64,000 nucleotides of DNA, from the IMG/VR virus record IMGVR_UViG_3300005736_000002, positions 7,678-71,677 of that record; one strand, 5' to 3'. The DNA is from a virus. Under the pieces are notes generated by a model. The model did no database searches. It had not been told where the DNA came from and saw only the letters and a list, made by a program, of their open reading frames with translations. How positions within the stretch are numbered: position 1 is the first letter of the stretch; every line of letters begins with the position of its first letter. This document shows positions 1 to 64,000 of this stretch, in pieces. Position numbers and translations under genes: made by a program.

Positions 1-479
1 AGTTCGTAATCCTCCTGCATTTTATTTTTAAATTCCAGAACTGTTTCTGAATTAATTGTTATTTCGTAACGGTCTTCTAAAGCAGAAAAATATTTAATCC
101 AGAAGCTCATTAATTGATCAGGTAGTAATGCTTCTAAATCCGCTGGATTTTTACACTTAGCCAGAAGACTGGTGATGAGGTTTTCTACTCTGAGGGGTTC
201 GTTAGGTACAATGTCTGCGGATTCCAGTAACGTACCCATTTCACTGTGGAAGATTGGATCTAAGTTAAATACATTAGACCACTTCTGTTCCCGTGAATGG
301 TGGTAAGTGGTACCTGCGTATACGAAGCCCATAACATCAGACCCTTTTCGATCACGCTGTTTAATGGCTAGACGATCAATTCCCGCAGTCAGAATCCGGT
401 TTCGTTCAAAGTACAAGTAACTCATTATCTTGTCTCTGAAACTAGACCGGAATGTACTGCTGAATACATCAGGCGGCAT
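1..479 (-). CDS. hypothetical protein downstream of helicase (N4 gp38-like position), truncated by window edge
   Basis: Not in ORF track. Hand translation MPPDVFSSTFRSSFRDKIMSYLYFERNRIL... stays open to position 1; GGAGG RBS; overlaps helicase stop. Confidence 0.7.
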   Translation of the reverse strand, partial: MPPDVFSSTFRSSFRDKIMSYLYFERNRILTAGIDRLAIKQRDRKGSDVMGFVYAGTTYHHSREQKWSNVFNLDPIFHSEMGTLLESADIVPNEPLRVENLITSLLAKCKNPADLEALLPDQLMSFWIKYFSALEDRYEITINSETVLEFKNKMQEDYE

Positions 480-1746
480 GAGCTAGTCCTCCATATTTCT
501 GTGGAAGGTTCCCGTATAGGATGACCTGCTGAGAGGCTCGGGAGATCGCAACATAAAGCATCCGGGCCACATCCGATGGGATGTTACAGCGACCAATGTC
601 GGGCAGGTTAATGAACACCTTATCGTAGGTACTGCCCTGACTTTTATGGATCGTGCACGAGTGCGTAGGTCGAAGATCGCCCCAGGTTTCTTTGATGTCG
701 AAGTACTTAGGCCATGCCTTTTGATCAGCGGCCTGTTTAAGTGCAACTTTCTCATCGTTTCGATTATCTGGGATGAACAACTGTACATTGGTGTTGTTCT
801 GGTCATACACAGTTACTTTGTAACCCTGTACACCGTACTCCACCGCCTCGTGGTAAGCCCCGGTTAAACGCACATGACTGTCCGTTTTAATGGATTTTTT
901 CTTACCTTCGATGTGCTTGTTGGTGATTAACTCCTCCTGCACATCAAGACGACCGGTGAAACCATTCAGACCACGAACGTAATCGTTGTACTGGTTCACT
1001 TTAGCGTTCGACCAGGCAATGATTTTGGAATTGTGATTCGGTTTTTTAAACTCCTGGTCAATCATCTGTTGGAAGGTAGGGCCATCCACATGGATGACTT
1101 TTTTACCGTCCGGTTGAATGAGAGGGAACTGTAGAGTCTGGACTGCATCTCTGAACGCATTAGCGTTTTTCTCGATGGCTCCTTCGTTACGCACCACTTC
1201 AGTTAAACGGGCTGTAAACAAGCCCTGAGTGAATACAGGCGTACTGGTTGAGCGTGTAGGTGCCAACTGGTAGGGATCACCTACATAGAGGATCTTACTG
1301 TTGACGACGCTTTTTCTGATCCAGTCCAATAAATCATCATCTATGAAGCTGGCTTCATCAATGAGCAGGATGCTGTTTTCAATCAGGTTTTGATCGTTGA
1401 CCGGCTTCAGTATTGTTTTACCCGTACTCCACTCATTGTGGACTTTCAGGCCCAGTATGCTGTGGATCGTTCTCACATCCTGACCTGTCTTATCACTCAG
1501 TACGTGCGCTGCTTTATGTGTGGTGGCACTCAACACCACATTTTTCAGTTTGTCTGCATGAATTCCCATGGTCGTATAGAGCATGAGTTTTTGTTTATTC
1601 ATACCAAACAGTAAGTGGTCTACCAGAGTGGATTTTCCCGTACCCGCTGGGCCTTCAATCACCATTTCGGTTTTAGTTGGGTCGATTAGGAAATCCAGAT
1701 ATTTGCCAATGGCTTCTTGTTGCCCAGCGTTCAGGGAAATAGTCAT
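469..1746 (-). CDS. SF1 (Dda/RecD-like) DNA helicase
   Basis: Walker A GPAGTGKS, LIDEAS, VGDPYQL, TIHKSQGSTY, LYVAISRA. Confidence 0.93.
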   Translation of the reverse strand: MTISLNAGQQEAIGKYLDFLIDPTKTEMVIEGPAGTGKSTLVDHLLFGMNKQKLMLYTTMGIHADKLKNVVLSATTHKAAHVLSDKTGQDVRTIHSILGLKVHNEWSTGKTILKPVNDQNLIENSILLIDEASFIDDDLLDWIRKSVVNSKILYVGDPYQLAPTRSTSTPVFTQGLFTARLTEVVRNEGAIEKNANAFRDAVQTLQFPLIQPDGKKVIHVDGPTFQQMIDQEFKKPNHNSKIIAWSNAKVNQYNDYVRGLNGFTGRLDVQEELITNKHIEGKKKSIKTDSHVRLTGAYHEAVEYGVQGYKVTVYDQNNTNVQLFIPDNRNDEKVALKQAADQKAWPKYFDIKETWGDLRPTHSCTIHKSQGSTYDKVFINLPDIGRCNIPSDVARMLYVAISRASQQVILYGNLPQKYGGLAHAA

Positions 1747-2099
1747 GAGAATACGCTCGTTTTTTCTTTTTCAGGGGGTTCCAGATCAGAAACAGGTACT
1801 CCCAGTAACTTTGCCATTTTATGTTTATGGTAGTTATCTAGGGTGATGTAACTGATTTTAGGTGATTCGTCTCTTTTGAATTCACGAATATGCGGAAAAT
1901 CTCCTTGATCCAGGATTTCTGCTTGTTCGATGATTTTATTGAACTCAGGTAGGAGTTCAGCCGGTATCACTAAACGTTCTCGCCAATTAAGATCGAGACT
2001 AATTACAGCCATCTTTTTACTTACTTTAAGTTCACTAACTTTGATGGCATTGGCCGCTTTCTGTACTTCTTCAGGCAGGTGAGAGTATTTATTACCCAT
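1743..2099 (-). CDS. hypothetical protein with a variant of the shared C-terminal motif (KHKMAKLLG)
   Basis: Tightly packed in operon; GAGG RBS. Confidence 0.75.
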   Translation of the reverse strand: MGNKYSHLPEEVQKAANAIKVSELKVSKKMAVISLDLNWRERLVIPAELLPEFNKIIEQAEILDQGDFPHIREFKRDESPKISYITLDNYHKHKMAKLLGVPVSDLEPPEKEKTSVFS

Positions 2100-2107
2100 A
2101 AGTCACC

Positions 2108-3253
2108 TCAGTCAGGGTATTCGATTATTTTTCCGAAGGGGTAGGTGAAAGTGTCATGCCCTCCGGAGTGGATGACCCAGATCACAGGAATGCCTGGATC
2201 TATGTCGTGCTTGTAAAAGTAGCCATCAGTGAAGATCACTAAGGCATTGGGTTTGTTTTCTTCTGCCCACTCCAGCACCTCTTTAACATCGGTGCCTCCG
2301 CGTCCTGTGAACTTAATACGACGGACATCTTCACCATCTTCAAGCTTATGGATCTCTTTGATGGAGGTGTCGAAGTCCAGTACCGTGGTTGTTTCCGGTT
2401 TTAAGTGATTTTGAATAGCATCAATCTCTGAGATAAACGTCATGAACTGCTGGTCTGTCACAGAGCCTGAAGTATCTACTGCTACTGAGATTTCGCCCAA
2501 GGATTCGCTGTAGAGGGTGGGTAGGTAGAAATCCGGTAGGAACCGGCGATTGAATTTTTTGAAGGAGTAATCCTCCGGGCCGAGCCCTCGCATGTAGCGG
2601 TAGAGGATTTCATACCAAGGTAACTTTGGGTTCAGCAGCTTGTCGATCGCTACCTGAATTTCACCTGGAATGGAGCCAGGGTCATCCTGAGCCATCCGCG
2701 CCTGGGTATTGGCCTTAATTACGATGTCTTCAATTTGAGACTGGATCTGCTGTGCCTGGTCTTTTGATACCGAGCTTTGGGAAGATCCCGACATATTCTT
2801 CATGTCTTGATTAAAGCCATTACGCCCCGGGTGATTCTGATCATTATGGATCTTGTTATAGACCTGATCAGAAGTCATATCATCGTACTGGTGATCCATC
2901 AGACCACCTTCCGGTAGCTTGTACCCGTGATCATCTAGCATGTTGTTAATCACGTAGTCGGTTGCGATGTTCCAGTCATTGAAGTCTTTATCATCGACTC
3001 GAGTCATGTGCTGGAACGCAACGTGCCATGCTTCGTGGACTAACACACCTACACGTTCATCTTCAGTCATTGACTCAAAGAAGTCCGGGTTAAACTGGAG
3101 TGTCAGCCCATTGGTGCAGGCCGTTGGAATAGACGAATCCCATGAGAACTTCAGAGAGAACAGTACCGTTGTGATGAACGTGCTGTTAGGGTTCTGCATG
3201 AGCTTGATCTTGGCACGATCGAGTAGACGGGTAATATCCTTAGTGGGTTTCAT
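2108..3253 (-). CDS. metallopeptidase plus vWA domain protein (N4 gp25-like)
   Basis: HEAWH zincin motif; vWA MIDAS DTSGS, GGTD, FTDGY. Confidence 0.9.
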   Translation of the reverse strand: MKPTKDITRLLDRAKIKLMQNPNSTFITTVLFSLKFSWDSSIPTACTNGLTLQFNPDFFESMTEDERVGVLVHEAWHVAFQHMTRVDDKDFNDWNIATDYVINNMLDDHGYKLPEGGLMDHQYDDMTSDQVYNKIHNDQNHPGRNGFNQDMKNMSGSSQSSVSKDQAQQIQSQIEDIVIKANTQARMAQDDPGSIPGEIQVAIDKLLNPKLPWYEILYRYMRGLGPEDYSFKKFNRRFLPDFYLPTLYSESLGEISVAVDTSGSVTDQQFMTFISEIDAIQNHLKPETTTVLDFDTSIKEIHKLEDGEDVRRIKFTGRGGTDVKEVLEWAEENKPNALVIFTDGYFYKHDIDPGIPVIWVIHSGGHDTFTYPFGKIIEYPD

Positions 3254-3264
3254 GGGAGTGTCCT

Positions 3265-3720
3265 TTAGGTAATGAGCCTTTTGGCCCGATAAAGTTTTTT
3301 ATACTCAGCCTGGTTATCCCAGGGCATGTGAGTAACTTCTTCTTTATGGTTCAGGATGAATGTTCGGAGTTCGTCCGGGGAATCGATCAACGCTATCAGT
3401 CGATCTAAATCAGGGTTTTGTTTGGAGTCATCCACTTCAGTGGTGTGCTTCTCTCCGGTTGCATCGAACCGTATGGTGGTTGTGCCTGGTCCGTACTCTG
3501 AGCCTTGCTGCCATTCCCAATCGCAGGGAATACCAGCATTAAGTAATTCTTCCTCACAGAAGAAGCTCCCATAGTTAACTTCATGAAAATCGAAGTAAGC
3601 TATGTCATGGTTTGAGACATCTAATTCATTAAACACCTCACCCATCCGGTTGAGGGTCTGTTTGACCAATTCGACATCATCTTTTTGTACGGACAGGCGA
3701 CAGAAGGTTCTATCGCCCAT
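3265..3720 (-). CDS. hypothetical protein ending in the shared motif (KKLYRAKRLIT)
   Basis: Lies between AAA and vWA genes; AGGAG RBS. Confidence 0.78.
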   Translation of the reverse strand: MGDRTFCRLSVQKDDVELVKQTLNRMGEVFNELDVSNHDIAYFDFHEVNYGSFFCEEELLNAGIPCDWEWQQGSEYGPGTTTIRFDATGEKHTTEVDDSKQNPDLDRLIALIDSPDELRTFILNHKEEVTHMPWDNQAEYKKLYRAKRLIT

Positions 3721-3729
3721 AGTAGACTC

Positions 3730-4752
3730 CTACAGTAGTTCCGCTGCGGACTCCGCAACCCAGTCCATTACCGCCTGGTTCTGTACCAGTGCTGGGTTTC
3801 GCTTCATGACATCACGTAGGGTGATGACCTGGAACTCAACCGGCATACGGTTAACGAACTTCATAAGCGGGGCAATGTTTGTGTCTTTGGCGTGATTACC
3901 GATGGAACCGCAGATCGCATACAACGTACCCGGTTCTTCTGGTACTGGGATCTTCTCTGCGTTGTTAATGAGCTTATCTATGGTAGGAAGGCTCTGGAAG
4001 ATCTTCACGTAGCTGATGAACTCACGCGCTACACCTTCAGACACGGTACCTGCCAATAAAGCCAGCTTACCTTTGATGTCTGCCTCACCTTTGATCAGTT
4101 TGGAAGCAAACTCCCAAGTACGTGGACACGCAAAAGTGCGGTCACTGTGATCCGGTTGAAAGGTGTACAGGCATTCTGGCTTAAAGCCGATGTACGACGT
4201 GATGCGGTAATCGATGTCGTTGGCTGAGGCCCAGTCCAACCAGGCTTCATGGTCGATGTCGAGTTCAAAGTGAACCAGACGTGACTGCAGGGCCGTACTC
4301 ATTTCATGCACGATGGCATTGTCTGAGTCTTTGTTACCGGCACAGGCCACCATGACATTCGTGTGAAGGTTATGTTCACCTACCTGTCTATCCAGGGTCA
4401 GTTTGTAAGCTGCTGCCTGAACTGCTTTAGGCGCAGAGTTAATTTCATCCAGGAACAACAACCATCCGTCTTTTCCGGCAGGTATATCATCCGATTCCAG
4501 AGGGAAGGTGTTCATAGGTGCGTAGTACGCTTTACCGGTTTCTTTATCAACGGTAGGAAAACCCATGAGATCTGTTGGATCACACTGACTCAGACGCTTA
4601 TCAATGATCTGAAGGTTATATTCTTCAGCAATCTGTTTGATGATGTCTGACTTACCGATCCCTGGTGAACCATGGATCATAGGTACCAGTTGTGCTTTCA
4701 GAGCTACTGGGATTTCTTCGATTGCAGTGGTGGTATTGACTGTAATTGCCAT
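3730..4752 (-). CDS. AAA+ ATPase (MoxR-like, N4 gp24-like)
   Basis: GSPGIGKS, LFLDE, AGN, STALQSR, CPRTWE; adjacent to vWA partner. Confidence 0.9.
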   Translation of the reverse strand: MAITVNTTTAIEEIPVALKAQLVPMIHGSPGIGKSDIIKQIAEEYNLQIIDKRLSQCDPTDLMGFPTVDKETGKAYYAPMNTFPLESDDIPAGKDGWLLFLDEINSAPKAVQAAAYKLTLDRQVGEHNLHTNVMVACAGNKDSDNAIVHEMSTALQSRLVHFELDIDHEAWLDWASANDIDYRITSYIGFKPECLYTFQPDHSDRTFACPRTWEFASKLIKGEADIKGKLALLAGTVSEGVAREFISYVKIFQSLPTIDKLINNAEKIPVPEEPGTLYAICGSIGNHAKDTNIAPLMKFVNRMPVEFQVITLRDVMKRNPALVQNQAVMDWVAESAAELL

Positions 4753-4817
4753 GGGACGTGTCCTTTAATTTTTAAATTGGTTTACTCGCTACGGGGTAAC
4801 ACCTGCCGGAGGGCAGG

Positions 4818-5189
4818 CTAAAACGCTTCTATTTCGAGGCAGTTCATTAACCATTCCCAGTAACCCAGTACGGTGTGACCGTTAGCTACTTCAAGCTTCC
4901 AATCCGTTCTTGGGTATCCAGGGTGTTCATCTTCAAAGGCATAAATGAGTGCCTGTAAATCATTACGGGACTTCACGCAACGGTGGTGTTTTTCCAATAG
5001 CCTACGGACACTCTGGCGGTAGTTGTAATGCAGAGCACGAGCGTCTTTTAGATCGCGCTTTAAGCAGCGAATCTGACGGGTCTGTTCGTTGACGATCTCG
5101 GCATCCAGATCAATGAGTGAGATCGGGGTTTTGTCCTGCAGGGTATCCAGGATGAAGTCGAGTTCTTCATTGGTCAGTATCTTGCCCAT
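4818..5189 (-). CDS. hypothetical protein
   Basis: ORF with GGAG RBS; C-terminal DWKLEVANGHTVLGYWEW resembles a phage-conserved motif. Confidence 0.7.
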   Translation of the reverse strand: MGKILTNEELDFILDTLQDKTPISLIDLDAEIVNEQTRQIRCLKRDLKDARALHYNYRQSVRRLLEKHHRCVKSRNDLQALIYAFEDEHPGYPRTDWKLEVANGHTVLGYWEWLMNCLEIEAF

Positions 5190-5385
5190 GGCTCTCTCTC
5201 CGGATCATATTTTGTATTTCAGTGATAAGGGTGTTGTGGTAATTCATGATGGCAGCGGTCACTAGACCGGATGGAGAATCGGGCAGATTATCAATGGCAT
5301 ATTTCATTGCTGCCTTTGCTGATTCGCTTTCACCAAACACCCCTAGTTTTTGTGTTTCAAGGGATTCAATTAGGGGGTTTTGCAT
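5167..5385 (-). CDS. hypothetical protein
   Basis: ORF coupled to the next gene. Confidence 0.6.
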   Translation of the reverse strand: MQNPLIESLETQKLGVFGESESAKAAMKYAIDNLPDSPSGLVTAAIMNYHNTLITEIQNMIRRESHGQDTDQ

Positions 5386-5535
5386 AAGGGTTACTCTTAC
5401 AGATTAAGTATCGGGTTCGTATAGTCGGATTTAGGTGATTTGGGATATTTAGAATATCGGTTCGTAGATTTCCGACTGATTCACAGACGGTGCCGGAGGC
5501 ACCTACTATCTATCCGCTGGAGTTTTTCCAGAATG

Positions 5536-5566
5536 GAAAAAATAAAGCCTCCCGAAGGAGGCTCTG
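5536..5566 (-). terminator. intrinsic terminator after RNAP2
   Basis: GAGCCTCC-TTCG-GGAGGCTT followed by TATTTTTT. Confidence 0.85.
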
Positions 5567-5568
5567 AA

Positions 5569-6762
5569 TTAGGAGAGTGCGTAGTTAGAGTTGCGTACTT
5601 TGTCTGCGATGTTGTCCCACTTAACGTAGGTCACAGGAGTCCCGTGCACATCCGACAGGATCTGCTCCAGGATCTTAGACTCAGCGATTTCTGCCAGGAT
5701 CTCCTTATACCAGTAACGTAAACGGTTAACGTGGTTAGGGTGGCACTTGAACTCGTCATGTACACAGACGATTGGGAACTCTCTGTAGCTCAGAGTTTCA
5801 ATGATCAGGTTACGCAGACGTACCAGGTCATTGTGGCTCAGTTTATCAATAGCTGTCTTGATGTTCTCTATATGAACCAGGGAGATGAAGTTATCTGTAT
5901 TGAGATCCACTGGATCACGGACACCTTCTAGCTCTACGTTGATGAAGCGTAGTGCTCTGCGGAGTTGAGTTTCATCGTGGTTACAACGACGGCTCATCTC
6001 ACGTACCACCATACCATCAACAGAGTGAGTGATATTGGCAGCAATGGATAGGCCTGTTTCTGAGCCCCGGTTCTCCATGAAGCGGTGAGTGAAGGTAGCG
6101 TGATCCAGCTCATCTACTTCTACTTTGATGTCCACTTCCTGCATGACCTTAACGTTCACGCAGAAGCCATCTGGGAGCGTCCAGGAGTGCGCTGGAGCCC
6201 ATGACTGCCAAGAAGCCATCATGTCATCCATTACTTCACAAGCACCTGGCGCAACGATCTTCTGAGCCTCGTAGAACTTTTCCAATTCCACAGTCTCTTC
6301 ACCGAAGATCTCTTTAGGCTTTGCCTTAGATCCGTAGAAGTGCGTCATCTGAGCCTGCTTCACTTCTTTACGCAGGGGAGCAACCTGCACACCTTCATGC
6401 TTCAGGAGCTGGTTCATCTCTTCAGTGGTGGTTGAGTAGATGTCAGCGCGTACATTTGGGTCAATCAGACCTGTATTGTTCGCTGTGACTTCACAACCGA
6501 TCAGGCAGCTCATGATCTGCAGACCAGAGGAACACGCATCAAAGCCAACCAGGTGGCCTGAAGCGATGCCTGCTTGCGCTTCACGCAGAGCCATGACTGC
6601 TTTCAGGTACAGGACGGGTTCATCAGCGTCGTCCAGCAGTTCTTCGAGTTTATTTAGGTTGGAATCCACCCAGGCAAGGCGATCTTCAAACAGGGCTTTG
6701 TCTAGGCCAAACTGGTTAGCGATGTCGAGTTTAATGTATTCAAATCCTGTGAAGTGGTCCAT
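5569..6762 (-). CDS. N4-like RNA polymerase II subunit 2 (gp16-like)
   Basis: True start MDHFTGFEYIKLDIANQFGLDK (track start is over-extended); motif A FDACSSGLQ, motif B RKEVKQAQMTHFYGS, motif C VHDEF. Confidence 0.93.
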   Translation of the reverse strand: MDHFTGFEYIKLDIANQFGLDKALFEDRLAWVDSNLNKLEELLDDADEPVLYLKAVMALREAQAGIASGHLVGFDACSSGLQIMSCLIGCEVTANNTGLIDPNVRADIYSTTTEEMNQLLKHEGVQVAPLRKEVKQAQMTHFYGSKAKPKEIFGEETVELEKFYEAQKIVAPGACEVMDDMMASWQSWAPAHSWTLPDGFCVNVKVMQEVDIKVEVDELDHATFTHRFMENRGSETGLSIAANITHSVDGMVVREMSRRCNHDETQLRRALRFINVELEGVRDPVDLNTDNFISLVHIENIKTAIDKLSHNDLVRLRNLIIETLSYREFPIVCVHDEFKCHPNHVNRLRYWYKEILAEIAESKILEQILSDVHGTPVTYVKWDNIADKVRNSNYALS

Positions 6763-6763
6763 T

Positions 6764-7249
6764 TTATTCTCTCCGAGGTCTGCGGTTGTTAGCCTGTTCT
6801 TTTCTGGATGCCCAACGGCAGTTACTAGGCTCGTAATTTCCGCTGTTATTAGTGCGTTCGATAGTGAGGTCTTCGGTATAGCCGGCGTTGTATGCCCACT
6901 CAGCAAAGACACTGAAATCATCCCAATCAGGGGTAATGTTGATGCCTCTACCCCCATAGTACTGATAACTAGGGGTATTGGTGTTGTTACAACGGGATCT
7001 CATATTCTTCCAAATACGATGAAGTCTGGAGCCTGAAGCTCCATGCTGCCGGGACATATTTCCGGTAACTTCTTTTCGGATACATCCGCAAGATTGTGTT
7101 TTTCCTGATCTCAAAGAGTTTTGGTCAATGACCTTTGTGTTACCACACGAACACTTACACATCCATTTTCTAGGGCGAGTTCTAGGCAGCACCTCTTCAA
7201 TCGCAGTAAGTTGTCCGAAGGTTTGTTTGGTAATGTCTATAGCCTGCAT
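6764..7249 (-). CDS. free-standing HNH-type homing endonuclease
   Basis: [45 protein letters not shown]. Confidence 0.85.
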
Positions 7250-7260
7250 GTTTAGTACCT

Positions 7261-7326
7261 TTATGGAGTGAATCCATTAAATTCTAACATACGGAGGACT
7301 TTACTAGTACCAGTAAATTCTTGCAT
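7261..7326 (-). pseudogene. orphaned original 5' end of RNAP2 (MQEFTG...)
   Basis: TAAGGA RBS plus ATG CAA GAA TTT ACT GGT, paralleling RNAP2 start MDHFTG; stops after 21 codons. Confidence 0.6.
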
Positions 7327-7337
7327 GAGTAGATTCC

Positions 7338-7574
7338 TTAATCGGTAATGAGTTTCAGGACTTCGTATTGTTTCTGTGCTTCTGAGATTCTGGCGCGAAG
7401 GGTTATGAGATCTTGTCTCTCTTCTTTATCCATCTCATAATGAGCGAGTCTTTGATTTATTCTTATTATTTGACGAGTACACTCGTAGTAACACTGCGTT
7501 GCTGTTTTAGTGGTTGAGCTTCCGAGTATCGGGATACTTTCGTCCACCTTTTTTGAGGCTACCTTCTCGTTCAT
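7338..7574 (-). CDS. small early protein, LxLI-motif family
   Basis: AAGGA RBS before ATG at 7574; ends KQYEVLKLITD. Confidence 0.72.
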   Translation of the reverse strand: MNEKVASKKVDESIPILGSSTTKTATQCYYECTRQIIRINQRLAHYEMDKEERQDLITLRARISEAQKQYEVLKLITD

Positions 7575-7758
7575 GACGTAAGTCCTTATTAGGTTTCGCT
7601 TCCCAGGTTTCATCCGCTAACCACACTGACGGCGGCATGGATGCGTTTAATTTATCCAGGTTGGACTGTTGTTCGTGTTGCGGAGGGAGTCCCAGGATGA
7701 TACGACGTAACTCTTCTTCTTTCTTTTGTTGACGCTTATTCACTTTCTTTTTCTTCAT
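7507..7758 (-). CDS. small basic early protein (ELRRIILGLPP)
   Basis: GGAG RBS; motif shared with 9010..9402. Confidence 0.65.
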   Translation of the reverse strand: MKKKKVNKRQQKKEEELRRIILGLPPQHEQQSNLDKLNASMPPSVWLADETWEAKPNKDLRHEREGSLKKGGRKYPDTRKLNH

Positions 7759-7761
7759 GGT

Positions 7762-7965
7762 TCACTCCAGAATCAAAAGCTCTAAATCAATAGATTTAAT
7801 ACGGTGCTTAATACGTTGTATTTTGTCTTCGATCTTTTCGTAGATTTCACGAGAAGTGGGACAGTTACGCTTGCGTCCTATAAGTTGTTGTTGAGCCCAC
7901 TTGAGATCCCACTCTAATGATTTTTTCTGGCGTTTCAGATAGTAAATTCTTTTATGAACTAGCAT
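7762..7965 (-). CDS. small early helical protein, LxLI-motif family
   Basis: GGAG RBS; ends KSIDLELLILE. Confidence 0.75.
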   Translation of the reverse strand: MLVHKRIYYLKRQKKSLEWDLKWAQQQLIGRKRNCPTSREIYEKIEDKIQRIKHRIKSIDLELLILE

Positions 7966-7968
7966 GGT

Positions 7969-8241
7969 TCACTCCGTTATGAGTTCCCACATCTCGTGTT
8001 CTTTAAGGGCTCTGTTCAACCTTTCTAACTTACGCAGTAGGTGTTCTTTTTCTTTTTCATCGTGGATGGGGAAATTTAGGCGTTCTTTGATTCTCATTAC
8101 TTCGAGTTTGGTGGATAGCACCTCAGCCTTTAGGGAGGTCTTGTCCGGTGAATGTTTCAAGGTCTTTGAGTAGCTCACGTTTCTCTGCCTCCATACGGGT
8201 GCTTTCACGTACATCGTTGTAGTAAGCCTGACCGTCGGCAT
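7969..8241 (-). CDS. small early helical protein, LxLI-motif family (start uncertain)
   Basis: Ends KEHEMWELITE; track start overlaps the neighbour, so the true start is probably further downstream. Confidence 0.65.
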   Translation of the reverse strand: MPTVRLTTTMYVKAPVWRQRNVSYSKTLKHSPDKTSLKAEVLSTKLEVMRIKERLNFPIHDEKEKEHLLRKLERLNRALKEHEMWELITE

Positions 8242-8326
8242 AGGGTAGGTGCTTTCTGAGGTCTGCTATACGTTGATCCAAGGCATCCAGTTTCAGCAGG
8301 ACATCAGCTTTTAGCGAATGGGTCAT
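8123..8326 (-). CDS. small early protein
   Basis: Coupled ORF, helical composition. Confidence 0.65.
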   Translation of the reverse strand: MTHSLKADVLLKLDALDQRIADLRKHLPYADGQAYYNDVRESTRMEAEKRELLKDLETFTGQDLPKG

Positions 8327-8615
8327 GATCGTGCCCTTTAGGTTGTATCAGCCCCATGAGTGCTGCTTTGTTTTGTTTGTACATTTCCCAGCGTTGGAGC
8401 AACTGGTAAGAGTCCAGAGCTTTTTCCCCGGTATGCTGAACCAGCATTCCTGTATCACCGTCAATCAATATTCGGGTGTTATAACAAGCTTGTTGTAGCG
8501 GGTGGGCAGGCTGGTAGGCACTTTCTATGTTTCTTAGTAACTCAGTTAAATGCGTTTCAAGGATGGCTACACGGGTTTCCAGATAGGTCACCCTATCCAT
8601 TTGTATCGGGTTCAT
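8304..8615 (-). CDS. small early protein, LxLI-motif family
   Basis: NKAALMGLIQ near C-terminus; AGGAG RBS. Confidence 0.75.
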   Translation of the reverse strand: MNPIQMDRVTYLETRVAILETHLTELLRNIESAYQPAHPLQQACYNTRILIDGDTGMLVQHTGEKALDSYQLLQRWEMYKQNKAALMGLIQPKGHDHDPFAKS

Positions 8616-8829
8616 GAGGATAGACTCCTATTAGGTCATGTATTTTTCGACGTTTAACGATTCTGTCGATCTGATCCAGTTTTTCCTGGTAGATTTTTAA
8701 GGCTTTAGGATGCGGGCAGTGGTTGGCTTTCAGTTCTTCGATCATGGACTTATGTTCTTCCAGTTGATCTACAGTCCATCGTTCATTCGGAGTCCCTATT
8801 TCTGTTGCTTTCATTCGGATCTCCTGCAC
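8593..8829 (-). CDS. small early helical protein, LxLI-motif family
   Basis: KRRKIHDLIG; probable start at second Met. Confidence 0.75.
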   Translation of the reverse strand: MQEIRMKATEIGTPNERWTVDQLEEHKSMIEELKANHCPHPKALKIYQEKLDQIDRIVKRRKIHDLIGVYPHEPDTNG

Positions 8830-9013
8830 CGATCAGATCCAGCATTTCATACTGTTTCATGTAGGCATTGATGTCGTTGATACGTTGTTCATAAGGTTCC
8901 CTGGCATCAGCGTAATGCTCAGGAGGAGAGAGGAGTGTGAGGACTTTATTGGCGTTCACTAGCTCCTCATTCAGTTCCTCTCGAGTGAGTGTATCGAGGG
9001 TTCTCATGGTCAT
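8783..9013 (-). CDS. small early helical protein, LxLI-motif family
   Basis: KQYEMLDLIG. Confidence 0.75.
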   Translation of the reverse strand: MTMRTLDTLTREELNEELVNANKVLTLLSPPEHYADAREPYEQRINDINAYMKQYEMLDLIGAGDPNESNRNRDSE

Positions 9014-9402
9014 TTATCCTGGTCAAAGAGTGAGACGAAATCCTCTCCTGGAGTGAGGTCTATTTGTACCTTAGCCATGTTAGGGCGGTCAGGTAGCATA
9101 GGACTCAGGCCCAGTATCAGGCGCTTCAGTTTACGTTGTTCACGTATATCCCACTGGGTCAGGAATTCATTGGTTTTAGGGTGACGGTAGCTTTCTCCCT
9201 CACGGGATTGAAGTTCCTCTTTCATGACTTTTATCCAGAAGACACGGTGATAGTACTGGGTAGTCATGTGACCGAACCGGTCATCGATGAACATCTGCAA
9301 GGCGTTCTCAATGTGTTTGGTATCCATGTCATAAAGAGAAGTTTCTTGGGTACCGTTTATCCAGACGGGTGCGTACCCGTCATCTGGGTTAGTTGGAATC
9401 AT
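9010..9402 (-). CDS. early hypothetical protein (KLKRLILGLSP)
   Basis: GGAGG RBS; ATGA overlap. Confidence 0.75.
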   Translation of the reverse strand: MIPTNPDDGYAPVWINGTQETSLYDMDTKHIENALQMFIDDRFGHMTTQYYHRVFWIKVMKEELQSREGESYRHPKTNEFLTQWDIREQRKLKRLILGLSPMLPDRPNMAKVQIDLTPGEDFVSLFDQDK

Positions 9403-9641
9403 GCGAGCCTCCCATCAGATTTGTAGTAGTCAACACCGATGAGTCCCAATGCTTCTCGTTTTTTATTAGAGAGTTTGAGTTGTTTCAGGTGTTTGCGTAT
9501 TTTTCTTCGTTTAGTACGAGAAGGTTCGTTTTCAAGAGCTGCTTCCAGACGATCTACATGTTGCAGGAAGCGGTACTCAGGGCAATCAGGAGGTAGATCT
9601 TTTCTCTTACTTACTATGGGTGGTGCTGCTTTGTGCATCAT
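9399..9641 (-). CDS. small basic early protein, LxLI-motif family
   Basis: KKREALGLIG. Confidence 0.72.
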   Translation of the reverse strand: MMHKAAPPIVSKRKDLPPDCPEYRFLQHVDRLEAALENEPSRTKRRKIRKHLKQLKLSNKKREALGLIGVDYYKSDGRLA

Positions 9642-9649
9642 AATAACCC

Positions 9650-10021
9650 CTACACTGTGGTTATGATCTGAGCCCCTAGAGCAGGGGACTTGATGACAGA
9701 ATGTCCATAGTTCATTGCGAAGTTAATGTCTTTCGCTTTACGTCGAGCTTCCGCCGGGTCTACTACAGGTTTGGGTGGATTGATCAGATCCAGGATCTTC
9801 TGCTCTTTCCTACGCTTCAGACACCTTTCCAGCTTTCGTATATGGTTCTGTATGGCTCTGCGTTTATGTTTACCTCGAGCTTTCTGAAGGGCTGTACGTT
9901 GGACTGCCAGAGCCTCCTCAACACGCTGTATAGGATCGAAGGGTGTTCTTTTAGAGCTTTTAGTAAAATCTGTGTCCATCTGCAGTGAATCAATTATGTG
10001 GTCGGTATTAGAGACGGCCAT
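9650..10021 (-). CDS. early helical protein, LxLI-motif family
   Basis: KEQKILDLIN. Confidence 0.75.
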   Translation of the reverse strand: MAVSNTDHIIDSLQMDTDFTKSSKRTPFDPIQRVEEALAVQRTALQKARGKHKRRAIQNHIRKLERCLKRRKEQKILDLINPPKPVVDPAEARRKAKDINFAMNYGHSVIKSPALGAQIITTV

Positions 10022-10181
10022 GTGTACCCCCTATCAGATCAAGCATCTGAGCTTTCTTTAACTTACCTTCGAAGTATCGAATACGTTTCTGGTGACGGTC
10101 TTTTATATGCCGTTTCTTGGCAGCTTTTTTACGTTGAGTATGGTATTCAATACGTCTTTCAAGAAATTCAAAGTGTGTCAT
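10008..10181 (-). CDS. 57-aa early helical protein, LxLI-motif family (not in ORF track)
   Basis: Hand translation MTHFEFLERRIEYHTQRKKAAKKRHIKDRHQKRIRYFEGKLKKAQMLDLIGGTHGRL; AGGAG RBS; resembles 10168..10368. Confidence 0.8.
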   Translation of the reverse strand: MTHFEFLERRIEYHTQRKKAAKKRHIKDRHQKRIRYFEGKLKKAQMLDLIGGTHGRL

Positions 10182-10368
10182 TAGGTGCTCCTATCATCTG
10201 AAGTAACTGAGCTTCTTTCAGCTTCTCAGTCCAATACTTAATCGAGTTCTCGTGGTGAGTCTTTGACCAGGGTCTAATGGCCCGTTTGAGGTGTTCTTGG
10301 TGGAACGTGATACGTTTCTTTAACCAAGTAATGCTCTGGTCGTTCTCTGGGTTTATTCTGGGTTTCAT
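10168..10368 (-). CDS. small early helical protein, LxLI-motif family
   Basis: KLKEAQLLQMIG; ATGA overlap with RNAP1. Confidence 0.8.
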   Translation of the reverse strand: MKPRINPENDQSITWLKKRITFHQEHLKRAIRPWSKTHHENSIKYWTEKLKEAQLLQMIGAPNDTL

Positions 10369-11264
10369 ACCCCCTCCACAATCTCTTTATCGTGTAGTTC
10401 AATGATGGCCTTTCTGAACGCATTACCCTGGGTAGATACGTGGTATCCCTGGGCGTATGTGCGGCCTCGTTTATCGACTTTGTGCGTGAGCCAGAACTCA
10501 TTACCTTGATGGATCAAGTCCCTGTAGATCAGGTAGGAGTCCTTCACGAACTTCTCCCATTGCTCTTTACGTTCTGGGTCTTCGATCAGTTTTTTAGGTA
10601 TCTCAGAGTATGTCTTTAGCAGCTCTACATTGAGGCTCAGAGGCACCTGATTGAACCGGTTAATACTGTCCAGACAGATATCATCTTCATGGAAATTAAC
10701 GTTACCGCCTAAGATAAGAGAGTCACGTTTAGTAAGGTAACCGCTGTCGTAGTTACTGCGGACTTTCTTCGGTGGAACAATCATGGGTGGTAAGTATTTG
10801 GTCTGAGCTATGAAGCGTTGTAATCCTTCGCTTGGCGTGATGCGTGGACGTACCATCAGAGAGGCTTGTTTGCTCTCTTTTATGATGTCATAGATGTCCA
10901 GATCACACAGGACTGCAAGGATCTCAGCGGAGGTCTTAACGCCGTCTCCTTTGTCTGAGAAACCCAGTTTTCCTGCGAGTTGACCGACAACCTGGGTGAA
11001 CAGAGTGGTCTTCTCGAGCACCAGGATTTCCATGATGACTTCCATCACAATCTCTTCCAGATCGAGGATGAGGAGCTGCTCTACACGGATACGTTTGGAG
11101 TCGTGATACTCCGGTGCTTTGTTGATGTAATCAATCAGCAATAGCTTACCTTCAGTAATGATCTGGGCTGCACCGTCTGTCTCTTCAATCTCCTTTTTGA
11201 TGGCTTTACGGATGTTGGATTTAGAGAACATTTTCTCAATGTCTTCTTGGAATTCAGGCAGCAT
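10365..11264 (-). CDS. N4-like RNA polymerase II subunit 1 (gp15-like)
   Basis: YLPPMIVPP, HKVDKRGRTYAQGYHVSTQG (T7-like DxRGR motif). Confidence 0.92.
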   Translation of the reverse strand: MLPEFQEDIEKMFSKSNIRKAIKKEIEETDGAAQIITEGKLLLIDYINKAPEYHDSKRIRVEQLLILDLEEIVMEVIMEILVLEKTTLFTQVVGQLAGKLGFSDKGDGVKTSAEILAVLCDLDIYDIIKESKQASLMVRPRITPSEGLQRFIAQTKYLPPMIVPPKKVRSNYDSGYLTKRDSLILGGNVNFHEDDICLDSINRFNQVPLSLNVELLKTYSEIPKKLIEDPERKEQWEKFVKDSYLIYRDLIHQGNEFWLTHKVDKRGRTYAQGYHVSTQGNAFRKAIIELHDKEIVEGV

Positions 11265-11268
11265 GGGC

Positions 11269-11484
11269 TTAGTCCTTATGAATTAACTTGAGGCTATCGT
11301 AGTAGGGTTTTAGGAGTTCAAGTTCTTTACGGGCTTTTCTCATAGAAGCTGCATTGTCGAAAGCGCAGCTAGGACAGAAAGTAGGGTGATGGTCACAACC
11401 AACACAGACTTCAGGTGTTTGTACTTTACTGTCCTGGTATTGCATTTGTTCCAGAGCTATGTCGAGTGATTTGATTAGGCTCAT
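11269..11484 (-). CDS. small Cys-rich early protein, LxLI-motif family
   Basis: CVGC...CPSC; ends YYDSLKLIHKD. Confidence 0.72.
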   Translation of the reverse strand: MSLIKSLDIALEQMQYQDSKVQTPEVCVGCDHHPTFCPSCAFDNAASMRKARKELELLKPYYDSLKLIHKD

Positions 11485-11578
11485 GGTTCATTTCCTCTTC
11501 AAACACCTGGTTCGAGATCCCAATAAAAAGGGCCAACAGTGTGGCCCCTATAAGTAACTTTCCGACGGTCAGTCCCAT
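11426..11578 (-). CDS. small membrane protein
   Basis: GGAGG RBS before MGLTVGKLLIGATLLALFIGIS (one TM helix). Confidence 0.6.
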   Translation of the reverse strand: MGLTVGKLLIGATLLALFIGISNQVFEEEMNHEPNQITRHSSGTNAIPGQ

Positions 11579-11979
11579 GGTGGTGAATCCTCCGGTACGT
11601 GCTGTTCTATCCTGGGTCGGTACTTCACAACCCAGTGCAGGATGTCTTTCTGACGACAAATGTCGATCATGTGCTTGGTGCCTTTACTCACCTCATCCCA
11701 GAAGATAATGGCAGCGTCACAGACTTCAGCCATCTCCTCATTTCTGAGATAACCTGCACGTTTCCCGTGCTTGTCCCAGTTGGCTGGATACTTCTCAAGT
11801 CCGAGGCTATATTCCTTCGCTATACGCTCTCCCAGTAGGTCTGCACCTCGAGCCCCACCACTGACAATACACACACCTTGGTTCTCCAGTTCTTTCTCTT
11901 TAGCGAACTGACAAACTATCTTTTCCATCAGTGGATAGTCATCAAACTCACGACTACCGGCAATACAAATACGAAACAT
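11569..11979 (-). CDS. SLOG/YspA-like (DUF2493) protein
   Basis: IAGSREF, VSGGARGAD, ANWDKHGKRAGYLRNEEM, FWDEVSKGTKHMI. Confidence 0.88.
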   Translation of the reverse strand: MFRICIAGSREFDDYPLMEKIVCQFAKEKELENQGVCIVSGGARGADLLGERIAKEYSLGLEKYPANWDKHGKRAGYLRNEEMAEVCDAAIIFWDEVSKGTKHMIDICRQKDILHWVVKYRPRIEQHVPEDSPPWD

Positions 11980-12001
11980 AGTCTTCTCCTTAACTTGATA
12001 C

Positions 12002-12022
12002 CCAACACCTGCGCGAATGCGC
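12002..12022 (-). promoter_or_regulatory. candidate vRNAP hairpin promoter
   Basis: Template (+) strand CC-N7-GCGC-GAAT-GCGC; one of three identical copies. Confidence 0.7.
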
Positions 12023-12058
12023 TCGTCTATATAAACCTCGCGGAGGCGAGGCTAGTGA

Positions 12059-12253
12059 TTATTCAGGTACGTCGATACCTATCAGGAAGGCTTCAAATTT
12101 GATTTGCTTGATGTTTTCTTCTAGTTCTTTGATTCTATCTAGGTGCTTGCGTCTACGTTTACCCATAGTTTCTTGGGCACGTTCCTGATTCCATTCCATC
12201 CAGTGCCTATTATGATTAACTATTTCCTGGGCTCTTTTTGCTGTTCTTATCAT
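12059..12253 (-). CDS. small early helical protein, LxLI-motif family
   Basis: KQIKFEAFLIG. Confidence 0.72.
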   Translation of the reverse strand: MIRTAKRAQEIVNHNRHWMEWNQERAQETMGKRRRKHLDRIKELEENIKQIKFEAFLIGIDVPE

Positions 12254-12266
12254 GAGTTATTCCTAC

Positions 12267-12458
12267 TTAACCGGTGATCAGTTGAAGGGTATCTATCTTT
12301 GTCTGCATCTCAGCGAGTTCTTCATCAGGTACCGTGAATAAACAGTTATCACAGTGCTCCTCAGTACAACCGGCTTTGCGCTTTATCTGACTGCAGATGG
12401 TTTCGTTCATGTCTGCTTCCAGGTAGGTAATACACATCAGATCTATCTTATGTTTCAT
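12267..12458 (-). CDS. small Cys-rich early protein (paralog 1), LxLI-motif family
   Basis: IC...C...CDNCLF; ends KIDTLQLITG. Confidence 0.75.
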   Translation of the reverse strand: MKHKIDLMCITYLEADMNETICSQIKRKAGCTEEHCDNCLFTVPDEELAEMQTKIDTLQLITG

Positions 12459-12684
12459 GACTGTCTCCTGAGTGGATCAAGTTAACGACATCCAGTTTCT
12501 TCTGGACTTCAGTTAGATCTATTCGGTTGTGATACAGAGGGCATTTAATACACATACCCCCATGACAAGCTTCCTGAGACAGATGACTGATCGCATCACA
12601 GATGTCTTCAAAATCATTCTCAGGGTTAGCCCCAATCACAGTATTAAGTTTCTCGATGATGGTGAGATCTACTTCATTACTCAT
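12448..12684 (-). CDS. small Cys-rich early protein (paralog 2), LxLI-motif family
   Basis: IC...C...CIKCPL; KKLDVVNLIH. Confidence 0.78.
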   Translation of the reverse strand: MSNEVDLTIIEKLNTVIGANPENDFEDICDAISHLSQEACHGGMCIKCPLYHNRIDLTEVQKKLDVVNLIHSGDSHET

Positions 12685-12913
12685 GACTACCCCCTGGATG
12701 TATTAAGTTCACTACATTCAACTGTTTTTGGATCTTTTTATAGTTGTGGGTTTTATGGGCAAGAGGACACTGATCACAAGGTACATCAGGAGGACAGCAA
12801 CCACGCTCGTTGACCAACTCACAGATGCTTTTTGAGTCTTCTCTGGTTAGTTCAGAGTCCTGTCTGAGTAGATTATTAATCTTAGTGATAACAGTTAAAT
12901 CTATCTGGCTCAT
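12677..12913 (-). CDS. small Cys-rich early protein (paralog 3), LxLI-motif family
   Basis: IC...CC...CDQCPL; KQLNVVNLIH. Confidence 0.78.
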   Translation of the reverse strand: MSQIDLTVITKINNLLRQDSELTREDSKSICELVNERGCCPPDVPCDQCPLAHKTHNYKKIQKQLNVVNLIHPGGSHE

Positions 12914-12922
12914 GATTTACTC

Positions 12923-13114
12923 CTACTTAATTTCGTTTATCAGATCGATTACTACCAGCTTTAGACTGAGCGTTGTTTCAGACATTTCAGCTCTTTTAAT
13001 AAGCTTATCCAGGCGCTTCTGTCTTTCTTCTTTGCGCATTTCAATTAACGCCTGGTGATTACTAATACCCTTAACTAAAGCTCGGGCTTTGACGCTCTCC
13101 ACAGTAATGTCCAC
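12923..13114 (-). CDS. small early protein, LxLI-motif family
   Basis: AAGGAG RBS plus GTG; LKLVVIDLIN. Confidence 0.72.
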   Translation of the reverse strand: MDITVESVKARALVKGISNHQALIEMRKEERQKRLDKLIKRAEMSETTLSLKLVVIDLINEIK

Positions 13115-13179
13115 GACTGTCTCCTTACTATCTGTCCAATGAAATCAGCAGAAGGCACAATGGCCCTCTGCTCATGTCA

Positions 13180-13341
13180 CTAACATATTGGTGATATACG
13201 TTTAACTTTCATATTGAAGTTTTCTTCAACGTGCTTTCTCACGGCCTCAAAGGATTTACCGTATTCATACAGCACCGTTCCGTCTTCACAGGTGATCATA
13301 AACTTCATCAATTTAGGTACTCCTTTCACTTCAGCGTTCAT
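13180..13341 (-). CDS. 53-aa early protein (not in ORF track)
   Basis: TAAGGAG RBS; MNAEVKGVPKLMKFMITCEDGTVLYEYGKSFEAVRKHVEENFNMKVKRISPIC. Confidence 0.68.
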   Translation of the reverse strand: MNAEVKGVPKLMKFMITCEDGTVLYEYGKSFEAVRKHVEENFNMKVKRISPIC

Positions 13342-13351
13342 CAGTCTCTCC

Positions 13352-13612
13352 TTACCAACAGTATTGATAACCAGTAGTTTCTTCTGCTTTGTTAGTCGCA
13401 GCTTCTTCCAGCCCTTTCAGGCTGAACTCAGGGTTTCTGATCAGACCCGCCTCAACAGCGTGGCAACTGACTTCAACCATCAGTTGATTCTCAACCTGGT
13501 TCAGATAATCAATATCTTCTTGCGAATCTGCACCTCGATGCAGAACGAAATAACGAGCTTCAATTACTTTTTCAGCAACATCGATTAGTGCCTGTGGAAC
13601 GATGTATTTCAT
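13352..13612 (-). CDS. early hypothetical protein
   Basis: GAGG RBS; packed ORF. Confidence 0.7.
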   Translation of the reverse strand: MKYIVPQALIDVAEKVIEARYFVLHRGADSQEDIDYLNQVENQLMVEVSCHAVEAGLIRNPEFSLKGLEEAATNKAEETTGYQYCW

Positions 13613-13636
13613 TGCTTCTTACCTCTGACTACTTAC

Positions 13637-13665
13637 AAAACAAAAGGGACACCGAAGCGTCCCCT
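13637..13665 (-). terminator. intrinsic terminator
   Basis: GGGACGC-TTCG-GTGTCCC followed by TTTTGTTTT. Confidence 0.8.
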
Positions 13666-13671
13666 TATTTA

Positions 13672-13941
13672 TTACTCACCAGCAGCTTTGGCGAATGAGA
13701 AATCATCTGCTGACTGCTCAGTGATAACGTTCATATCACATGAGACTTTCAGACCATCGAGATCACCAGCATTGATCAAGGCTTCATGTAACGCCTTACT
13801 CTTCATCAGCTTGATACCACCGATCTGCTTACGAGTACCATCAGCCATCTCAACGTAAACGTTAAGGAAGCCTGCTGCTTTCTCAAACTTAGCTACGTTA
13901 CCGTTGTCGTTCTGTACTGCTTCATCTTTTGCGAATGCCAT
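13672..13941 (-). CDS. ssDNA-binding RNAPII cofactor (N4 gp2 / LUZ7 Drc-like)
   Basis: Start MAFAKD after GAGG; AAGFLNVYVEMADGTRKQIGGIKL resembles Drc as recalled; has its own hairpin promoter and terminator. Confidence 0.65.
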   Translation of the reverse strand: MAFAKDEAVQNDNGNVAKFEKAAGFLNVYVEMADGTRKQIGGIKLMKSKALHEALINAGDLDGLKVSCDMNVITEQSADDFSFAKAAGE

Positions 13942-13989
13942 GACGTATTTCCTCTTTACGAATAATTTCAACACCAACACGGTGCTTTT

Positions 13990-14010
13990 CCGTCATTAGC
14001 GCGAATGCGC
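13990..14010 (-). promoter_or_regulatory. candidate vRNAP hairpin promoter
   Basis: CC-N7-GCGCGAATGCGC. Confidence 0.7.
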
Positions 14011-14347
14011 CTACACAAATGTCTAAAGTCTTAGGGAGATTGGTCGATAAATAGATAGAGTATCGGTAACGTATCGTTTAGGAATTCTTCCTAGATACTG
14101 TATCGGAATGATGTGATACCATTTCTGGTGCACCAGTGTGAGTCCTGTCTGTCATGTATGTGGTGTTTGTAAGCCTCTCTCAGGAGGATTCAGAGTTGAG
14201 TAGTGCGATGACACCACTCACTGCTTGAATGAGCTTACAGAGCGTCAGAGGAGCACGTCCTCTCAGTCCTTTCTTATACTTTCCTATCTCACCCGTGTAG
14301 TGTTTGTTGTGTAATATACGCACTGACCCGAAGGCCAGTGCTGTAGG

Positions 14348-14557
14348 TTATGCTTGCTCCAGGAGTTTCTGTTGTTCCTGGTATTCTGCTTCCATTTTGA
14401 GGCGACGTAGTTTGCGGTTGGCCTGTTCTTCTTCTTTGAAGTCTACGGCTGCTTCGTTGGCTACTTCTCCTACGGATTTGAATGCTTTGGCGAACTCTTC
14501 GATACCTTGGAAGATAACGATGAATGCTTGCCATAATGCTGTAAGTGCTTGTCTCAT
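14348..14557 (-). CDS. first early gene, small helical protein
   Basis: GAGG RBS; downstream of first hairpin promoter. Confidence 0.7.
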   Translation of the reverse strand: MRQALTALWQAFIVIFQGIEEFAKAFKSVGEVANEAAVDFKEEEQANRKLRRLKMEAEYQEQQKLLEQA

Positions 14558-14692
14558 GATGTATACCTCTGAGGTTAATGGTTGATCTGTGCACGGATGC
14601 CAGTCGTCACTGGGCTTTGTGATAAGTCACCTCGTCAGGTGGGAAGCTGCTGTGCGAGCTATGCTAATTGAAAGGGTTTCACTCCCTCACTT

Positions 14693-14713
14693 CCGTTGCC
14701 TGCGCGAATGCGC
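14693..14713 (-). promoter_or_regulatory. candidate vRNAP hairpin promoter
   Basis: CC-N7-GCGCGAATGCGC. Confidence 0.7.
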
Positions 14714-14749
14714 TATGGGGTAGGGTGGCTGAGGTGGTCTGGAGTAAAG

Positions 14750-14970
14750 ACCGGGGGGGTAGTTTGGAATTTTGGAGTTCAAGACTCCAGTAATGAACTC
14801 GTACCTAATTATTAAAAATGCTCAGACCCTTCAAATAATATTTTGTAAGTCTAATCTGGGATTTTTGGGGATTTGTAAGTCTAACTTCCAGTAAGTAACT
14901 GCCTGTTACTATTTGTAAGTCCTTTACTATCTTGTCCGATACTCTCTCTGTTTCTCTGTTTCTCTGTTTA
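14750..14970. repeat. probable genome-terminus region with short direct repeats
   Basis: G7 run at about 14753; TTTGTAAGTC at 14842, 14872 and 14912; CTCTGTTT x3 at about 14946-14969; non-coding, between early start and terminase region. Confidence 0.55.
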
Positions 14971-15199
14971 GGGTTTTCACCAAGGACGAAGCGCAGTATG
15001 TGACTGAAGCGAGGAACGAGCTGAGGGAGCTAATACGGGAGCGTAGGACGCTAGTGGGTATAGTAGATAAAAAGAACCCCTCACAAGGAGGGGCTTAAAG
15101 CATTTGTATGACCAACTCAAATCAAAACTTTTATCCAGAGGATAAGTAAGAAGCCCCCTAATAATAATATTATTTAAAATTTTGTAAATGGTTTTAAAT

Positions 15200-15225
15200 A
15201 AAAAAGCCCTCAATTAAGAGGGCTA
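15200..15225 (-). terminator. intrinsic terminator
   Basis: AGCCCTC-TTAATT-GAGGGCT followed by a T run. Confidence 0.7.
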
Positions 15226-15293
15226 AAAACAGAGAATGTCAAAAATGTCCTGACCAGATAATATTATTTATTTAATATTATTGGTTCAAGTTT

Positions 15294-15782
15294 TTATTTA
15301 ACTAATATCCAGTCGCTTTCAAATAAATCTGATTGGGAAGCTACCCAAGGAACGATCTCACCGTTTACTGTTTTCATATCGATATGAGGACGGTAGTTAA
15401 TCTCTGTATCTTCTGGGTAGATGCCCAGTAGAGGAGGCCGGTTTACCTTGAAGGTTGAACCAGGGACTATGAATAGGAACATATCTTTACCGTTCCAGCC
15501 CTTGCGGGAGATCTTTGCTCCAGCCTTCATGAACTCTAGGGCTTCACCGAAGTTCATGTTCTCTGATGAACGGTAGTGTTCAAAAAATTCTTCGGTAGGC
15601 ATCCAACTTATATAGCCGGAATATTCGATGGTTGTACCGTTGGTTTTGGAGAGGTGTTCTACCAGGAATCCTGAATCATTTGGGTCTTCGTCCGTAGGGA
15701 CTTTCCATCCACGGTGGAGACAATATTCGCCTCGTGACATTGGTTCAGCGTTAATAAGTTTGGTACCAACAAATAAACCCAT
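15294..15782 (-). CDS. DUF2829 (Tad2-like anti-defence sponge) protein with an extra N-terminal domain
   Basis: MNFGEALEFMKAGAKISRKGWNGKDMFLF...PWVASQSDLFESDW. Confidence 0.8.
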   Translation of the reverse strand: MGLFVGTKLINAEPMSRGEYCLHRGWKVPTDEDPNDSGFLVEHLSKTNGTTIEYSGYISWMPTEEFFEHYRSSENMNFGEALEFMKAGAKISRKGWNGKDMFLFIVPGSTFKVNRPPLLGIYPEDTEINYRPHIDMKTVNGEIVPWVASQSDLFESDWILVK

Positions 15783-15873
15783 TTAAATAATCTTCCTGTT
15801 AAATTATTTGAAAAACTATATTCGGGCGATACACTACACGAAAATATTATTATGTGAAGAAAAAATATTATTT

Positions 15874-16569
15874 ATGAGTGAACTACTTTCTACGGAACAA
15901 TTTAAACAGGCGCTTCCTCCGCAGGTTAAGAAATTAGTAAGTCAGGAAGTTATCGATAATTTAAATAATATGGTTATCGACCCTGAGTTTAGAGAAGCTT
16001 ACCGGGATAACTTATTGGGTTATACCAATGTAATGGCTCAAGGTAAGTTTAAGATTCAGAGCTATATCGATGCGGTGAGGTACGTTAGCTTCAAGCTAAT
16101 GGGTGATAATAATATTACCGCGCACAGTAAAACCTTTCCGGATAAGCATAAGAATTGGGCGATTCAACAGGTAGCTTCCAAAGATATCGCGTCTTATGTA
16201 ACGGCTTACAACAAATCTAAGCTGGTTAACCTTATTTATGAGCAGACGATCGTGCCGGCTCATGTGCTTAACCAGGATCTCTTTCAGAAAGCTTTGAACG
16301 TACAGGCGGAGTTAATGATTAGCGCCTCTTCAGAAAAGGTACGGGCCGAAGCTGCTAACTCCCTGCTGAGTCACCTCAAGATGCCTGAGACTAAGAAGGT
16401 TGAATTGGATATAGGGATCAAAGAAGACAAGTCTGTGGAGGCACTTAGACAGTCCACGATGGAATTGGTGGCTCAACAAAGGGAAATGATCCGGGCAGGG
16501 GTATTGGATGCTCAGGCAGCAGCCCATTCAAAACTGGTTATCGATGGTGAAGCGGAGGAAGTGGTATGA
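15874..16569 (+). CDS. N4 gp69-like protein (putative terminase small subunit)
   Basis: Synteny before TerL; YIDAVRYVSFKLMG, SEKVRAEAANSLLSHLK; probable start MSELL. Confidence 0.75.
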   Translation: MSELLSTEQFKQALPPQVKKLVSQEVIDNLNNMVIDPEFREAYRDNLLGYTNVMAQGKFKIQSYIDAVRYVSFKLMGDNNITAHSKTFPDKHKNWAIQQVASKDIASYVTAYNKSKLVNLIYEQTIVPAHVLNQDLFQKALNVQAELMISASSEKVRAEAANSLLSHLKMPETKKVELDIGIKEDKSVEALRQSTMELVAQQREMIRAGVLDAQAAAHSKLVIDGEAEEVV

Positions 16570-16793
16570 GTGCAGGTGAAGAACTATACAGACGTGAAAA
16601 CGCTCTGATGGAAGTACAGGCAATCAGAACGCAGGAACTGAGTCCACGTAATATCCGGTTTGCCAATTATCCTGATGGTTCTCTGCGCCTGCAGGGTGCC
16701 TTCTTCTGGAATGAAGGTTTTCGGTCAGGCTACGAATGGCGGGATATTGATGTGGTTCAGGTGGATGAAAATGGACAGGAGATCCCTGAATGA
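16566..16793 (+). CDS. hypothetical protein
   Basis: ATGA overlap. Confidence 0.65.
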   Translation: MSAGEELYRRENALMEVQAIRTQELSPRNIRFANYPDGSLRLQGAFFWNEGFRSGYEWRDIDVVQVDENGQEIPE

Positions 16794-16933
16794 TTCCCGG
16801 TTATCTCTGGCTCTTGATTACTTACTCTTTGATTGTGTTCTCAGCCTACCAGACGCTCCTCCTGATCGACTTTATTAAGTACCAGATACGAGAGGACGAT
16901 GATGACGGAGAGTTCGGGGAGGACATCCCCTGA
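16790..16933 (+). CDS. 47-aa membrane protein (not in ORF track)
   Basis: MIPGYLWLLITYSLIVFSAYQTLLLIDF...; overlaps both neighbours; AGGAG RBS. Confidence 0.55.
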   Translation: MIPGYLWLLITYSLIVFSAYQTLLLIDFIKYQIREDDDDGEFGEDIP

Positions 16934-18552
16934 TGGATATGTCTACGCACGACATCATTGAAGAAGCTCTGGGTGGTCAAAAGAAGGTTGAGGATTACCT
17001 CAATTCAACCGACTACAAATCAGACCCTTATTATGTTCCGAGTGACTTTGCTCTGGAATTCGTCACGTTTATTAAACTTGTTAACGGAGAAGACGGTGAA
17101 GAGAACCTTACCCCTCTTGTGCATTACCACATGCTTGACACTATCACCTTTGGTGGTACCCGCATTGCTAACCTATGCCACCGTGGTATTGCAAAAACCA
17201 CCCTCATGGGTGAGTACCTCTTCCTCTACTTAGGGGTTTATGGGCAGATCCCAGGCTTCGGTAAAATAGACCTGGCTCTGTATGTATCGGACTCCATTGA
17301 GAACGGTGTGAAGAACATGAGGAAGAACCTGGAGTTCCGTTGGGAGAACTCTGACTTCCTCAAAGAGTACATCCCTGTCGTCAAATTGACGGATATTCGT
17401 TGGGAGTTCCGGAACAGAGATGGGGATATCTTCATTGTTAAGGGGTACGGTGCCAAGACCGGTGTCCGTGGTGCGAAGGAGATGGGTAAACGTCCTCAGT
17501 TGGCGGTACTCGATGACCTGATCTCGGATGAGGATGCACGATCTGCGACTGTTATTTCTGCGGTAGAGGACACGATCTATAAAGCGGTCAACTACGCCTT
17601 ACACCCGAAGAAAAACATCATCATCTGGTCAGGTACACCCTTTAATGCGAAAGATCCCCTGTATAAGGCCGTAGAATCCGGTGCCTGGGCCGTAAACGTG
17701 TTCCCAGTATGTGAACAATTCCCGTGCGCTAAAGAGGATTTCAAAGGTTCCTGGCCCGACCGATTCAACTATGAGTACGTGAAAGAGCAATATGAGATTG
17801 CTGTTAAGACCGGTAAGGTGGATACCTTCAACCAGGAGCTGATGCTCCGGATCATGTCTGATGAAGACCGTTTGATCCAGAACTCAGACATTCAGTGGTA
17901 CTCTCGTAAGGCGGTACTGGAGAACAGGCAACTGTTCAACTTCTACATCACCACCGATTTTGCGACTTCTGAAAAGACCTCTTCCGATTTCTCGGTGATC
18001 TCAGTCTGGGCCTACAACAATAATGGGGACTGGTTCTGGGTTGATGGGGTAGTGAAACGGCAGTTGATGGATAAAAACGTGAATGACCTGTTCCGACTGG
18101 CTCAGATCTATAAGCCTCAGTCAGTAGGGATTGAGGTGACTGGGCAGCAAGGCGGATTCGTTCAGTGGATTCAGAACGAGATGCTCACTCGTAACATTTA
18201 CTTCCCGCTGGCCTCAGAAGGTAACAACAACAACCCAGGTATTCGTCCAAACACGAACAAAATGGTGCGTTTTAATACCATGGTTCCGATGTTTAAATCC
18301 CATAAAATGTTCTTCCCTGTGGAATTAAAAACCGATCCTAGAATACTGGAGGCGATGGACGAATTAACCCTCGCATCCCCAGGTGGTTTTAAATCAAAAC
18401 ACGACGATTTTATCGACACAATTTCTATGCTTTCTAGTTTACATGTATGGAAACCTTCCCAGCAGAGTGATTTTAATTCTAATGCGGAAAAAGATTATTG
18501 GGAGCTAGAAATGGAGGAGGAAGATAATAGAATGGTTTCCTATATTGTTTAA
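16933..18552 (+). CDS. terL: terminase large subunit
   Basis: HRGIAKTT, VLDDL, GTP, nuclease TTDFA, HDDFIDTISM. Confidence 0.95.
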   Translation: MDMSTHDIIEEALGGQKKVEDYLNSTDYKSDPYYVPSDFALEFVTFIKLVNGEDGEENLTPLVHYHMLDTITFGGTRIANLCHRGIAKTTLMGEYLFLYLGVYGQIPGFGKIDLALYVSDSIENGVKNMRKNLEFRWENSDFLKEYIPVVKLTDIRWEFRNRDGDIFIVKGYGAKTGVRGAKEMGKRPQLAVLDDLISDEDARSATVISAVEDTIYKAVNYALHPKKNIIIWSGTPFNAKDPLYKAVESGAWAVNVFPVCEQFPCAKEDFKGSWPDRFNYEYVKEQYEIAVKTGKVDTFNQELMLRIMSDEDRLIQNSDIQWYSRKAVLENRQLFNFYITTDFATSEKTSSDFSVISVWAYNNNGDWFWVDGVVKRQLMDKNVNDLFRLAQIYKPQSVGIEVTGQQGGFVQWIQNEMLTRNIYFPLASEGNNNNPGIRPNTNKMVRFNTMVPMFKSHKMFFPVELKTDPRILEAMDELTLASPGGFKSKHDDFIDTISMLSSLHVWKPSQQSDFNSNAEKDYWELEMEEEDNRMVSYIV

Positions 18553-18605
18553 ATAAATATAGGTATCATTAGCGCGAATTAATAATAACTTCACTGGAGT
18601 TTTTA

Positions 18606-19316
18606 ATGTTTCTCTCTGAATTATTTGAGCAACTTACTTACGGTGAGTTATCTCAAACAGCCATCGGTGGATTAAATGCAGTCGGCATTGGTTCCGAGCA
18701 TTATAAACAAGTCGTGGCTCACGTTAATCTCGCGCTTACCGACCTACACAAGCGATTCCCTCTGCGTTTCGAAGAAGTGCTGGTTCAGCAATATGACTGG
18801 ATTCAGGAATATCACCTTAAAGCTCAGTACGCGGAAACTAATACTGATTCAACAGAAGAAGTTAAATATTTAATTGATTCTGTTTATGAACCTTTTAAAA
18901 ATAATGTTTTAAAGATTGAGCAAGTATTTTCTGAAATAGGTGAAGAAAGACCTATTAATGATACTTCAAAACAATGGTCTGTTTTTACTCCAAAACCCAA
19001 AACTGTTTTGATTCCTTATAATGATGAACACAATACTTTCTCAGTTATTTATAGAGCCAATCATCCAAAAATAATTGTTGATGATGACTTTGATCCAGAA
19101 AATGTTGAACTGGATATTGTGGATGCGTTAATCGCACCGATTTGTATTTATGTGGCTGGAAGAATCGTTGGCAATATGGGATCTACCGATAACCTTAACG
19201 CATCGAGTCACTACCAGAGCCGTTATGAACTGGCTCTATTGGAGGTCGAGAAACACGACCTGATCCCTAAAGACACTCTGTATAACGATCGTTTGGAGAA
19301 AAACGGATGGGTGTAA
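18606..19316 (+). CDS. virion structural protein (N4 gp67-like adaptor)
   Basis: LSELFEQLTYGELS, NLALTDLHKRFPL, YRANH; synteny. Confidence 0.8.
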   Translation: MFLSELFEQLTYGELSQTAIGGLNAVGIGSEHYKQVVAHVNLALTDLHKRFPLRFEEVLVQQYDWIQEYHLKAQYAETNTDSTEEVKYLIDSVYEPFKNNVLKIEQVFSEIGEERPINDTSKQWSVFTPKPKTVLIPYNDEHNTFSVIYRANHPKIIVDDDFDPENVELDIVDALIAPICIYVAGRIVGNMGSTDNLNASSHYQSRYELALLEVEKHDLIPKDTLYNDRLEKNGWV

Positions 19317-21259
19317 TTAATAGCCAACGGGCCACAACAGGCCTAATTCATAAGTATCTGGGTTCGTCCTACGATACGGTTAAGTTGGTTGCCGACAGTA
19401 TTGAAGATGTGAACGCTCTGGCGGATGTGCTAGGCGATAACGTCGATTTTGCTCTATTGGCGGATGTACTTACCAACCTGGGTGATTCGGTAGCAGATCT
19501 GGCAGCTCTGGCTGTGGCGGATCTTGAGAATATCGCGTCTGACCTGGAGAAAGGTAACTACCTCGGTAACCGTAAGATTGATATTGATCTGTCACTGAAT
19601 AACCAATCAACAGATACAGAAGTGACCTATCAGGGTCTGACGATCGTCACCACAGACGGTGTGAGCGTCCCTGTGAACTTCACGGTACTGGATGGTAACG
19701 GTGATCCGATCATCAATGAGCTGGCTTCTTATGCAGCCATCTTCAGTGAGTTAAAGGACGGTATTACCGCCTACAACGCCTCTGAACCGGATTCTCAGTT
19801 GCACATCCTAGATACTGAGATCGACATCATTAACAGTACGCTCCCTGACAAGCCGACCATGATCCGTATCCGAGATACAGACGGTTCTGCTTCTAAGATT
19901 GAGCGTGTGATTATGCACTCCTACAATGGTCAGCCGATCTACACTGACCCAGAGTACTATTGGGCGAAAACCACATCTGCCCTGCAGACGCTGGCTAACC
20001 GTGTGGGTGATATTATCTCTCTGGGTAATGATATCGATTCGATCATTCAGTTGGCGACTCAGAAGGATGAGATCAACTACCTGTACTCGAAACGTACCGA
20101 GTTACTGGGTGTATCCAATTCCATCTACAGTGAGTTGAACAACCTCCTGGCAGTACACAGCAGCTTATCCTCTATCAATAACGTCAATACAAACATGGCT
20201 GATATTCAGTCTGTAGAGGCGGCTCTGGCGGATATTGATGTTGTTGTAACAAACCTACTGGATATTCAGAATGCGTACCAGAACGCTCAGGATGCGATCA
20301 ACGCAGCCTCTGCGTCTGCGAACTCCGCAACCGATTCTCAGACTTACGCTACCAGCTCCATGGGGTACCGTGACACTGCTCAGACGTTGAAAGATGCGAC
20401 ACAGACTCTGAAAAACGAGACTGAGGCCATCCGTACTGCGATCCAGAACATCACGGTTCTACAGACCATTACCGGTGCGGCAGGTACCTCTGCTTCCGTG
20501 GTCTATGACGGTAACAACAATGAGTTCACCTTCATCGTACCTCAAGGGGACAAAGGCGATAAGGGTGATTCCTTTACGGTAAACGCGGTAGGCCAAACGG
20601 CTGAACGTGCTTTGTACGATGCCCAGATTGAAGGTTTCTCCTTCCTGGATACAACAACAGCCCAGATCTACTTCAAGGTATCAGCCACCTCTGGTGACTG
20701 GTCTACAGGTGCACCGTTTGGTAAAGGTGACCAGGGTGATCCTGGAGCTACTGGTAACGGTATTGCGTCGGTCACTTGGACTTCTACTACCGGGGTTTCT
20801 GCGGCACCTAATGAACCAGGTGAGACTGATACTTACACCGTCACCTATGACAACGCAGGTACAGCAACCTTCACGGTGTACAACGGTACTGACTTCAGTC
20901 CGACGGATCTGATTGATGACACTCAGGCTCTGGCGGATAAAACCTGGAGTTCAAACAAGATCACTACTGAACTAGGGACTAAGAAAAATGCCCCTGGTTA
21001 TGTTGTATCTGCTGGTTCACGAACGCTACAGCCTGGGGAATCCTGTTATTTCTCGTCAACAGGTACAGCAACCCTACCTCTAACACCTACTGACAATACT
21101 GAGGTGGAGATCTCAGGTGGCAACTTCGCCACACTGATTGTGGCACGTAACGGTGAGCTATTGATGGGCCTGTCGGAAGATATGACCCTGAACGTGACGT
21201 ACCCGCACATCAAACTGCGCTTTGTTAACTCCGGTATTGGTTGGAGGCTCGTAGCATGA
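19307..21259 (+). CDS. tail fibre/appendage protein
   Basis: N-terminal YLGSSYDTVKLVA anchor, coiled coil, collagen-like GDKGDKGD, TWSSNKI. Confidence 0.8.
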   Translation: MGVINSQRATTGLIHKYLGSSYDTVKLVADSIEDVNALADVLGDNVDFALLADVLTNLGDSVADLAALAVADLENIASDLEKGNYLGNRKIDIDLSLNNQSTDTEVTYQGLTIVTTDGVSVPVNFTVLDGNGDPIINELASYAAIFSELKDGITAYNASEPDSQLHILDTEIDIINSTLPDKPTMIRIRDTDGSASKIERVIMHSYNGQPIYTDPEYYWAKTTSALQTLANRVGDIISLGNDIDSIIQLATQKDEINYLYSKRTELLGVSNSIYSELNNLLAVHSSLSSINNVNTNMADIQSVEAALADIDVVVTNLLDIQNAYQNAQDAINAASASANSATDSQTYATSSMGYRDTAQTLKDATQTLKNETEAIRTAIQNITVLQTITGAAGTSASVVYDGNNNEFTFIVPQGDKGDKGDSFTVNAVGQTAERALYDAQIEGFSFLDTTTAQIYFKVSATSGDWSTGAPFGKGDQGDPGATGNGIASVTWTSTTGVSAAPNEPGETDTYTVTYDNAGTATFTVYNGTDFSPTDLIDDTQALADKTWSSNKITTELGTKKNAPGYVVSAGSRTLQPGESCYFSSTGTATLPLTPTDNTEVEISGGNFATLIVARNGELLMGLSEDMTLNVTYPHIKLRFVNSGIGWRLVA

Positions 21260-22314
21260 GTTTACTTACAGACTTTTTTGAAATTAAAGACAAATCAGAT
21301 GCTGAGATCTTTGCCCAGGTTTTGACTCAGGACGGTGCGGGCTCAGGTCTTGATGCCGACTTGCTTGACGGTCAGCAGGGTAGTTACTACTTGGCGGCTT
21401 CTGCCTACACCGCAGCAGATGTTTTGGCAAAATTGTTAACCGTTGATGGCCCTGCTACAGGACTGGATGCTGATCTCCTTGACGGTAACCAGGCGGCTGA
21501 TTTTGTTGCTGCAACTTCCTACACCGCTGCGGACGTTCTGGCGAAACTGCTTACTGTAGATGGTTCAGGTTCAGGGTTAGATGCTGACTTACTGGACGGA
21601 AACAACAGTGATTACTTCTTGCCTGCGGGTTCTTATACAGCAGCGGACGTGTTTGCAAAGGTATTAACCCAAGACGGGGCAGGTTCCGGTCTGGATGCGG
21701 ATACCTTAGATGGTCAGCAAGCGAGTTACTTCCTAGCTGCAACAGCGTATACCGCAGCCGATGTGTTGGCGAAACTACTTACGGTGGATGGTGCTGCATC
21801 TGGCTTGGATGCGGATTTGTTGGACGGGCAGCACGGTAGCTATTATTACCCTGCGTCTAACCCTAATGGCTATACCTCTAATGTAGGTGATGTTACAAGC
21901 GTATCCGCTGGTGCAGGCCTAGATGGGGGTGGTACTAGCGGGGCTGTGACCCTCACCCATTCTGATACCAGTTCACAAGGTTCTGTGAACAACTCAGGTA
22001 ACACGGTTATACAAGACATAACCTTGGACGGTTATGGACACATAACTAATATTAACAGTAAAGCATTGAGCATACCTTCAGCCCAATCCACCCGTTTAGG
22101 TGCGGTGGGTACTTATGCGCTATTGAGAACCACTGCAACGTCAGGTAGCCACTCTCCCGGTACCACGCGGGCAGGCTCTGGCCTCGATTATGCGAGTGCG
22201 AGTGGTGATTATGTAAGTACATCGCCTTCCGGTACTTGGCGTTGTATGGGGTATTGCGTAGGCGCTATTGGAGGCGCTGACAGACAGGTAACTATTTGGG
22301 TGAGGATTTCTTAA
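21256..22314 (+). CDS. tail fibre protein with GLDADLLDG repeats
   Basis: Five 39-aa repeats; C-terminal GAVGTYALL...SGTWRCMG tip. Confidence 0.85.
   Translation: MSLLTDFFEIKDKSDAEIFAQVLTQDGAGSGLDADLLDGQQGSYYLAASAYTAADVLAKLLTVDGPATGLDADLLDGNQAADFVAATSYTAADVLAKLLTVDGSGSGLDADLLDGNNSDYFLPAGSYTAADVFAKVLTQDGAGSGLDADTLDGQQASYFLAATAYTAADVLAKLLTVDGAASGLDADLLDGQHGSYYYPASNPNGYTSNVGDVTSVSAGAGLDGGGTSGAVTLTHSDTSSQGSVNNSGNTVIQDITLDGYGHITNINSKALSIPSAQSTRLGAVGTYALLRTTATSGSHSPGTTRAGSGLDYASASGDYVSTSPSGTWRCMGYCVGAIGGADRQVTIWVRIS
21298..21850 (+). repeat. five tandem 117-nt coding repeats
   Basis: (YT)AADV(L/F)AK(L/V)LT(V/Q)DGxxxGLDAD(L/T)LDG units. Confidence 0.85.
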
Positions 22315-22316
22315 TT

Positions 22317-22763
22317 ATGCAAATACCTACAGTTACAGACTATAAGAACCCTATCTATATGTCCGTAGACCAAGATTTAATCGATCTTGACATTCTGACA
22401 GAAGAGTTTGGGTGGATTCCGACAACTATCCGTATGAGTGATGACGATACTCAAGGGCATATTGTTCAAATCAAAAACTGGTTACATGCCTACCGAGACA
22501 CTATCTCAGAATATGTGCCTCCTGTGGTTGAGGAAGTAGTATTCACTGAGATCACTAAGCTGCAATGCAAAAAGCAGGCTGTTACTGAGAACTTATGGGA
22601 TACCTTAAAATCCGCGCTCTCCGCTGATGATGAAATCAGAGAAGATTGGGACTTAGCGACCAGCCTGGTAATAACTGAACCAAGTGTTCAGGCGATGGGG
22701 GTGGTCATGGGTAAGACTCCAGAGGAATTGCAGACCTTTTTTAATGCGGCAGGGTTGTTGTAG
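22317..22763 (+). CDS. tail fibre assembly chaperone-like protein
   Basis: IDLDILTEEFGWIP; C-terminal ELQTFFNAAG; follows fibre gene. Confidence 0.7.
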   Translation: MQIPTVTDYKNPIYMSVDQDLIDLDILTEEFGWIPTTIRMSDDDTQGHIVQIKNWLHAYRDTISEYVPPVVEEVVFTEITKLQCKKQAVTENLWDTLKSALSADDEIREDWDLATSLVITEPSVQAMGVVMGKTPEELQTFFNAAGLL

Positions 22764-23152
22764 TGGGTGATTTAACTACAAACATCTCAAGACATGAACT
22801 GGCCTGTGGCTGTGGTTGCGGGTTTCAGTCTATGGACTGGGAAACAATTGAGGTGGTCCAGGATGTCTGTGATCACTTCGCAGATAACCTGGGTGTTGAG
22901 AAAGTCGTTCTGACCATCACCAGTGCTGCGCGGTGTTACGAGTACAACCGTAAACCCGCCAGTGAAGGTGGTCCCGGCTCTAACGATAATTCTCAGCACC
23001 CGAAAGCATGTGCGATTGATCTTCAAATTGCCGGTGTATCTCCCCAGGAGGTATACGAATACCTGGATCAGAAGTACCCCAATACATTCGGGATTGGTTT
23101 ATATAAAACCTTTGTCCATATAGACACCCGACCTTATCGAGCCAGGTGGTGA
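22763..23152 (+). CDS. endolysin, peptidase M15A family
   Basis: ELACGCGCG, ITSAARC, SQHPKACAID, GIGLYKTFVHIDTR. Confidence 0.9.
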   Translation: MGDLTTNISRHELACGCGCGFQSMDWETIEVVQDVCDHFADNLGVEKVVLTITSAARCYEYNRKPASEGGPGSNDNSQHPKACAIDLQIAGVSPQEVYEYLDQKYPNTFGIGLYKTFVHIDTRPYRARW

Positions 23153-23155
23153 AAG

Positions 23156-23662
23156 ATGAGTTGGTTAAGTAAGTTAAAGAAGTACGCACCAGATCTTGCT
23201 GCAGCAATAGCAACCGGGGGTGCGACACTGCCTCAGTTGGCCCTGAAAGCGATTGCAGATGCGACCGGTGAAGATGTCCCTACTGAGCAGAAACTCGCTC
23301 AGGTCGTCGATACAGCCGATCCAGATACCCTCCTGAAGATTGAGAGCGCGAACCACGCATTCAAGATTCGTATGAAGGAGCTGAATATTGAGCTGACCGT
23401 CTCTGAGTTGGGTGATAAACAACATGCCCGCGAGAAGCATAAGCACAGTAAGATGCCTGCGCTCATCACGTTCATGATGACGTGCATTGTGGGTGGTTTG
23501 TTTTACTACTTATTTGAGGGGGATGTACCGGAAGGTAATAAAGACATTCTCTACATTCTGATCGGACAAACTTCTGCTTTGTGGGGTGCTTCCATTACCT
23601 ACTGGGTAGGTACCACTCGATCCAGTGCTGAGAAAAATTTCAGAAAATTATCTGTAGCATAG
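23156..23662 (+). CDS. holin-like membrane protein
   Basis: Two C-terminal TM helices, YWVGTTRSS; next to endolysin. Confidence 0.7.
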   Translation: MSWLSKLKKYAPDLAAAIATGGATLPQLALKAIADATGEDVPTEQKLAQVVDTADPDTLLKIESANHAFKIRMKELNIELTVSELGDKQHAREKHKHSKMPALITFMMTCIVGGLFYYLFEGDVPEGNKDILYILIGQTSALWGASITYWVGTTRSSAEKNFRKLSVA

Positions 23663-23668
23663 AAATTA

Positions 23669-23700
23669 AAAAGAGGGGTTTTAAACCCCTCTAATTTTAT
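23669..23700 (+). terminator. intrinsic terminator
   Basis: AGAGGGGTTT-T-AAACCCCTCT followed by AATTTT. Confidence 0.65.
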
Positions 23701-23864
23701 ATTAACTATTCAAGTAATCCTTTTCGTTAAATTAAATAATATTTAAATAAACTTTTTGAATTTATATTATTTTCTCTCCTGTTTTTGTTGCCCTAACATT
23801 TAAATGATTAATTAAAAAACATTGGTACAATTCCGGAAAATCAACTTTATCCGGAGTATTAATT

Positions 23865-24167
23865 GTGCCTTTCTCGCAGAAAGAGTTAATGGAGGCTATG
23901 ACGCACCCCAGCATTCTGGGTGTGTTGTTGGCGATGGCCTTAGCAGTCCTCAGAGTTATCTACGATCGACAAGAAACTTCCCGTATACGAATCCTTCTTG
24001 AGTCTTTGATCTGCGGGGGCTTGAGTCTCACTGCCAGTGCTGCAATTACCGCTATGGGTCTGGATGATGGGTGGGCCATGTTTGCAGGCGGTGTGATCGG
24101 TTATTTTGGCTCAACTCAAGTTCGACTGTTTTCCTACAAGATTATTAATAAACAAATTGATGACTGA
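23865..24167 (+). CDS. lambda-family-like holin
   Basis: Three TM helices; AVLRVIYD, LESLICG, GGVIGYFGS. Confidence 0.8.
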   Translation: MPFSQKELMEAMTHPSILGVLLAMALAVLRVIYDRQETSRIRILLESLICGGLSLTASAAITAMGLDDGWAMFAGGVIGYFGSTQVRLFSYKIINKQIDD

Positions 24168-24179
24168 TTGAGGTTTATT

Positions 24180-24449
24180 ATGCGTTTGTTTTTATTCCAA
24201 CTACTTCAAGTATTAATCGCATTCGATCAATTAATAAATACATTAATTGGTGTCTTTGTTTGTCCTTTTACTAAAAACACTTTCTGGGCGGATGAAACTA
24301 TGTCCAGCGTTTCGCATCGACTGAGTTTAAAAGGAATTACTTGGCCTAAAACATTCGTAAATGATCTTTTCTTTTGGCAGGACGACCATTGCAAAGATGC
24401 CTTCCAATCCGAGCGTGAACGCTCTCAGGCGCACCCGGAAACGAGGTAA
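24180..24449 (+). CDS. conserved phage hypothetical protein
   Basis: LIAFDQLINTL, ADETMSS, FFWQDDHC. Confidence 0.75.
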   Translation: MRLFLFQLLQVLIAFDQLINTLIGVFVCPFTKNTFWADETMSSVSHRLSLKGITWPKTFVNDLFFWQDDHCKDAFQSERERSQAHPETR

Positions 24450-24454
24450 TAGTC

Positions 24455-24784
24455 ATGGCTCTAAAAAACACTGATCCAAACGCCGAATATCCTTACGTGT
24501 TCATGGTGTCTCAGTCGATCAACCAGTTACGCCCTCAGTTGGCGACTGACCCGGCTGAATACACTCTGAGCGTTGTTCTCATGAACTATAAGATCGATGA
24601 GAACGGTCAACTGGTGTTTGATTATGACAGTCAATACTCCTACACCTGCGACAACTTCACAGCCCTGGCCTTTGTAAATTACAGCCAGGGTAACGCTACA
24701 CATCTACAGACTTTAGGTGCACAGCAGCTCTCGATCAAAGAGATCGTAGAGACTGAGCTTGGCATCACTCTGGAGGTGCTGTAA
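24455..24784 (+). CDS. hypothetical protein
   Basis: GAGG RBS; packed ORF. Confidence 0.7.
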   Translation: MALKNTDPNAEYPYVFMVSQSINQLRPQLATDPAEYTLSVVLMNYKIDENGQLVFDYDSQYSYTCDNFTALAFVNYSQGNATHLQTLGAQQLSIKEIVETELGITLEVL

Positions 24785-25023
24785 TGCCAGTAGGTATTAA
24801 TGCCGCAGGGACGTACAAAGTCATCCGTGTAGACAATGCGGATACTGCGACAGGTGGTGGTACGACTAAGACCATCAGTACTAGCCTGATCTACAACGCA
24901 GACATCACAGTAATTGGTTGGGTACGTCACGGTGATGAGGCTGCACCAGATACTCCAGCGATCTTGTCTGGTGTGATTGGTTCAGCGGGTTACAGTGCTT
25001 CGGTTACCCTGAGCAACGAGTAA
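24784..25023 (+). CDS. small beta-rich structural protein or C-terminal remnant
   Basis: GGAGG RBS; G/T/S/A-rich. Confidence 0.6.
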   Translation: MPVGINAAGTYKVIRVDNADTATGGGTTKTISTSLIYNADITVIGWVRHGDEAAPDTPAILSGVIGSAGYSASVTLSNE

Positions 25024-25031
25024 TCTGACCT

Positions 25032-27179
25032 ATGGCTTACTCCGTCAACTGGGATACCAAAGTAATCTCTGTTCCGGACGCTGACTTAACGTTGGTGTCT
25101 GGGACGGAGTATGAACTGGATATGTCCTCTTTTCTGGGTAAGATCCGTGTCCTGGAGGCCAACGAAGGCCTCTGGGCTCCTCAGATCTTAAAGCATACCA
25201 ACGCAAAAGTTTTGGCGGGGGATACATACGCTCCATTTGATGAATTATTCAACGACTTTCAGGTGCAGTTTACAGGGCCAAATGCAACCCGAGTAAACCT
25301 GAAAGGTTCCAATAACAACATCATCGACGTGCTCATCGCCAACGGAGTGTCGGTTGTACCGTCTAACTCTGCAGGCCTGATCATTGGTGAAGGGGGTGGT
25401 GGTGGAAGCCTCACCACGACCCAATCAAACCAGCTTCAGGCAATTTACGACAAGATCAGTCAGATGCTCTTTACCAACACCAACGAATTAGACGTTCATG
25501 TGAAGAGTCTGGACTCGGGTATCAATGTGGGTACAGACGCACCTACAGCGAGTGAGAATGCTGCAGCAGTCTGGGCCAGCCTGACCGGTGCCAAAGTTGC
25601 TTCAGATGCTGACGGTATCTCGGGTGTTAACACGATCGTTAATAACATTGCGACCGATCTGACAGCAGCACGGGTTGTGATTGATGACAGCAACACGAAA
25701 GTGACTGGAGTCGATACCAAGGTCAACTCAATCAAAACAACGGTTGAAGATACCAACGTGGATGTATCGGATCTGGATGTGGACGTACTGGCAGTCAAAG
25801 GTGTGGTCGATGCCATCTCCTCGAAAGTCGATAACGTTGATCTGGATGTAGCGGGTGTGAAGACCGTGGTGGATAGCCTAGTTCTCTCTGTTGATGATCT
25901 GGATGCCGACGTTGTTGGTTTAGGTACTGCCGTATCTAACGTGGATGCCAAGGTGGTTAACCTGGACGGTGATGTAGTTGCTGTGAAAGGTGTCGTCGAT
26001 ACCAACGGTACGAAGCTCAATACCTTACAGACTTCTGTGGATGGACTGGATACTGACATGGCTGCGGTTGTTGCAGCATCGGATTCTAACACTACAGCAG
26101 TAACAGGATTGGATACTAAGGTTACCGATCTTGATGGTGACGTACTCGCAGTGAAGAACGTGGTCGATACGATCAATGGTGACATGACCGGCCTGAGTAC
26201 CGATATGGGTACCTTGTCCTCTTCCTTCGGTTCTCTGGAACTGACGGTCGATGGTATTGATGGTAAAGCCGACTCTCTGGCGACTCAGAACACCAATATC
26301 AACAGCGCAGTCGGTGCGGTGTCTACCAAGGTATCTACTGTCGAGGGCAAGGTGGATAACGCCAATATTGCTCTTGGTTCTCTGGATACGAAAGTCTCTA
26401 CCGTACAGACCAGGGTTGATGTGGTGGATTCTGTAGTTGATGGCCTGGTTCTGGACGTAGCTGCGGTTGATACCAAAGTCACTACACGGGCCAGCACAAT
26501 TGATGGGGCCATCGCTGCCGTGGCTGCTGATGTAACAGACATTGATGCGAACGTGAACAGTGCGCACACCAAACTGGATGGGCTTCCTACAGCCGTTCAG
26601 AACGCAGACCAGGTATGGACTCACCTCACTGCTACGGATCTTGTATCTGATGTTTCCGGTTTGGAAACATCTGTAACCGGTGTGTCTGGACAAGTGACCG
26701 GGCTGAGTACTGATGTTGCTGCGGTGGATGCCAAGGTAGTCACGGTGGACGGAGTGGTGGATCAGAACCAGTTGGATATTGCTGCACTGAATACGCTCAT
26801 CACTCAGTTGAATGATCCGTCTGCAGCCGATGTAGCTGGTGCAACTTGGGCTCACGCTTCGGCTCTGGATGTGTTGTCTCGTACTGCTGAGATCTCTGGA
26901 TTGGATACCAGCATGACGAATGTAGTGAATACCGTTAACGGGGTGGACTTCAGCGCACTCACGACTCAGATCTCAGGTGTACAGAACACCGTGGATCAGT
27001 TGATCGTTGATCACGACTCTATCGATGGGGATCTTGCGGCACTCCAGGCGAATATCGCAGGAATGCTTGCAGATCTAAATACTGTGAACTCTCAAGTTGC
27101 TGCTGTGGATACCAAGGTGGGTGCCATTCCGACAGCTTCCGAGAACGCCGACGCAACTTGGACATACACGAGGCCGTAA
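25032..27179 (+). CDS. long V/D/T-rich coiled-coil fibre-like protein
   Basis: Heptad VD..V repeats; four PxAxxxAxx(V/T)W motifs. Confidence 0.75.
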   Translation: MAYSVNWDTKVISVPDADLTLVSGTEYELDMSSFLGKIRVLEANEGLWAPQILKHTNAKVLAGDTYAPFDELFNDFQVQFTGPNATRVNLKGSNNNIIDVLIANGVSVVPSNSAGLIIGEGGGGGSLTTTQSNQLQAIYDKISQMLFTNTNELDVHVKSLDSGINVGTDAPTASENAAAVWASLTGAKVASDADGISGVNTIVNNIATDLTAARVVIDDSNTKVTGVDTKVNSIKTTVEDTNVDVSDLDVDVLAVKGVVDAISSKVDNVDLDVAGVKTVVDSLVLSVDDLDADVVGLGTAVSNVDAKVVNLDGDVVAVKGVVDTNGTKLNTLQTSVDGLDTDMAAVVAASDSNTTAVTGLDTKVTDLDGDVLAVKNVVDTINGDMTGLSTDMGTLSSSFGSLELTVDGIDGKADSLATQNTNINSAVGAVSTKVSTVEGKVDNANIALGSLDTKVSTVQTRVDVVDSVVDGLVLDVAAVDTKVTTRASTIDGAIAAVAADVTDIDANVNSAHTKLDGLPTAVQNADQVWTHLTATDLVSDVSGLETSVTGVSGQVTGLSTDVAAVDAKVVTVDGVVDQNQLDIAALNTLITQLNDPSAADVAGATWAHASALDVLSRTAEISGLDTSMTNVVNTVNGVDFSALTTQISGVQNTVDQLIVDHDSIDGDLAALQANIAGMLADLNTVNSQVAAVDTKVGAIPTASENADATWTYTRP

Positions 27180-27392
27180 ATGGACGCATGGGAAAAACTC
27201 AGAAGTATGTCTACAGCACCCCCAGGCAGTGATGCCTGGGAGGTACTTCATCAGCAAAGGGTAGGGGACATCATGTCCGACGGTATCCAGGTAATTGTGA
27301 CTGACACGATAGATGTTGCAATAACGGATGAACCGATCCTGGTTCACGTAAACGATAACTCAATTCATGTTGTAGTGGATGATACGGAATGA
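27180..27392 (+). CDS. hypothetical protein
   Basis: GAGG RBS; abuts previous stop. Confidence 0.65.
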   Translation: MDAWEKLRSMSTAPPGSDAWEVLHQQRVGDIMSDGIQVIVTDTIDVAITDEPILVHVNDNSIHVVVDDTE

Positions 27393-27724
27393 AAGAACTA
27401 GAAAGAAAACGTGGCGATACCTACGCAAACGAGTTGACGTTATCTCGGCGTAGTAATGGACAGCTCTTGGATATTACAGGGTATACTTTTAAGTTAACCC
27501 TGAACCGTGAAAAGAACCCCAAAGATACCACCAAACAGGTGTATCAAATTGCCGGGACCATACTGGACGCTACTAACGGTGTCGTGGAGTTCGCTCCAAC
27601 CGCTGAGCAGGCAGATCAGGATCCAGGGGTGTATTGGTATGATGTTGAGATGATTGATGCGTCAGGCCGTAAAAGAACGATACTGGAAGGTAAGTACACC
27701 TTCACCCAGGACATCACCAAATAA
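27389..27724 (+). CDS. BppU N-terminal-like Ig-fold structural protein
   Basis: RGDT, DITGYTF, GVYWYDVEM, TILEG. Confidence 0.72.
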   Translation: MKELERKRGDTYANELTLSRRSNGQLLDITGYTFKLTLNREKNPKDTTKQVYQIAGTILDATNGVVEFAPTAEQADQDPGVYWYDVEMIDASGRKRTILEGKYTFTQDITK

Positions 27725-27750
27725 AAAGAGGGCATTAGCCCTCTTCTTTA
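27722..27750. terminator. bidirectional terminator
   Basis: AAAAAGAGGGC-ATTA-GCCCTCTTCTTT between convergent genes. Confidence 0.75.
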
Positions 27751-27785
27751 TTCTTCCACTCCTGGAGCATGGATTTACGTTCTTT

Positions 27786-27965
27786 TCAATGAGCTGCGAC
27801 CCAGCCCTGTACAACATCCACATTTACCAATTTGTGATCCAGCATCTCATTGATGCTGTTACAGGTAGCGTCATAGACCCACTTACTGCCTACTTTACAT
27901 GCCAGTCGCTCGACACCATTTACTTTAATGATTTTGTAAATTTTTAAAGGAACTACGTTAGACAT
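27786..27965 (-). CDS. 59-aa hypothetical protein (not in ORF track)
   Basis: MSNVVPLKIYKIIKVNGVERLACKVGSKWVYD...; weak RBS. Confidence 0.45.
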   Translation of the reverse strand: MSNVVPLKIYKIIKVNGVERLACKVGSKWVYDATCNSINEMLDHKLVNVDVVQGWVAAH

Positions 27966-28090
27966 ACTACTTCTTCCATGAGTTTTAATTTATGAGTTAA
28001 TCAAATGCTTATAATTTATATATAATTCACCTGTGGTTAAAAAACAAACAAAAAAAGGGACAAAAGTCCCTTTTCTACTATAAGTTAGAG

Positions 28091-28309
28091 CTATATTTGT
28101 TGTTTTAATTCACTAAAACCACCAATACGCTCTCCGTCGATCCAGATTTGAGGCACCTGAGAAACACCTTCTTCTTTTAGTTTCAGCACCACTAAAGCAT
28201 TTTCTTCTTCACGTGCATCCAGATATTTAAATGATTTACCCTGGCTCGCCAGGTATTGAATCGCCATCTTGCAGTATGAACAATCTTTATGCCCAAGAAC
28301 TTCAATCAT
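28091..28309 (-). CDS. glutaredoxin
   Basis: CSYC, VPQIWIDGERIGGF. Confidence 0.92.
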   Translation of the reverse strand: MIEVLGHKDCSYCKMAIQYLASQGKSFKYLDAREEENALVVLKLKEEGVSQVPQIWIDGERIGGFSELKQQI

Positions 28310-29025
28310 TAATAAAACCCCACTTCAGTTAATCCAGTTACTATTTCACGACAGATATCGGAACGAACAATTTGTGATAAATCGTCGAAGTCGATATGAG
28401 CTGTCGCCTTTTTTAATCTTTGGTTTGTTTTGCGCATATCCAGGAATTGTCCCATTCCTGAATTATTTAAATCGCACTGACCAATATCTCCACAGATAAC
28501 CAGTGTGGTGTTTTTACCTATACGAGTAATAAGCGAGATAATTTCTTCGAGAGTACAGTCTTCTGCTTCATCCACAATGACGAAGGCATTATCCCAACTG
28601 TTACCTTTCACGTTCTCTAGGGGGCAGAAATCCAGTTTACCGATCTCTTCTTTCATCAGGTAACTCAACTGACCGAACGAAAACTCTTCTTTGAGTGGTT
28701 TGAGTATGGGCCTGAGCCAGTGTTTCATTTTCTCTTCATGAGTACCTTTCGCAAACCCCACGGATTTTGAGGCGGATACGGCAGGGCGTAGCAGGATGAT
28801 CTTCTTGACACCGTTATTATGTAACCACCGAGAGGCGATGCGGGTAGGTATGTATGTTTTACTGGTTCCGGGATAACCCGAAGCAAAAACTATTGGGGAG
28901 TTCTCGATTAAATCAATATAAAAACTTTGAGTTTTATTTAATGGTTCAAGTGGTTCTGCTCTTTTAAAGTTTTCTTCCACTTTATCTTCTCGGGTATTTC
29001 TGCCCGTCGTTTTCTGTTTACCCAT
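28309..29025 (-). CDS. phoH: PhoH-like ATPase
   Basis: GYPGTSKT, RPAV, VDEAED, ITRIG, GDIGQCD, IVRS. Confidence 0.92.
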   Translation of the reverse strand: MGKQKTTGRNTREDKVEENFKRAEPLEPLNKTQSFYIDLIENSPIVFASGYPGTSKTYIPTRIASRWLHNNGVKKIILLRPAVSASKSVGFAKGTHEEKMKHWLRPILKPLKEEFSFGQLSYLMKEEIGKLDFCPLENVKGNSWDNAFVIVDEAEDCTLEEIISLITRIGKNTTLVICGDIGQCDLNNSGMGQFLDMRKTNQRLKKATAHIDFDDLSQIVRSDICREIVTGLTEVGFY

Positions 29026-29270
29026 AAATATCCCGTTGCAGTAATTATCAGGCTTTCAGCCAATAATTGAGAGCGATGAGAATATCAATTTAATTAAACC
29101 AAACCCAGAGATAATGTTTTTATTAATAAAAAACTTTTTGAATAATAATTAAATGTTGAGTTTGTTTGTTTATTTTAGTTAAACTACGCCCAATTCAGCT
29201 CTGCTATTATATTTAAGAGCGTTTCTTCAAATTATATTATTTTCTCTCCATAGTTTTTACGGGAATTAAA

Positions 29271-31412
29271 ATGCAGGAAGAATCCCTCGAAAATAACACA
29301 GAGGTCACAGAGGATAGCCCAGTTAATCAATTAACTGAGTGGGAAAATCCTCCTTCTCTCAGAGATCTTAAACAAGATTATTCTGACGCTAAACAGGACA
29401 CCGATGCTCAGGTTCTGAAAGTTAATGGCTGGTTAGACAGTTTCAATGTTGAAGGCGCTGCCAAACCTAAACAGGTTGATGGCAACTCCAGCATTCAGCC
29501 TAAGCTGATCCGTAAACAGGCGGAGTGGCGTTATCCTGCGTTGAGTGAACCTTTCCTAAGTGATGAAGACATCTTCCGTGTTCGTCCTGCAGGCCATGCT
29601 GACCGTAACTCGGCCTATCAGAATCAACTGGTTCTGAATCATCAGTTCAATACTGAGATTGATAAAGTCGAGTTTATTGATGAATTTGTGCGTACAGCGG
29701 TTGAAGAGGGTACAGCTTTTGTTCGTGTAGGTTGGGCCTATGAAGAAAAGACTGAGGAAATTGAAATACCGGAGTTTGTTTACCGTCCGGCTAATACCCA
29801 GAAAGAGATCCAGGACATTCAGATCCTGGCGACCCTGGCTCAAAACAATCCTCAAGAATTCTCTCAGATAGCTCCTCACTTTCAACAAGCAGTAATGCTT
29901 TCTGCCCAGCAGCAGCGTCCTCTTTATCCGGAACAGAAAGGTACCCGTATTGAGGAAGAAGTGACGGTCATAAAGAACCGTCCAACTCTGGAAGTATGTG
30001 ACTACCGTAATCTGACGATTGACCCGAGCTGTAACGGTAACCTGGATGAAGCGAAGTTCGTGATTTACAGCTTTGAAACATCCAAATCCGAGCTTGACGC
30101 AACCGGGCTATACACCAACCTTGACCGCATCATGATTGATGAGAACAGTCCTCTGGGACAGGCTGATCATGAAGTTGAGGAGGGTTCTAATTTCAACTTC
30201 AAAGATGATCCCCGTAAACGCCTGATTGCTCATGAGTATTGGGGGTTCTGGGATATCGATGGTACGGGTGAAATCAAACCGTTCGTTGCTACCTGGGTAG
30301 GCAGTACCTTGATCCGTATGGAAGAAAACCCATACCCAGATCAGAAACTCCCGTTTGTTGGTATTAAATACTTACCGAAACGTAAATCAATTTATGGTGA
30401 ACCGGACGGTGCGCTTCTGGAAGATAACCAGAAGATTGTCGGTGCGGTCACTCGCGGCATGATCGACATCATGGCGAAATCTGCGAACGGACAGACCGGT
30501 GTGCGTAAAGATGCCCTGGATCTATCCAACCGTCGTAGATTCATGAAAGGCCAGGACTACGAATTCAATGCGAATGTAGATCCTCGTCAAGCTATCCACA
30601 TGCACACTTACCCTGAGATCCCAGTCTCTGCCTTCAACATGCTTCAACTGCAGAATGCAGACGCTGAGTCGATGTCAGGCACCAAAGCATTCAATGACGG
30701 TATCTCAGGCCAGTCTTTCGGTGAGGTAGCTGCCGGTGTACGTGGTGCACTGGACGCAACTTCAAAACGTGAGATGTCCATCCTGCGTCGTCTGGTTGCA
30801 GGCATGGTTAAGATCGGTACCAAGATCATCAGCATGAACTCCGAGTTCCTGTCCGATGAGACGATTGTCCGTGTGACTGATGAAGAACAGGTACTGATTA
30901 AACGCGATGCCTTGGCTGGTAAGTTTGATCTGAAACTGAGTATCAGCACTGCAGAAGAAGATAACGCTAAAGCTCAAGAGCTGGCCTTCATGCTGCAGAC
31001 AATGGGACCGAATGAAGACCCTGGTCTTCGTAAGCTCCTTCTTACCGAAATTGCTCGACTCCGCAAGATGCCAGAACTGGCGAAGCGTCTCGAGACTTAT
31101 GAACCTCAACCTGACCCATTACAGCAACGTATCCAGATGCTCGAGATTGCCAAGCTGGAGGCGGAGATTGCTCAGATTCAGGGTAAGGCCCGAGAACATC
31201 AGTCAGGTGCTGTCCTGGATCAAGCGAAAGCTAAGAACCTGAATGCAGACACTGATCTTAAAAACCTGGACTTTGTTGAACAAGAGTCCGGGGTACAACA
31301 AGCGCGTGAACTACAGAAACAGAGCGAACAGGCCAAGTCCAATACGCAACGTGACGTAGTGAGCCACCTTTTGAAAAACCAAGAAGGCACACAACAACCT
31401 TCTGCAACTTAA
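29271..31412 (+). CDS. portal protein (N4 gp59-like)
   Basis: PKLIRKQAEWRYPALSEPFL, EYWGFWDIDG, RMEENPYPD. Confidence 0.93.
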   Translation: MQEESLENNTEVTEDSPVNQLTEWENPPSLRDLKQDYSDAKQDTDAQVLKVNGWLDSFNVEGAAKPKQVDGNSSIQPKLIRKQAEWRYPALSEPFLSDEDIFRVRPAGHADRNSAYQNQLVLNHQFNTEIDKVEFIDEFVRTAVEEGTAFVRVGWAYEEKTEEIEIPEFVYRPANTQKEIQDIQILATLAQNNPQEFSQIAPHFQQAVMLSAQQQRPLYPEQKGTRIEEEVTVIKNRPTLEVCDYRNLTIDPSCNGNLDEAKFVIYSFETSKSELDATGLYTNLDRIMIDENSPLGQADHEVEEGSNFNFKDDPRKRLIAHEYWGFWDIDGTGEIKPFVATWVGSTLIRMEENPYPDQKLPFVGIKYLPKRKSIYGEPDGALLEDNQKIVGAVTRGMIDIMAKSANGQTGVRKDALDLSNRRRFMKGQDYEFNANVDPRQAIHMHTYPEIPVSAFNMLQLQNADAESMSGTKAFNDGISGQSFGEVAAGVRGALDATSKREMSILRRLVAGMVKIGTKIISMNSEFLSDETIVRVTDEEQVLIKRDALAGKFDLKLSISTAEEDNAKAQELAFMLQTMGPNEDPGLRKLLLTEIARLRKMPELAKRLETYEPQPDPLQQRIQMLEIAKLEAEIAQIQGKAREHQSGAVLDQAKAKNLNADTDLKNLDFVEQESGVQQARELQKQSEQAKSNTQRDVVSHLLKNQEGTQQPSAT

Positions 31413-31449
31413 CCACTCACCCCGTTAGGGGGAGGACACGGAGAAACAC

Positions 31450-31806
31450 ATGAACGACATGGTTCAAGAAATCGATCTGGAAACAATTGAAGTATCAATG
31501 GAACAGGCTCTGAAGGCTGTGAAATTGAAAAAGAATATGCAGCGCCTAAAGGCTAACCGTGATTTTAAAGCGGTGGTTATGGAAGGCTTCTTTGAACAGG
31601 AATCTGTTCGTCTGGTTCTGTTGAAAGCAGACCCGTCGTTACAGGGGCCAGAAGAACAGGCTGACATCATTAAACAGATCGATGCAATCGGTGCGTTCCG
31701 ACAGTACTGCAGTCGTGTTTTGCAGTTTGGCACCATGGCGGAAAAAGAGCTGGTTTCTCTGGAAGAAACTCGTGGGGAAATCCTTGCTGAAGAAGGTGAG
31801 GCTTAA
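31450..31806 (+). CDS. N4 gp58-like hypothetical protein
   Basis: Synteny between portal and scaffold. Confidence 0.75.
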   Translation: MNDMVQEIDLETIEVSMEQALKAVKLKKNMQRLKANRDFKAVVMEGFFEQESVRLVLLKADPSLQGPEEQADIIKQIDAIGAFRQYCSRVLQFGTMAEKELVSLEETRGEILAEEGEA

Positions 31807-31811
31807 TCCAC

Positions 31812-32978
31812 ATGAGTGATCAGGATCTGAATGAACAAGCATCTTCCAGTCCTCTGGAAATGTCTGACGCTGACATCATGAATATGGATCTATTCGGTGA
31901 CGGCCTTGTGCCTGAATCTGAAGAAGGTTCAGTTGCAGATGAAGACGTACAGGCAGAAGAGGAGATCGTTTCTGAGGCGGATGCCCAGGACGATCAGGAT
32001 GATGCTGAAGAAACAGATCCGGAAGGTGAAGTAGAAGCAGAAGACGACCTTGATGATGAAGAGGAATCCGTAGATGAAGAATCTACGGATGAGTCTGAAG
32101 ATGAAGGCGACGTGGATGAGCAGGAAGATCAGTCCGAAGAGACTGACGATGCTGATTACAAGTCCATGGTAGATCAGATTCTCGCTCCTTTTAAAGCGAA
32201 TGGTAAAGAGATCCAAGTGGACTCTATTGATGATGCCATCACGCTGATGAAGATGGGCGCGAACTACAACAAGAAAATGGCGGCTCTGAAGCCAAACCTG
32301 AAAATCATGCGAATGCTTGAGAACAACGGTTTGATGGATGAGAGCAAACTCAACTTCCTGATTGAACTGGATCAAAAGAAACCCGGTGCAGTGCAGAAGT
32401 TGTTGAAAGACAGTGGGACTGATCCACTGGATTTAGATTTAGATGGCGCGGATGACTACACCCCTGAGTCGTACCAGGTCGATGATCGTGAGATAGCACT
32501 GGATGAAGTCTTTAAGGATATTCAAGACACACCCACCTATAAAGAAACGGTCGAGCTGGTCAGCAAACAATGGGATGAGCAATCCCGCGACATCATCGTA
32601 AACAATCCCGAAATTATCCGTGTGATCAATGATCATAAACAGAATGGTATTTATGACCAAATCAGCGGGGTAATCGAGAAAGAAAGGATGCTGGGTAAGC
32701 TATCAGGCGTATCCGACATCGAGGCGTATAAACAGGTAGGCGATCGTCTTCACGCTGACGGTAAATTCGGCTCTACAGAACCGAACACCGATGAAGCCAA
32801 TGAAACTGTACCAGAACCTGCGAGAAAGCCCAAAGAAGCAAACCCTCAACTCAAAAAACGCAAGCAAGCGGCGAGTACCCCTCGCAAGAAGCCTGCGAAG
32901 AAAGCACCAACTGACTTTAACCCACTGGCTATGTCTGACGACGAAATCGAGAAAATCGCGGCAAGCCAGTACATGTAA
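31812..32978 (+). CDS. scaffold-like acidic protein (N4 gp57-like)
   Basis: Very acidic N-terminus, PFKANGKEI, MGANY, NPLAMSDDE. Confidence 0.82.
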   Translation: MSDQDLNEQASSSPLEMSDADIMNMDLFGDGLVPESEEGSVADEDVQAEEEIVSEADAQDDQDDAEETDPEGEVEAEDDLDDEEESVDEESTDESEDEGDVDEQEDQSEETDDADYKSMVDQILAPFKANGKEIQVDSIDDAITLMKMGANYNKKMAALKPNLKIMRMLENNGLMDESKLNFLIELDQKKPGAVQKLLKDSGTDPLDLDLDGADDYTPESYQVDDREIALDEVFKDIQDTPTYKETVELVSKQWDEQSRDIIVNNPEIIRVINDHKQNGIYDQISGVIEKERMLGKLSGVSDIEAYKQVGDRLHADGKFGSTEPNTDEANETVPEPARKPKEANPQLKKRKQAASTPRKKPAKKAPTDFNPLAMSDDEIEKIAASQYM

Positions 32979-32993
32979 TTGAGGTTTTAACTC

Positions 32994-34169
32994 ATGGCTG
33001 ATGAACGTATGTATAACGACCCGGCGGGTGGAACACCTTCCGAGGTCGGCCCACAGTTTCGCACGGACTTCTATCAGAAAAAGGCTCTGATTGAAGCTCA
33101 GAAGGAACAGTATTTCATGCCTTTGGCGGATGTTACTGCAATGCCTAAGCATTTCGGTAAGACCATCAAAAAATATCACTACATGCCGCTGCTTGATGAT
33201 CGAAACATCAACGACCAGGGTATTGATGCGGCGGGTACAACCATCGCTGATGGTAACTTGTATGGTTCTTCTAAAGACATCGGTACCATCCCAGGTAAGC
33301 TGCCTACGCTGTCTGAAGCAGGCGGTCGTGTAAACCGTGTCGGTTTCAAGCGTCTGGAGCTTGAAGGTACTATCAACAAGTTCGGTTTCTTTGACGAATA
33401 CACTCAGGAGTCTCTGGACTTCGATACTGATGCTGAACTGGAAATGCACATTAACCGTGAAATGGTTCGTGGTGCTTCCGAGATCACTGAAGACGCTCTG
33501 CAGATCGACCTGATCAACGGTGCGGGTGTAATTCGTTTTGCGGGTGATGCGACAGCGAATGCTGAAGTAGACGATGCAGATGAAGTTACTTATGGCGACA
33601 TCATGCGTCTAGGTATCGATCTGGATAACAACCGTACACCGAAGCACACTAAGATCATCACAGGTACTCGCCTGGTTGATACTAAAGTGGTTAACGCTTG
33701 CCGTGTTATGTACGTGGGCTCTGAACTGATTCCTCTGCTGAAAGGCATGAAGGATCTGCACAACAACCCTGCGTTCATTCCAGTACAGCACTACGCTGCT
33801 GGCGGTGACGTAATGAACGGTGAAATCGGTTCTATCGATAACTTCCGTATCGTTGTTGTACCTGAAATGTTGAAGTGGGCAGGTGCCGGTGCAGATGCTT
33901 CTGCAACAGCTACTCACCACGAGACAGGTAACGCCTACGACGTATTCCCAATGCTGGTTGTGGGTAACGCTTCCTTCACAACTATCGGTTTCCAGACTGA
34001 TGGTAAGACTGTGAAGTTCAAGATCACTCACAAGAAACCAGGTCGTGAAACTGCGGATCGTAATGATCCATACGGCGAAACTGGCTTCATGTCTATTAAG
34101 TGGTACTACGGCACAATGATCCTGCGCGGCGAGCGTATCGGTCTGATCAAAACTGCTGCACCTCTCTAA
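32994..34169 (+). CDS. major capsid protein (N4 gp56-like)
   Basis: [41 protein letters not shown]. Confidence 0.95.
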
Positions 34170-34182
34170 TAGGTAGCTAAAC

Positions 34183-34212
34183 GCCTCTCCCTCCGGGGAG
34201 GGGCTTCTTTCC
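34183..34212 (+). terminator. intrinsic terminator after MCP
   Basis: GCCTCTCCC-TCCG-GGGAGGGGC followed by TTCTTT. Confidence 0.8.
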
Positions 34213-34250
34213 CAAAGCAGGTTTCACCCTGAGTAAAAAGAGACTGAACC

Positions 34251-34823
34251 ATGACAGACACAACTACTCCTGAACTACAGCAAGATGAAAAAGCATCTTT
34301 GCAGGCTCGTCTGAAACAGATGAACGTAAAATTCCACCCGAATGCGGGTGTTGATAAATTAAAAGAGTTACTTGCCAGCACACTGGCAGGTGATACACCA
34401 GACGCTTCGACACCCGATGAAGGCAAAGATGAAGGTGCGGAAGTAGAGCTGACAACCGCTCAGAAGCGTTTGAAGCTGAAAAAAGAGGCACTGGCCTTAG
34501 TGCGTGTCCGTATCACCTGCATGAACCCAGCTAAGAAAGACTGGGAAGGTGAATTTTTCACGATCGGTAATTCCTTTATCGGTATTAAACGTTATGTACC
34601 TTTCAATGCAGAAGACGGTTGGCATGTTGAGCGCATCCTGTTGAATGCTTTGAAAGAACGTAAATATCAGGCTTTCATTAAAAAGAAAAACAAAGGCGGC
34701 ACATCAACTGTCGTAACTAAGTTGGTGCCTGAGTTTGCGATCGAAATACTTGAGCCCTTGACTGAAGATGAGCTGAAAGAACTGGCTCAACAGCAGGCAA
34801 TGGCCGGCTCAATCGACGCATAA
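34251..34823 (+). CDS. N4 gp55-like protein
   Basis: LVRVRITCMNPAKKDWEGE, EFAIEILEPLT. Confidence 0.82.
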   Translation: MTDTTTPELQQDEKASLQARLKQMNVKFHPNAGVDKLKELLASTLAGDTPDASTPDEGKDEGAEVELTTAQKRLKLKKEALALVRVRITCMNPAKKDWEGEFFTIGNSFIGIKRYVPFNAEDGWHVERILLNALKERKYQAFIKKKNKGGTSTVVTKLVPEFAIEILEPLTEDELKELAQQQAMAGSIDA

Positions 34824-34831
34824 GGTGAACC

Positions 34832-35638
34832 ATGGCTCAGGTAATTACTAACGCAGAACTGACCCAGGCGATTACAGACGGTACAGGTACATTCGATGTA
34901 CTTATGCAGGCTGCTAAAGGTCACCTGGAACAAGAGTACAACACTGGACGTATTCAAGGCGCTCAGTACGCGCAAGTGTACCTGGGCTCCCTTACTGCAG
35001 TAATGCAGAACGCTACTCAGTTTCTACTCGGTCAGTTGAATGCGGATAAGAACGCTCTGTTGATTGATGCTCAGATTGCTAAGACTGATGCAGAGAAACT
35101 ACTGGTAGATAAGCAGGTAGAAAAAGTCACTGCGGACATCGCCCTCATTGTTCAGCAGGAAGCTAATCTACTGGCTGAGGCTGCTAACATCCCTAAGCAA
35201 GGTGCGCTTCTGGATTCTCAGAAACTCAAAGTGGACGCAGACAAGCTGCTTGTTGATGCCCAGGAGCTGAAGATCGATCAGGAGACTGCGAACCTAACTG
35301 CCCAGTCACTGAACATCCCTAAACAGGGTGCGAAGATTGATGCTGAAAAAGCCTTACTGGATCAGAAGAAGTTTACTGAAGAAGCCCAGATTAAAGACAC
35401 TGTGGACGGTGCGTCGGTTGTGGGTGTTGTCGGTAAGCAGAAGGATCTGTATCAGGCTCAAACGGATGGTTTCGCTCGAGATGCGGAGCACAAGCTGGCT
35501 AAGCTCATGACGGATGTGTGGAACGTACAACGAACCACAGATGAAGGGATCAGTCCTGCTGGTGCAGGTATCTCAGACTCTGAAATCAAGAAGGTGGTCG
35601 ATGCAGCGAAAACAGGCATCGGGGTTACACCGGGCTAA
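34832..35638 (+). CDS. N4 gp54-like virion protein
   Basis: GTGTFDVLM, GRIQGAQYAQVY, GKQKDLYQAQ; internal NIPKQGA repeat. Confidence 0.8.
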   Translation: MAQVITNAELTQAITDGTGTFDVLMQAAKGHLEQEYNTGRIQGAQYAQVYLGSLTAVMQNATQFLLGQLNADKNALLIDAQIAKTDAEKLLVDKQVEKVTADIALIVQQEANLLAEAANIPKQGALLDSQKLKVDADKLLVDAQELKIDQETANLTAQSLNIPKQGAKIDAEKALLDQKKFTEEAQIKDTVDGASVVGVVGKQKDLYQAQTDGFARDAEHKLAKLMTDVWNVQRTTDEGISPAGAGISDSEIKKVVDAAKTGIGVTPG

Positions 35639-35682
35639 CAGGAACTGAATTGAGGAGGGGGCTACGGCCCCCTTTTGTGTAT

Positions 35683-38301
35683 ATGGGATTATTCAGCAGT
35701 AAAACGAAACACTATGTTGCTTCCGAGTCTGTACCTCTGATCGGGGGTGTAGAGGATCCAATCAAAGAAACCTTGATGAGTACGATCCTGGGTGATCGCT
35801 CATTCACAGATGCCTTGGTCGATGATTCATTGAATGGTTCCGGTATCCGTATTAACCGGGCTTACCGGTACGGTAGGGATCATTTCACCTACGGTTTGCC
35901 CCAGGGGTACACCGAGTATTTTGAAACCGATGATGATGCGCTGGTCGATACGCTAATGGCTATTGAGGGTAAGGTGGTTACCTTGATGCGCGTTAACGTA
36001 GACCACGGTGAAGCAGAGAACTTCGTGGTGGATTGGTTGAAGCCCAATAGAGGGTTAAACACTACGACTTATGAAATCTCCAATATTCACGGGGCCATCA
36101 CCACACAGAAGAATAACCAATACACGGCTTCAGTAAACCAGGCTAACTCAGAGATGACCGCAGATGCGGCCTCTATCAAAGCCGGTATTGATGATGTTGA
36201 GGTGACGGACGATAAGTCGTTTATTGTGGATTTTCGTGATCCGGACTACTACCACGTAGAAACCAATAACCGAACTACTGTGACAACAGTGGCTACCGTT
36301 ACACCGGATACTGTGACTGTCACAGATGATCTAACAGTGTTGTACGATCCGAGCCTGGATGTATTGGTGGATCGGGATACAGGTGAATATGATATAGGCT
36401 ATGCCTACACGATTGACCAGACCATCACTAAAGATTTTGACATCAGTACGACTGAAACCACTCAGGTTGATGTGGTCGTCACTGAAACGCTCTGCGACCA
36501 GTTTGGCGTGTTCCTTGAGCCATTGGATCAAACGGTAGACACCACCCCAGGTACGCCTTCTGACGTGGTTACACCGTCTACTCAGCAGATCGTGACAACC
36601 CCGGCGTTTGTCGGTACACACACGGAGACGACCTTTCTGACGTACAGTCCTGAAAAATTGTATTACCACGTACTGTACAACGTGCCGGACGGGTCAGGAG
36701 GGAAGGAATATAAAGAGTGGACTTACGATCCCAGCACTAACGTATACCCAGCACTGAATATCGGAGTTGGCGTAGGCTCTGCCAGTCCGTTTTACCCGAT
36801 CGTACCGTTCCGGCGTAATAACGCGGATCTGTCTGATCCATCCAGATCAGGTACGGGTTTGTACCAGACCAGCGAAAAGCTGCTCAAAAAATTAAATATT
36901 AACTTTGCTGAACTGGGTGCGGGTATTAATGAGAACCCGGATATTGATGAGGTGGACCATGCGTACTTGTTTTTCGGTACCTCTATACACACGGAGAACC
37001 AGGCAGCGATACGGTACCTGGCAATGTTCTTTGAGAACATGGCTACAAGTTGCCCCTACTCAGAAGCGGACTACGATGCCGGATTACTTTCCCACACTTA
37101 CCAGGTGAATGACCCTGTAGAAGGTGGAACATCTTTTGTACACGTACCTGCATCAGGCCCGCCTTCCTGGAACTTCCGTATCGAAGACGCCGGGTTGAAG
37201 TATGAAATCGTATGTCACTACATTGATGTGACTCACCATTCTGGTTCTATCGGTAATAAGGGCCATGCAACTCGGGCATTTACGATCTTACCTAGAGGTT
37301 TAGTAGAGACGTTCGCGGGTGATGGGGAAATAGTCTCTATCTACACGTCGTATGAACAGAGTTACGTTACTTTTGAGTATCAGGACTCACCGACCACTTA
37401 CACCCGCATCAAAGTGCATGGGCTGGTGCACCATAACTACGTTTACTCCGGGTATAAAGTGACAACAAATCTGGAGGACAGTACCAATGGGAGTATGCTG
37501 ATTCCTCTCCAGTACAACGTTGTTTCGGAGATGCCGTTGATACAACGTAACTTCCTGTTCCAGGATGCGTTCCAGATGGTGTTCAACAGTCACGTTGCGG
37601 TGAAGGTGAAGTGGTACCAGACCGGTTTATTCAGGTTCGGTACCATTGTTGTGGGCTTTATCTGGATGGCGTACACGGGAGACTTTTCTGCACTTAAAGT
37701 GGCGATAGCAGCAGGTGCTTCTGCTGTGGCAATTTACCTGATTCAGCAGATTGTAATCTCAATCATCTGGCAGCAGGTCTTTAAAGTCCTGGCAAAAGCT
37801 ATAGGTGCAGAGTGGGCTGCAGCGTTAGCAGCGGTGGTTGCCTTCGCAGCAAAAACAGGCGTAATGGATACGAAGTCACTCCCTAACGTACCTTTTGCTG
37901 AAGATCTATTAAATGCGTTACCCGCGAATATAAAAGATTTCACTTCAGGATTTTTTGATAACTTCGGGGCAGAATTTTTAAAAGGGGCCAGCAGCGCGTT
38001 TGGTGGGATTGATTTATTTATAGAGTCCGAGTTTGATCAATTAAAATTAGACTTAGAACAGTTTGAATTATTAAAAGATGAGCAAGAAGCTACATTAGAA
38101 ACAGCTAACGAGTTATTAGAGACTTCAGGTATTATTGATCCATTCGAATTTATCGAAAGTACTGGACTAGACCCTTTTGAAAATCCTGAAGAGTTTTATA
38201 ATAGGACAGTACATTCAGGCAATGTCGGTGCACTGGTTTATGATGCCATCACTCATTATGTGGATATGATGCTTGAATTACCGAAAAACCAATATGTTTG
38301 A
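35683..38301 (+). CDS. N4 gp53-like virion/tail protein
   Basis: Start MGLFSSK; VKVKWYQTG followed by hydrophobic segments; synteny. Confidence 0.8.
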   Translation: MGLFSSKTKHYVASESVPLIGGVEDPIKETLMSTILGDRSFTDALVDDSLNGSGIRINRAYRYGRDHFTYGLPQGYTEYFETDDDALVDTLMAIEGKVVTLMRVNVDHGEAENFVVDWLKPNRGLNTTTYEISNIHGAITTQKNNQYTASVNQANSEMTADAASIKAGIDDVEVTDDKSFIVDFRDPDYYHVETNNRTTVTTVATVTPDTVTVTDDLTVLYDPSLDVLVDRDTGEYDIGYAYTIDQTITKDFDISTTETTQVDVVVTETLCDQFGVFLEPLDQTVDTTPGTPSDVVTPSTQQIVTTPAFVGTHTETTFLTYSPEKLYYHVLYNVPDGSGGKEYKEWTYDPSTNVYPALNIGVGVGSASPFYPIVPFRRNNADLSDPSRSGTGLYQTSEKLLKKLNINFAELGAGINENPDIDEVDHAYLFFGTSIHTENQAAIRYLAMFFENMATSCPYSEADYDAGLLSHTYQVNDPVEGGTSFVHVPASGPPSWNFRIEDAGLKYEIVCHYIDVTHHSGSIGNKGHATRAFTILPRGLVETFAGDGEIVSIYTSYEQSYVTFEYQDSPTTYTRIKVHGLVHHNYVYSGYKVTTNLEDSTNGSMLIPLQYNVVSEMPLIQRNFLFQDAFQMVFNSHVAVKVKWYQTGLFRFGTIVVGFIWMAYTGDFSALKVAIAAGASAVAIYLIQQIVISIIWQQVFKVLAKAIGAEWAAALAAVVAFAAKTGVMDTKSLPNVPFAEDLLNALPANIKDFTSGFFDNFGAEFLKGASSAFGGIDLFIESEFDQLKLDLEQFELLKDEQEATLETANELLETSGIIDPFEFIESTGLDPFENPEEFYNRTVHSGNVGALVYDAITHYVDMMLELPKNQYV

Positions 38302-38315
38302 TGGCGGAGTTTTAA

Positions 38316-38792
38316 ATGAACGGTAATTATTCTGGAATTCCTTCTCCAGTTAATCTGGATCTGAATTCAATGAGTTCTTGGGGTACAACCCCAATTCAAG
38401 GTACACCAGTCGTTCCTTTACCTGGTCTAGGCGGTTCAGGTAATGAAGGTATTGATTGGGGTGGTACAAGTAAATTACTCGATAATGCTAAAGGCTTTGA
38501 TTTGGGAGCCCTGGGAGAGTCTCTCGGGGGCGCTGCGGACTGGTTAGGTTCTGACACTGGTCAGGGCGTAATGGGCGCTCTGCAGGGTTTGGCGAACTCC
38601 TGGATGGCTTTTCAGAAGCTGGATCTCGCTCGGGATCAATTTGATTTCAATAAGAGCGCGTGGCAGCAGCAGTATGATAACCAGGCTTCACTGACGAATA
38701 CCCGATTGGAAGATCGTCAACGTGCACGTTTGGGGGCTAATCCCGACGGGTATGAATCTGTGGGCAGCTACATGAAGAAGCACGGGGTATAA
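38316..38792 (+). CDS. N4 gp52-like ejection protein
   Basis: Gly-rich; TNTRLEDRQRAR; YMKKHGV. Confidence 0.8.
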   Translation: MNGNYSGIPSPVNLDLNSMSSWGTTPIQGTPVVPLPGLGGSGNEGIDWGGTSKLLDNAKGFDLGALGESLGGAADWLGSDTGQGVMGALQGLANSWMAFQKLDLARDQFDFNKSAWQQQYDNQASLTNTRLEDRQRARLGANPDGYESVGSYMKKHGV

Positions 38793-38795
38793 ACC

Positions 38796-40175
38796 ATGGC
38801 CTCTCCAATTACTTGGCGGAATATCAACGCACCTAATTTCGGAAGCTCGAACCAGTTATTGAATTCGGCTACTGATGACCTCGATGGTGCATTCGACAGT
38901 CTTCGTAGTAGCTTCAAGAATCGGGCAGACAATCAGCAGAAATCTGAATCAGACGCGCTGTTAGCCCGTATTGCGGGTGCTCAGACGATGGATGAGTACA
39001 ACGCACTGAGAACGGAGATCACTCCTGAATCCCTGGCAGGGAACAAAAATGCTCTGCAGGTACTGAATGCGTTGAATGGGCGGGATGATTCTATCCGCCA
39101 AGACATCACAGATCAGCAGACCTTTCAGGACGGTCAGCAGCTCCGTGGTGAGCGTGACATCACAGGCTTCATTAAACAATTGGTGGGTAAGCGTGACTTC
39201 ACCAATGCTCAGTCTCTGATTAACGATGTAGCCGGCTTAAGTACGAACAGCCGTGCAACGCTTCAGGATACCCTGAATAAAGCGATTGAGGCTCGGGATG
39301 ATGATAACTGGGAAACTGAAACCCGCAATAACAAACGCTCGGATCGTAACTACCTATTGAACCAGCGTATGCAGCAACAGCAGTTGTCTGCTGCAGTGAC
39401 GGGTGTGGTGAATCAGGGTCTTGCCCCTGAAGAATCCCGACAGGCTCTGACAGCCGCTATTGCGGATCTACCGGCGGATCTACAGACTCAGGCATACACT
39501 AAGCTTGAACAGGCTTGGGGCCAGCGTTACGGTATCGAAAGTAAAGAAGACCAGGATCGTTTGGATTTCTTGAACACGGGTATCAAAGATGTTCACTTTG
39601 GTCAGGATAACCAAGGTAACGACATCACCTTTAAGCAGGCAGATGATCTACTCACTAAGGCAGAAACCAGCCTGCAACAGGAATACGGACGACTGCCGAA
39701 TCACTACAAGCCCGATAATATTGAACCCGGTAAAACATTGGGTCAACTTACTCGAGATCAAATCGATGCACTGGATTTAAAAGACAGTAATGACTGGCTT
39801 GACAGTGATACTGGTTTGGATGATGCACCTAAGTTGGTACGAGACGTGGCTGAACGCCTTTTGAACAGGTTTGGTGTACAAAGAGTAGACCAGTTACCGG
39901 CACAATTGGTGGCTGATGTATTCTCTGTCGAAGGTCTGGAAAATTTGTCAGACGGTAAAGGGCAGGTGAACCGGGACACACTCCTGGATGAGAAACTGGA
40001 TGCACTGGTTCTCGACTATAATGCAGGCAGTAAACGAGCCATTGAGCTGTTTGAGGCGTTGCAAGATGTGAGTGTGAGACGTGCTGCTTACGATAAACAG
40101 TTACAGAGCGAGAAAGATAATAATATCGCATTCTTGCAACGACAGAACTTAATCAAGTATCGTAATAAGAAATAA
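38796..40175 (+). CDS. N4 gp51-like ejection protein
   Basis: PITWRNI N-terminus; no Cys seen; precedes vRNAP. Confidence 0.78.
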   Translation: MASPITWRNINAPNFGSSNQLLNSATDDLDGAFDSLRSSFKNRADNQQKSESDALLARIAGAQTMDEYNALRTEITPESLAGNKNALQVLNALNGRDDSIRQDITDQQTFQDGQQLRGERDITGFIKQLVGKRDFTNAQSLINDVAGLSTNSRATLQDTLNKAIEARDDDNWETETRNNKRSDRNYLLNQRMQQQQLSAAVTGVVNQGLAPEESRQALTAAIADLPADLQTQAYTKLEQAWGQRYGIESKEDQDRLDFLNTGIKDVHFGQDNQGNDITFKQADDLLTKAETSLQQEYGRLPNHYKPDNIEPGKTLGQLTRDQIDALDLKDSNDWLDSDTGLDDAPKLVRDVAERLLNRFGVQRVDQLPAQLVADVFSVEGLENLSDGKGQVNRDTLLDEKLDALVLDYNAGSKRAIELFEALQDVSVRRAAYDKQLQSEKDNNIAFLQRQNLIKYRNKK

Positions 40176-40179
40176 AACT

Positions 40180-40202
40180 ACCACCCTCCGGGGTGGTTTT
40201 TC
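40180..40202 (+). terminator. intrinsic terminator
   Basis: ACCACCC-TCCG-GGGTGGT followed by TTTT. Confidence 0.75.
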
Positions 40203-40517
40203 ATGGAGATGAACATGTCAGTATCGAAGATGGTCTTTCATTCTACAGTAGTAGGTTTGTGTCTTGTTTGTTTAGCCTCATTATCCAGAGGTGAGTTGCC
40301 GGACTTTGATGATGCTTTCTTAATGTTTTTAGTTTTTAGTTCTCCCTATCTTTCTTTTTGTATTATCAAATCTTATATCTGGCCTTTAACTAAATCCTTA
40401 GTAACTAATCAGATGACTTTCAGAAAGTTAAAGCAACTTAAAGAATTAAAAGATATGGGAGTTATTTCTGAGTCGGAATATGATCAGAAAATACTTACAT
40501 TAAAACAAAAGATATAA
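40203..40517 (+). CDS. membrane protein with C-terminal SHOCT domain
   Basis: Two TM segments; LKQLKELKDMGVISESEYDQK. Confidence 0.78.
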   Translation: MEMNMSVSKMVFHSTVVGLCLVCLASLSRGELPDFDDAFLMFLVFSSPYLSFCIIKSYIWPLTKSLVTNQMTFRKLKQLKELKDMGVISESEYDQKILTLKQKI

Positions 40518-40642
40518 TGAAATATGTTTTATGGTTATTGAAGGATCTATTAGAAACTTTAATTTATTTATGTCATGAATTAGTTTTGTCTTTTCTGGGT
40601 TTATTTAAATCTCCAAAAGAAGATAATCAAGATAAAAATTAA
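40517..40642 (+). CDS. 41-aa AT-rich ORF (not in ORF track)
   Basis: TAATG overlap; MKYVLWLLKDLLETLIYLCHELVLSFLGLF... Confidence 0.4.
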   Translation: MKYVLWLLKDLLETLIYLCHELVLSFLGLFKSPKEDNQDKN

Positions 40643-40716
40643 ATAGTAAAAGATTGTTTTTTATTTAAGCATTAAACTAAGCCTCGAGATTATTTAATTA
40701 AATCCGGGGCTTTTTA

Positions 40717-43700
40717 ATGTACGATCAAAATAATCCCTCGCCAAAAGAAAATGCTTTAAAAAAGGCGATTGACCGAAATACTCAGCATATTAACCAAGTC
40801 ACAAATCCTACAGGTTTTTTTGACTCTGAATTAAAACGTATCCAGGGATCTAATCGCATCGCTGAGGAAAGTTACCAGCGAAATTCTCAAGCCTGGGTCA
40901 ACGATACTGAACTGGGTACGATCCCCGGTAACCTCAAACAGGTCGCCGCAGTTGCTGTTCAGGGTGGTTTGAGAATTGGTAATAAACTGTATGCAGGGGT
41001 CGATGACCTACAGGCTGATATTAACCTGGCTCATACCAGTGAAGAAGCTCGTGGAATTTATCAACGTATAAAAGGGCGTGAACAGCTTACCAGTGCTATA
41101 GGTGAGTTACGCTACATGGAGCGTAACGGGCACATCACACGAGATCAGGCGAATCAGCGACTGCTGCAGCTCCAGTCTGAGCTGGCTACCCTCAAAGAAG
41201 TTAGTCCAGAGGAGGAGGCACTTTTAGATCAAGTAGCCACTCCAGAGAATATCTATGACCAAAGCACCCAACGTGATCACCTAGACCGCTTTTATAAGAA
41301 TTTAGATGAAGCGTCGTATTCCCGTCAGGTATTTGAAGAGAGTACTACAGGAAATATTGCTAACCCCATCCGTAAGAGCAAACCGATCACTGAGTTGAGC
41401 GAGTTAAATGAGCAGAATGCCCCTGAGTGGGCTGCTGCAATTGACGAGCTGTTTGATGGAGATACGGGGCAGGGTATTTTGGATCTAGCCAAGGCTGCCG
41501 GCAAATCAGGTAAGAACATTGCACAGGCCGCTATCAATAATCCACTCGGCACACTGGATCTGCTCCTTGAAGACCTTGGCCCGACTGCGGCGGCTACTCT
41601 CCTGGGCGGCAAAAAGATCGGTACCCTTGTTAACTTACTAGGATCTAGTGGCGATGCTCTGAGAGCCCACAACGAAGGTCTGAGGAAGTTTATCGAAGAA
41701 AATAACCGATTACCCACAGAGACTGAACACCTCTCTATGGTGGCCTCTGCAGTGGCCTATGCGGGTGCAGACTTTGTGGCGGATAAGATTGCCGTTGATA
41801 AGTTGATTCCAAAGAAAACTTTAGATGCGGCTAAAGCTGCTGTTGATAAAGCAGGTAGCACCAACAAACTCACTCAAGCAGCGAAACGTGTCGGAGGTGC
41901 GGGTAAAGATGTTGCGGCTGCGACAGCGGCTGAATTTGTGGCGGGCGGTGCTCAGGGTTTACTTGAGGAGACGACCCTCAAAGGCAACTACGACCCGTCA
42001 AAAATTGATTCAAAAGCTGTACTGGATAATGCCACAACAGAAGCTTTGGCAGGTTTTGGTGCAGGTGTCACTGGTACTCCTCTTAGATTATCTGGTAAGA
42101 TCCCCGCCCGAAAAAATGGTGAAAATGTACCAAATAACAAAGAAAACGTTGTAGGGGGTGAAAGTGATTCAACAACGGAGCCTGATGATACTAATACCAA
42201 TGAAGTTAGTGCAGATGCTACTAACTCCGGATCCCAAACTACAAACGATGATTTACGTGACAAAAACAAAGCTCAACAAGTACAAGAGCGAAAACAGCAA
42301 GAGATTGCTGAACAATTCAAAGAGTTAGACCGGTATGATGATCAACTAGATCAACTCGAGTCGCAGGGTAAAACCGACACACGTCGTTTCAAAAAACTCT
42401 CTGAAAAGCGTGATGTAATTGAGTCACAGATCCTGAGAAATCAGGAGACTGTCAGAGCAGCTTTAGCACGTATCCATTCACCGAAGGATACAAAAGAACT
42501 CGTGCAAAGCATAAACGATGCACAGGAAGTTAGTTCTGAAGTCGAAGAAAAAACGAACCAGGTAGTTCAGCAAGCTCGTACTGCTCCTGACTCGTTATCA
42601 GTGGAAGATGCCCAGTCTCTCGCCAAAAGTAAGGTGATGACTGATACACAAAAAGAGGAACTGCAGTCGTTCGCTATCGCAAAACAAGCGGTAGAGGCGG
42701 CAACTTCAACTGACCCTGAAGATAAGTTAACAACCGAGAAGGTTCAAAAAGAAGTTCTATTTGGAGGTAAACGCACTCAGCGTAGAGGTCTTAAACAATT
42801 CCGTGAGGAATTTATCCATGCTGTACGAGTAGGTGATGCAGATCAAGCCGTATTGGTTCGATCTTCTCTGGCTCGTTTCGTTACGACGCACGGTGATAAG
42901 GCCAGTGAACTTTCAGACGCTTTACAACCTTACTTGGCAAGCCCAAATCGTGAAGGCTATACCTCCACCCGGTTCAAGCTGAGTCGTCCTCGTCCGGACG
43001 GTTCCACTGATTTCCGTATTGATCGTGGTTCAAAAGCCACGGTAGATGCGATTCAGCTAGAGGCTCGTGCACTTGAAGCGGGTCTTGCGGAAATTGACGC
43101 GATCGCAAAAGCAGAAGGCATTCAACTACTGGGTGATCCAATCCCAGTACGCCCGCCTGTGCGCTCAGTTGCGGTAAACCCCTCTGCAGCTAAACCTCAG
43201 CCTACCCAGGAAGTAACGCCTGACGTAGAGCCTGAGATCGACCTACAGCAGGAACTTGCTAATCTGGATGCTGCTCAGGAGTTTTTAGCGGCGGAACCTC
43301 CCGTCTCTGAGAGAAGTTCTGAAACGAGTGAAGTGACGAGGGAAGTTCCGCAGGAACTTCAGGAGGAGCCTGAACGAGTTGAGGAAGTTATCGAAGCTGC
43401 CGGAGAGGTGGAGCAAGCGTCAGAACCGACAGAGCGCCAAAACATCCGTGAGAATATCCGAAAGTTAGAGGATCGAGTCCAGCAGCGTAAACGACTAATA
43501 CGCAGTAAAGCTTCGTTGACCCAGGCGGCTAAAGACTACGATACGACTGTTGAGAGGGTACGTGATGCGATGAACGCTTCTCTCCTTGATGATCAGTCCC
43601 GGTTAGAGGCCTACAGGAATCAACTGGATACGCTGGATGGTAAGCGTGAGGGTTACTCACTGTCTGAACAACTTACGACGGAAACTGCTGCGGATGTAGC

Positions 43701-46700
43701 ATTGGAAAAGCGTGTTCAGGATAGTCGTACAGCGCCTGAAGCAAAGGCTAAAAAAATCCACCGGACAGTAAACCTTGTGAAGAAGTACTTTACTGCAGGG
43801 CGTAAATCAATTTTGAACCAGGTTCAAAACGTAGAGGAAGCCTTGAAAGCAGATCCTGAGATCGTACTTGGGTATGTGGATCAGGATGTTCTGTCTGAAA
43901 AAGAGAAGGGAATTATTGGTAACTTTGTACAATTCTCAGAGTACATGGCTCCCGTTCTGGCTCGACTACACAAGAAAGAAATTAAATATCGTTTCAACGA
44001 CTACATCAATTATTTGATAGACGATGAAACAGGTGATCTTGATCCTAACGTAATTACCGCGATCAACGCATCAATTTACAGTTGGGTAATCAAGGATGCT
44101 AAGGGTACTTATCTCAATACTCCGGAGGCTATTAACAGCTTACTAGGTAGGGATAGCAAAACCAAAGTCAATCGAGATGAATGGAACCTTCTTGGTGATG
44201 CCGGTATGTCTGAGAACCAGTTAGTCAGGACTCTGGGCCGAGATGCTGTTGGTATGCTAGGTCTTCGATTACCCCCGGATGTGCCTACAAATCTAAAGGA
44301 GCGTTTAGAACTCAGTCTAGGTAATCATGCCCTCGCTATGTTAGTGGCCCAGGATATAGTGACTCTAAAGCAAGTACCTGTAAGAGAGCTTTCTGCACTT
44401 TCTGGTAAGGACGTAGCAGATGAGGTAGATGATATTGAGGCTAAGCTAAATGAGTCTCCAGACTGGGAAGGGGCTGAAGAAGCGGCAATGGAAGAAAAGA
44501 AGGTTGTGTACGCAAACTTCTACCGTGCTTCTTTTAAAACAGGGCCGGACGGGGAACCGATCCTAGCTCAAGGTCTTGAATCGATCGTGAGTAGGAACCG
44601 AGATTCCGGTAGTTTTTTCCACCGTCTCGTAGCCAATAACTTTGCGTCTCAGCGTCCTTCTCTGCGTCCGGTAGAAGAGGTAGGGGAGTTGATGCAAGGA
44701 ACTGATCAAAAGGTACCTGCAGAGGTTCGGGAGATCTTGAAGGAGCACCAGTCACGAGCTCACAGTATCTCTCCAGACACGGATAAAGTATTTAGCTTTT
44801 TGACCTACGATCAGATGCAAGAAGCGGTCGGTGTCGATCCAAACTATGAAGAGACTCGTCATGTCGAGAACTATGAAGAAGTAATCGGTAAGAACGCGAC
44901 ACTGAAACGTGAAATTGACAACTACAAAAGTTGGAAAGATGAATTAATTGCACGGACAGGTGACCCTGTTCACCCATTCTTCATGGCGCATAGTGCATGG
45001 AAGAACCTCCGTATCGGTATGAATGGTTCAGTCATCAACCCCCAGGCCAGTAAAGTACAGCGCGGCCTGATCCGGATGAATGACTGGATTCAGCAAATCG
45101 ACAAGTCTAATCCAAGACATGTCGAACAGTTTCGCCTGGGTGTTGCTGAAGCCCTGGATTTAAAAGTTGATAAACAGGAGATCCACACATCCATTGAGAA
45201 GCTTGAGGCAGCGTTAGCCGATCCTAAGACAGGGTTGAGAGCTGCGGTCGATGCCATCAAAGCCATCTTGGGTGATCAACTTGGTGAGCTTTCTGAGGAA
45301 CAGATTGCGAACTACCAGCAGGCAATCACCCAGGCCTCTAAAAACTACGAAGGGACGCACACCCTTCATGGCCTTACGAACCTGGCGAAATTTGAACTGG
45401 CCCCGGAAGACGGTACCTTTGAAAGTGATCTGGCTCGAGAGATCGACGGAGTAACCAATGGCCCGATCATCGGTACCGTACAGTTCGCTGCTCAACGTAC
45501 CTTTGGTCGTCTACGTTCTATGTTAGAACGTGGAGGTATTTTCTTTGGAAAAGAGCGGAGTTTGGGTAAGTGGTTCGGGGGGCAAAACGTAGACAGTTAC
45601 GTTGCCTTGTCTCAGGATTGGAAAGAAGCCGTAAATCGTCTGAAGCAAAATACACACAACCCAAGAGATATTGCCCGTATTGATTTAATCAGTAGTTACT
45701 TTGAGCCGGATCGTGGTAACAGCAAAGATCCTCTCATGACTACGGTGTACGGTTCAGGTAAACGCGCACAGAAAGCTAAGTTGACTCAAATGTTCATGGC
45801 ATCTGTCTATACGAAAATAGAAGATGTCGTAAATAGCGATAAGAGCGTGTCAGATAAGCAAGATGAATTGAACCAAATTGAAAATGACATCAATACGATT
45901 GCCGGTGCTCAGGTGTTCAATTTCTCTGGTACCGTGGAGAGTACGTTAAAGGCAGTGGCTGACCCGAAGGCGTTGAAGCAGTTGGATGCTTTCGTGGGAC
46001 GTACTTATGGTGATGCTGTCATGGATGCGATCAAGGCTAAGTATGAGGGATTCCAGCATAATCGTACTGTCTTCAACAACGCGATGGAGTCAATCACTGC
46101 GATATACAAAGTTATGTATACACGCGCGGTGGAGAAACGCACTCAAGAGATGATTGCATCTGGCGATTTAGTAGAGGGTTTTGAGACACTCCCTAAAACC
46201 GAAATCAAAAAGATAAAAGAGTTGTTACATAAGGTAATGCCCATCATAAGTACCACATTTGATGCGGACGATCCTTCTACCGGTATCTTTGTTTCTAATG
46301 AAGAACGGATGACGGCTTATGAAGCCCACAGTACGGTCCGTTCCACGTTCGCTAGAGGTGCGAGGCTGGTTTACAAAGATGCTAAAGGTAAGGCCATACA
46401 TTCTGCTGGTTCCTTGGAATCTCATGGTACACGCTCAGTCATTAGTAGTCCCGGAGTAGCGCCTGCCATAGTCGGTATCCATTCCATCGATGCGTCCATT
46501 GCCTTAATGACGATGAGAACTAAGAAAGTTCTGAACGTTCATGACGGTTTCGGTGCAGGTATTCTGTCTACTCTAGGGGTCGGTAAAGCTCTGAATCAGA
46601 ACTTCACAAAGATGATGACGGACTACAGTCTTCCAGCAGAAGCTAAGAAGACAATGGAACGGGTCATGAGTGAACTGGATGCGCTACCCGAAGAAGAGAA

Positions 46701-49700
46701 GAACAGTATCTTGTCTGAGGCTGAAGATCAGATAGTTGATTGGATGCCAGAGTACTTACGGGATGATTACAAAGATTTGCCCACTGGTTCGATTATCATT
46801 CCTCGTGCGAATGCTATCTATAAAAGTGGGCAGGATATACCGAACTACATCCGTAAGGTGTTTTCTAAAGTAACTCATGTTCTCCAGTACAACGTGGAAG
46901 AAGGCGGATATACCACAGGGAACCAGGGGGTTGATACACCGCAGGAAGAGATCCAGCCGGCTCAATCTCAGAGTCGTCCGAATCCGATCGAAAACTTCAT
47001 CCGGAACAGTGATGACCTGACTCCCCGTAAATTGTTGGATTACCTTGAGACGAACATGAACGCAGAGGGTACTTACCCGAAAGCGATGAAGGCTCTGATC
47101 AAGCGTCTGAAGACAGCGGTACCGAAGGATGTGCAGCTTAAACTGTACGATAACAACTCGACGGATGTTGTGATTGATCCAACCCTACCACCAGAAGAAC
47201 AAGTGAACCTACTCGAGACAGGAGTCCGCGGACTCTTTGATCCGAACAGCAACACAATCTATCTGCGGAGTACGGATTTTAAAAATCACGGAATGGGTAT
47301 CGAAACGGTTACCCACGAGATGTTCCATGCAGTTGTGTCTAAAACCCTGCAGTCTAAGAACAAGCCTACTCACGTTAAACAAGCGGTACGTGATCTGAAT
47401 AACCTGATGGACAAAACGCAGCAGTACATTGCAGCGAACCCAGGTGAGTTTAGTAATCCGGCTCCGTTTGAAACGATCGATGAGTTCGTAACCTGGGGTA
47501 TGACAAATAAAGACTTCCAGGAACTCCTGAAGAAAGTTCAGGTAGAGCGTCGTACAGGTCAACGTGTACTCAACGGCTTTAAAACTCTGGTGAATAACCT
47601 ACAGAAAATTCTGTTTGGAAAATCGGCACTGGGTTCCTCGGCAACGATGAACACAGCGTTGTATCAGTTGGTTGAGAATGCTGGAGTGATCCTTTCTGAA
47701 GGTGCTCCTACAGACACCGACCAGGTGTACTCTGTATCTCCGCAGAGAGCTGATGATGTTGACCGTATGACTTCAGCGCAGATTCTGTCTGCACTGGGTC
47801 AGATTGATGAGCGTAACCCTCGCTCAGAGCTTCACAAAGACCATTTAACAGATCTTCAACAACGTGTAGTGGATTCGGTGGCAGGGCCATTTAACACCCG
47901 CCTGGACGAAGCACAGAAGGCTGTCGGTGACGACACGGATCAATTCATCCGAAACATCGCAGAAGAGACAACCCCATTCACATCCGAGCTGGTGATGGCG
48001 TTTGAGATGTCTCACCAGGAAGCGTATGTGGCTGAACAGATTGAGGCCGTATTCGGTAACAGTCTGGATGATCAGAGTGATGTTACAAATGAACTGGATC
48101 GATTGTGGCAAGTGGCCCGTAAGAACCTAAGACCTGCAGATTTTTATGGCATGGCTCAGGACTCGGAACAGGCTCAGTGGCAGTACGATCTTTTATTCAA
48201 CACCGAGATCGAAGACACCAACAGCTACTATTCCGAAGAAGCCGGTAAAGTCGTACAACGTAAGACTTCCGCTTACCTACAGCGATTTGCAGCCCTGGCT
48301 CTGACAAACGAAGCGTTCCGTAACAAACTGAATGCTCTGGATGCCAATGTGCCGGTGGAAACCTTCGGCGGTAAAACTTTTGGACAGCAGTTGAATCTGT
48401 TACTGGATCGTATCCTGCAGTTGTTGTCTCGATGGACACATCCGGCAGAACGTTTGAAAGGAGACTCTGTAACAGCGCGTACCGATAATCTGTTGAATCA
48501 CCTGGCTCAGATTGAGTTAAGACAGAAACAGCGTGTACTGAGGGCTCAGGAGCTGAGAGAGCATCCTGTGAACCAGAAGCTGAATGAAACGCTGAATGGG
48601 TTCAAGAGTAAGCTGGATAAGCTGGGCCGATCTGAACGACTACAGAACTCACGTATTCAGACTGTGGGTGCTGTCGGTACTGTGATCTCGACGATTGCCG
48701 GGGGTCGTGTTGAAGTCATGGCAGATACCTTGAAAAAAGTACGTGACCGAATGTACGGCGATCGTCTGGGGCATCTGGGTGAACTGACAAATGAAGTACG
48801 TGGTGCGACTCCGGTTACTCGTAAGTTCTTTAACTTACTGCGCTTTGCTAAGCGTGACATCGACCAGCAACGTGCACAGGTTACAGATTGGGTGAAGGAT
48901 CTGGTGAAAGGTAACTTTATCCAGGAGCTGACTAAAGAAGAGTCCGAGTCCCTAACCAAAACGGTACTGCGTACTGATATGGCTGCACTGCTGGGTAAAT
49001 ACACGGTGAACGATCTGATTAACTTTATGCAGGACGGTTCTAAACATCTGGATACTGAGATCCGGGATCTGCGTAGACAACTGAGCCAGTACCAACACCA
49101 ACACTGGTACCGTAATCAGTCCCGTGCACTGGGTTACCACATGGTAAAAGGTCGCTCGACTTCAGCGATGTTGATGCTGAACGCACACAACATTGCTCAC
49201 ATGGGAGGCACTAATGCTTCAGTGAATACAAAAGAAGCCGATGCAGCGATGGGGCTTATTGATCGACTGGCTTCCCTGGAAGCGATTAAGTATACCGACC
49301 AGAAAGCGAAGAACACGGCAATTGAGGTGTTCCGTCGAGAGATCTCTACGAATGACACAGAGAACGGTGTAACAAATCTGATGCAGCAGGCGAAGCTTCT
49401 CAAAGAGCAGGCGCTCAGTGATGTCTTTGCAGGTGATCTGGTTCAATTCCAGAAGGGTTATACCTTTGATATGACCGATCCACACCAGTCCGTTGTGATG
49501 ATGACGGAAGCTCAGGCGAATGCTGAGAAGCTAATGGAGAAAGGGTATACCCGGTATCCGAACGGAGTGGGTAAAGACCCGGGTGATCCAGACCAGGATA
49601 CCGTTTACATCTACCATCGTCGTGATGGCGGCAACAATGCGTACCTGACCGGGGTGATCTCCTATACCTCAAAAGCAATGAAGGGTACGTCCTTGTCCAG

Positions 49701-51279
49701 CTCTCTGCAGCAGGCCGGTGTTGAGGGTGCGTACATGACTCGGCAGAAGGATATGCGTCAAGTACTTCAGGCGAAACAACCGATGATTCAGAATCTGATG
49801 AATCGCAGTGACTTTGATCCGGAGCAGGTTAAAACCAACCACTTAGTACCGGTTCTTAATGCCCGAGGTGATGTACATAACCTGCGTTACATGATGTCCG
49901 ATCAAGTGAAGGACTCTGTACTTAAACGCCACAACGATGTCGCTGAGATTATGGGTGCTCAAGCCGGTAACATTATCGATAAGGGGGCCACTAAGGACAG
50001 TAACGAGCGCACGATCGATGCCCTAAAAGAGATGTATGATCAGGACTTTTTGGATAACTCTGAAGCTTACATAAAAATAGGCCCAGACGCTAAAGATGAA
50101 CGCCTGAAAGAAGTTTGGGACATGCTGCCGGCAGAAGCAAAACAACGGATTGAAGAGGTCTGGGGTAACCAGCCTGGGCAGTCGGGTCTGTGGGTGCGTA
50201 ACGATATTCTGGACCTCGTGTTCGGTTACCGAAAAATGTCTCTGGCGAATGTATGGAACAAGGAATATAACGAGCGCAACATGGCAGAGAAAGCGTTCAC
50301 ATTTGCGGCTGAGTTGATGTTCAAAAAATCTAAATTTGGTGCAGCAACGGGTATTAAAGCAGGGGAGGATGCGGTTCAGGAATTGATTAAGGAAGTGAAG
50401 GATATACTGGTTATCAAGAACTTCTTTACCCTGGCGGGTAATATCATGAGTAACCTGGCCTTACTGTCTTGGAGTGGTGTTCCGATGAAAGAGATCGTGA
50501 AAAGCCATAAAGAGGCTTACGAAGGGGCTCTACGTTATCAGAAAGATCAGAAGGAGCTTTTCCAGACGCGACAAAAACTGAATCAAGGTTCAGTGAATAC
50601 GCAGGTGGAGAAGGAGTTGAAATCAACGATCGCACGTTTGGAACATCGTTTATCGAATAATCCAGTGGCTGAGTTGATTGAAGCGGGGGTTTTCCAGACG
50701 ATTATTGAAGATGTAGATCAACATGATGATCAGTTCAGCTTCAAGTCTCGATTGGGTGAGTTCTCAGAGTCGTACACCAATAAGGTGCCTGAATCTATTC
50801 GTAACTCATTTAAGTTCATGGTGCTCTCTCACGATACAGGTGCTTATAAGTTCCTGAACCAGACAACACAAATGTCTGACTTCGTGGCGAGATATACCAA
50901 GTACAAGTATCTGACTCAGCACCCGACTAAAGCGGTGTCTAAGGCAGAAGCGATTGAGACAATCATGGATGACTTCGTACATTACGACGTACCGACTTCC
51001 CGTACCATCCAGTATCTGAATGACATGGGTATCATGATGTTCTCGAAATACTATCTGAGAATGCAGCGCCCACTGTTAAGACTGTTCCGGGAAAACCCGG
51101 CTCGAGGTCTGTGGCTGCTGGCGATGCAGGGAATGGTGGACTTCAGTGCTCCGACCGATTCGGTGATCTGGACAAGAAGTTTCCTAGATTGGTTCTCAAA
51201 TCCAGTGTCTACCGTGTTCGGTGCACCGGATGAGATCATACCGATTAACGCGACACTTCACGCAACCGGTATCAAGTAA
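40717..51279 (+). CDS. virion-encapsidated RNA polymerase (N4 gp50-like)
   Basis: 3520 aa; EIDGVTNG, RGNSKDPLMTTVYGSG, NVHDG; no Cys seen; HEMFH motif in C-terminal part. Confidence 0.96.
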   Translation: MYDQNNPSPKENALKKAIDRNTQHINQVTNPTGFFDSELKRIQGSNRIAEESYQRNSQAWVNDTELGTIPGNLKQVAAVAVQGGLRIGNKLYAGVDDLQADINLAHTSEEARGIYQRIKGREQLTSAIGELRYMERNGHITRDQANQRLLQLQSELATLKEVSPEEEALLDQVATPENIYDQSTQRDHLDRFYKNLDEASYSRQVFEESTTGNIANPIRKSKPITELSELNEQNAPEWAAAIDELFDGDTGQGILDLAKAAGKSGKNIAQAAINNPLGTLDLLLEDLGPTAAATLLGGKKIGTLVNLLGSSGDALRAHNEGLRKFIEENNRLPTETEHLSMVASAVAYAGADFVADKIAVDKLIPKKTLDAAKAAVDKAGSTNKLTQAAKRVGGAGKDVAAATAAEFVAGGAQGLLEETTLKGNYDPSKIDSKAVLDNATTEALAGFGAGVTGTPLRLSGKIPARKNGENVPNNKENVVGGESDSTTEPDDTNTNEVSADATNSGSQTTNDDLRDKNKAQQVQERKQQEIAEQFKELDRYDDQLDQLESQGKTDTRRFKKLSEKRDVIESQILRNQETVRAALARIHSPKDTKELVQSINDAQEVSSEVEEKTNQVVQQARTAPDSLSVEDAQSLAKSKVMTDTQKEELQSFAIAKQAVEAATSTDPEDKLTTEKVQKEVLFGGKRTQRRGLKQFREEFIHAVRVGDADQAVLVRSSLARFVTTHGDKASELSDALQPYLASPNREGYTSTRFKLSRPRPDGSTDFRIDRGSKATVDAIQLEARALEAGLAEIDAIAKAEGIQLLGDPIPVRPPVRSVAVNPSAAKPQPTQEVTPDVEPEIDLQQELANLDAAQEFLAAEPPVSERSSETSEVTREVPQELQEEPERVEEVIEAAGEVEQASEPTERQNIRENIRKLEDRVQQRKRLIRSKASLTQAAKDYDTTVERVRDAMNASLLDDQSRLEAYRNQLDTLDGKREGYSLSEQLTTETAADVALEKRVQDSRTAPEAKAKKIHRTVNLVKKYFTAGRKSILNQVQNVEEALKADPEIVLGYVDQDVLSEKEKGIIGNFVQFSEYMAPVLARLHKKEIKYRFNDYINYLIDDETGDLDPNVITAINASIYSWVIKDAKGTYLNTPEAINSLLGRDSKTKVNRDEWNLLGDAGMSENQLVRTLGRDAVGMLGLRLPPDVPTNLKERLELSLGNHALAMLVAQDIVTLKQVPVRELSALSGKDVADEVDDIEAKLNESPDWEGAEEAAMEEKKVVYANFYRASFKTGPDGEPILAQGLESIVSRNRDSGSFFHRLVANNFASQRPSLRPVEEVGELMQGTDQKVPAEVREILKEHQSRAHSISPDTDKVFSFLTYDQMQEAVGVDPNYEETRHVENYEEVIGKNATLKREIDNYKSWKDELIARTGDPVHPFFMAHSAWKNLRIGMNGSVINPQASKVQRGLIRMNDWIQQIDKSNPRHVEQFRLGVAEALDLKVDKQEIHTSIEKLEAALADPKTGLRAAVDAIKAILGDQLGELSEEQIANYQQAITQASKNYEGTHTLHGLTNLAKFELAPEDGTFESDLAREIDGVTNGPIIGTVQFAAQRTFGRLRSMLERGGIFFGKERSLGKWFGGQNVDSYVALSQDWKEAVNRLKQNTHNPRDIARIDLISSYFEPDRGNSKDPLMTTVYGSGKRAQKAKLTQMFMASVYTKIEDVVNSDKSVSDKQDELNQIENDINTIAGAQVFNFSGTVESTLKAVADPKALKQLDAFVGRTYGDAVMDAIKAKYEGFQHNRTVFNNAMESITAIYKVMYTRAVEKRTQEMIASGDLVEGFETLPKTEIKKIKELLHKVMPIISTTFDADDPSTGIFVSNEERMTAYEAHSTVRSTFARGARLVYKDAKGKAIHSAGSLESHGTRSVISSPGVAPAIVGIHSIDASIALMTMRTKKVLNVHDGFGAGILSTLGVGKALNQNFTKMMTDYSLPAEAKKTMERVMSELDALPEEEKNSILSEAEDQIVDWMPEYLRDDYKDLPTGSIIIPRANAIYKSGQDIPNYIRKVFSKVTHVLQYNVEEGGYTTGNQGVDTPQEEIQPAQSQSRPNPIENFIRNSDDLTPRKLLDYLETNMNAEGTYPKAMKALIKRLKTAVPKDVQLKLYDNNSTDVVIDPTLPPEEQVNLLETGVRGLFDPNSNTIYLRSTDFKNHGMGIETVTHEMFHAVVSKTLQSKNKPTHVKQAVRDLNNLMDKTQQYIAANPGEFSNPAPFETIDEFVTWGMTNKDFQELLKKVQVERRTGQRVLNGFKTLVNNLQKILFGKSALGSSATMNTALYQLVENAGVILSEGAPTDTDQVYSVSPQRADDVDRMTSAQILSALGQIDERNPRSELHKDHLTDLQQRVVDSVAGPFNTRLDEAQKAVGDDTDQFIRNIAEETTPFTSELVMAFEMSHQEAYVAEQIEAVFGNSLDDQSDVTNELDRLWQVARKNLRPADFYGMAQDSEQAQWQYDLLFNTEIEDTNSYYSEEAGKVVQRKTSAYLQRFAALALTNEAFRNKLNALDANVPVETFGGKTFGQQLNLLLDRILQLLSRWTHPAERLKGDSVTARTDNLLNHLAQIELRQKQRVLRAQELREHPVNQKLNETLNGFKSKLDKLGRSERLQNSRIQTVGAVGTVISTIAGGRVEVMADTLKKVRDRMYGDRLGHLGELTNEVRGATPVTRKFFNLLRFAKRDIDQQRAQVTDWVKDLVKGNFIQELTKEESESLTKTVLRTDMAALLGKYTVNDLINFMQDGSKHLDTEIRDLRRQLSQYQHQHWYRNQSRALGYHMVKGRSTSAMLMLNAHNIAHMGGTNASVNTKEADAAMGLIDRLASLEAIKYTDQKAKNTAIEVFRREISTNDTENGVTNLMQQAKLLKEQALSDVFAGDLVQFQKGYTFDMTDPHQSVVMMTEAQANAEKLMEKGYTRYPNGVGKDPGDPDQDTVYIYHRRDGGNNAYLTGVISYTSKAMKGTSLSSSLQQAGVEGAYMTRQKDMRQVLQAKQPMIQNLMNRSDFDPEQVKTNHLVPVLNARGDVHNLRYMMSDQVKDSVLKRHNDVAEIMGAQAGNIIDKGATKDSNERTIDALKEMYDQDFLDNSEAYIKIGPDAKDERLKEVWDMLPAEAKQRIEEVWGNQPGQSGLWVRNDILDLVFGYRKMSLANVWNKEYNERNMAEKAFTFAAELMFKKSKFGAATGIKAGEDAVQELIKEVKDILVIKNFFTLAGNIMSNLALLSWSGVPMKEIVKSHKEAYEGALRYQKDQKELFQTRQKLNQGSVNTQVEKELKSTIARLEHRLSNNPVAELIEAGVFQTIIEDVDQHDDQFSFKSRLGEFSESYTNKVPESIRNSFKFMVLSHDTGAYKFLNQTTQMSDFVARYTKYKYLTQHPTKAVSKAEAIETIMDDFVHYDVPTSRTIQYLNDMGIMMFSKYYLRMQRPLLRLFRENPARGLWLLAMQGMVDFSAPTDSVIWTRSFLDWFSNPVSTVFGAPDEIIPINATLHATGIK

Positions 51280-51280
51280 A

Positions 51281-51311
51281 ACAAAAACCCCTCTTCGGAG
51301 GGGTTCTTTTT
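51281..51311. terminator. bidirectional terminator
   Basis: AAAAACCCCTC-TTCG-GAGGGGTTCTTTT between convergent blocks. Confidence 0.88.
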
Positions 51312-51621
51312 ACCATTCTTCAGGGAATTCCAAGGTATCTTTATCTACTTCTACAGCAGACTTATAAATACCTAGAGGCGCTTTAACTATCCCTTTCCCT
51401 TGTTTGAACTTACTCGGCTCAATGTAAGGTAGACCATCATCATAACCTAAGTTATCTTCATCTTGAGACACCATAATAGATACGGTGTAGGGTCGTTCAT
51501 CACAATTTACATTACCAATCGGGCGGCAAGAAGAAGTAAAGGTAACTCCTTCAATAGTTTTTCTTACCATTTCGTTGATAACTTCTTGAATGTCTACTTC
51601 TTGTAAAACAAAGTTGCTCAT
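51310..51621 (-). CDS. hypothetical protein
   Basis: Packed after thyA. Confidence 0.65.
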   Translation of the reverse strand: MSNFVLQEVDIQEVINEMVRKTIEGVTFTSSCRPIGNVNCDERPYTVSIMVSQDEDNLGYDDGLPYIEPSKFKQGKGIVKAPLGIYKSAVEVDKDTLEFPEEW

Positions 51622-51623
51622 AA

Positions 51624-52520
51624 TTACACCGCCATAGGGGGTCGTTCAGCTTTAAACGGTTCTTTATTTACCTCAAGGCCAGTGACGTTAATATCGTCCC
51701 AGGTGAGGTTCAGAATGTCGTCCAGGCTGTTCAGTTCAGGGAGTTCGATCTTACCAGGAACACCCAGCTTACGATCGATCATCTCTTCAGCGTATTCAAA
51801 CTGGTTCTGATAGATATGGATCTGAGTGAGGTCACACGACATCCAGCCCAATTCAAAGTCCAGTGCCTTCGCCATACACATCTGATACAGACGGTACTGC
51901 TGCGCGGCAAACTGGAAGCCGAAGATGGTGTCCAGAGAACGGTTGTTCACCTTCATGTGAAGGGTCGGTTTACCCGTTACCTTATCAGGCAGTACAACGA
52001 ACTGGTGAGAGTACCAGCACGGAGTTAGAGCCATGAAACGAGAGGCAGCAGGGTTCCAGAAAGTTGTCAGGTGACGACGACCGTAGGGATCATTCTTCAG
52101 ACCCTCAAAGGTTTCTCTGAGTTGGTCTACAACGTTACCCGGTGCGATCTGACGATTAAAGTTACGCCATTGCCAGCCATAAGCCTGCCCCATATCACCT
52201 TCGTCCAGGTGATCCAGACCGCGCTTATCGAGGAACTCACGAGTGGTGTTGCCTTGCCAGAAAAAGATACCTTTTTCTTCAAGCTCTTTGGTCTGAGTAC
52301 GTCCGTTCATCATCATCCAGAACTCCTCAAACGCCATACGCAAAGCGGCAGGACGGATGGTAGAGAACGGGAACTCACGAGGACTGTACACAACCTTGGC
52401 ATCAAACATGGCCCGTGAACCGACACCGGTTCGATCCGGAACATCGACACCTAGAAGGAGAATGTCTGAGGCCATCTGAACGTAGCCTTCTTCTCCTTTG
52501 TACACTGTACCGTTAAACAT
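51624..52520 (-). CDS. thyA: thymidylate synthase
   Basis: DRTGVG, YGWQWRNF, DPYGRR, MALTPC, RSLD, HIYQNQ. Confidence 0.92.
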   Translation of the reverse strand: MFNGTVYKGEEGYVQMASDILLLGVDVPDRTGVGSRAMFDAKVVYSPREFPFSTIRPAALRMAFEEFWMMMNGRTQTKELEEKGIFFWQGNTTREFLDKRGLDHLDEGDMGQAYGWQWRNFNRQIAPGNVVDQLRETFEGLKNDPYGRRHLTTFWNPAASRFMALTPCWYSHQFVVLPDKVTGKPTLHMKVNNRSLDTIFGFQFAAQQYRLYQMCMAKALDFELGWMSCDLTQIHIYQNQFEYAEEMIDRKLGVPGKIELPELNSLDDILNLTWDDINVTGLEVNKEPFKAERPPMAV

Positions 52521-52533
52521 ACTGTCTCCTAAA

Positions 52534-52590
52534 AATAGTGGTGCACTATCGACCTTGCCCGTCGAACTGTTGTCACGTTAGCCCCAAAGG
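52534..52590 (-). ncRNA. structured RNA in thyA leader
   Basis: TGCGCTATCG/CGATAGTGCA outer stem with nested GACCTT/AAGGTC; coordinates approximate (structure spans about 52545-52608). Confidence 0.35.
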
Positions 52591-52759
52591 TCTTAACGAT
52601 AGCGCATTTATGGGTGTCTCCTTCCAGACGGATATTTGAGTATTATTTGTGTTTACCTCAACATCCCCGTCTTCCCCAGTACTTCAGTATTGACTTCAAA
52701 TAGCACAACCTATTGTCCATCTACCTTTTCCTTTCGAGCGACGAAGCTTACAGACTCAG

Positions 52760-53227
52760 TTATAACCCCTTCATATAGCGTTGATTACGCTTCCGAAAAG
52801 GTGTCCAGCGAGGTTTTTTACCTGCCAGAATTCGTTTGGATTCAGCCTCTACCTTACGTTCATTTCGTATCTTTCTGAACTTGGTTATCGGACTGAATCC
52901 CCGTGATGTTCGATACCAGGTTATCCCTCTCTGTGGTTTCACATTATGGGGTTTACCTGAAGGTAATTTTTTGATCCCGTGAGAAGAACTTCCATAAAAA
53001 CTCTGCCAGGAATACGTTCGTTTCTCTTCCCAGGCATCAAGTACTTCAATGAGGGTTAGCCCTCTCCGTATGGCGTGATGTTGAGCCAATGCAATAATGC
53101 TACGGAACTTTTTATACAGCACCTCTTTACTGTCAAAGCTGTTACCACGACGGACAGTATCGATGTAAGAGGCCTTTAATGATTTGTAACCCTTAGATTG
53201 GGCTACTTGTTTCCAATCAATCTTCAT
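52760..53227 (-). CDS. basic hypothetical protein
   Basis: ORF with GAGAG RBS. Confidence 0.7.
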   Translation of the reverse strand: MKIDWKQVAQSKGYKSLKASYIDTVRRGNSFDSKEVLYKKFRSIIALAQHHAIRRGLTLIEVLDAWEEKRTYSWQSFYGSSSHGIKKLPSGKPHNVKPQRGITWYRTSRGFSPITKFRKIRNERKVEAESKRILAGKKPRWTPFRKRNQRYMKGL

Positions 53228-53259
53228 GGATCAGTCTCTCTAAGGGTTGGAATTGGGGT

Positions 53260-53435
53260 GAGAAACCCGGTTCGGTGATACACCTGAACACACTCAAGGG
53301 TAGCCACAGATGGGTTATCCACTTTATGTGAGTGCTGAGTTTCTCGAGCTGTCTTTCCAGCAGTCAAGGCTTGTAGCGACTCGTTTATCCAACTGGTGAG
53401 TCGTACCAGTCCGCGCCTAGTACCTGGGAGGTACT
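53260..53435 (-). ncRNA. unclassified structured RNA (hairpin, H-type pseudoknot, multi-branch domain)
   Basis: Several nested complementary segments in an ORF-free gap. Confidence 0.55.
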
Positions 53436-53448
53436 GTGGCTGGATTCG

Positions 53449-53919
53449 TTAGCTCAGACGAGGTTCATGCCAATTGGTGTTCTTCAAGAACTTACCTTTC
53501 GGATAGAACTTACCGTCCGTGCCTGTTTGATCCTGAGAGGACTTGATTGCCACTTCAGGGAAGTGACCTTCAGCGTATACCTGAATACCGATCTCATCCT
53601 CATAGAAGCCCAGAGTCTCTGTCACTTCGTCTGAGGTGGTACACAGCTTAGACATGTTACTGTCATGGACTGCTGCCATGTCTGCATCGGCATCGATACC
53701 CATAATGTGAGCCATACCGTAAGTGACTACCAGGATGTCAGAGACTGCATCACGCATCTCCTGCCAATCCTTTGTTTCAACACCTTCGGTCAACTCTACA
53801 GTTTCTTCCTGGATCAAATGCAACTGTTTACGGATGTGCTCCCAATTGGGTTTATTGGGATCACCTTGCTCATTACCGAAGACATCGTTCAGTTTTGAGA
53901 CATTCACAAAATTCGTCAT
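53449..53919 (-). CDS. MazG-like/PRA-PH family nucleotide pyrophosphohydrolase
   Basis: LIQEETVEL, DAVSDILVVTYG, VHDSNMSK, GKFLK. Confidence 0.88.
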   Translation of the reverse strand: MTNFVNVSKLNDVFGNEQGDPNKPNWEHIRKQLHLIQEETVELTEGVETKDWQEMRDAVSDILVVTYGMAHIMGIDADADMAAVHDSNMSKLCTTSDEVTETLGFYEDEIGIQVYAEGHFPEVAIKSSQDQTGTDGKFYPKGKFLKNTNWHEPRLS

Positions 53920-53946
53920 AGTACGTCCTGATTTGAGAAGTTGTAT

Positions 53947-54347
53947 GCACCCCTGTTTCAGTCAACAGGTAGGGGGCAACCCTGTTAATGGAGAACGCGA
54001 GCAACCCGTCCTCATGACCTCCGTACTTTTTGTAAACGTAAAGCTCACGTTTTATACACAACCTCTGCAAAGGTTGCGGATACCAAGGAAAGCATCACTA
54101 ATGAGATTACTGTGCGAGTACGGACGCGATCCACCAAGCGCAAAGCTAAGTAAACCCTGTTTCGTCCACAGGTAGGGTATACCTGCTATTCAGGCTGTGA
54201 GGAGCCTTGGACTATTTGCACAGCTAACTGATGGGCTATGGCTCCCATCGGATAGGAACCTACGGCTCTACTCTTGCTGGAGAACGGAACCTGTCATGGC
54301 TTCCGTAAGTCCCTATCCGATGGGAGTGGGGGAGGTTAATCCCCCGG
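53947..54347 (-). ncRNA. unclassified structured RNA region of about 400 nt (24-bp stem, two related pseudoknots)
   Basis: 24-bp inverted repeat with two G-U pairs on the - strand; repeated CCCTACCTGT...GAAACAGGG. Confidence 0.6.
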
Positions 54348-54355
54348 TGAGATCA

Positions 54356-54541
54356 TCAGCAGTCTGTCTTGTCTGATTTATTTCCAAACAATAAAGGCCA
54401 CACAACAACCAGTATCGTACCGGCGATCGCAGCATCAAACGCCATGGACATTAGACTGGATACGAAGTCCACTGCGACTACAGCAAATAACAGTAGTATG
54501 AATCCGATAATGCGTATTTTGTTGATGAACTCAGGTGCCAT
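54356..54541 (-). CDS. small 2-TM membrane protein (TerB-associated)
   Basis: Hydrophobic; coupled to TerB-like gene. Confidence 0.75.
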   Translation of the reverse strand: MAPEFINKIRIIGFILLLFAVVAVDFVSSLMSMAFDAAIAGTILVVVWPLLFGNKSDKTDC

Positions 54542-54993
54542 TAGTTAGCGTCCAGACCATAGTCAGCAAGACGGATACCCAGTTTAGAGCCGACTTCTTT
54601 TAAGATAGCCAGTTCTTCTGGTTCGATCTCACCGTCAGCTTCAGCAACGGTTAACATAGTGATGAAGACTTCTTCAGCTTCCTGTGGGGAAGTTTTGACA
54701 TCTTCGATTTCACGCATGATTTTCATCTTTCCGATACGGAAACCCGCATCCAGCATAGATTCGAATCGAGCCATCACTTTGTTGATTTCAGGGCCGAAGT
54801 GCTCCAGGGATGGGTTAGCTGCCAACAGCTTCTCCAGGCTGGTAATTTCTTCTGGCTCAATTTCACCATCAGCCGCAGCAATCAGCAGGGAACCTGCTAC
54901 TACTGCTTCCATCAGGTCACGGTTTTCCATTTTTTTCAGTTCTGCAGCAGCAGAACCTGCTTTCTTTCTAAATAGTTTGCCTAACATGGACAT
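54541..54993 (-). CDS. terB: TerB-family protein
   Basis: IAAADGEIEPEE and VAEADGEIEPEE duplicated motif. Confidence 0.88.
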   Translation of the reverse strand: MSMLGKLFRKKAGSAAAELKKMENRDLMEAVVAGSLLIAAADGEIEPEEITSLEKLLAANPSLEHFGPEINKVMARFESMLDAGFRIGKMKIMREIEDVKTSPQEAEEVFITMLTVAEADGEIEPEELAILKEVGSKLGIRLADYGLDAN

Positions 54994-55010
54994 TCTCTTA
55001 GTTGTACCGA

Positions 55011-55190
55011 CTATTGTCGGTGATCAGAATCGGGCGGGCCTGAATTGTATTCCCTCACCAGGGCATACAAGAGGAACACCCCCAGGACGACTGCACCTAC
55101 AATTGAGAAGAAATACGTGAGTCCGATGAGAACCATCACGACTAACATCAACCCAAGTGCTTGGAGCAAAAATTTGATTTTGCCTAGCAT
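55011..55190 (-). CDS. 59-aa membrane protein (not in ORF track)
   Basis: GGAGG RBS; MLGKIKFLLQALGLMLVVMVLIGLTYFFSIVGAVVLGVFLLYALV... Confidence 0.72.
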   Translation of the reverse strand: MLGKIKFLLQALGLMLVVMVLIGLTYFFSIVGAVVLGVFLLYALVREYNSGPPDSDHRQ

Positions 55191-55202
55191 AGCGACCTCC
55201 CG

Positions 55203-55676
55203 TTATGAGAAGAGGCTTTTACCTTTTGGCTTACTTTCTGTAGCCGCCATCACTTCAGGCGGTACTTCGGGTACTTCTTCTGCACCGTCAGGGTCTTCAG
55301 ATTCCGCTTCGACATCATTTTGTGCGAAGAGGCTGGGTTTAGGCTCGTTAACTGCCTCCTGTTCAGGTTCAGCGACAGCTTCTTCCTTTACTTCAGGCGC
55401 TTCGTTTTCGATCTCTTCTTCAGCGACTTCAGGTACCTCTTCAGTCTCTTGAATTTTTTTAGTTGGATCGACCGTGAGGGTGCCTTTTTCGAACTTAATG
55501 AAGTCCATCAAGTGATCTGTGATTGTACGACTGATGCGTTGTGCACCTTTGTCACGTAGGAAATCGGTGTACGCATCGATACGAGACTGGTCCTGGTGTA
55601 CTTCCAGGTACTCTTCAGCCGCTTCGAGTGTGTCGAAGATCTCTCGACCTACGACGTATTTCTGTTCAACTTTCAT
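55203..55676 (-). CDS. acidic-tailed hypothetical protein ending KSLFS
   Basis: TAAGGA RBS; E-rich tail. Confidence 0.8.
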   Translation of the reverse strand: MKVEQKYVVGREIFDTLEAAEEYLEVHQDQSRIDAYTDFLRDKGAQRISRTITDHLMDFIKFEKGTLTVDPTKKIQETEEVPEVAEEEIENEAPEVKEEAVAEPEQEAVNEPKPSLFAQNDVEAESEDPDGAEEVPEVPPEVMAATESKPKGKSLFS

Positions 55677-55686
55677 GGGAAATTCC

Positions 55687-56181
55687 TTACGGGTATTTCA
55701 GTAGGGCGTAGTGGGCAATCATCAATGCGTCACTGCGTCCATCCAGAAGACCCCCTTTCGGGCCTCGGATATTGACTTGAGGGTAGAGTCGCTCACATAT
55801 CTCAGCGACACCCTGTTTGATGGCTTTCTGTCTCGGTGCACCTTTGAGCTTACTGCTCACAGATAGGCCTATCTCTTTTTGCCATGCTTTAGGTCTGACT
55901 AAATCAACAGGGGAACCTGATACTCTAGCGAGGGTATTAACTACCCCTACGTTGTAGCCAAACTTAAAGTTGGAACCTGCAGAGGCACCTTGGATAGAAC
56001 TTACGTCCTCAACCATGACCATCCGTAGGGTGTATTCCTCTTGGATCTGTTTGAACCAAGCGGCAATATCAATAGGCTTATCTGTGGTGGGCATAAAAAT
56101 AGCTTTATGCTCACTCGGCAGTACCGCACAGATAGCCCCCTTATCTCCGGGATCTATCCCGACGTAGACAGAGGGCTTCAT
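55687..56181 (-). CDS. RuvC-like Holliday junction resolvase
   Basis: GIDPG, VEDV, FKFG, PKAWQK, DGRSDALMIAHY. Confidence 0.88.
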   Translation of the reverse strand: MKPSVYVGIDPGDKGAICAVLPSEHKAIFMPTTDKPIDIAAWFKQIQEEYTLRMVMVEDVSSIQGASAGSNFKFGYNVGVVNTLARVSGSPVDLVRPKAWQKEIGLSVSSKLKGAPRQKAIKQGVAEICERLYPQVNIRGPKGGLLDGRSDALMIAHYALLKYP

Positions 56182-56183
56182 CG

Positions 56184-56942
56184 TTACGAGAACAGGGATT
56201 TAGCAGGGCCACCTGCCTGAGTAGCTGCCGCTGCTGGAGCGCCCGCTACACCCGCCTGAGCACCTGTCATGCCTTTGGCTTTGTTTTTAGTGATACCTGT
56301 CCACTTTTCAGCCCACTGGTCGTGGAATACTGCTTCAGTAATACCACCCAGGATTTCTGCTGTAGTCAGTTTGTCACGAGTACGGAAGAACTTATCGACT
56401 TCGTTTTCTTCACGAGTTTCACCTGTTGGCTCATACTCACCTGTCTGATCGTTCTTCGCACGTTTATCAACAACCTGCTTAAAGATACCCGCTGTAATAT
56501 CCTGGCCTACCAGGTCAGAGAATACGTTTACACGAGTAGGGATTTCTTTACCGGCATCGTAGTCGTACAGAGAAATAGTGCGTTCTTCAGTTTCCAGTTC
56601 ACCGATTTCTTTACCGACAGATAGAAGTGCCAAGGCGTTAGCCTGCAGGAAGCCAGGAAGACCTTTCTTCTTGTTGGTCTTCTTATCGATGTAATACGTT
56701 TTCAGGCCTTTTGCAGTACCAGAAGTCATCCAGAATTGTTGCTTAATGGATTTTTCCTGGTTGTCTACTGTTGCTTTCATTTCAACGTTCAGAGCCATCG
56801 CGCCACTGTCTGCAGTGGTCAAATAAGCTACTGCAATTTTGCAGTCGTATACACCGGATTCAACCAGGAAGCCACCGCCACCCAGTACATCTACTTCCTG
56901 TTCTACATCTGCGGATGATTTAAGTGCTGTTAATACAGTCAT
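56184..56942 (-). CDS. single-stranded DNA-binding protein (N4 gp45-like)
   Basis: DVLGGG, ESGVY, LPGF, ETREENEVDKFF, C-terminal SLF. Confidence 0.88.
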   Translation of the reverse strand: MTVLTALKSSADVEQEVDVLGGGGFLVESGVYDCKIAVAYLTTADSGAMALNVEMKATVDNQEKSIKQQFWMTSGTAKGLKTYYIDKKTNKKKGLPGFLQANALALLSVGKEIGELETEERTISLYDYDAGKEIPTRVNVFSDLVGQDITAGIFKQVVDKRAKNDQTGEYEPTGETREENEVDKFFRTRDKLTTAEILGGITEAVFHDQWAEKWTGITKNKAKGMTGAQAGVAGAPAAAATQAGGPAKSLFS

Positions 56943-56990
56943 GAGAATTTTTCCTATAAATTATTTTCGCCAAAGCCACCGGAGGTGGTG

Positions 56991-57194
56991 TTATGCCACT
57001 CGACTCAGAGAGATGGTTTGACGGTAGTTAGGTTCAACAGAAGTCCAATGCACCCACTTCATAAAACATTCTTTAGGGTGCGTTGTGACTAATAGGACTC
57101 GTTGCGTGATGTGGTCTACACCCACAATGATGCCCTTGGGAAAAGAGAGGTAGCGGTAGTTCACCCGCATACCTATTTTAAAGTTGCGGGGCAT
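56991..57194 (-). CDS. hypothetical protein
   Basis: AAGG RBS; fills gap. Confidence 0.55.
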   Translation of the reverse strand: MPRNFKIGMRVNYRYLSFPKGIIVGVDHITQRVLLVTTHPKECFMKWVHWTSVEPNYRQTISLSRVA

Positions 57195-57211
57195 AACTGC
57201 TGCCTTATGGT

Positions 57212-57820
57212 TTACTCGTAGTACTCGTGAAGACGATCCAGAACTTTCTGTGCATCGTTATCGACGAAGGTTTCTTTGGTATCCCACATGCCCAGAGGCG
57301 CACGGATACGTTCGTTGACGGTTTCTTTCGTCAACTTGGCTTGGTACACGTACTTGAAGCCCAGGGCTTCTTCTTCTGGAGTGATCACCAGGAGATCAGA
57401 ACCGTAGTCTTTCAACTTATTCAGCGGTACTTTTTTCGCTGCAATTACAGTAGAGAAGTAGGATTCAATACCCTGGTTCATGATGGAGCCTTTCACTTTG
57501 ACCATGGTTTCCATGATCATTTCAGACTCGTTCATGATGTCCATTGAGTGCGCCAGGAAGATCACGTTTTTAGTGGACTTCGCAACGTACTGAGCCATCA
57601 GATTTTTCCAGAACGTACCGTAATCGCCCCAGGCCTTCATGGTGTTCGCAGAGTTCAACACGTAGTTGTTCTCATACATGTCCATCATGTAGGTGAGCGT
57701 ATCGATCACGATCGTATGGATCTCAGGCATGGATTCAGCAGCGGTGAACGCCTCGTATACCTGTAATGGATCAGTGACTGTGTATTCTTTGAATTTGCTG
57801 CGGAACGGTAACTTTTTGTT
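57212..57820 (-). CDS. gp44-like (Sak4-type P-loop) protein, exon 2
   Basis: Frame open from NKKLPFRSKF through Walker B IVIDTL to stop. Confidence 0.85.
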   Translation of the reverse strand, partial: NKKLPFRSKFKEYTVTDPLQVYEAFTAAESMPEIHTIVIDTLTYMMDMYENNYVLNSANTMKAWGDYGTFWKNLMAQYVAKSTKNVIFLAHSMDIMNESEMIMETMVKVKGSIMNQGIESYFSTVIAAKKVPLNKLKDYGSDLLVITPEEEALGFKYVYQAKLTKETVNERIRAPLGMWDTKETFVDNDAQKVLDRLHEYYE

Positions 57821-58806
57821 CGTTTACATTCACCCTGTATCGTTACTACAGAGCCGGGACGTACCCTGCCTCCGCTTTCACGGAGGACTAGACTATATCA
57901 TCACCTCAATAATAAGGTGCCCACTGCTTCCACCTCACTTGAGGTGTACTCTACTCACTTCCATCAAAATATTTTGATGTGTTTTCGATAGTCGTTGGAG
58001 CTTATACAACGTGTTTATAAGTTTGTCCTTTAACAATTTTAGCCATAGCAGCGACTGACGTACCAAAACGGTTCGCCAATGCAGTAGCACTAAAATCTTT
58101 ATCACGAGGTTTGAATACCTTCCTACAATATCGGACTTCATCATCAGTTAACTTAGATTTATCTTTTAAGTTAGCTAATGAGTTCTGCCTAGCTTGTTCG
58201 GATTTATGATTCTTTTTACCTTTATAAGGTTTCCACAAACCTGTATCCCTAGCGTGTTTTAGGTTTTCAGCTTGAGTAACCCATTCAAGGTTATCGACGC
58301 GATTATTCAGCTTATCTCCGTCTTTATGATTTACCTGTGGTTTGTTTTCTGGGTTTTCCAGAAAAGCTAATGCCACTAAACGGTGAACCATTAAAGTCTT
58401 TTTTCTGATAACTACTGAGTAATACCCTCTATTATTGAGGGTATAGGACACTTCCCGTTCTGGTTTGAGTATGTGTTTATACTCGCCTGTAAATTCCATA
58501 CCTTTACCGACAATTGGAATTTTGTATTTACTTTGAGTAAATACTCGACCGTCTCGGGTAATTCTATAAATACCTGATTCAGTGTCTTCTATATAGTCTT
58601 CCATACTGCACCTTTATAAATTCAGATGCGTACAGTATACCAAATATAAACTCTGAGTGTTTGGTATTCCGTTGTATCTTGCCTGCTGATTGCCCAATCC
58701 TTTTGATTTTCAAGCATTCACGCTTACTGTTACCAGTTACGTTGTAGCTCAAAAGGCTCTAAGGGGTTTCCAGCAATTCAATGGGTTTAACGAGAACTTA
58801 CAGTTA
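57821..58806 (-). mobile_element. group I intron (986 nt) carrying an HNH endonuclease gene
   Basis: P1 CGAGAAU/GUUCUCG with U-G at 5' splice site; P AATTGCTGGAAA, Q AATCAGCAGG, R CAACGACTA, S GATATAGTCT; terminal G; exons join in frame. Confidence 0.92.
58002..58604 (-). CDS. intron-encoded HNH homing endonuclease
   Basis: [37 protein letters not shown]; C-terminal HTH-like segment. Confidence 0.92.
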
Positions 58807-58926
58807 ATTCTCGCAGTTCAGATACATAACCCCTTCAGGGTTACGCAGGTTCATCAATGATGCTGATTTACCGCCAGCGGATTTACCACTGATCAACACC
58901 AGATGGTCATTCATCTGAGTAGACAT
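58807..58926 (-). CDS. gp44-like (Sak4-type P-loop) protein, exon 1
   Basis: MSTQMNDHLVLISGKSAGGKSASLMNLRNPEGVMYLNCEN (Walker A); AGGA RBS. Confidence 0.85.
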
Positions 58927-58977
58927 ATTTAAATTCCTGATTGAAACCGCAGAAGGGGCCGGATGGCCCCATGAGCT

Positions 58978-61146
58978 TTAAGCGGCTTTGTTCGAGTCAC
59001 GCTCAATGATTTTCTTCGCAGCGGTCTTCATGATCGTGCTCTGAATTTCAGCGTCTTTGAGTTTGTTTGGAAGTTTGTCGTTGAGAGATTTAACACCCTC
59101 TTCAACCTGATCGTAGGAGTGGCCTGCATCAACCAGTAAACGAGCATAACGGTGCAATTGGTTGGAACGGTTACCTTCACCGGTATTGTTCACAAACCAA
59201 CGCTCCAGGTTATTCAGGTTGGCCTGAGCCAATACCTGTTCCTGTCGTCGCTCGTTCTTAGAGGTGCGCGGGATGAATTCCAGTACGTCCAGTAACTGTC
59301 CGTCGTTGTACTCGTGGTGACCCGAGTGAGACAACCACTTGCGAGCACGTTGCCCGGTTTGGTCATCAACACCGAAGGGGAGCCAATCAAAGATGTTCTG
59401 CATGAACTCTTTAAAGTCATCAGCGTCCAGTTTCAGGGTGTAGTTCAAAGGCAGGATAATACGGAAGCGGTTCTCCTGTTCAGTGTGACGTTTTGTGGTG
59501 TAGTACATTGCTTTGTAGTCCTTCAGCAATAACTTAGCGGTACTCAGAGAGCAGCCACCGTCCACGTCAATCACAACCATATTAAAGCCTTCCATCACAC
59601 ACTCTTCGGCCCTGTGGCCTCCGGTTACGTGATGAGATACCCAATGGAAACCTTGGGCTTGAGTCACCTTATGTAGATCATCAAAGGCCTGAAACTCGTT
59701 CATGTAGTTGTAGGCGATGTGATCGGAGTAACTGAAAATCATCTGATCCAGATCGGTTTCCTGCAGAGATTCTCCTGACAGAAATTCGATCCCATCCACA
59801 AAGGACTTCTTGATGACGACGTTATTTTTATAACCCCAGGCAATTGCCATGGTCATCATGTCCTGCTTCTGAGAAACACTGCCTTTGTAGAAGGGTAGGT
59901 CTTCCATCAACTCATACTGAGTCACTTCACGTCCAGCCTGAGCCAGGTATTTCGCCAGCTTAACCGGTGCACGATCTCGTGCCATGATACGATCCAGGGA
60001 CTTACCTGATTCCTCAGCCACTTTAATGGCGTGGTACAGGTGATCTTCTGTGATGTTGTATGTCTGATCCAGGAACGCATACGCACCCGCGAGCTTCATG
60101 ACCTTCCAGTAACGGTGGTTCATCTCAGCTTTACGGATCTCGTCATGTTCCGGGAGATCTAATGCACGGTTCTCACAGTGGATCTTGTAGTCCATCCAGG
60201 GGATTGCTACCGCATCTTCCATCACCAGTTTCTTACGGAAATGGGTACGGTCTGCCAGTTGTAGGCAGGTATCTGACAAATCACAGAGGAACTGTGAATG
60301 AGCCTGAGACTTCATACCGGCTACCTCGGTAGCACCGTTGGCATTTTTGTTTTTGTGATTGTCTTTCACATAGGCAAAGAAGCAACGACGGGCATATCCC
60401 GTATCCAGTAGAGAATAAAATTCATCTTCTGTTTTACTACCGTTCAGCAGACGTGAGGCGGTACCGAAGATCAGCATGTTGGCAGGGGTCTGTCCAGTGA
60501 TCTCAGTACCACGTTTGTTGTCGTTGGTATGTTTGATCAGCTTGGACTTAATCTTACCCTTGTCGTAAAGCTCCAGGAACGGAGGGAACATTTCCATGTT
60601 ACCTAGTAGGTTTGAACCAATCTCATCCACTTCAAAGTTAATTGAGCCGGCTTCTGAGATAAGCAACTGTTCACGGAACTGTTTTAGAGCAGGGGCGGTA
60701 CCTGAGTCGAAGCTGAAGAGATAACCTCCTTTGCCTTCAAACTCAGCACGAACACGCTCCACTTCATCGTCTGGATCCGTGGCTCGTTTACCTGCACGTT
60801 TACACCCTCGGTTGTAAATCTGTGTCTCTGCGATGGCTGGATAGGTATCCTCCACAAACTGCTCCTGGAAGAGTTTAATAACCTCGTCTTCCATCACGTC
60901 CTGGGATTTACCTTTACCGAAACCGGATTGAGCCAGGTTTACTGAGTAGAGGTTGACGGGGACTACCTTACCTCCGGGCAGTTCTACATTGCAGCGCATA
61001 GTGGAAGCTACTTTAGCCAGGTAATACCCGACCAGAACATGAAAATAATGTTCTTCGCTGGTGCCTACACGCTGTTTCATTATCTCAGTCAATTTTTCTG
61101 AGATAGGGTGATAGTCCAAGGTGGACAAATCTCGAAGTGTACTCAT
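58978..61146 (-). CDS. DNA primase-like protein (N4 gp43-like)
   Basis: SGFGKG, DEIGSNL, VIDVDGG, YTTKRH, RFRIILP, PriCT-like EGNRSNQL. Confidence 0.88.
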   Translation of the reverse strand: MSTLRDLSTLDYHPISEKLTEIMKQRVGTSEEHYFHVLVGYYLAKVASTMRCNVELPGGKVVPVNLYSVNLAQSGFGKGKSQDVMEDEVIKLFQEQFVEDTYPAIAETQIYNRGCKRAGKRATDPDDEVERVRAEFEGKGGYLFSFDSGTAPALKQFREQLLISEAGSINFEVDEIGSNLLGNMEMFPPFLELYDKGKIKSKLIKHTNDNKRGTEITGQTPANMLIFGTASRLLNGSKTEDEFYSLLDTGYARRCFFAYVKDNHKNKNANGATEVAGMKSQAHSQFLCDLSDTCLQLADRTHFRKKLVMEDAVAIPWMDYKIHCENRALDLPEHDEIRKAEMNHRYWKVMKLAGAYAFLDQTYNITEDHLYHAIKVAEESGKSLDRIMARDRAPVKLAKYLAQAGREVTQYELMEDLPFYKGSVSQKQDMMTMAIAWGYKNNVVIKKSFVDGIEFLSGESLQETDLDQMIFSYSDHIAYNYMNEFQAFDDLHKVTQAQGFHWVSHHVTGGHRAEECVMEGFNMVVIDVDGGCSLSTAKLLLKDYKAMYYTTKRHTEQENRFRIILPLNYTLKLDADDFKEFMQNIFDWLPFGVDDQTGQRARKWLSHSGHHEYNDGQLLDVLEFIPRTSKNERRQEQVLAQANLNNLERWFVNNTGEGNRSNQLHRYARLLVDAGHSYDQVEEGVKSLNDKLPNKLKDAEIQSTIMKTAAKKIIERDSNKAA

Positions 61147-61156
61147 GGTTCACTCC

Positions 61157-61516
61157 TTAAAAGTCAAAACTAGGTGTACCCTGGGGCAGGTCATCTCTTT
61201 TGATCCGACCAGACCACACATTATTTAAAGTGCGGTAAGACTTATTCAAACCCATGCGGGCATTGAGCCTCTGTACGAACTCATCACGAGTTTCTTTTTC
61301 TTTTCGTGGTATTCCCGTATTTGCTTCTTTCCACAGCAGGTACTCACGACGAATAAAGTCATAGTGGTACTGGGTGAGTTTGGTGCAGTCATGCCGTTTC
61401 CGTGCAGTGACATTAGTGAACAGATCGTCTTGTACCGGGTCGGTTACAAGCGCGTCTTCAACAGTAAAAATACTATTAAAAACATTTTTAACTTTTTGGA
61501 TTAACTTATTAAACAT
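61157..61516 (-). CDS. hypothetical protein
   Basis: AGGA RBS; packed ORF. Confidence 0.7.
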   Translation of the reverse strand: MFNKLIQKVKNVFNSIFTVEDALVTDPVQDDLFTNVTARKRHDCTKLTQYHYDFIRREYLLWKEANTGIPRKEKETRDEFVQRLNARMGLNKSYRTLNNVWSGRIKRDDLPQGTPSFDF

Positions 61517-61525
61517 GACAGTTTC

Positions 61526-62515
61526 CTAATTAAGAATTAATTCACCAGATTCGATGTATTTATCTTTTTGTTTACAGGTTGAGAAAGCATCACAATAACG
61601 ACAAGCACCAACAGTGCCTTTTTGTTCAACAATAATTCCAACACCATTATCTTGGGCCATTCTTAATTGGGCCTCGGGTAATGTATTAAAGTTTTTAGTT
61701 GAACGAGTCATTTTCTCGGGGTTTTTGTAATACTTATAAACAGGGGCTTTTCGCCAAAGTTCTTTATCATTACATTCAGGGATGTCTTCATCCTTTGCTG
61801 TTAGATATTTAAGAACTTCAGTGAGTTTATTTCTAATCCAGCCTTCTGTTTCAGCGATCGACTTGAGTGGAATGCGCTGCTCCATGATTCGGCTGACGGG
61901 GTAGCCTTTGTCTTTTTCGACACGGGCTTTTGCTGCTGACCAGTCTGTGAAGATGAACTGAATTGCCATCTCATCCTGAGTGATTTTGTCAGGGTTGAGC
62001 CAGCGATAGATTGACCCTTGCAGGCTGTAATCTTCATCTTTGGTTCCAAACTGGTATGTGTAGGTGCTGGTTGATTTGAAATCCTCCAGACGACCTTCAG
62101 CAATGAAATCGAACTTACCGGATACGATGAAGTTCAGGATCTCTTTCTCAGCCCGCTGCTCCAGGTAAACCGGTATGCAGTCTTCGTCGAGTTCCTCGGC
62201 AGAAGGGTTGATCTTCACACGCTCAATAACGCGCTTGGAGACACCCAGCTTACGCAGGGAATCTTTATAGTTCACCACCCAGGCATGTTCAATGCCGTTG
62301 TGAATCGCTGTACCAAGCGTTGAGGGGATAAGCCCCGCAATGTCAGGGGTCTGCTCACTTTTCTTTACTCGCGTAAGCAGGACGATCTGACGGACGCTTT
62401 TCAATAAGCTGGTTGCTGAGATGTGATTATTACGACTGTCATGGTCGTACTCGTCATGCGCCAACCAGACTGCCACAGACAACGGAATGTTCTGTAAGTT
62501 GGTGTATGCACCCAT
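61526..62515 (-). CDS. PD-(D/E)XK exonuclease (N4 gp42-like)
   Basis: ISATSLLK, GTAIH, SGKFD, DFKST, QGSIYRWL, CRYC. Confidence 0.88.
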   Translation of the reverse strand: MGAYTNLQNIPLSVAVWLAHDEYDHDSRNNHISATSLLKSVRQIVLLTRVKKSEQTPDIAGLIPSTLGTAIHNGIEHAWVVNYKDSLRKLGVSKRVIERVKINPSAEELDEDCIPVYLEQRAEKEILNFIVSGKFDFIAEGRLEDFKSTSTYTYQFGTKDEDYSLQGSIYRWLNPDKITQDEMAIQFIFTDWSAAKARVEKDKGYPVSRIMEQRIPLKSIAETEGWIRNKLTEVLKYLTAKDEDIPECNDKELWRKAPVYKYYKNPEKMTRSTKNFNTLPEAQLRMAQDNGVGIIVEQKGTVGACRYCDAFSTCKQKDKYIESGELILN

Positions 62516-62567
62516 AACTTACTCCAATGGTTTGATAGAGGTTTTAAACCCCCCGATGGGGGTCTGG

Positions 62568-62900
62568 TTAGTCGATACGAATGTCTTCGTACACAGGTAC
62601 TTCAGGGGTCTTCTCGGTTACGATGTAACCCAGAGTATTGATCCAATGAATACCATGAGAGAGGTACACCTCATCGTCGCATTCGACGATTGTCCAGATG
62701 CAGTCTTCGTTTACTTCATGGTCTTTACGGAACTGCTGGAGATTATTCCAGTTCATCAGGCAGGAGCCTGATCCGTAATCAAAACCCATCCCGTGATCGT
62801 ATGGGTTTACGATGGGTTTAAGCTTTTCAGCCCAAATATCATCCGTAGGGTACGGAGGATGCGGAGGATTGTTTAAGTTTTGCATTATTAATCGTTCCAT
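62568..62900 (-). CDS. hypothetical protein
   Basis: IWTIVECD...GIHWINTLGYIVTE. Confidence 0.7.
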   Translation of the reverse strand: MERLIMQNLNNPPHPPYPTDDIWAEKLKPIVNPYDHGMGFDYGSGSCLMNWNNLQQFRKDHEVNEDCIWTIVECDDEVYLSHGIHWINTLGYIVTEKTPEVPVYEDIRID

Positions 62901-62947
62901 AGGGTGTGTTCCTATTTATTAATCTGCGGAACACGCCGGAGGCGTGA

Positions 62948-63574
62948 TTAACAATTAAACCATATCTCTTGGGCTTTATTAATATCAAAAGTTTTAAACA
63001 AATCAGGATTTAATATAAATGCCTGTTCGTTTTTGTCTTTTTTATAATATGCTGTTTTCACACGTCTGATAATATTTTTTCTTTTTAATTCATTAAATGA
63101 ACGAGAAAAAGCAGCTTTTTGTGAGGGCGTATTAAATTCACCAGCCAGGACACAGATATTTGTTTCTGGGTCACGATTTAATTTAATTTGATTAAATAAC
63201 TGGAAAGCGGATTTAGACACCTGAGCCAGTAAATCAAAAATATCCATATTAACAATATTCGCCTGAGTGCCTTGTATCATTCTGAGGGCGCGATTAGTTG
63301 CATGTATTACTTGAACATCTCCATACGATTTAGCGCCTTCAGCCAGAAGCCTGTGAGCTTCTATATGATCCTCAATGGTCAGTCTTATTAGATTTTCTTT
63401 ACGATTGTTACCGCCTAGAGATCTAGGAATTATATGGTGCTTATGGGTAAGGTTACTATCTTTAGGTAGGGTGTACCCATTCAAAAAGTCTCGATATTGT
63501 TTAAATACGGGATCATTAAGAATTATTTCATAACCATTAAAGGTAGGCGTTTTAGTCTTTAAATCATTTATCAC
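62948..63574 (-). CDS. HNH-domain protein fused to a winged-helix-like domain
   Basis: HKHHIIPRSLGGNNRKENLIRLTIEDHIEAH; C-terminal half resembles next ORF. Confidence 0.75.
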   Translation of the reverse strand: MINDLKTKTPTFNGYEIILNDPVFKQYRDFLNGYTLPKDSNLTHKHHIIPRSLGGNNRKENLIRLTIEDHIEAHRLLAEGAKSYGDVQVIHATNRALRMIQGTQANIVNMDIFDLLAQVSKSAFQLFNQIKLNRDPETNICVLAGEFNTPSQKAAFSRSFNELKRKNIIRRVKTAYYKKDKNEQAFILNPDLFKTFDINKAQEIWFNC

Positions 63575-63938
63575 TTACTTGACTCCATATATGCTTAATG
63601 CGAGGCACATATTCGTGCGGAGGTAAGATGAAAAAGGGAGATACAATGTACGTGTGTTTTGAGTACATCAGTTGGGTTTCATCGTCAATATCAATGATTC
63701 CTGTAGCCGGTAAACGGCATACCAGATCGAATGTAATAAGCTCTTTATAGTAGGCGCTACGTTTATTCAACTGACCTTTGGTCAGGTTCTCAGAACGAAG
63801 AGTTGCGACATTAGTGCGGTAATTCATCTGATTTTTTATCTTTAGGAAAAGATCCCTGGCTCCTTTTGATAATAGCCCCATAACATCTAGAATATCCGGT
63901 GAATCATTTTGGTTATTCAGAGTATTAAGTTGTCCCAC
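63564..63938 (-). CDS. winged-helix-like DNA-binding protein
   Basis: LSKGARDLF...YKEL...YIVSP pattern. Confidence 0.55.
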   Translation of the reverse strand: MGQLNTLNNQNDSPDILDVMGLLSKGARDLFLKIKNQMNYRTNVATLRSENLTKGQLNKRSAYYKELITFDLVCRLPATGIIDIDDETQLMYSKHTYIVSPFFILPPHEYVPRIKHIWSQVSDK

Positions 63939-64000
63939 CTGAGTATGTCTCCTAGGGAACCTACGATTAAGTCCCGTCTTTTAGGTGCTTGAGCTGGTTT

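What the first reader, a model, noticed from the sequence alone, without database searches (positions are those of the whole stretch)
1743..4752. AAA+ ATPase and metallopeptidase-vWA operon interleaved with motif-bearing ORFs: probable hub for the adaptors
Seen: gene order is AAA+ ATPase, ORF ending KKLYRAKRLIT, HEXXH-peptidase/vWA, ORF with KHKMAKLLG. Established: MoxR-type AAA+ proteins act with vWA partners that deliver clients, and this pair is conserved in N4-like phages with unknown function. Inference: the two embedded ORFs carry the same terminal helix as the 7-13 kb array, so this unfoldase-peptidase pair is the best candidate for the shared receptor. That would make it a phage-encoded, adaptor-programmed protein remodelling or degradation machine.
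Basis: inference. Interest (0 to 1): 0.8.

Follow-up and report, generated by a model that had tools for sequence, protein, structure and literature searches.

The report
Phage MoxR-vWA pair with partner
This marine N4-like phage carries the usual, still unexplained ATPase plus protease/vWA gene pair, with a conserved small gene wedged between them whose Leu-Ile end-helix is predicted to dock on the ATPase, which gives a testable first partner for that pair.

Summary
The gene order is as described. 3730-4752(-) is an AAA_5/MoxR-like ATPase. 2108-3253(-) is a DUF2201_N/DUF2201 zincin-vWA protein with conserved HExxH and MIDAS. Together they are the N4 gp24/gp25-type core pair.

The two interleaved ORFs are old, syntenic families of their own, not array members. 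ORF151 lies between AAA and vWA in 21 of 71 non-redundant related loci. Its family has 1003 representative clusters, and the terminal Leu is kept in 148 of 154. Its match to the array motif is borderline (7.8 bits, rank 3 of 67, shuffle p 0.0046). ORF118's KLLG is not a match (2.4 bits, p 0.21).

A three-chain co-fold supports, but does not show, docking of ORF151's Leu-Ile helix on AAA residues 309-340. The score was 0.61 against a best control of 0.15, and one of three runs scored 0.00.

The array occurs in the window and one close relative only. The pair occurs in 858 phage records. That the 16 array microproteins use this pair as a hub is therefore untested and unsupported by co-occurrence (about 12%).

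Earlier unchecked notes of this scan describe similar small-protein sets beside this pair on other DNA.

The parts
3730..4752 (-). AAA+ ATPase, 340 aa, AAA_5/MoxR-like (N4 gp24 type)
   Evidence: Pfam AAA_5 E 5.5e-6, 26.9 bits over the cut-off of 22. AAA_3 and bpMoxR fall below their cut-offs. PHROG 1297 'ATPase' E 1e-126. A profile of 71 sequences hits midasin AAA domains at E 1.9e-11.
4648..4671 (-). Walker A, GSPGIGKS (residues 28-35)
   Evidence: Translation. S29, P30, G33, K34 and S35 are nearly invariant in 71 sequences.
4444..4449 (-). Walker B acidic pair, D102 E103
   Evidence: Translation. Invariant in 71 sequences. N140, R158 and R211 are also invariant.
3733..3828 (-). C-terminal helices of the ATPase (residues 309-340), the predicted docking surface for the ORF151 end-helix
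   Evidence: Interface list. W331 is kept in 21 of 21 ORF151-bearing and 48 of 50 ORF151-lacking sequences.
3265..3720 (-). ORF151: unnamed family with a ferredoxin-like N-domain and C-terminal helices. Conserved occupant of the AAA-vWA junction.
   Evidence: No Pfam, NCBIfam or PADLOC hit. AF2 model pLDDT 83.8. Homologue found between AAA and vWA in 8 of 8 loci and in 21 of 71 non-redundant loci. 1003 representative clusters at E<=0.001.
3268..3312 (-). ORF151 terminal helix QAEYKKLYRAKRLIT (residues 137-151) with the Leu-Ile end
   Evidence: Helix 137-150 in the model. L149 is invariant in 27 sequences. In 154 representatives L149 is kept in 148, and position 150 is I, L or V in 152. Residues 139, 142-143 and 145-151 lie in the predicted interface.
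2108..3253 (-). Zincin-vWA protein, 381 aa (N4 gp25 type): DUF2201_N metallopeptidase-like domain plus DUF2201 vWA-like domain
   Evidence: Pfam E 5.9e-38 and 2.6e-32. PHROG 1314 E 4.3e-135, labelled 'HNH endonuclease' there.
3023..3037 (-). HExxH (HEAWH, residues 73-77)
   Evidence: Translation. H73, E74, H77 and H82 are nearly invariant in 72 sequences.
2462..2476 (-). MIDAS DxSxS (DTSGS, residues 260-264)
   Evidence: Translation. D260, S262, S264, T321 and D343 are invariant in 72 sequences.
1743..2099 (-). ORF118: a second unnamed conserved family, sited between vWA and the helicase
   Evidence: No Pfam hit at E<=0.01. Alignment of 24 sequences with invariant P46, A60, E61, Y90 and K94. 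A strict family signature is present after vWA in 23 of 67 loci. Absent from the closest relative L011. AF2 pLDDT 81.1.
1800..1841 (-). Last long helix of ORF118, ending KMAKLLG, followed by 19 more residues
   Evidence: Helix 87-99 in the model. Array matrix 2.4 bits, p 0.21.
469..1746 (-). Dda-like SF1 helicase. Its start overlaps the ORF118 stop by 4 nt.
   Evidence: Pfam AAA_30 and UvrD_C_2. PHROG 325 E 5.6e-104.
5544..5565 (-). Terminator-like hairpin plus T-run after the RNAPII large-subunit gene. Likely upstream limit of the transcription unit.
   Evidence: It is the only minus-strand terminator-like site in 1-5700.
7338..13114 (-). Array of small early ORFs ending in hydrophobic-x-L-I-(G/T/H/N/Q). 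Context only, not part of the block.
   Evidence: 11 strict hits. 16 aligned tails. The motif is kept in L011 orthologues.

Best explanation
The block is the N4 gp24/gp25-type module. It consists of a MoxR-like (AAA_5) AAA+ ATPase and a co-chaperone-like protein that joins a zincin HExxH domain to a vWA/MIDAS domain. It sits in a tightly packed middle-gene unit ahead of the Dda helicase.

By analogy with MoxR-vWA pairs, the ATPase ring would remodel a client that the vWA domain holds through its metal site, and the HExxH domain may cut it. In this marine clade two conserved small genes have joined the block.

ORF151 lies between the two genes. It is most likely a physical partner of the ATPase, acting as regulator, adaptor or substrate. 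It would dock through its nearly invariant Leu-Ile-capped last helix on the ATPase C-terminal helices. ORF118 is a separate family with no demonstrated link to that helix.

Shown: domain identities, conserved catalytic motifs, synteny, and motif conservation. Inferred: the binding (model only), the remodelling and cleavage mechanism (analogy), and the client (unknown). Virion or replication-complex assembly is the proposal in print for the same pair in jumbo phages.
For: Domains and motifs:
- Domain hits. Walker A/B, N140, R158 and R211 are conserved in 71 ATPases.
- HExxH and the full MIDAS set are conserved in 72 vWA proteins.
- N4 genes 24 and 25 are core middle genes (PMC4193335, passages).
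- Iyer et al. 2021 describe the MoxR plus metallopeptidase-vWA pair in group 2.2 jumbo phages as a chaperone/co-chaperone pair. They propose virion assembly with proteolytic processing (PMC7824862, passage).

Packing: spacers of 9, 11 and 8 nt plus a 4-nt overlap. No internal minus-strand terminator-like site.

ORF151:
- A homologue lies between AAA and vWA in 8 of 8 loci found with ORF151 itself. The same holds in 21 of 71 non-redundant AAA-centred loci.
- The family has 1003 representative clusters. L149 is kept in 148 of 154, and position 150 is I, L or V in 152 of 154.

Co-fold of AAA + vWA + ORF151:
- The model supports binding but does not show it. Score 0.61, best of 3 controls 0.15.
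- That mark was reached by 58 of 80 solved complexes and by 2 of 110 mismatched pairs. These counts hold only roughly, because I used my own alignments and three chains.
- The runs agree in at least 0% of contacts. Partner pLDDT is at least 78.
- The interface is ORF151 residues 139, 142-143 and 145-151 against AAA residues 309-340.
- The nearest solved relative covers only AAA residues 14-109 (midasin), so a pass from memory is unlikely.
Against: - One of the three co-fold runs scored 0.00. With the vWA chain replaced, the score fell to 0.15, so the docking is not robust.
- The ATPase was folded as a monomer, so the surface used may be buried or used otherwise in a ring.
- That surface is equally conserved in the 50 ATPases whose genomes lack ORF151, so it has another primary role.
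- 23 of 71 loci have AAA and vWA directly adjacent, and 27 carry other inserts. The junction also accepts unrelated genes, and ORF151 is dispensable for the pair.
- The 21 AAA/ORF151 pairs vary too little at the interface for a covariation test.
- Strict MoxR Pfam models (AAA_3, bpMoxR) fall below their cut-offs.
- No experimental datum exists for any of these genes.
Confidence: 0.55

Rival explanations
1. The ATPase/vWA pair is the common receptor for the Leu-Ile end-helix of all ~16 early microproteins at 7.3-13.1 kb. These would act as exchangeable adaptors or competitors that programme what the machine remodels or degrades.
For: - A matrix built only from ORF151-family tails of other genomes ranks array members 7338, 8783 and 10008 as the top three non-self hits among 83 window genes. 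The first two are anchored on the Leu-Ile. Array members against non-array genes give Mann-Whitney p 1.7e-5.
- The co-fold puts exactly that helix of ORF151 on the ATPase.
- In another N4-like contig (L074), 9 (+2) paralogous small ORFs lie inside the AAA-vWA gap.
- Unchecked notes of this scan report similar sets beside this pair on other DNA.
Against: - No array protein was co-folded or otherwise tested.
- The array occurs in the window and L011 only. Strict tails on the coding strand number 5 of 64 ORFs in L011 and 0-4 in each of the other 88 loci. The opposite-strand control gives 0-6.
- The pair is core to N4-like phages and occurs in 858 phage records, so the two do not co-vary.
- The hydrophobic position two before the Leu, typical of the array, is K, Q, T or R in most ORF151 homologues.
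- The Mann-Whitney result may reflect shared basic, helical composition.
- An earlier follow-up on the array itself attributes most copies to two expanded paralogue families (e1-6170133).
Confidence: 0.12
2. No functional link. ORF151 and ORF118 are accessory genes lodged at permissive junctions between core genes. The Leu-Ile end is a fold-internal or helix-capping feature of the ORF151 family. The co-fold pass is a false positive in which an amphipathic helix is laid on an exposed hydrophobic surface of a monomeric ATPase.
For: - The junction is variable. Of 71 loci, 23 have the genes adjacent, 21 carry ORF151, 17 carry other inserts of 30-1000 nt, and 10 carry inserts over 1000 nt.
- A different 61-85 aa family also recurs at the junction.
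- ORF118 is missing in the closest relative.
- One co-fold run scored 0.00, and the score was 0.15 without the vWA chain.
- The docking surface is conserved without ORF151.
- L149 is no more conserved than core-fold residues such as W70, G63 and Q137.
Against: - ORF151 homologues were found nowhere else. All 8 loci retrieved with ORF151 itself have it between AAA and vWA. Where large inserts occur (L009/L025, L067) it stays directly before vWA.
- Only 2 of 110 mismatched pairs reached the co-fold mark. Both partner-swap controls scored 0.00.
Confidence: 0.28
3. The Leu-Ile end-helix, in ORF151 and in the array, is read by something other than the ATPase. Candidates are a host protein, or the vWA MIDAS or peptidase site through a nearby acidic residue or the C-terminal carboxylate.
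For: - Many array tails carry D or E within 1-5 residues after Leu-Ile.
- vWA MIDAS sites bind carboxylates (established knowledge, recalled).
- The co-fold shows a few ORF151 contacts with vWA residues 16-22, 65 and 110.
Against: - No contact with the MIDAS region (residues 260-343) was listed.
- ORF151 tails after Leu-Ile are mostly T, A, G, N, S or Q followed by P, not acidic.
- No host candidate was examined.
Confidence: 0.05

Closest known systems
Coliphage N4 genes 24 and 25 (unknown/ATPase and vWFA-domain protein), core genes of N4-like phages (Schitoviridae)
   Same: Same two families (PHROG 1297 and 1314). Same genome type, with a 3520-aa virion RNAP and a split RNAPII. Middle-gene position before the replication genes. 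Function unknown (PMC4193335, passages).
   Different: In three checked relatives (Vibrio phage D497, Erwinia phage S6, IMG/VR locus L001) the two genes are 8-11 nt apart. Here a 151-aa conserved gene lies between them and a 118-aa one follows. I did not fetch the N4 record itself.
MoxR AAA+ ATPase plus metallopeptidase-vWA pair of group 2.2 jumbo phages (Iyer et al. 2021, PMC7824862)
   Same: Same architecture: a vWA co-chaperone fused to an N-terminal metallopeptidase domain beside a MoxR-like ATPase. The authors predict a chaperone/co-chaperone role in virion assembly with proteolytic processing (passage). tblastn with this ATPase does reach jumbo and rV5-like phages at 26-32% identity.
   Different: That paper names no third small partner in the passages I read. 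The assembly role is a proposal, not a test.
Cellular and archaeal-virus MoxR-vWA pairs (RavA-ViaA; the Acidianus two-tailed virus pair cited in PMC7824862; CbbQ-CbbO and NorQ-NorD, recalled)
   Same: An AAA+ ring works with a vWA/MIDAS cofactor on a dedicated client complex. The abstract start of PMC3893208 (search listing) describes chaperone-like maturation roles.
   Different: Those vWA partners lack the HExxH domain. The ATPase here passes only the AAA_5 Pfam cut-off.
Midasin/Rea1
   Same: Nearest solved sequence relative of the ATPase (E 1.9e-11 over residues 14-109). Also an AAA_5-type motor acting with a MIDAS domain.
   Different: A giant eukaryotic single-chain ring with no peptidase. 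Similarity is limited to the nucleotide-binding core.
SspB-type adaptors tethered to ClpX by a short C-terminal peptide (recalled, not tested)
   Same: This is what the hub idea works like: several proteins share a short terminal element that docks on one unfoldase.
   Different: No sequence or fold relation. Here the predicted site is the C-terminal helices of a MoxR-like ATPase. Only one protein (ORF151) has any in-silico support.
YubB/Api92 ferredoxin-like domain (DUF1281)
   Same: Best structural match of the ORF151 N-domain: 2ijr_A, Z 6.4, rmsd 3.5 A, 92 residues aligned. Several BFVD hits carry that name at E 2.5e-3 to 0.15.
   Different: Z below 8 may mean only a common arrangement. There is no Pfam hit, and the C-terminal helices are not covered.

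Membership tests
AAA+ ATPase, AAA_5 / MoxR-like group | Walker A GxxGxGK[ST] and Walker B hhhhDE | tested here: met
   GSPGIGKS at residues 28-35 and LLFLDE at 98-103. These are nearly invariant or invariant in 71 sequences.
AAA+ ATPase, AAA_5 / MoxR-like group | Pfam model over its curated cut-off | tested here: met
   AAA_5 at 26.9 bits against a cut-off of 22, and AAA at 22.0 against 21.2.
MoxR sensu stricto (Pfam AAA_3 / bpMoxR) | Pfam AAA_3 or bpMoxR over its cut-off | tested here: not met
   AAA_3 at 21.1 bits against 27, and bpMoxR at 16.5 against 27. I therefore write 'MoxR-like' rather than calling it a member.
AAA+ ATPase, AAA_5 / MoxR-like group | Sensor and arginine-finger residues conserved | tested here: inconclusive
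   N140, R158 and R211 are invariant in 71 sequences. Assigning them to sensor 1, arginine finger and sensor 2 is from recall, not from a structure.
AAA+ ATPase, AAA_5 / MoxR-like group | Ring formation and ATP hydrolysis | not testable with these tools
   Needs biochemistry or a multimer model.
MoxR-vWA pair | A vWA/MIDAS partner gene next to the ATPase gene | tested here: met
   vWA lies 467 nt downstream with ORF151 between. The two are adjacent or near-adjacent in all 71 non-redundant loci that hold both genes.
DUF2201_N/DUF2201 zincin-vWA (N4 gp25 type) | Both Pfam domains over their cut-offs | tested here: met
   131.5 bits against 23.2, and 112 bits against 26.4.
DUF2201_N/DUF2201 zincin-vWA (N4 gp25 type) | HExxH metal-binding motif | tested here: met
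   HEAWH at residues 73-77 plus H82, nearly invariant in 72 sequences. Catalysis is untested.
DUF2201_N/DUF2201 zincin-vWA (N4 gp25 type) | MIDAS DxSxS ... T ... D | tested here: met
   D260, S262, S264, T321 and D343 are invariant in 72 sequences.
N4 gp24/gp25 core pair of Schitoviridae | Same phage protein families in an N4-like genome | tested here: met
   PHROG 1297 E 1e-126 and PHROG 1314 E 4.3e-135. A 3520-aa vRNAP ORF. RNAPII subunits. tblastn hits to named Schitoviridae. N4 itself was not fetched.
Leu-Ile end-helix array of this phage (7338-13114) | hydrophobic-x-L-I-[GTHNQ] in the last 22 residues | tested here: not met
   ORF151 has KRLIT and ORF118 has AKLLG. Neither is among the 14 hits.
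Leu-Ile end-helix array of this phage (7338-13114) | Score with a 13-column matrix of the 16 array tails (ORF151) | tested here: inconclusive
   7.8 bits, rank 3 of 67, shuffle p 0.0046. This falls within the leave-one-out range of members, -6.2 to 21.4. The reverse matrix picks array members first.
Leu-Ile end-helix array of this phage (7338-13114) | Score with the same matrix (ORF118) | tested here: not met
   2.4 bits, rank 9 of 67, p 0.21. The helix is followed by 19 further residues.
YubB/Api92 ferredoxin-like domain (ORF151 N-domain) | Fold match and family model | tested here: inconclusive
   VIA Z 6.4, rmsd 3.5, 92 residues aligned to 2ijr_A. BFVD hits named YubB at E 2.5e-3 and weaker. 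No Pfam hit.

The most novel reading that the evidence does not exclude
The C-terminal helices of the N4 gp24-type ATPase are a receptor for a Leu-Ile-capped helix. ORF151 is its resident ligand across a large clade of marine N4-like phages. This lineage has expanded ~16 early microproteins that present the same helix to the same site. That would make the long-unexplained gp24/gp25 pair an adaptor-programmed remodelling or proteolysis machine.
Probability: 0.12. Interest if true: 0.8.

Novelty: new variant of a known kind. Interest (0 to 1): 0.5.

Why it matters
Genes 24 and 25 are 2 of only 14 core genes of N4-like phages, and the same pair occurs in jumbo, rV5-like and other phages. Its function is still a guess (PMC4193335, PMC7824862).

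ORF151 is an unnamed protein that is syntenic in every locus where its context was seen. Its best-kept feature is predicted to plug into the ATPase, so it gives a concrete bait and point mutants for finding what the pair does. It also offers a cheap test of the recurrent idea that small phage proteins with shared end-helices are read by this pair.

Three full-text searches listed nothing whose title or abstract start concerned a third gene between these two. The searches were 'N4-like/vWFA/ATPase/gp24', 'DUF2201' and 'MoxR/bacteriophage/VWA'. I read passages of only two of the listed papers. Supplementary tables were closed and may list such orthologues.

Tried and rejected
1. DNA-level origin of the motif (overlap with the next gene's ribosome-binding site). 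In some array members the I-G codons do form AGGAG. However, the Leu and Ile codons vary in the third position, and the distance to the next start varies from 0 to 42 codons. Rejected as a general cause.

2. ORF118's KLLG as a helix-turn-helix. Only 1 of 24 family members hits Sigma70_r3 (E 5.8e-4), and 1 of 24 hits HTH_8 (E 0.12). The AF2 model has a long helix 87-99 followed by a 4-residue helix. Not supported.

3. ORF151 and ORF118 as relatives sharing an end-helix. hhalign gives probability 0.2%. Rejected.

4. Foldseek against the PDB for ORF151 found no match at E<=0.001. NCBIfam and PADLOC gave nothing over their cut-offs for any of the four proteins. The ESM Atlas returned only unnamed viral clusters.

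5. Covariation across the predicted interface. The 21 pairs are nearly invariant there. The one deviant pair (L067) changes on both sides, but that is an anecdote.

6. Test by phages lacking the pair. This is not possible, because the pair is core.

7. The BFVD fold search for ORF118 gave uncharacterised proteins of other N4-like phages only. The best was Salmonella phage FSL SP-058, E 7.6e-4.

8. A scan of all loci ORFs with the ORF151-derived matrix was not done (see the last paragraph).

Full report
WHAT IS THERE. The window is 64 kb of a 71,677-base virus record that is about 97% complete. It is an N4-like phage. It has a 3520-aa ORF at 40717-51279(+) and two RNAPII subunit genes at 10365-11264(-) and 5569-6957(-). 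No tRNA gene was found. Its DNA is only distantly similar to known Schitoviridae.

All genes from 14 kb down to 1 are on the minus strand. Within the finding the order is:
- AAA+ ATPase, 3730-4752
- ORF151, 3265-3720
- zincin-vWA protein, 2108-3253
- ORF118, 1743-2099
- Dda-like helicase, 469-1746

The spacers are 9, 11 and 8 nt, followed by a 4-nt overlap. The only minus-strand terminator-like site in 1-5700 lies upstream, at 5565-5544. One transcription unit is therefore likely but not shown.

THE PAIR. The ATPase passes the Pfam AAA_5 and AAA cut-offs but not AAA_3 or bpMoxR. It matches PHROG 1297 at E 1e-126. Its profile finds midasin AAA domains as the nearest solved chains (E 1.9e-11, residues 14-109). 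Walker A, Walker B, N140, R158 and R211 are conserved in 71 sequences.

The second protein has DUF2201_N and DUF2201 (E 5.9e-38 and 2.6e-32). HExxH(+H82) is nearly invariant, and the MIDAS set D260, S262, S264, T321 and D343 is invariant in 72 sequences. Its PHROG (1314) and some GenBank records call it 'HNH endonuclease', which the domains do not support.

N4 genes 24 and 25 are among 14 core genes of N4-like phages and are middle genes (PMC4193335, passages read). tblastn finds the ATPase in 858 phage records, including rV5-like and jumbo phages. Iyer et al. 2021 describe the same architecture in group 2.2 jumbo phages as a chaperone/co-chaperone pair. They propose virion assembly with proteolytic processing (PMC7824862, passage read).

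THE MOTIF CLAIM. The array is real. The pattern hydrophobic-x-L-I-[GTHNQ] in the last 22 residues hits 14 of 384 ORFs. Eleven of those lie at 7338-13114(-). Codon usage and variable tails argue for a protein-level feature.

Neither embedded ORF matches that pattern. With a matrix of 16 array tails:
- ORF151 scores 7.8 bits at its very end, rank 3 of 67 non-array genes, shuffle p 0.0046.
- ORF118 scores 2.4 bits, rank 9 of 67, p 0.21.

A reverse matrix was made only from ORF151-family tails of other genomes. It ranks array members 7338 (11.8 bits), 8783 (8.0) and 10008 (4.6) first among the other 82 window genes. Array against non-array genes gives Mann-Whitney p 1.7e-5. Shared basic, helical composition may contribute to that result.

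THE TWO EMBEDDED ORFS ARE FAMILIES OF THEIR OWN. ORF151 has 6 homologues in the word-indexed search. Its profile finds 1003 representative clusters at E<=0.001 and 253 at E<=1e-30. None carries a Pfam name.

In all 8 loci retrieved with ORF151 itself, the homologue lies between AAA and vWA. Among 71 non-redundant AAA-centred loci that hold both genes:
- 23 have the genes under 30 nt apart
- 21 have an ORF151 homologue between them
- 17 have other inserts of 30-1000 nt
- 10 have larger inserts

The end-helix is the family's signature. L149 is one of 7 invariant columns in 27 sequences. In 154 representatives it is L in 148, and the next position is I (121), L (20) or V (11).

The AF2 model (pLDDT 83.8) shows a ferredoxin-like N-domain and helices 115-129 and 137-150. 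The best structural matches are weak: Api92, Z 6.4, an unnamed BFVD entry at E 9.1e-5, and an Acinetobacter phage Presley protein at E 1.0e-3.

ORF118 belongs to a different family. In an alignment of 24 sequences, P46, A60, E61, Y90 and K94 are invariant. Its strict signature follows vWA in 23 of 67 loci. It is absent from the closest relative L011. It is unrelated to ORF151 by profile comparison (probability 0.2%). Its KLLG ends helix 87-99 and is followed by 19 residues.

CO-OCCURRENCE. Strict motif tails on the coding strand number 5 of 64 small ORFs in L011, whose ATPase is 84% identical. They number 0-4 in each of the other 88 loci, against 0-6 on the opposite strand. Of the 90 loci held, at least four pairs are the same contig fetched twice.

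The array is therefore confined to this phage and one close relative, while the pair is universal. The pair clearly works without the array.

One other N4-like contig (L074) has 9 (+2) paralogous small ORFs inside the AAA-vWA gap. Unchecked notes of this scan describe comparable sets beside this pair on other DNA. I treat these as leads only.

THE DOCKING TEST. I co-folded AAA, vWA and ORF151, each with its own alignment, with ORF151 as the scored partner. Verdict: the model supports binding but does not show it.
- Score 0.61 (runs 0.66, 0.61, 0.00). The best of 3 controls scored 0.15.
- That mark was reached by 58 of 80 solved complexes and by 2 of 110 mismatched pairs. These counts hold only roughly here.
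- The runs agree in at least 0% of contacts. Partner pLDDT is at least 78.
- The interface is ORF151 residues 139, 142-143 and 145-151 (the Leu-Ile helix) plus a few N-domain residues, against ATPase residues 309-340. There are minor contacts to vWA residues 16-22, 65 and 110.

The 0.15 control was the run with the vWA chain replaced, so the placement depends on context or on chance. The ATPase surface, including W331, is as conserved in the 50 sequences from ORF151-lacking loci as in the 21 from ORF151-bearing loci. The interface is too invariant for covariation.

VERDICT. ORF118 does not carry the motif. Nothing ties the 16 array proteins to the pair.

My odds:
- ORF151 binds the ATPase through this helix: about 45-55%.
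- The pair is the hub for the array: about 12%.
- No functional link at all: about 28%.

The thing is a new variant of a known kind: the gp24/gp25 pair with a conserved third gene.

Noticed in passing
L011 (whole locus; contig range 163794-184246 of a 197,716-base record): The closest relative of this phage (ATPase 84%, vWA 86% identical) lies inside a 197.7-kb contig titled as a Neptuniibacter MAG. This is either a host hint or a chimeric or mis-binned contig.
   Followed up: no
L074:11353-15209: In another N4-like contig the 4158-nt gap between the ATPase and vWA genes holds 14 ORFs of 60 aa or more. Nine (+2) of them are paralogues by blastp at E<=1e-3, and they have their own conserved end segment.
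   Followed up: partly
L010:8103-9999 and L008:1915-4147: The ATPase gene of L010 and the RNAPII large-subunit gene of L008 each appear as two ORFs separated by about 0.9-1 kb. This suggests an inserted element such as an intron, an intein or a homing-endonuclease gene.
   Followed up: no
window 2108-3253(-); PHROG 1314; records OZ195710.1 and NC_020849.1: The zincin-vWA gene family is labelled 'HNH endonuclease' in PHROGs and in deposited phage annotations. Pfam shows DUF2201_N/DUF2201 and no HNH domain, so this is a propagated mis-annotation.
   Followed up: partly
L004:9811-9996, L021:10987-11244, L028:8801-9028 and others: A second recurrent small family (61-85 aa, tails of the type YH.KM.EYY...) sits directly after the ATPase gene in many related loci, with or without ORF151. 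It is absent from the window.
   Followed up: no
window 40203-40517(+): A 104-aa ORF just before the virion RNAP gene has the best non-array score with the array matrix (10.7 bits, 18 residues from its end). It is probably chance.
   Followed up: no
window 5544-5565(-): A strong terminator-like hairpin (9 pairs, T-run) lies right after the RNAPII large-subunit stop. It separates that gene from the block that holds the ATPase.
   Followed up: no
L009:9512-9997 and L008:7969-8475: Two unrelated-looking ORFs next to the module in other contigs also end in hydrophobic-x-L-I-[GN] plus a short tail. One lies directly before ORF151 and the other directly before the ATPase gene.
   Followed up: no

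Follow-up and report, generated by a model that had tools for sequence, protein, structure and literature searches.

Most small early proteins of a marine N4-like phage close their last helix with the same L-I stop signal

In an uncultured marine N4-like (Schitoviridae) phage, the last helix of most small early proteins closes with the same L-I stop signal. The early region of this phage is the interval 7338-13114 of the window, the whole 64,000-nucleotide stretch of DNA analysed here. In nearly all carriers, members of two families as well as singletons, the last helix stops with K(-8)-x3-h(-4)-x2-L(-1)-I(0)-cap, and the cap residue after the isoleucine is G, T, H, N or Q. The cap is followed by a short, almost freely evolving tail, whose codons belong to the next gene's ribosome-binding site and start. 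The carriers range in pI from 4.5 to 10.8. The best explanation, which we hold with about even confidence, is two lineage-specific microprotein families with a selected helix-end motif that forms a putative intermolecular contact patch.

The original prediction quoted 18 strings at or near the C-terminus of small proteins. All 18 are present in the minus-strand ORFs that it named (Table 1). The C-terminal location applies to 15 of the 18 ORFs, in which 0-14 residues follow the motif. It does not apply to 9650 and 9010, with 42 and 33 residues between the motif and the protein end, nor to 7507, where 61 residues follow and the motif lies near the N-terminus.

Table 1. Motif carriers and associated features, with positions in the window
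Feature	Coordinates	Strand	Remarks
151-aa protein, ends ...YKKLYRAKRLIT	3265..3720	-	outside interval 7338-13114
Hairpin-family microprotein, ...KQYEVLKLIT-D	7338..7613	-	paralog of 7969; likely true start ATG at 7574; directly upstream of relic RNAP2 start
ORF with LRRIILGLPP near N-terminus (loose variant, like 9010)	7507..7758	-	matches 9010, E 2e-4 (small database); gene status uncertain because of 107-nt overlap with 7338-7613
Hairpin-family microprotein, ...KSIDLELLIL-E	7762..7965	-	
Hairpin-family microprotein, ...KEHEMWELIT-E	7969..8241	-	translation of first ~40 codons, overlapping 8123-8326, improbable; GTG near 8121 preceded by AAGG
Hairpin-family member without L-I, ends ...LLKDLETFTG...	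8123..8326	-	kept in L126 (49%)
103-aa protein, two helices and long insert, ...NKAALMGLIQ then 12-residue tail	8304..8615	-	missed by hairpin HMM
Hairpin-family microprotein, ...KRRKIHDLIG then 10-residue tail	8593..8829	-	
Acidic hairpin-family microprotein, ...KQYEMLDLIG then 14-residue tail	8783..9013	-	homolog P0017
130-aa protein, internal ...LKRLILGLSPM	9010..9402	-	only carrier with BLAST ortholog in L004
Basic hairpin-family microprotein, ...KKREALGLIG then 11-residue tail	9399..9641	-	
Basic hairpin domain, ...KEQKILDLIN then 42-residue Pro-rich tail	9650..10021	-	
Basic hairpin microprotein, ...KKAQMLDLIG then 6-residue tail	10008..10181	-	homolog P0019
Basic hairpin microprotein, ...KEAQLLQMIG then 6-residue tail	10168..10368	-	AF2 model
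RNAPII small subunit (N4 RNAP1-like), motif absent	10365..11264	-	
Cys4-family microprotein, ...PYYDSLKLIH-KD	11269..11484	-	
Hairpin-family microprotein, ...QIKFEAFLIG then 5-residue tail	12059..12253	-	last gene before hairpin and 12-mer site
Cys4-family microprotein, ...TKIDTLQLIT-G	12267..12458	-	
Cys4-family microprotein, ...KKLDVVNLIH then 7-residue tail	12448..12684	-	
Cys4-family microprotein, ...KQLNVVNLIH then 6-residue tail	12677..12913	-	
Helical microprotein, ...LKLVVIDLIN-EIK	12923..13114	-	weakest member of hairpin profile

These carriers, numbered at about 18 in the prediction and said not to be one duplicated gene, do come from several sources, but they are mostly two expanded paralog families with a few singletons among them. 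The hairpin family has 12 members in the interval and the Cys4 family has four. With families collapsed, about four independent carriers remain in the interval: the hairpin family, the Cys4 family, 8304 and 9010/7507. Two further carriers lie outside it, at 3265-3720 and at C1:2512-2838 of the genome.

The hairpin alignment A3 contains 20 sequences of one architecture, with no gaps in helix 2 over the roughly 22 residues that end at L-I. The HMM made from this alignment recovers every one of the 12 members in the window with E values of 1e-17 to 2e-6, along with the orthologs in a close relative, L126; the 5725 ORFs of 125 loci yield nothing outside the clade. When the profile was made from the pair 10008/10168 alone, the other members did not rise above shuffled decoys. 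Searched against 1.84 billion representatives, the hairpin HMM gave 18 matches, and each of the three new ones carries L-I-cap. On these searches, the hairpin family appears confined to one uncultured clade with fast gene turnover.

The Cys4 alignment of six sequences has the invariant residues C29, C40, C45, C48, L69 and I70, and the iterated HMM finds more members in L004, L005, L006, L007 and L126. In the distant relatives in L005-L007 the ending varies, with VIN, VMN, IIE and LIQ as examples. Assignment of 11269, 12448 and 12677 to the DksA/TraR-type C4 zinc fingers was rejected, as none of them matches Pfam zf-dskA_traR at E values up to 1.

The claim that the motif sits on at least two unrelated scaffolds is supported by comparison of the hairpin A3 and Cys4 A2 alignments in hhalign, which yields a probability of 0.6% and an E value of 0.1. 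A single family joining the two groups was rejected, since only 14 columns are aligned and these are the motif itself. When the L and I columns are removed from a PSSM trained on the hairpins, the Cys4 proteins are no longer separable from background. The long motif that had been proposed to be shared across families does not survive: the common part is only L-I plus the cap.

The ending is enriched in the cluster relative to shuffled sequences, a comparison that the original prediction called for, and relative to other ORFs. Of the 20 cluster ORFs, 14 have "LI" within their last 17 residues, compared with five of 71 in the rest of the genome, and the pattern [LM]I[GTHNQL] gives 15/20 and 5/71. 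When the residues of the cluster proteins were shuffled 20,000 times, the mean was 2.3 and the maximum nine, against the 14 observed. As an outside control, small ORFs upstream of RNAP2 were called mechanically in 42 other N4-like loci; summed over loci, 54 of 518 have LI in their last 17 residues. The counts are 2/33 in LUZ7 and 5/43 in a Klebsiella Efbeekayvirus. The fuller pattern h..LI[GTHNQ] has no match among these 33 and 43 ORFs. In a leave-one-out PSSM, with the paralog partner also withheld, eight of 16 carriers score above the 99th percentile of 2230 small ORFs from other loci. With paralogs collapsed, the motif is present in an estimated ~4 of the interval's ~10 families, versus 5/71 (7%) elsewhere.

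Related phages carry the motif in their small ORFs as well: 10 of 16 in L126, six of eight in L004 (with L-L variants), and two to three each in L047 and L052. Carrier orthologs are 43-90% identical, RNAP1 93.6%, and eight of the 18 carriers have no ortholog in L126. The genes come and go between close relatives, and the rest of each carrier protein diverges fast.

Purifying selection on the protein constrains the motif itself about as strongly as the phage polymerases. In eight ortholog pairs between this phage and L126, the motif (80 codons) has a dN of 0.065, a dS of 0.78 and an omega of 0.083. The corresponding omega is 0.232 for the upstream rest and 0.50 for the tail past the motif, and among core genes 0.067 for RNAP1, 0.10 for RNAP2 and 0.11 for the AAA+ protein. 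Changed codons are 21 synonymous to 10 non-synonymous in the motif and 125 to 220 elsewhere (Fisher p 9e-4).

The motif is a signal in the protein, not in the RNA or DNA. A nucleic-acid or translation signal would make it an in-frame shadow of the next gene's initiation element (enhancer, processing site or recombination linker being variants) or a nascent-peptide pause coupling neighbours. The motif does lie close to the next start codon, with 10-35 nt from the I codon to the ATG; its Gly codon falls within the next gene's GGAG/GGGGG Shine-Dalgarno sequence at 8593 (GGAG), 10008 and 10168, and the junction GAGTGAACCATG is present twice. However, the L and I codons hold 1.0-1.9 bits at positions 1 and 2 against 0.02-0.7 at the nearly empty third position, five Leu codons and all three Ile codons are used, and the dS of the motif is like that elsewhere. 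The spacing to the next ATG varies, all three relative frames occur, and no nucleotide is conserved downstream of the motif. The motif is also found 33-61 codons from the stop (9010, 9650 and 7507), and at 12059 it precedes a terminator-like hairpin with no following gene. Such a signal is very improbable.

The AF2 model of 10168 has a pLDDT of 91.4 and consists of helices 2-22 and 26-52, with the motif Ile as the final helical residue. The Cys4 model is poor (pLDDT 56.5) and leaves the L-I position in that fold unplaced. Along the hairpins, the hydrophobic fraction is 0.70-0.75 at -20, -16, -13 and -9, 0.85 at -4 and 1.0 at -1 and 0, and the K/R fraction at -8 is 0.75. The seam and the stripe of K(-8), h(-4), L(-1) and I(0) are 134-165 degrees apart, an angle drawn from sequence periodicity and helix lengths rather than from coordinates. 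A helix-turn-helix DNA-binding motif (h-A-x-x-h-G-h...), which would require a recognition helix behind the Gly turn, was rejected, as only 0-14 residues lie past the motif in 15/18 ORFs and evolve at an omega of 0.50.

In the hairpins, the four conserved residues would line up as a single stripe along the final two and a half turns of helix 2. The stripe would face well away from the two-helix seam, where helix 2 extends beyond helix 1. Its position off the intramolecular seam favors an intermolecular contact surface in the hairpins, and its most likely role is a contact patch, with a shared partner or association between family members as candidates. Around this constant patch, paralogs would differ in charge and in their loop or Zn-knuckle end. 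The predicted constant docking helix is partly retained here: the conserved hairpin residues lie on one non-seam face, which fits a contact surface, but across families the constant part shrinks to L-I-cap. If each family requires two large hydrophobic residues where its helix ends, both could have converged on L-I by chance or through ordinary helix-capping rules.

The foremost alternative, to which we assign a lesser but appreciable likelihood, is a purely structural helix stop. L-I and a capping residue (G/N/H/T, often then Pro) would be inherited within each family without a shared partner, and the likeness between families would be coincidence or very old common ancestry. Lost homology is plausible because the orthologs diverge so fast. 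This alternative agrees with most carriers being paralogs of two families, with the loss of cross-family similarity once the L and I columns are dropped, and with helix 2 of 10168 ending exactly at I; by helix-capping statistics, the residue after I would also be of a helix-ending kind. However, it does not predict a stripe well off the seam on the overhang of helix 2, the polymerase-like omega of the motif points to tighter constraint than a helix cap usually shows, and the share of collapsed families with the motif speaks against it.

The carriers resemble the lineage-specific multigene families of early ("host-takeover", ORFan) microproteins of phages, which likewise form tandem arrays of proteins of <100 aa that diverge fast in sequence and are gained and lost among closely related genomes. 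The carriers differ in that one helix-end string persists across two families without detectable homology, and in singletons, under selection as strong as that on core enzymes. The early region of Klebsiella Efbeekayvirus has its own repeated C-terminal ending, W-E-h-Y.

The motif might mimic a known short docking peptide. The beta-clamp-binding motif, with the consensus QL[SD]LF, is a pentapeptide of the form h-L-x-L-h that many unrelated proteins have near their C-terminus, and MLDLIG, ILDLIN and TLQLIT resemble x-L-[DS]-L-F. In the 18 ORFs, however, position -4 is occupied by V, L, M, I, A, S, E or T and in none of them by Gln, and in the one protein modeled by AF2 the helix continues through the motif to the Ile, unlike an extended disordered peptide. 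The top Foldseek rows for the hairpin model are the encapsulated ferritins EncB, EncC and Rru_A0973 (TM 0.77-0.84), which share two-helix hairpin bodies. Encapsulated ferritin-like proteins carry a short conserved C-terminal targeting peptide that docks on the HK97-fold shell. None of these matches is significant (E at least 0.55) and all are generic hairpin similarities, the motif is part of the helix and not behind a linker, no encapsulin gene is seen here, and the carriers are early-region genes. Mimicry of a beta-clamp-binding or encapsulin-type cargo-loading peptide has, in our estimate, only a slight chance of being correct.

In the modular adaptor system originally proposed, the variable parts recruit different host targets to a single hub, on which the constant helix docks; candidate hubs are the phage AAA+/vWA-peptidase, RNAPII, and a host protease or RNAP. 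Poxvirus ankyrin/PRANC F-box-like proteins similarly place a constant C-terminal docking module on variable bodies, with many paralogs per genome whose N-terminal part varies while a helical element at the C-terminus is conserved. The PRANC domain spans about 40-50 residues and has Skp1/cullin as its known hub, and to our knowledge bacteria have no Skp1/cullin-type ligase; the part shared here is 4-10 residues, so the resemblance is one of logic only. In the bacterial protease adaptor SspB, the XB motif is a C-terminal peptide that binds ClpX from the extreme end of a long disordered tail and so tethers a variable body to a single machine. The present motif, as judged from sequence, is likewise a short C-terminal element on a variable body, but it is a helix end with up to 42 residues after it.

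Adaptors would account for a constant element on bodies of very different charge from at least two families and for strong selection on that element alone. The 151-aa gene is flanked by the AAA+ (AAA_5/MoxR-like) and DUF2201 peptidase-vWA genes, and all seven orthologs of its product close with a motif-like string. In five related phages, hairpins with the motif are encoded between RNAP1 and RNAP2. However, L051 and L052 have motif proteins without the 151-aa gene (AAA-vWA gap 9 nt), so the two do not strictly co-occur. The variable parts are also tiny, a loop or a Zn knuckle, leaving little room for a second specific binding site. We regard such adaptors as unlikely.

It is an unlikely further reading that a single machine accepts the hairpin and Cys4 microproteins as interchangeable heads, with the K-x3-h-x2-L-I stripe plugging into a single site. 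The hypervariable loop or Zn-knuckle tips and the charges would then give differing specificities, and the machine might be the split phage RNAPII, whose genes they surround in those five phages, or the AAA+/vWA-peptidase pair, whose intervening 151-aa protein has a like ending. If so, the microproteins would be phage-encoded exchangeable specificity or targeting factors, turned over rapidly under host pressure.

The window comprises bases 7678–71677 of the 71,677-bp virus record and encodes a virion RNA polymerase of 3520 aa together with the split T7-like RNAPII subunits, RNAP1 and RNAP2. The best matches of RNAP1 among GenBank phages, in LUZ7-like and Klebsiella N4-like phages, are only ~42% identical. 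Taken together, these features identify the phage, at the sequence level, as an uncultured member of Schitoviridae. With RNAP1 as the sole query, no relatives were found in viral contigs or metagenome contigs. A close relative, L126, comes from a Neptuniibacter MAG, where it occupies part of a 197,716-bp contig, and its RNAP1 is 93.6% identical. In four seawater DNA runs, the early interval is present only as identical low-depth fragments, and these yield no population variation.

Features of the early region and carriers of the motif outside it
Feature	Location	Remark
RNAP1 gene	10365-11264	surrounded by interval 7338-13114
Early interval	7338-13114	read on minus strand, downstream of three 12-mer sites
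RNAP2 gene	5569-6957	after the interval, behind an inserted HNH gene
Exact 12-mer GCGCGAATGCGC	12011, 13999, 14702	three identical copies vs 0.09 expected
Carrier outside interval (151-aa protein)	3265-3720	ends …KRLIT
Carrier outside interval	genome C1:2512-2838	ends …YIKLIG

The HNH endonuclease gene (6764–7320) lies between a relic RNAP2 start (MQEFTG...), found directly after the stop of ORF 7338, and the working RNAP2 start. It is absent from L126 and from the N4-like locus L004, where the last hairpin gene adjoins RNAP2 directly. The gene at 11569–11979 encodes a 136-aa protein assigned to phrog_289 ('GTP-binding domain') with DprA-like matches. It corresponds to the C-terminal domain of longer relatives of 242 aa (L126 10297–11025) and 368 aa (L004 6721–7827), and is N-terminally shorter in this phage. 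To the left of the window, at genome C1:224–1670, a P4-type tyrosine integrase is encoded (Arm-DNA-bind_3, Phage_int_M, Phage_integrase), and the genome also carries an AlpA-type regulator. The relative inside the 197.7-kb Neptuniibacter contig has an integrase 86% identical to it that adjoins tRNA-Cys and tRNA-Gly genes, and has the appearance of a temperate N4-like phage that has integrated. N4-like UViGs with an integrase have been reported (PMC10654107).

The motif, K(−8)-x3-h(−4)-x2-L(−1)-I(0) followed by a cap residue, ends the last helix of small early proteins. Every string listed in the original prediction is found in the ORF, named by its start, to which it was ascribed. Most lie at or near the C terminus as described; those of 9650, 9010 and 7507 are located 42, 33, and 61 residues before the end. 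The motif is also more frequent here than elsewhere: 14 of 20 interval ORFs have L-I within their last 17 residues, compared with 5 of 71 other ORFs in the genome. Residue shuffling of the interval proteins (20,000 shuffles) yields a mean of 2.3 and a maximum of 9. Among small ORFs called mechanically in 42 other N4-like loci, 54 of 518 are positive in the same test, as are 2/33 small ORFs in LUZ7 and 5/43 in a Klebsiella phage; the fuller pattern matches no ORF of the latter two phages. With 2230 foreign small ORFs as background, 8 of 16 carriers score above the 99th percentile in a leave-one-out PSSM analysis.

The carriers had been counted as about 18 proteins. The strings are all present, but the set resolves into two expanded families, with 8304, 9010/7507, and the two carriers outside the interval in addition. 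The hairpin family has 12 members (7338, 7762, 7969, 8123, 8593, 8783, 9399, 9650, 10008, 10168, 12059, and 12923), each composed of a helix of ~20 residues, a loop of 8–12 residues, and an ungapped helix of ~22 residues leading up to L-I. A hairpin HMM run against 5725 ORFs finds members only in this phage and in loci L126, L004, L046/47, and L049–52. Against 1.84 billion representatives it gives 18 matches, three of them new (P0017–P0019), each ending in L-I-cap. With P0019 as the query, no relatives were found in viral contigs. An HMM built from the pair 10008/10168 did not recover the other members above 3000 shuffled decoys; weak all-against-all BLAST links were therefore not used as evidence.

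The Cys4 family has four members (11269, 12267, 12448, and 12677) with four invariant cysteines and invariant L69 and I70. It is also multigene in other N4-like loci, where its ending is variable. In the IMG/VR loci L005, L006, and L007, at least six Cys4 paralogs are present per locus, with varied C-terminal endings. Cys4 microproteins in tandem thus extend more widely among marine N4-like phages.

The two-scaffold claim holds, because the hairpin and Cys4 profiles can be joined by hhalign over 14 columns only, those of the motif (probability 0.6%, E 0.1). With a hairpin-trained PSSM, all four Cys4 motifs rank within the top 0.2–1.3% of 4174 background ORFs; without the L and I columns, no Cys4 signal remains. 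The part common to both families is short, as far as profile comparison can tell. The bodies bearing it vary and turn over rapidly: carrier pI ranges from 4.5 to 10.8, some carriers have strongly basic loops and others a Zn knuckle, and 8 of 18 carriers have no ortholog in L126, which possesses Cys4 genes of its own. The picture of a constant element on variable bodies is therefore borne out.

Two hairpin paralogs, 7969 and 7338, are extended N-terminally by ~35–40 codons, and these extensions overlap the 3' end of the ORF lying upstream by 119 nt (7969–8241 into 8123–8326) and 107 nt (7338–7613 into 7507–7758). The extension of 7969 is read from the conserved 8123 gene in its alternative frame. 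A GTG preceded by AAGG lies at the 8123 stop, and the true 7969 protein is probably ~50 aa. For 7338, an ATG at 7574 has a better Shine-Dalgarno sequence.

The motif always lies 10–35 nt before the next start codon; the possibility of an RNA element in the region of initiation therefore needed to be excluded. At 19 anchored sites, the L and I codons carry 1.0–1.9 bits at positions 1 and 2, while third positions are nearly free; five codons are in use for Leu and all three for Ile. No conserved nucleotides were found downstream of the motif at these sites, and both its distance to the following ATG and its frame with respect to that ATG vary. Comparison with L126 decided the matter. In eight ortholog pairs with L126, the ten-codon motif window has a dN of 0.065, a dS of 0.78, and an omega of 0.083, compared with 0.232 for the upstream parts and 0.50 for the tails after the motif. 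Core genes show omega values of 0.067 (RNAP1), 0.10 (RNAP2), and 0.11 (AAA+ ATPase). The ratio of synonymous to non-synonymous changed codons is 21:10 in the motif and 125:220 elsewhere (Fisher p 9e-4). An RNA or DNA element was rejected on the strength of the codon-position information, the normal dS, and the varying spacing and frame. Judged by codon usage and divergence from L126, the motif thus clearly acts as a protein-level feature under strong purifying selection. The tails, by the same measure, evolve almost neutrally, as by-products of their overlap with the ribosome-binding site of the next gene; in 8593, 10008, and 10168, the codon of the cap Gly doubles as its Shine-Dalgarno sequence.

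The AF2 model of 10168 contains two helices (residues 2–22 and 26–52; pLDDT 91.4), the second of which ends with the Ile of the motif. This position would suit a purely structural helix cap, which we regard as a possible but doubtful explanation. Across 20 aligned hairpins, helix 2 has strong hydrophobic positions at −20, −16, −13, and −9 (fraction 0.70–0.75), which form the hairpin seam. The hydrophobic fraction is 0.85 at −4 and 1.0 at −1 and 0, and K/R occupies −8 in 0.75. On a helical wheel, the seam set and the −8/−4/−1/0 stripe are 134–165 degrees apart. In the model, helix 2 exceeds helix 1 by six residues, so the stripe sits on an overhang. Periodicity and helix lengths, rather than coordinates, argue that the conserved stripe is more than hairpin core. 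On the same grounds, it would form an exposed patch needing a partner, which may be another protein, another copy, or a paralog. A self-association prediction for two 10168 hairpins with the family alignment (score 0.01, mark 0.42) carries no weight either way. The best reading, which we hold with moderate confidence, is that of two expanded families whose conserved helix end serves as an intermolecular contact patch.

Two settings are circumstantial leads to a candidate partner. In five related phages, motif-bearing hairpins are encoded in the stretch that separates the RNAP1 gene from the RNAP2 gene. The gene for the 151-aa protein lies between those for an AAA_5/MoxR-like ATPase and a DUF2201 peptidase-vWA protein, and the protein ends in Y-x-K-h-h-x4-L-[IL]-[TKND] in 7/7 orthologs. 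In L051 and L052, motif proteins are present and the 151-aa gene is absent. The adaptor-hub model of the original prediction, in which a constant docking helix on variable domains would bring different host targets to one hub, accords with the variable bodies but appears improbable.

A 118-aa protein encoded after the vWA-peptidase gene (1743–2099) contains ...KMAKLLGVP..., and its relatives contain ...TAHLLGVP... (L004 15632–15943) and ...MINLLGMT... (L052 7077–7421). This L-L-G variant resembles the R-L-I-L-G-L-P-P string of 9010/7507.

Database comparisons gave little. PHROGs returned nothing for the 18 motif ORFs save one weak row (7762 vs phrog_5328, E 0.0055), and Pfam, run at E up to 1 on 10 ORFs including 8 of the 16 strict carriers, returned sub-threshold rows only; no family of either collection fits. 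A tblastn search of GenBank phages gave no match to 9010 or the 151-aa protein, megablast with the interval found nothing, and the ESM Atlas yielded only phage clusters and generic hairpins. For the hairpin model, no Foldseek row from the PDB reached E 0.001; the best, non-significant rows are encapsulated ferritins, to which kinship is not demonstrable. A clamp-binding motif is ruled out by the absence of Gln and the helical context, an HTH by the absence of a third helix, and DksA/TraR by the Pfam results. In the Klebsiella phage pKP-BM327-1.2 (2838–6402), adjacent early ORFs of a different paralog family have their own C-terminal signature, a repeated W-E-h-Y/F-like ending (WEIYHE, WELFND, WRLYDN, WEVYCP, and WEFYLE). 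No description of a motif such as the one studied here was found in full-text searches covering the body of openly accessible articles. The closest kind of system is a lineage-specific multigene family of phage early microproteins; unlike in that kind, different families here retain one helix-end string with the stringency of core enzymes.

Most early microproteins of phages are ORFans that offer no handle on function. The motif provides one that is precise and can be mutated (L-I to A-A), that is selected as strongly as the polymerases and that ~16 proteins have in common; one pull-down design could therefore show the aim of the whole early region. If the motif is only a helix stop, the carriers would be an ordinary pair of expanded gene families. 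If it contacts a common partner, they would represent a rare phage case of a docking module reused across families.
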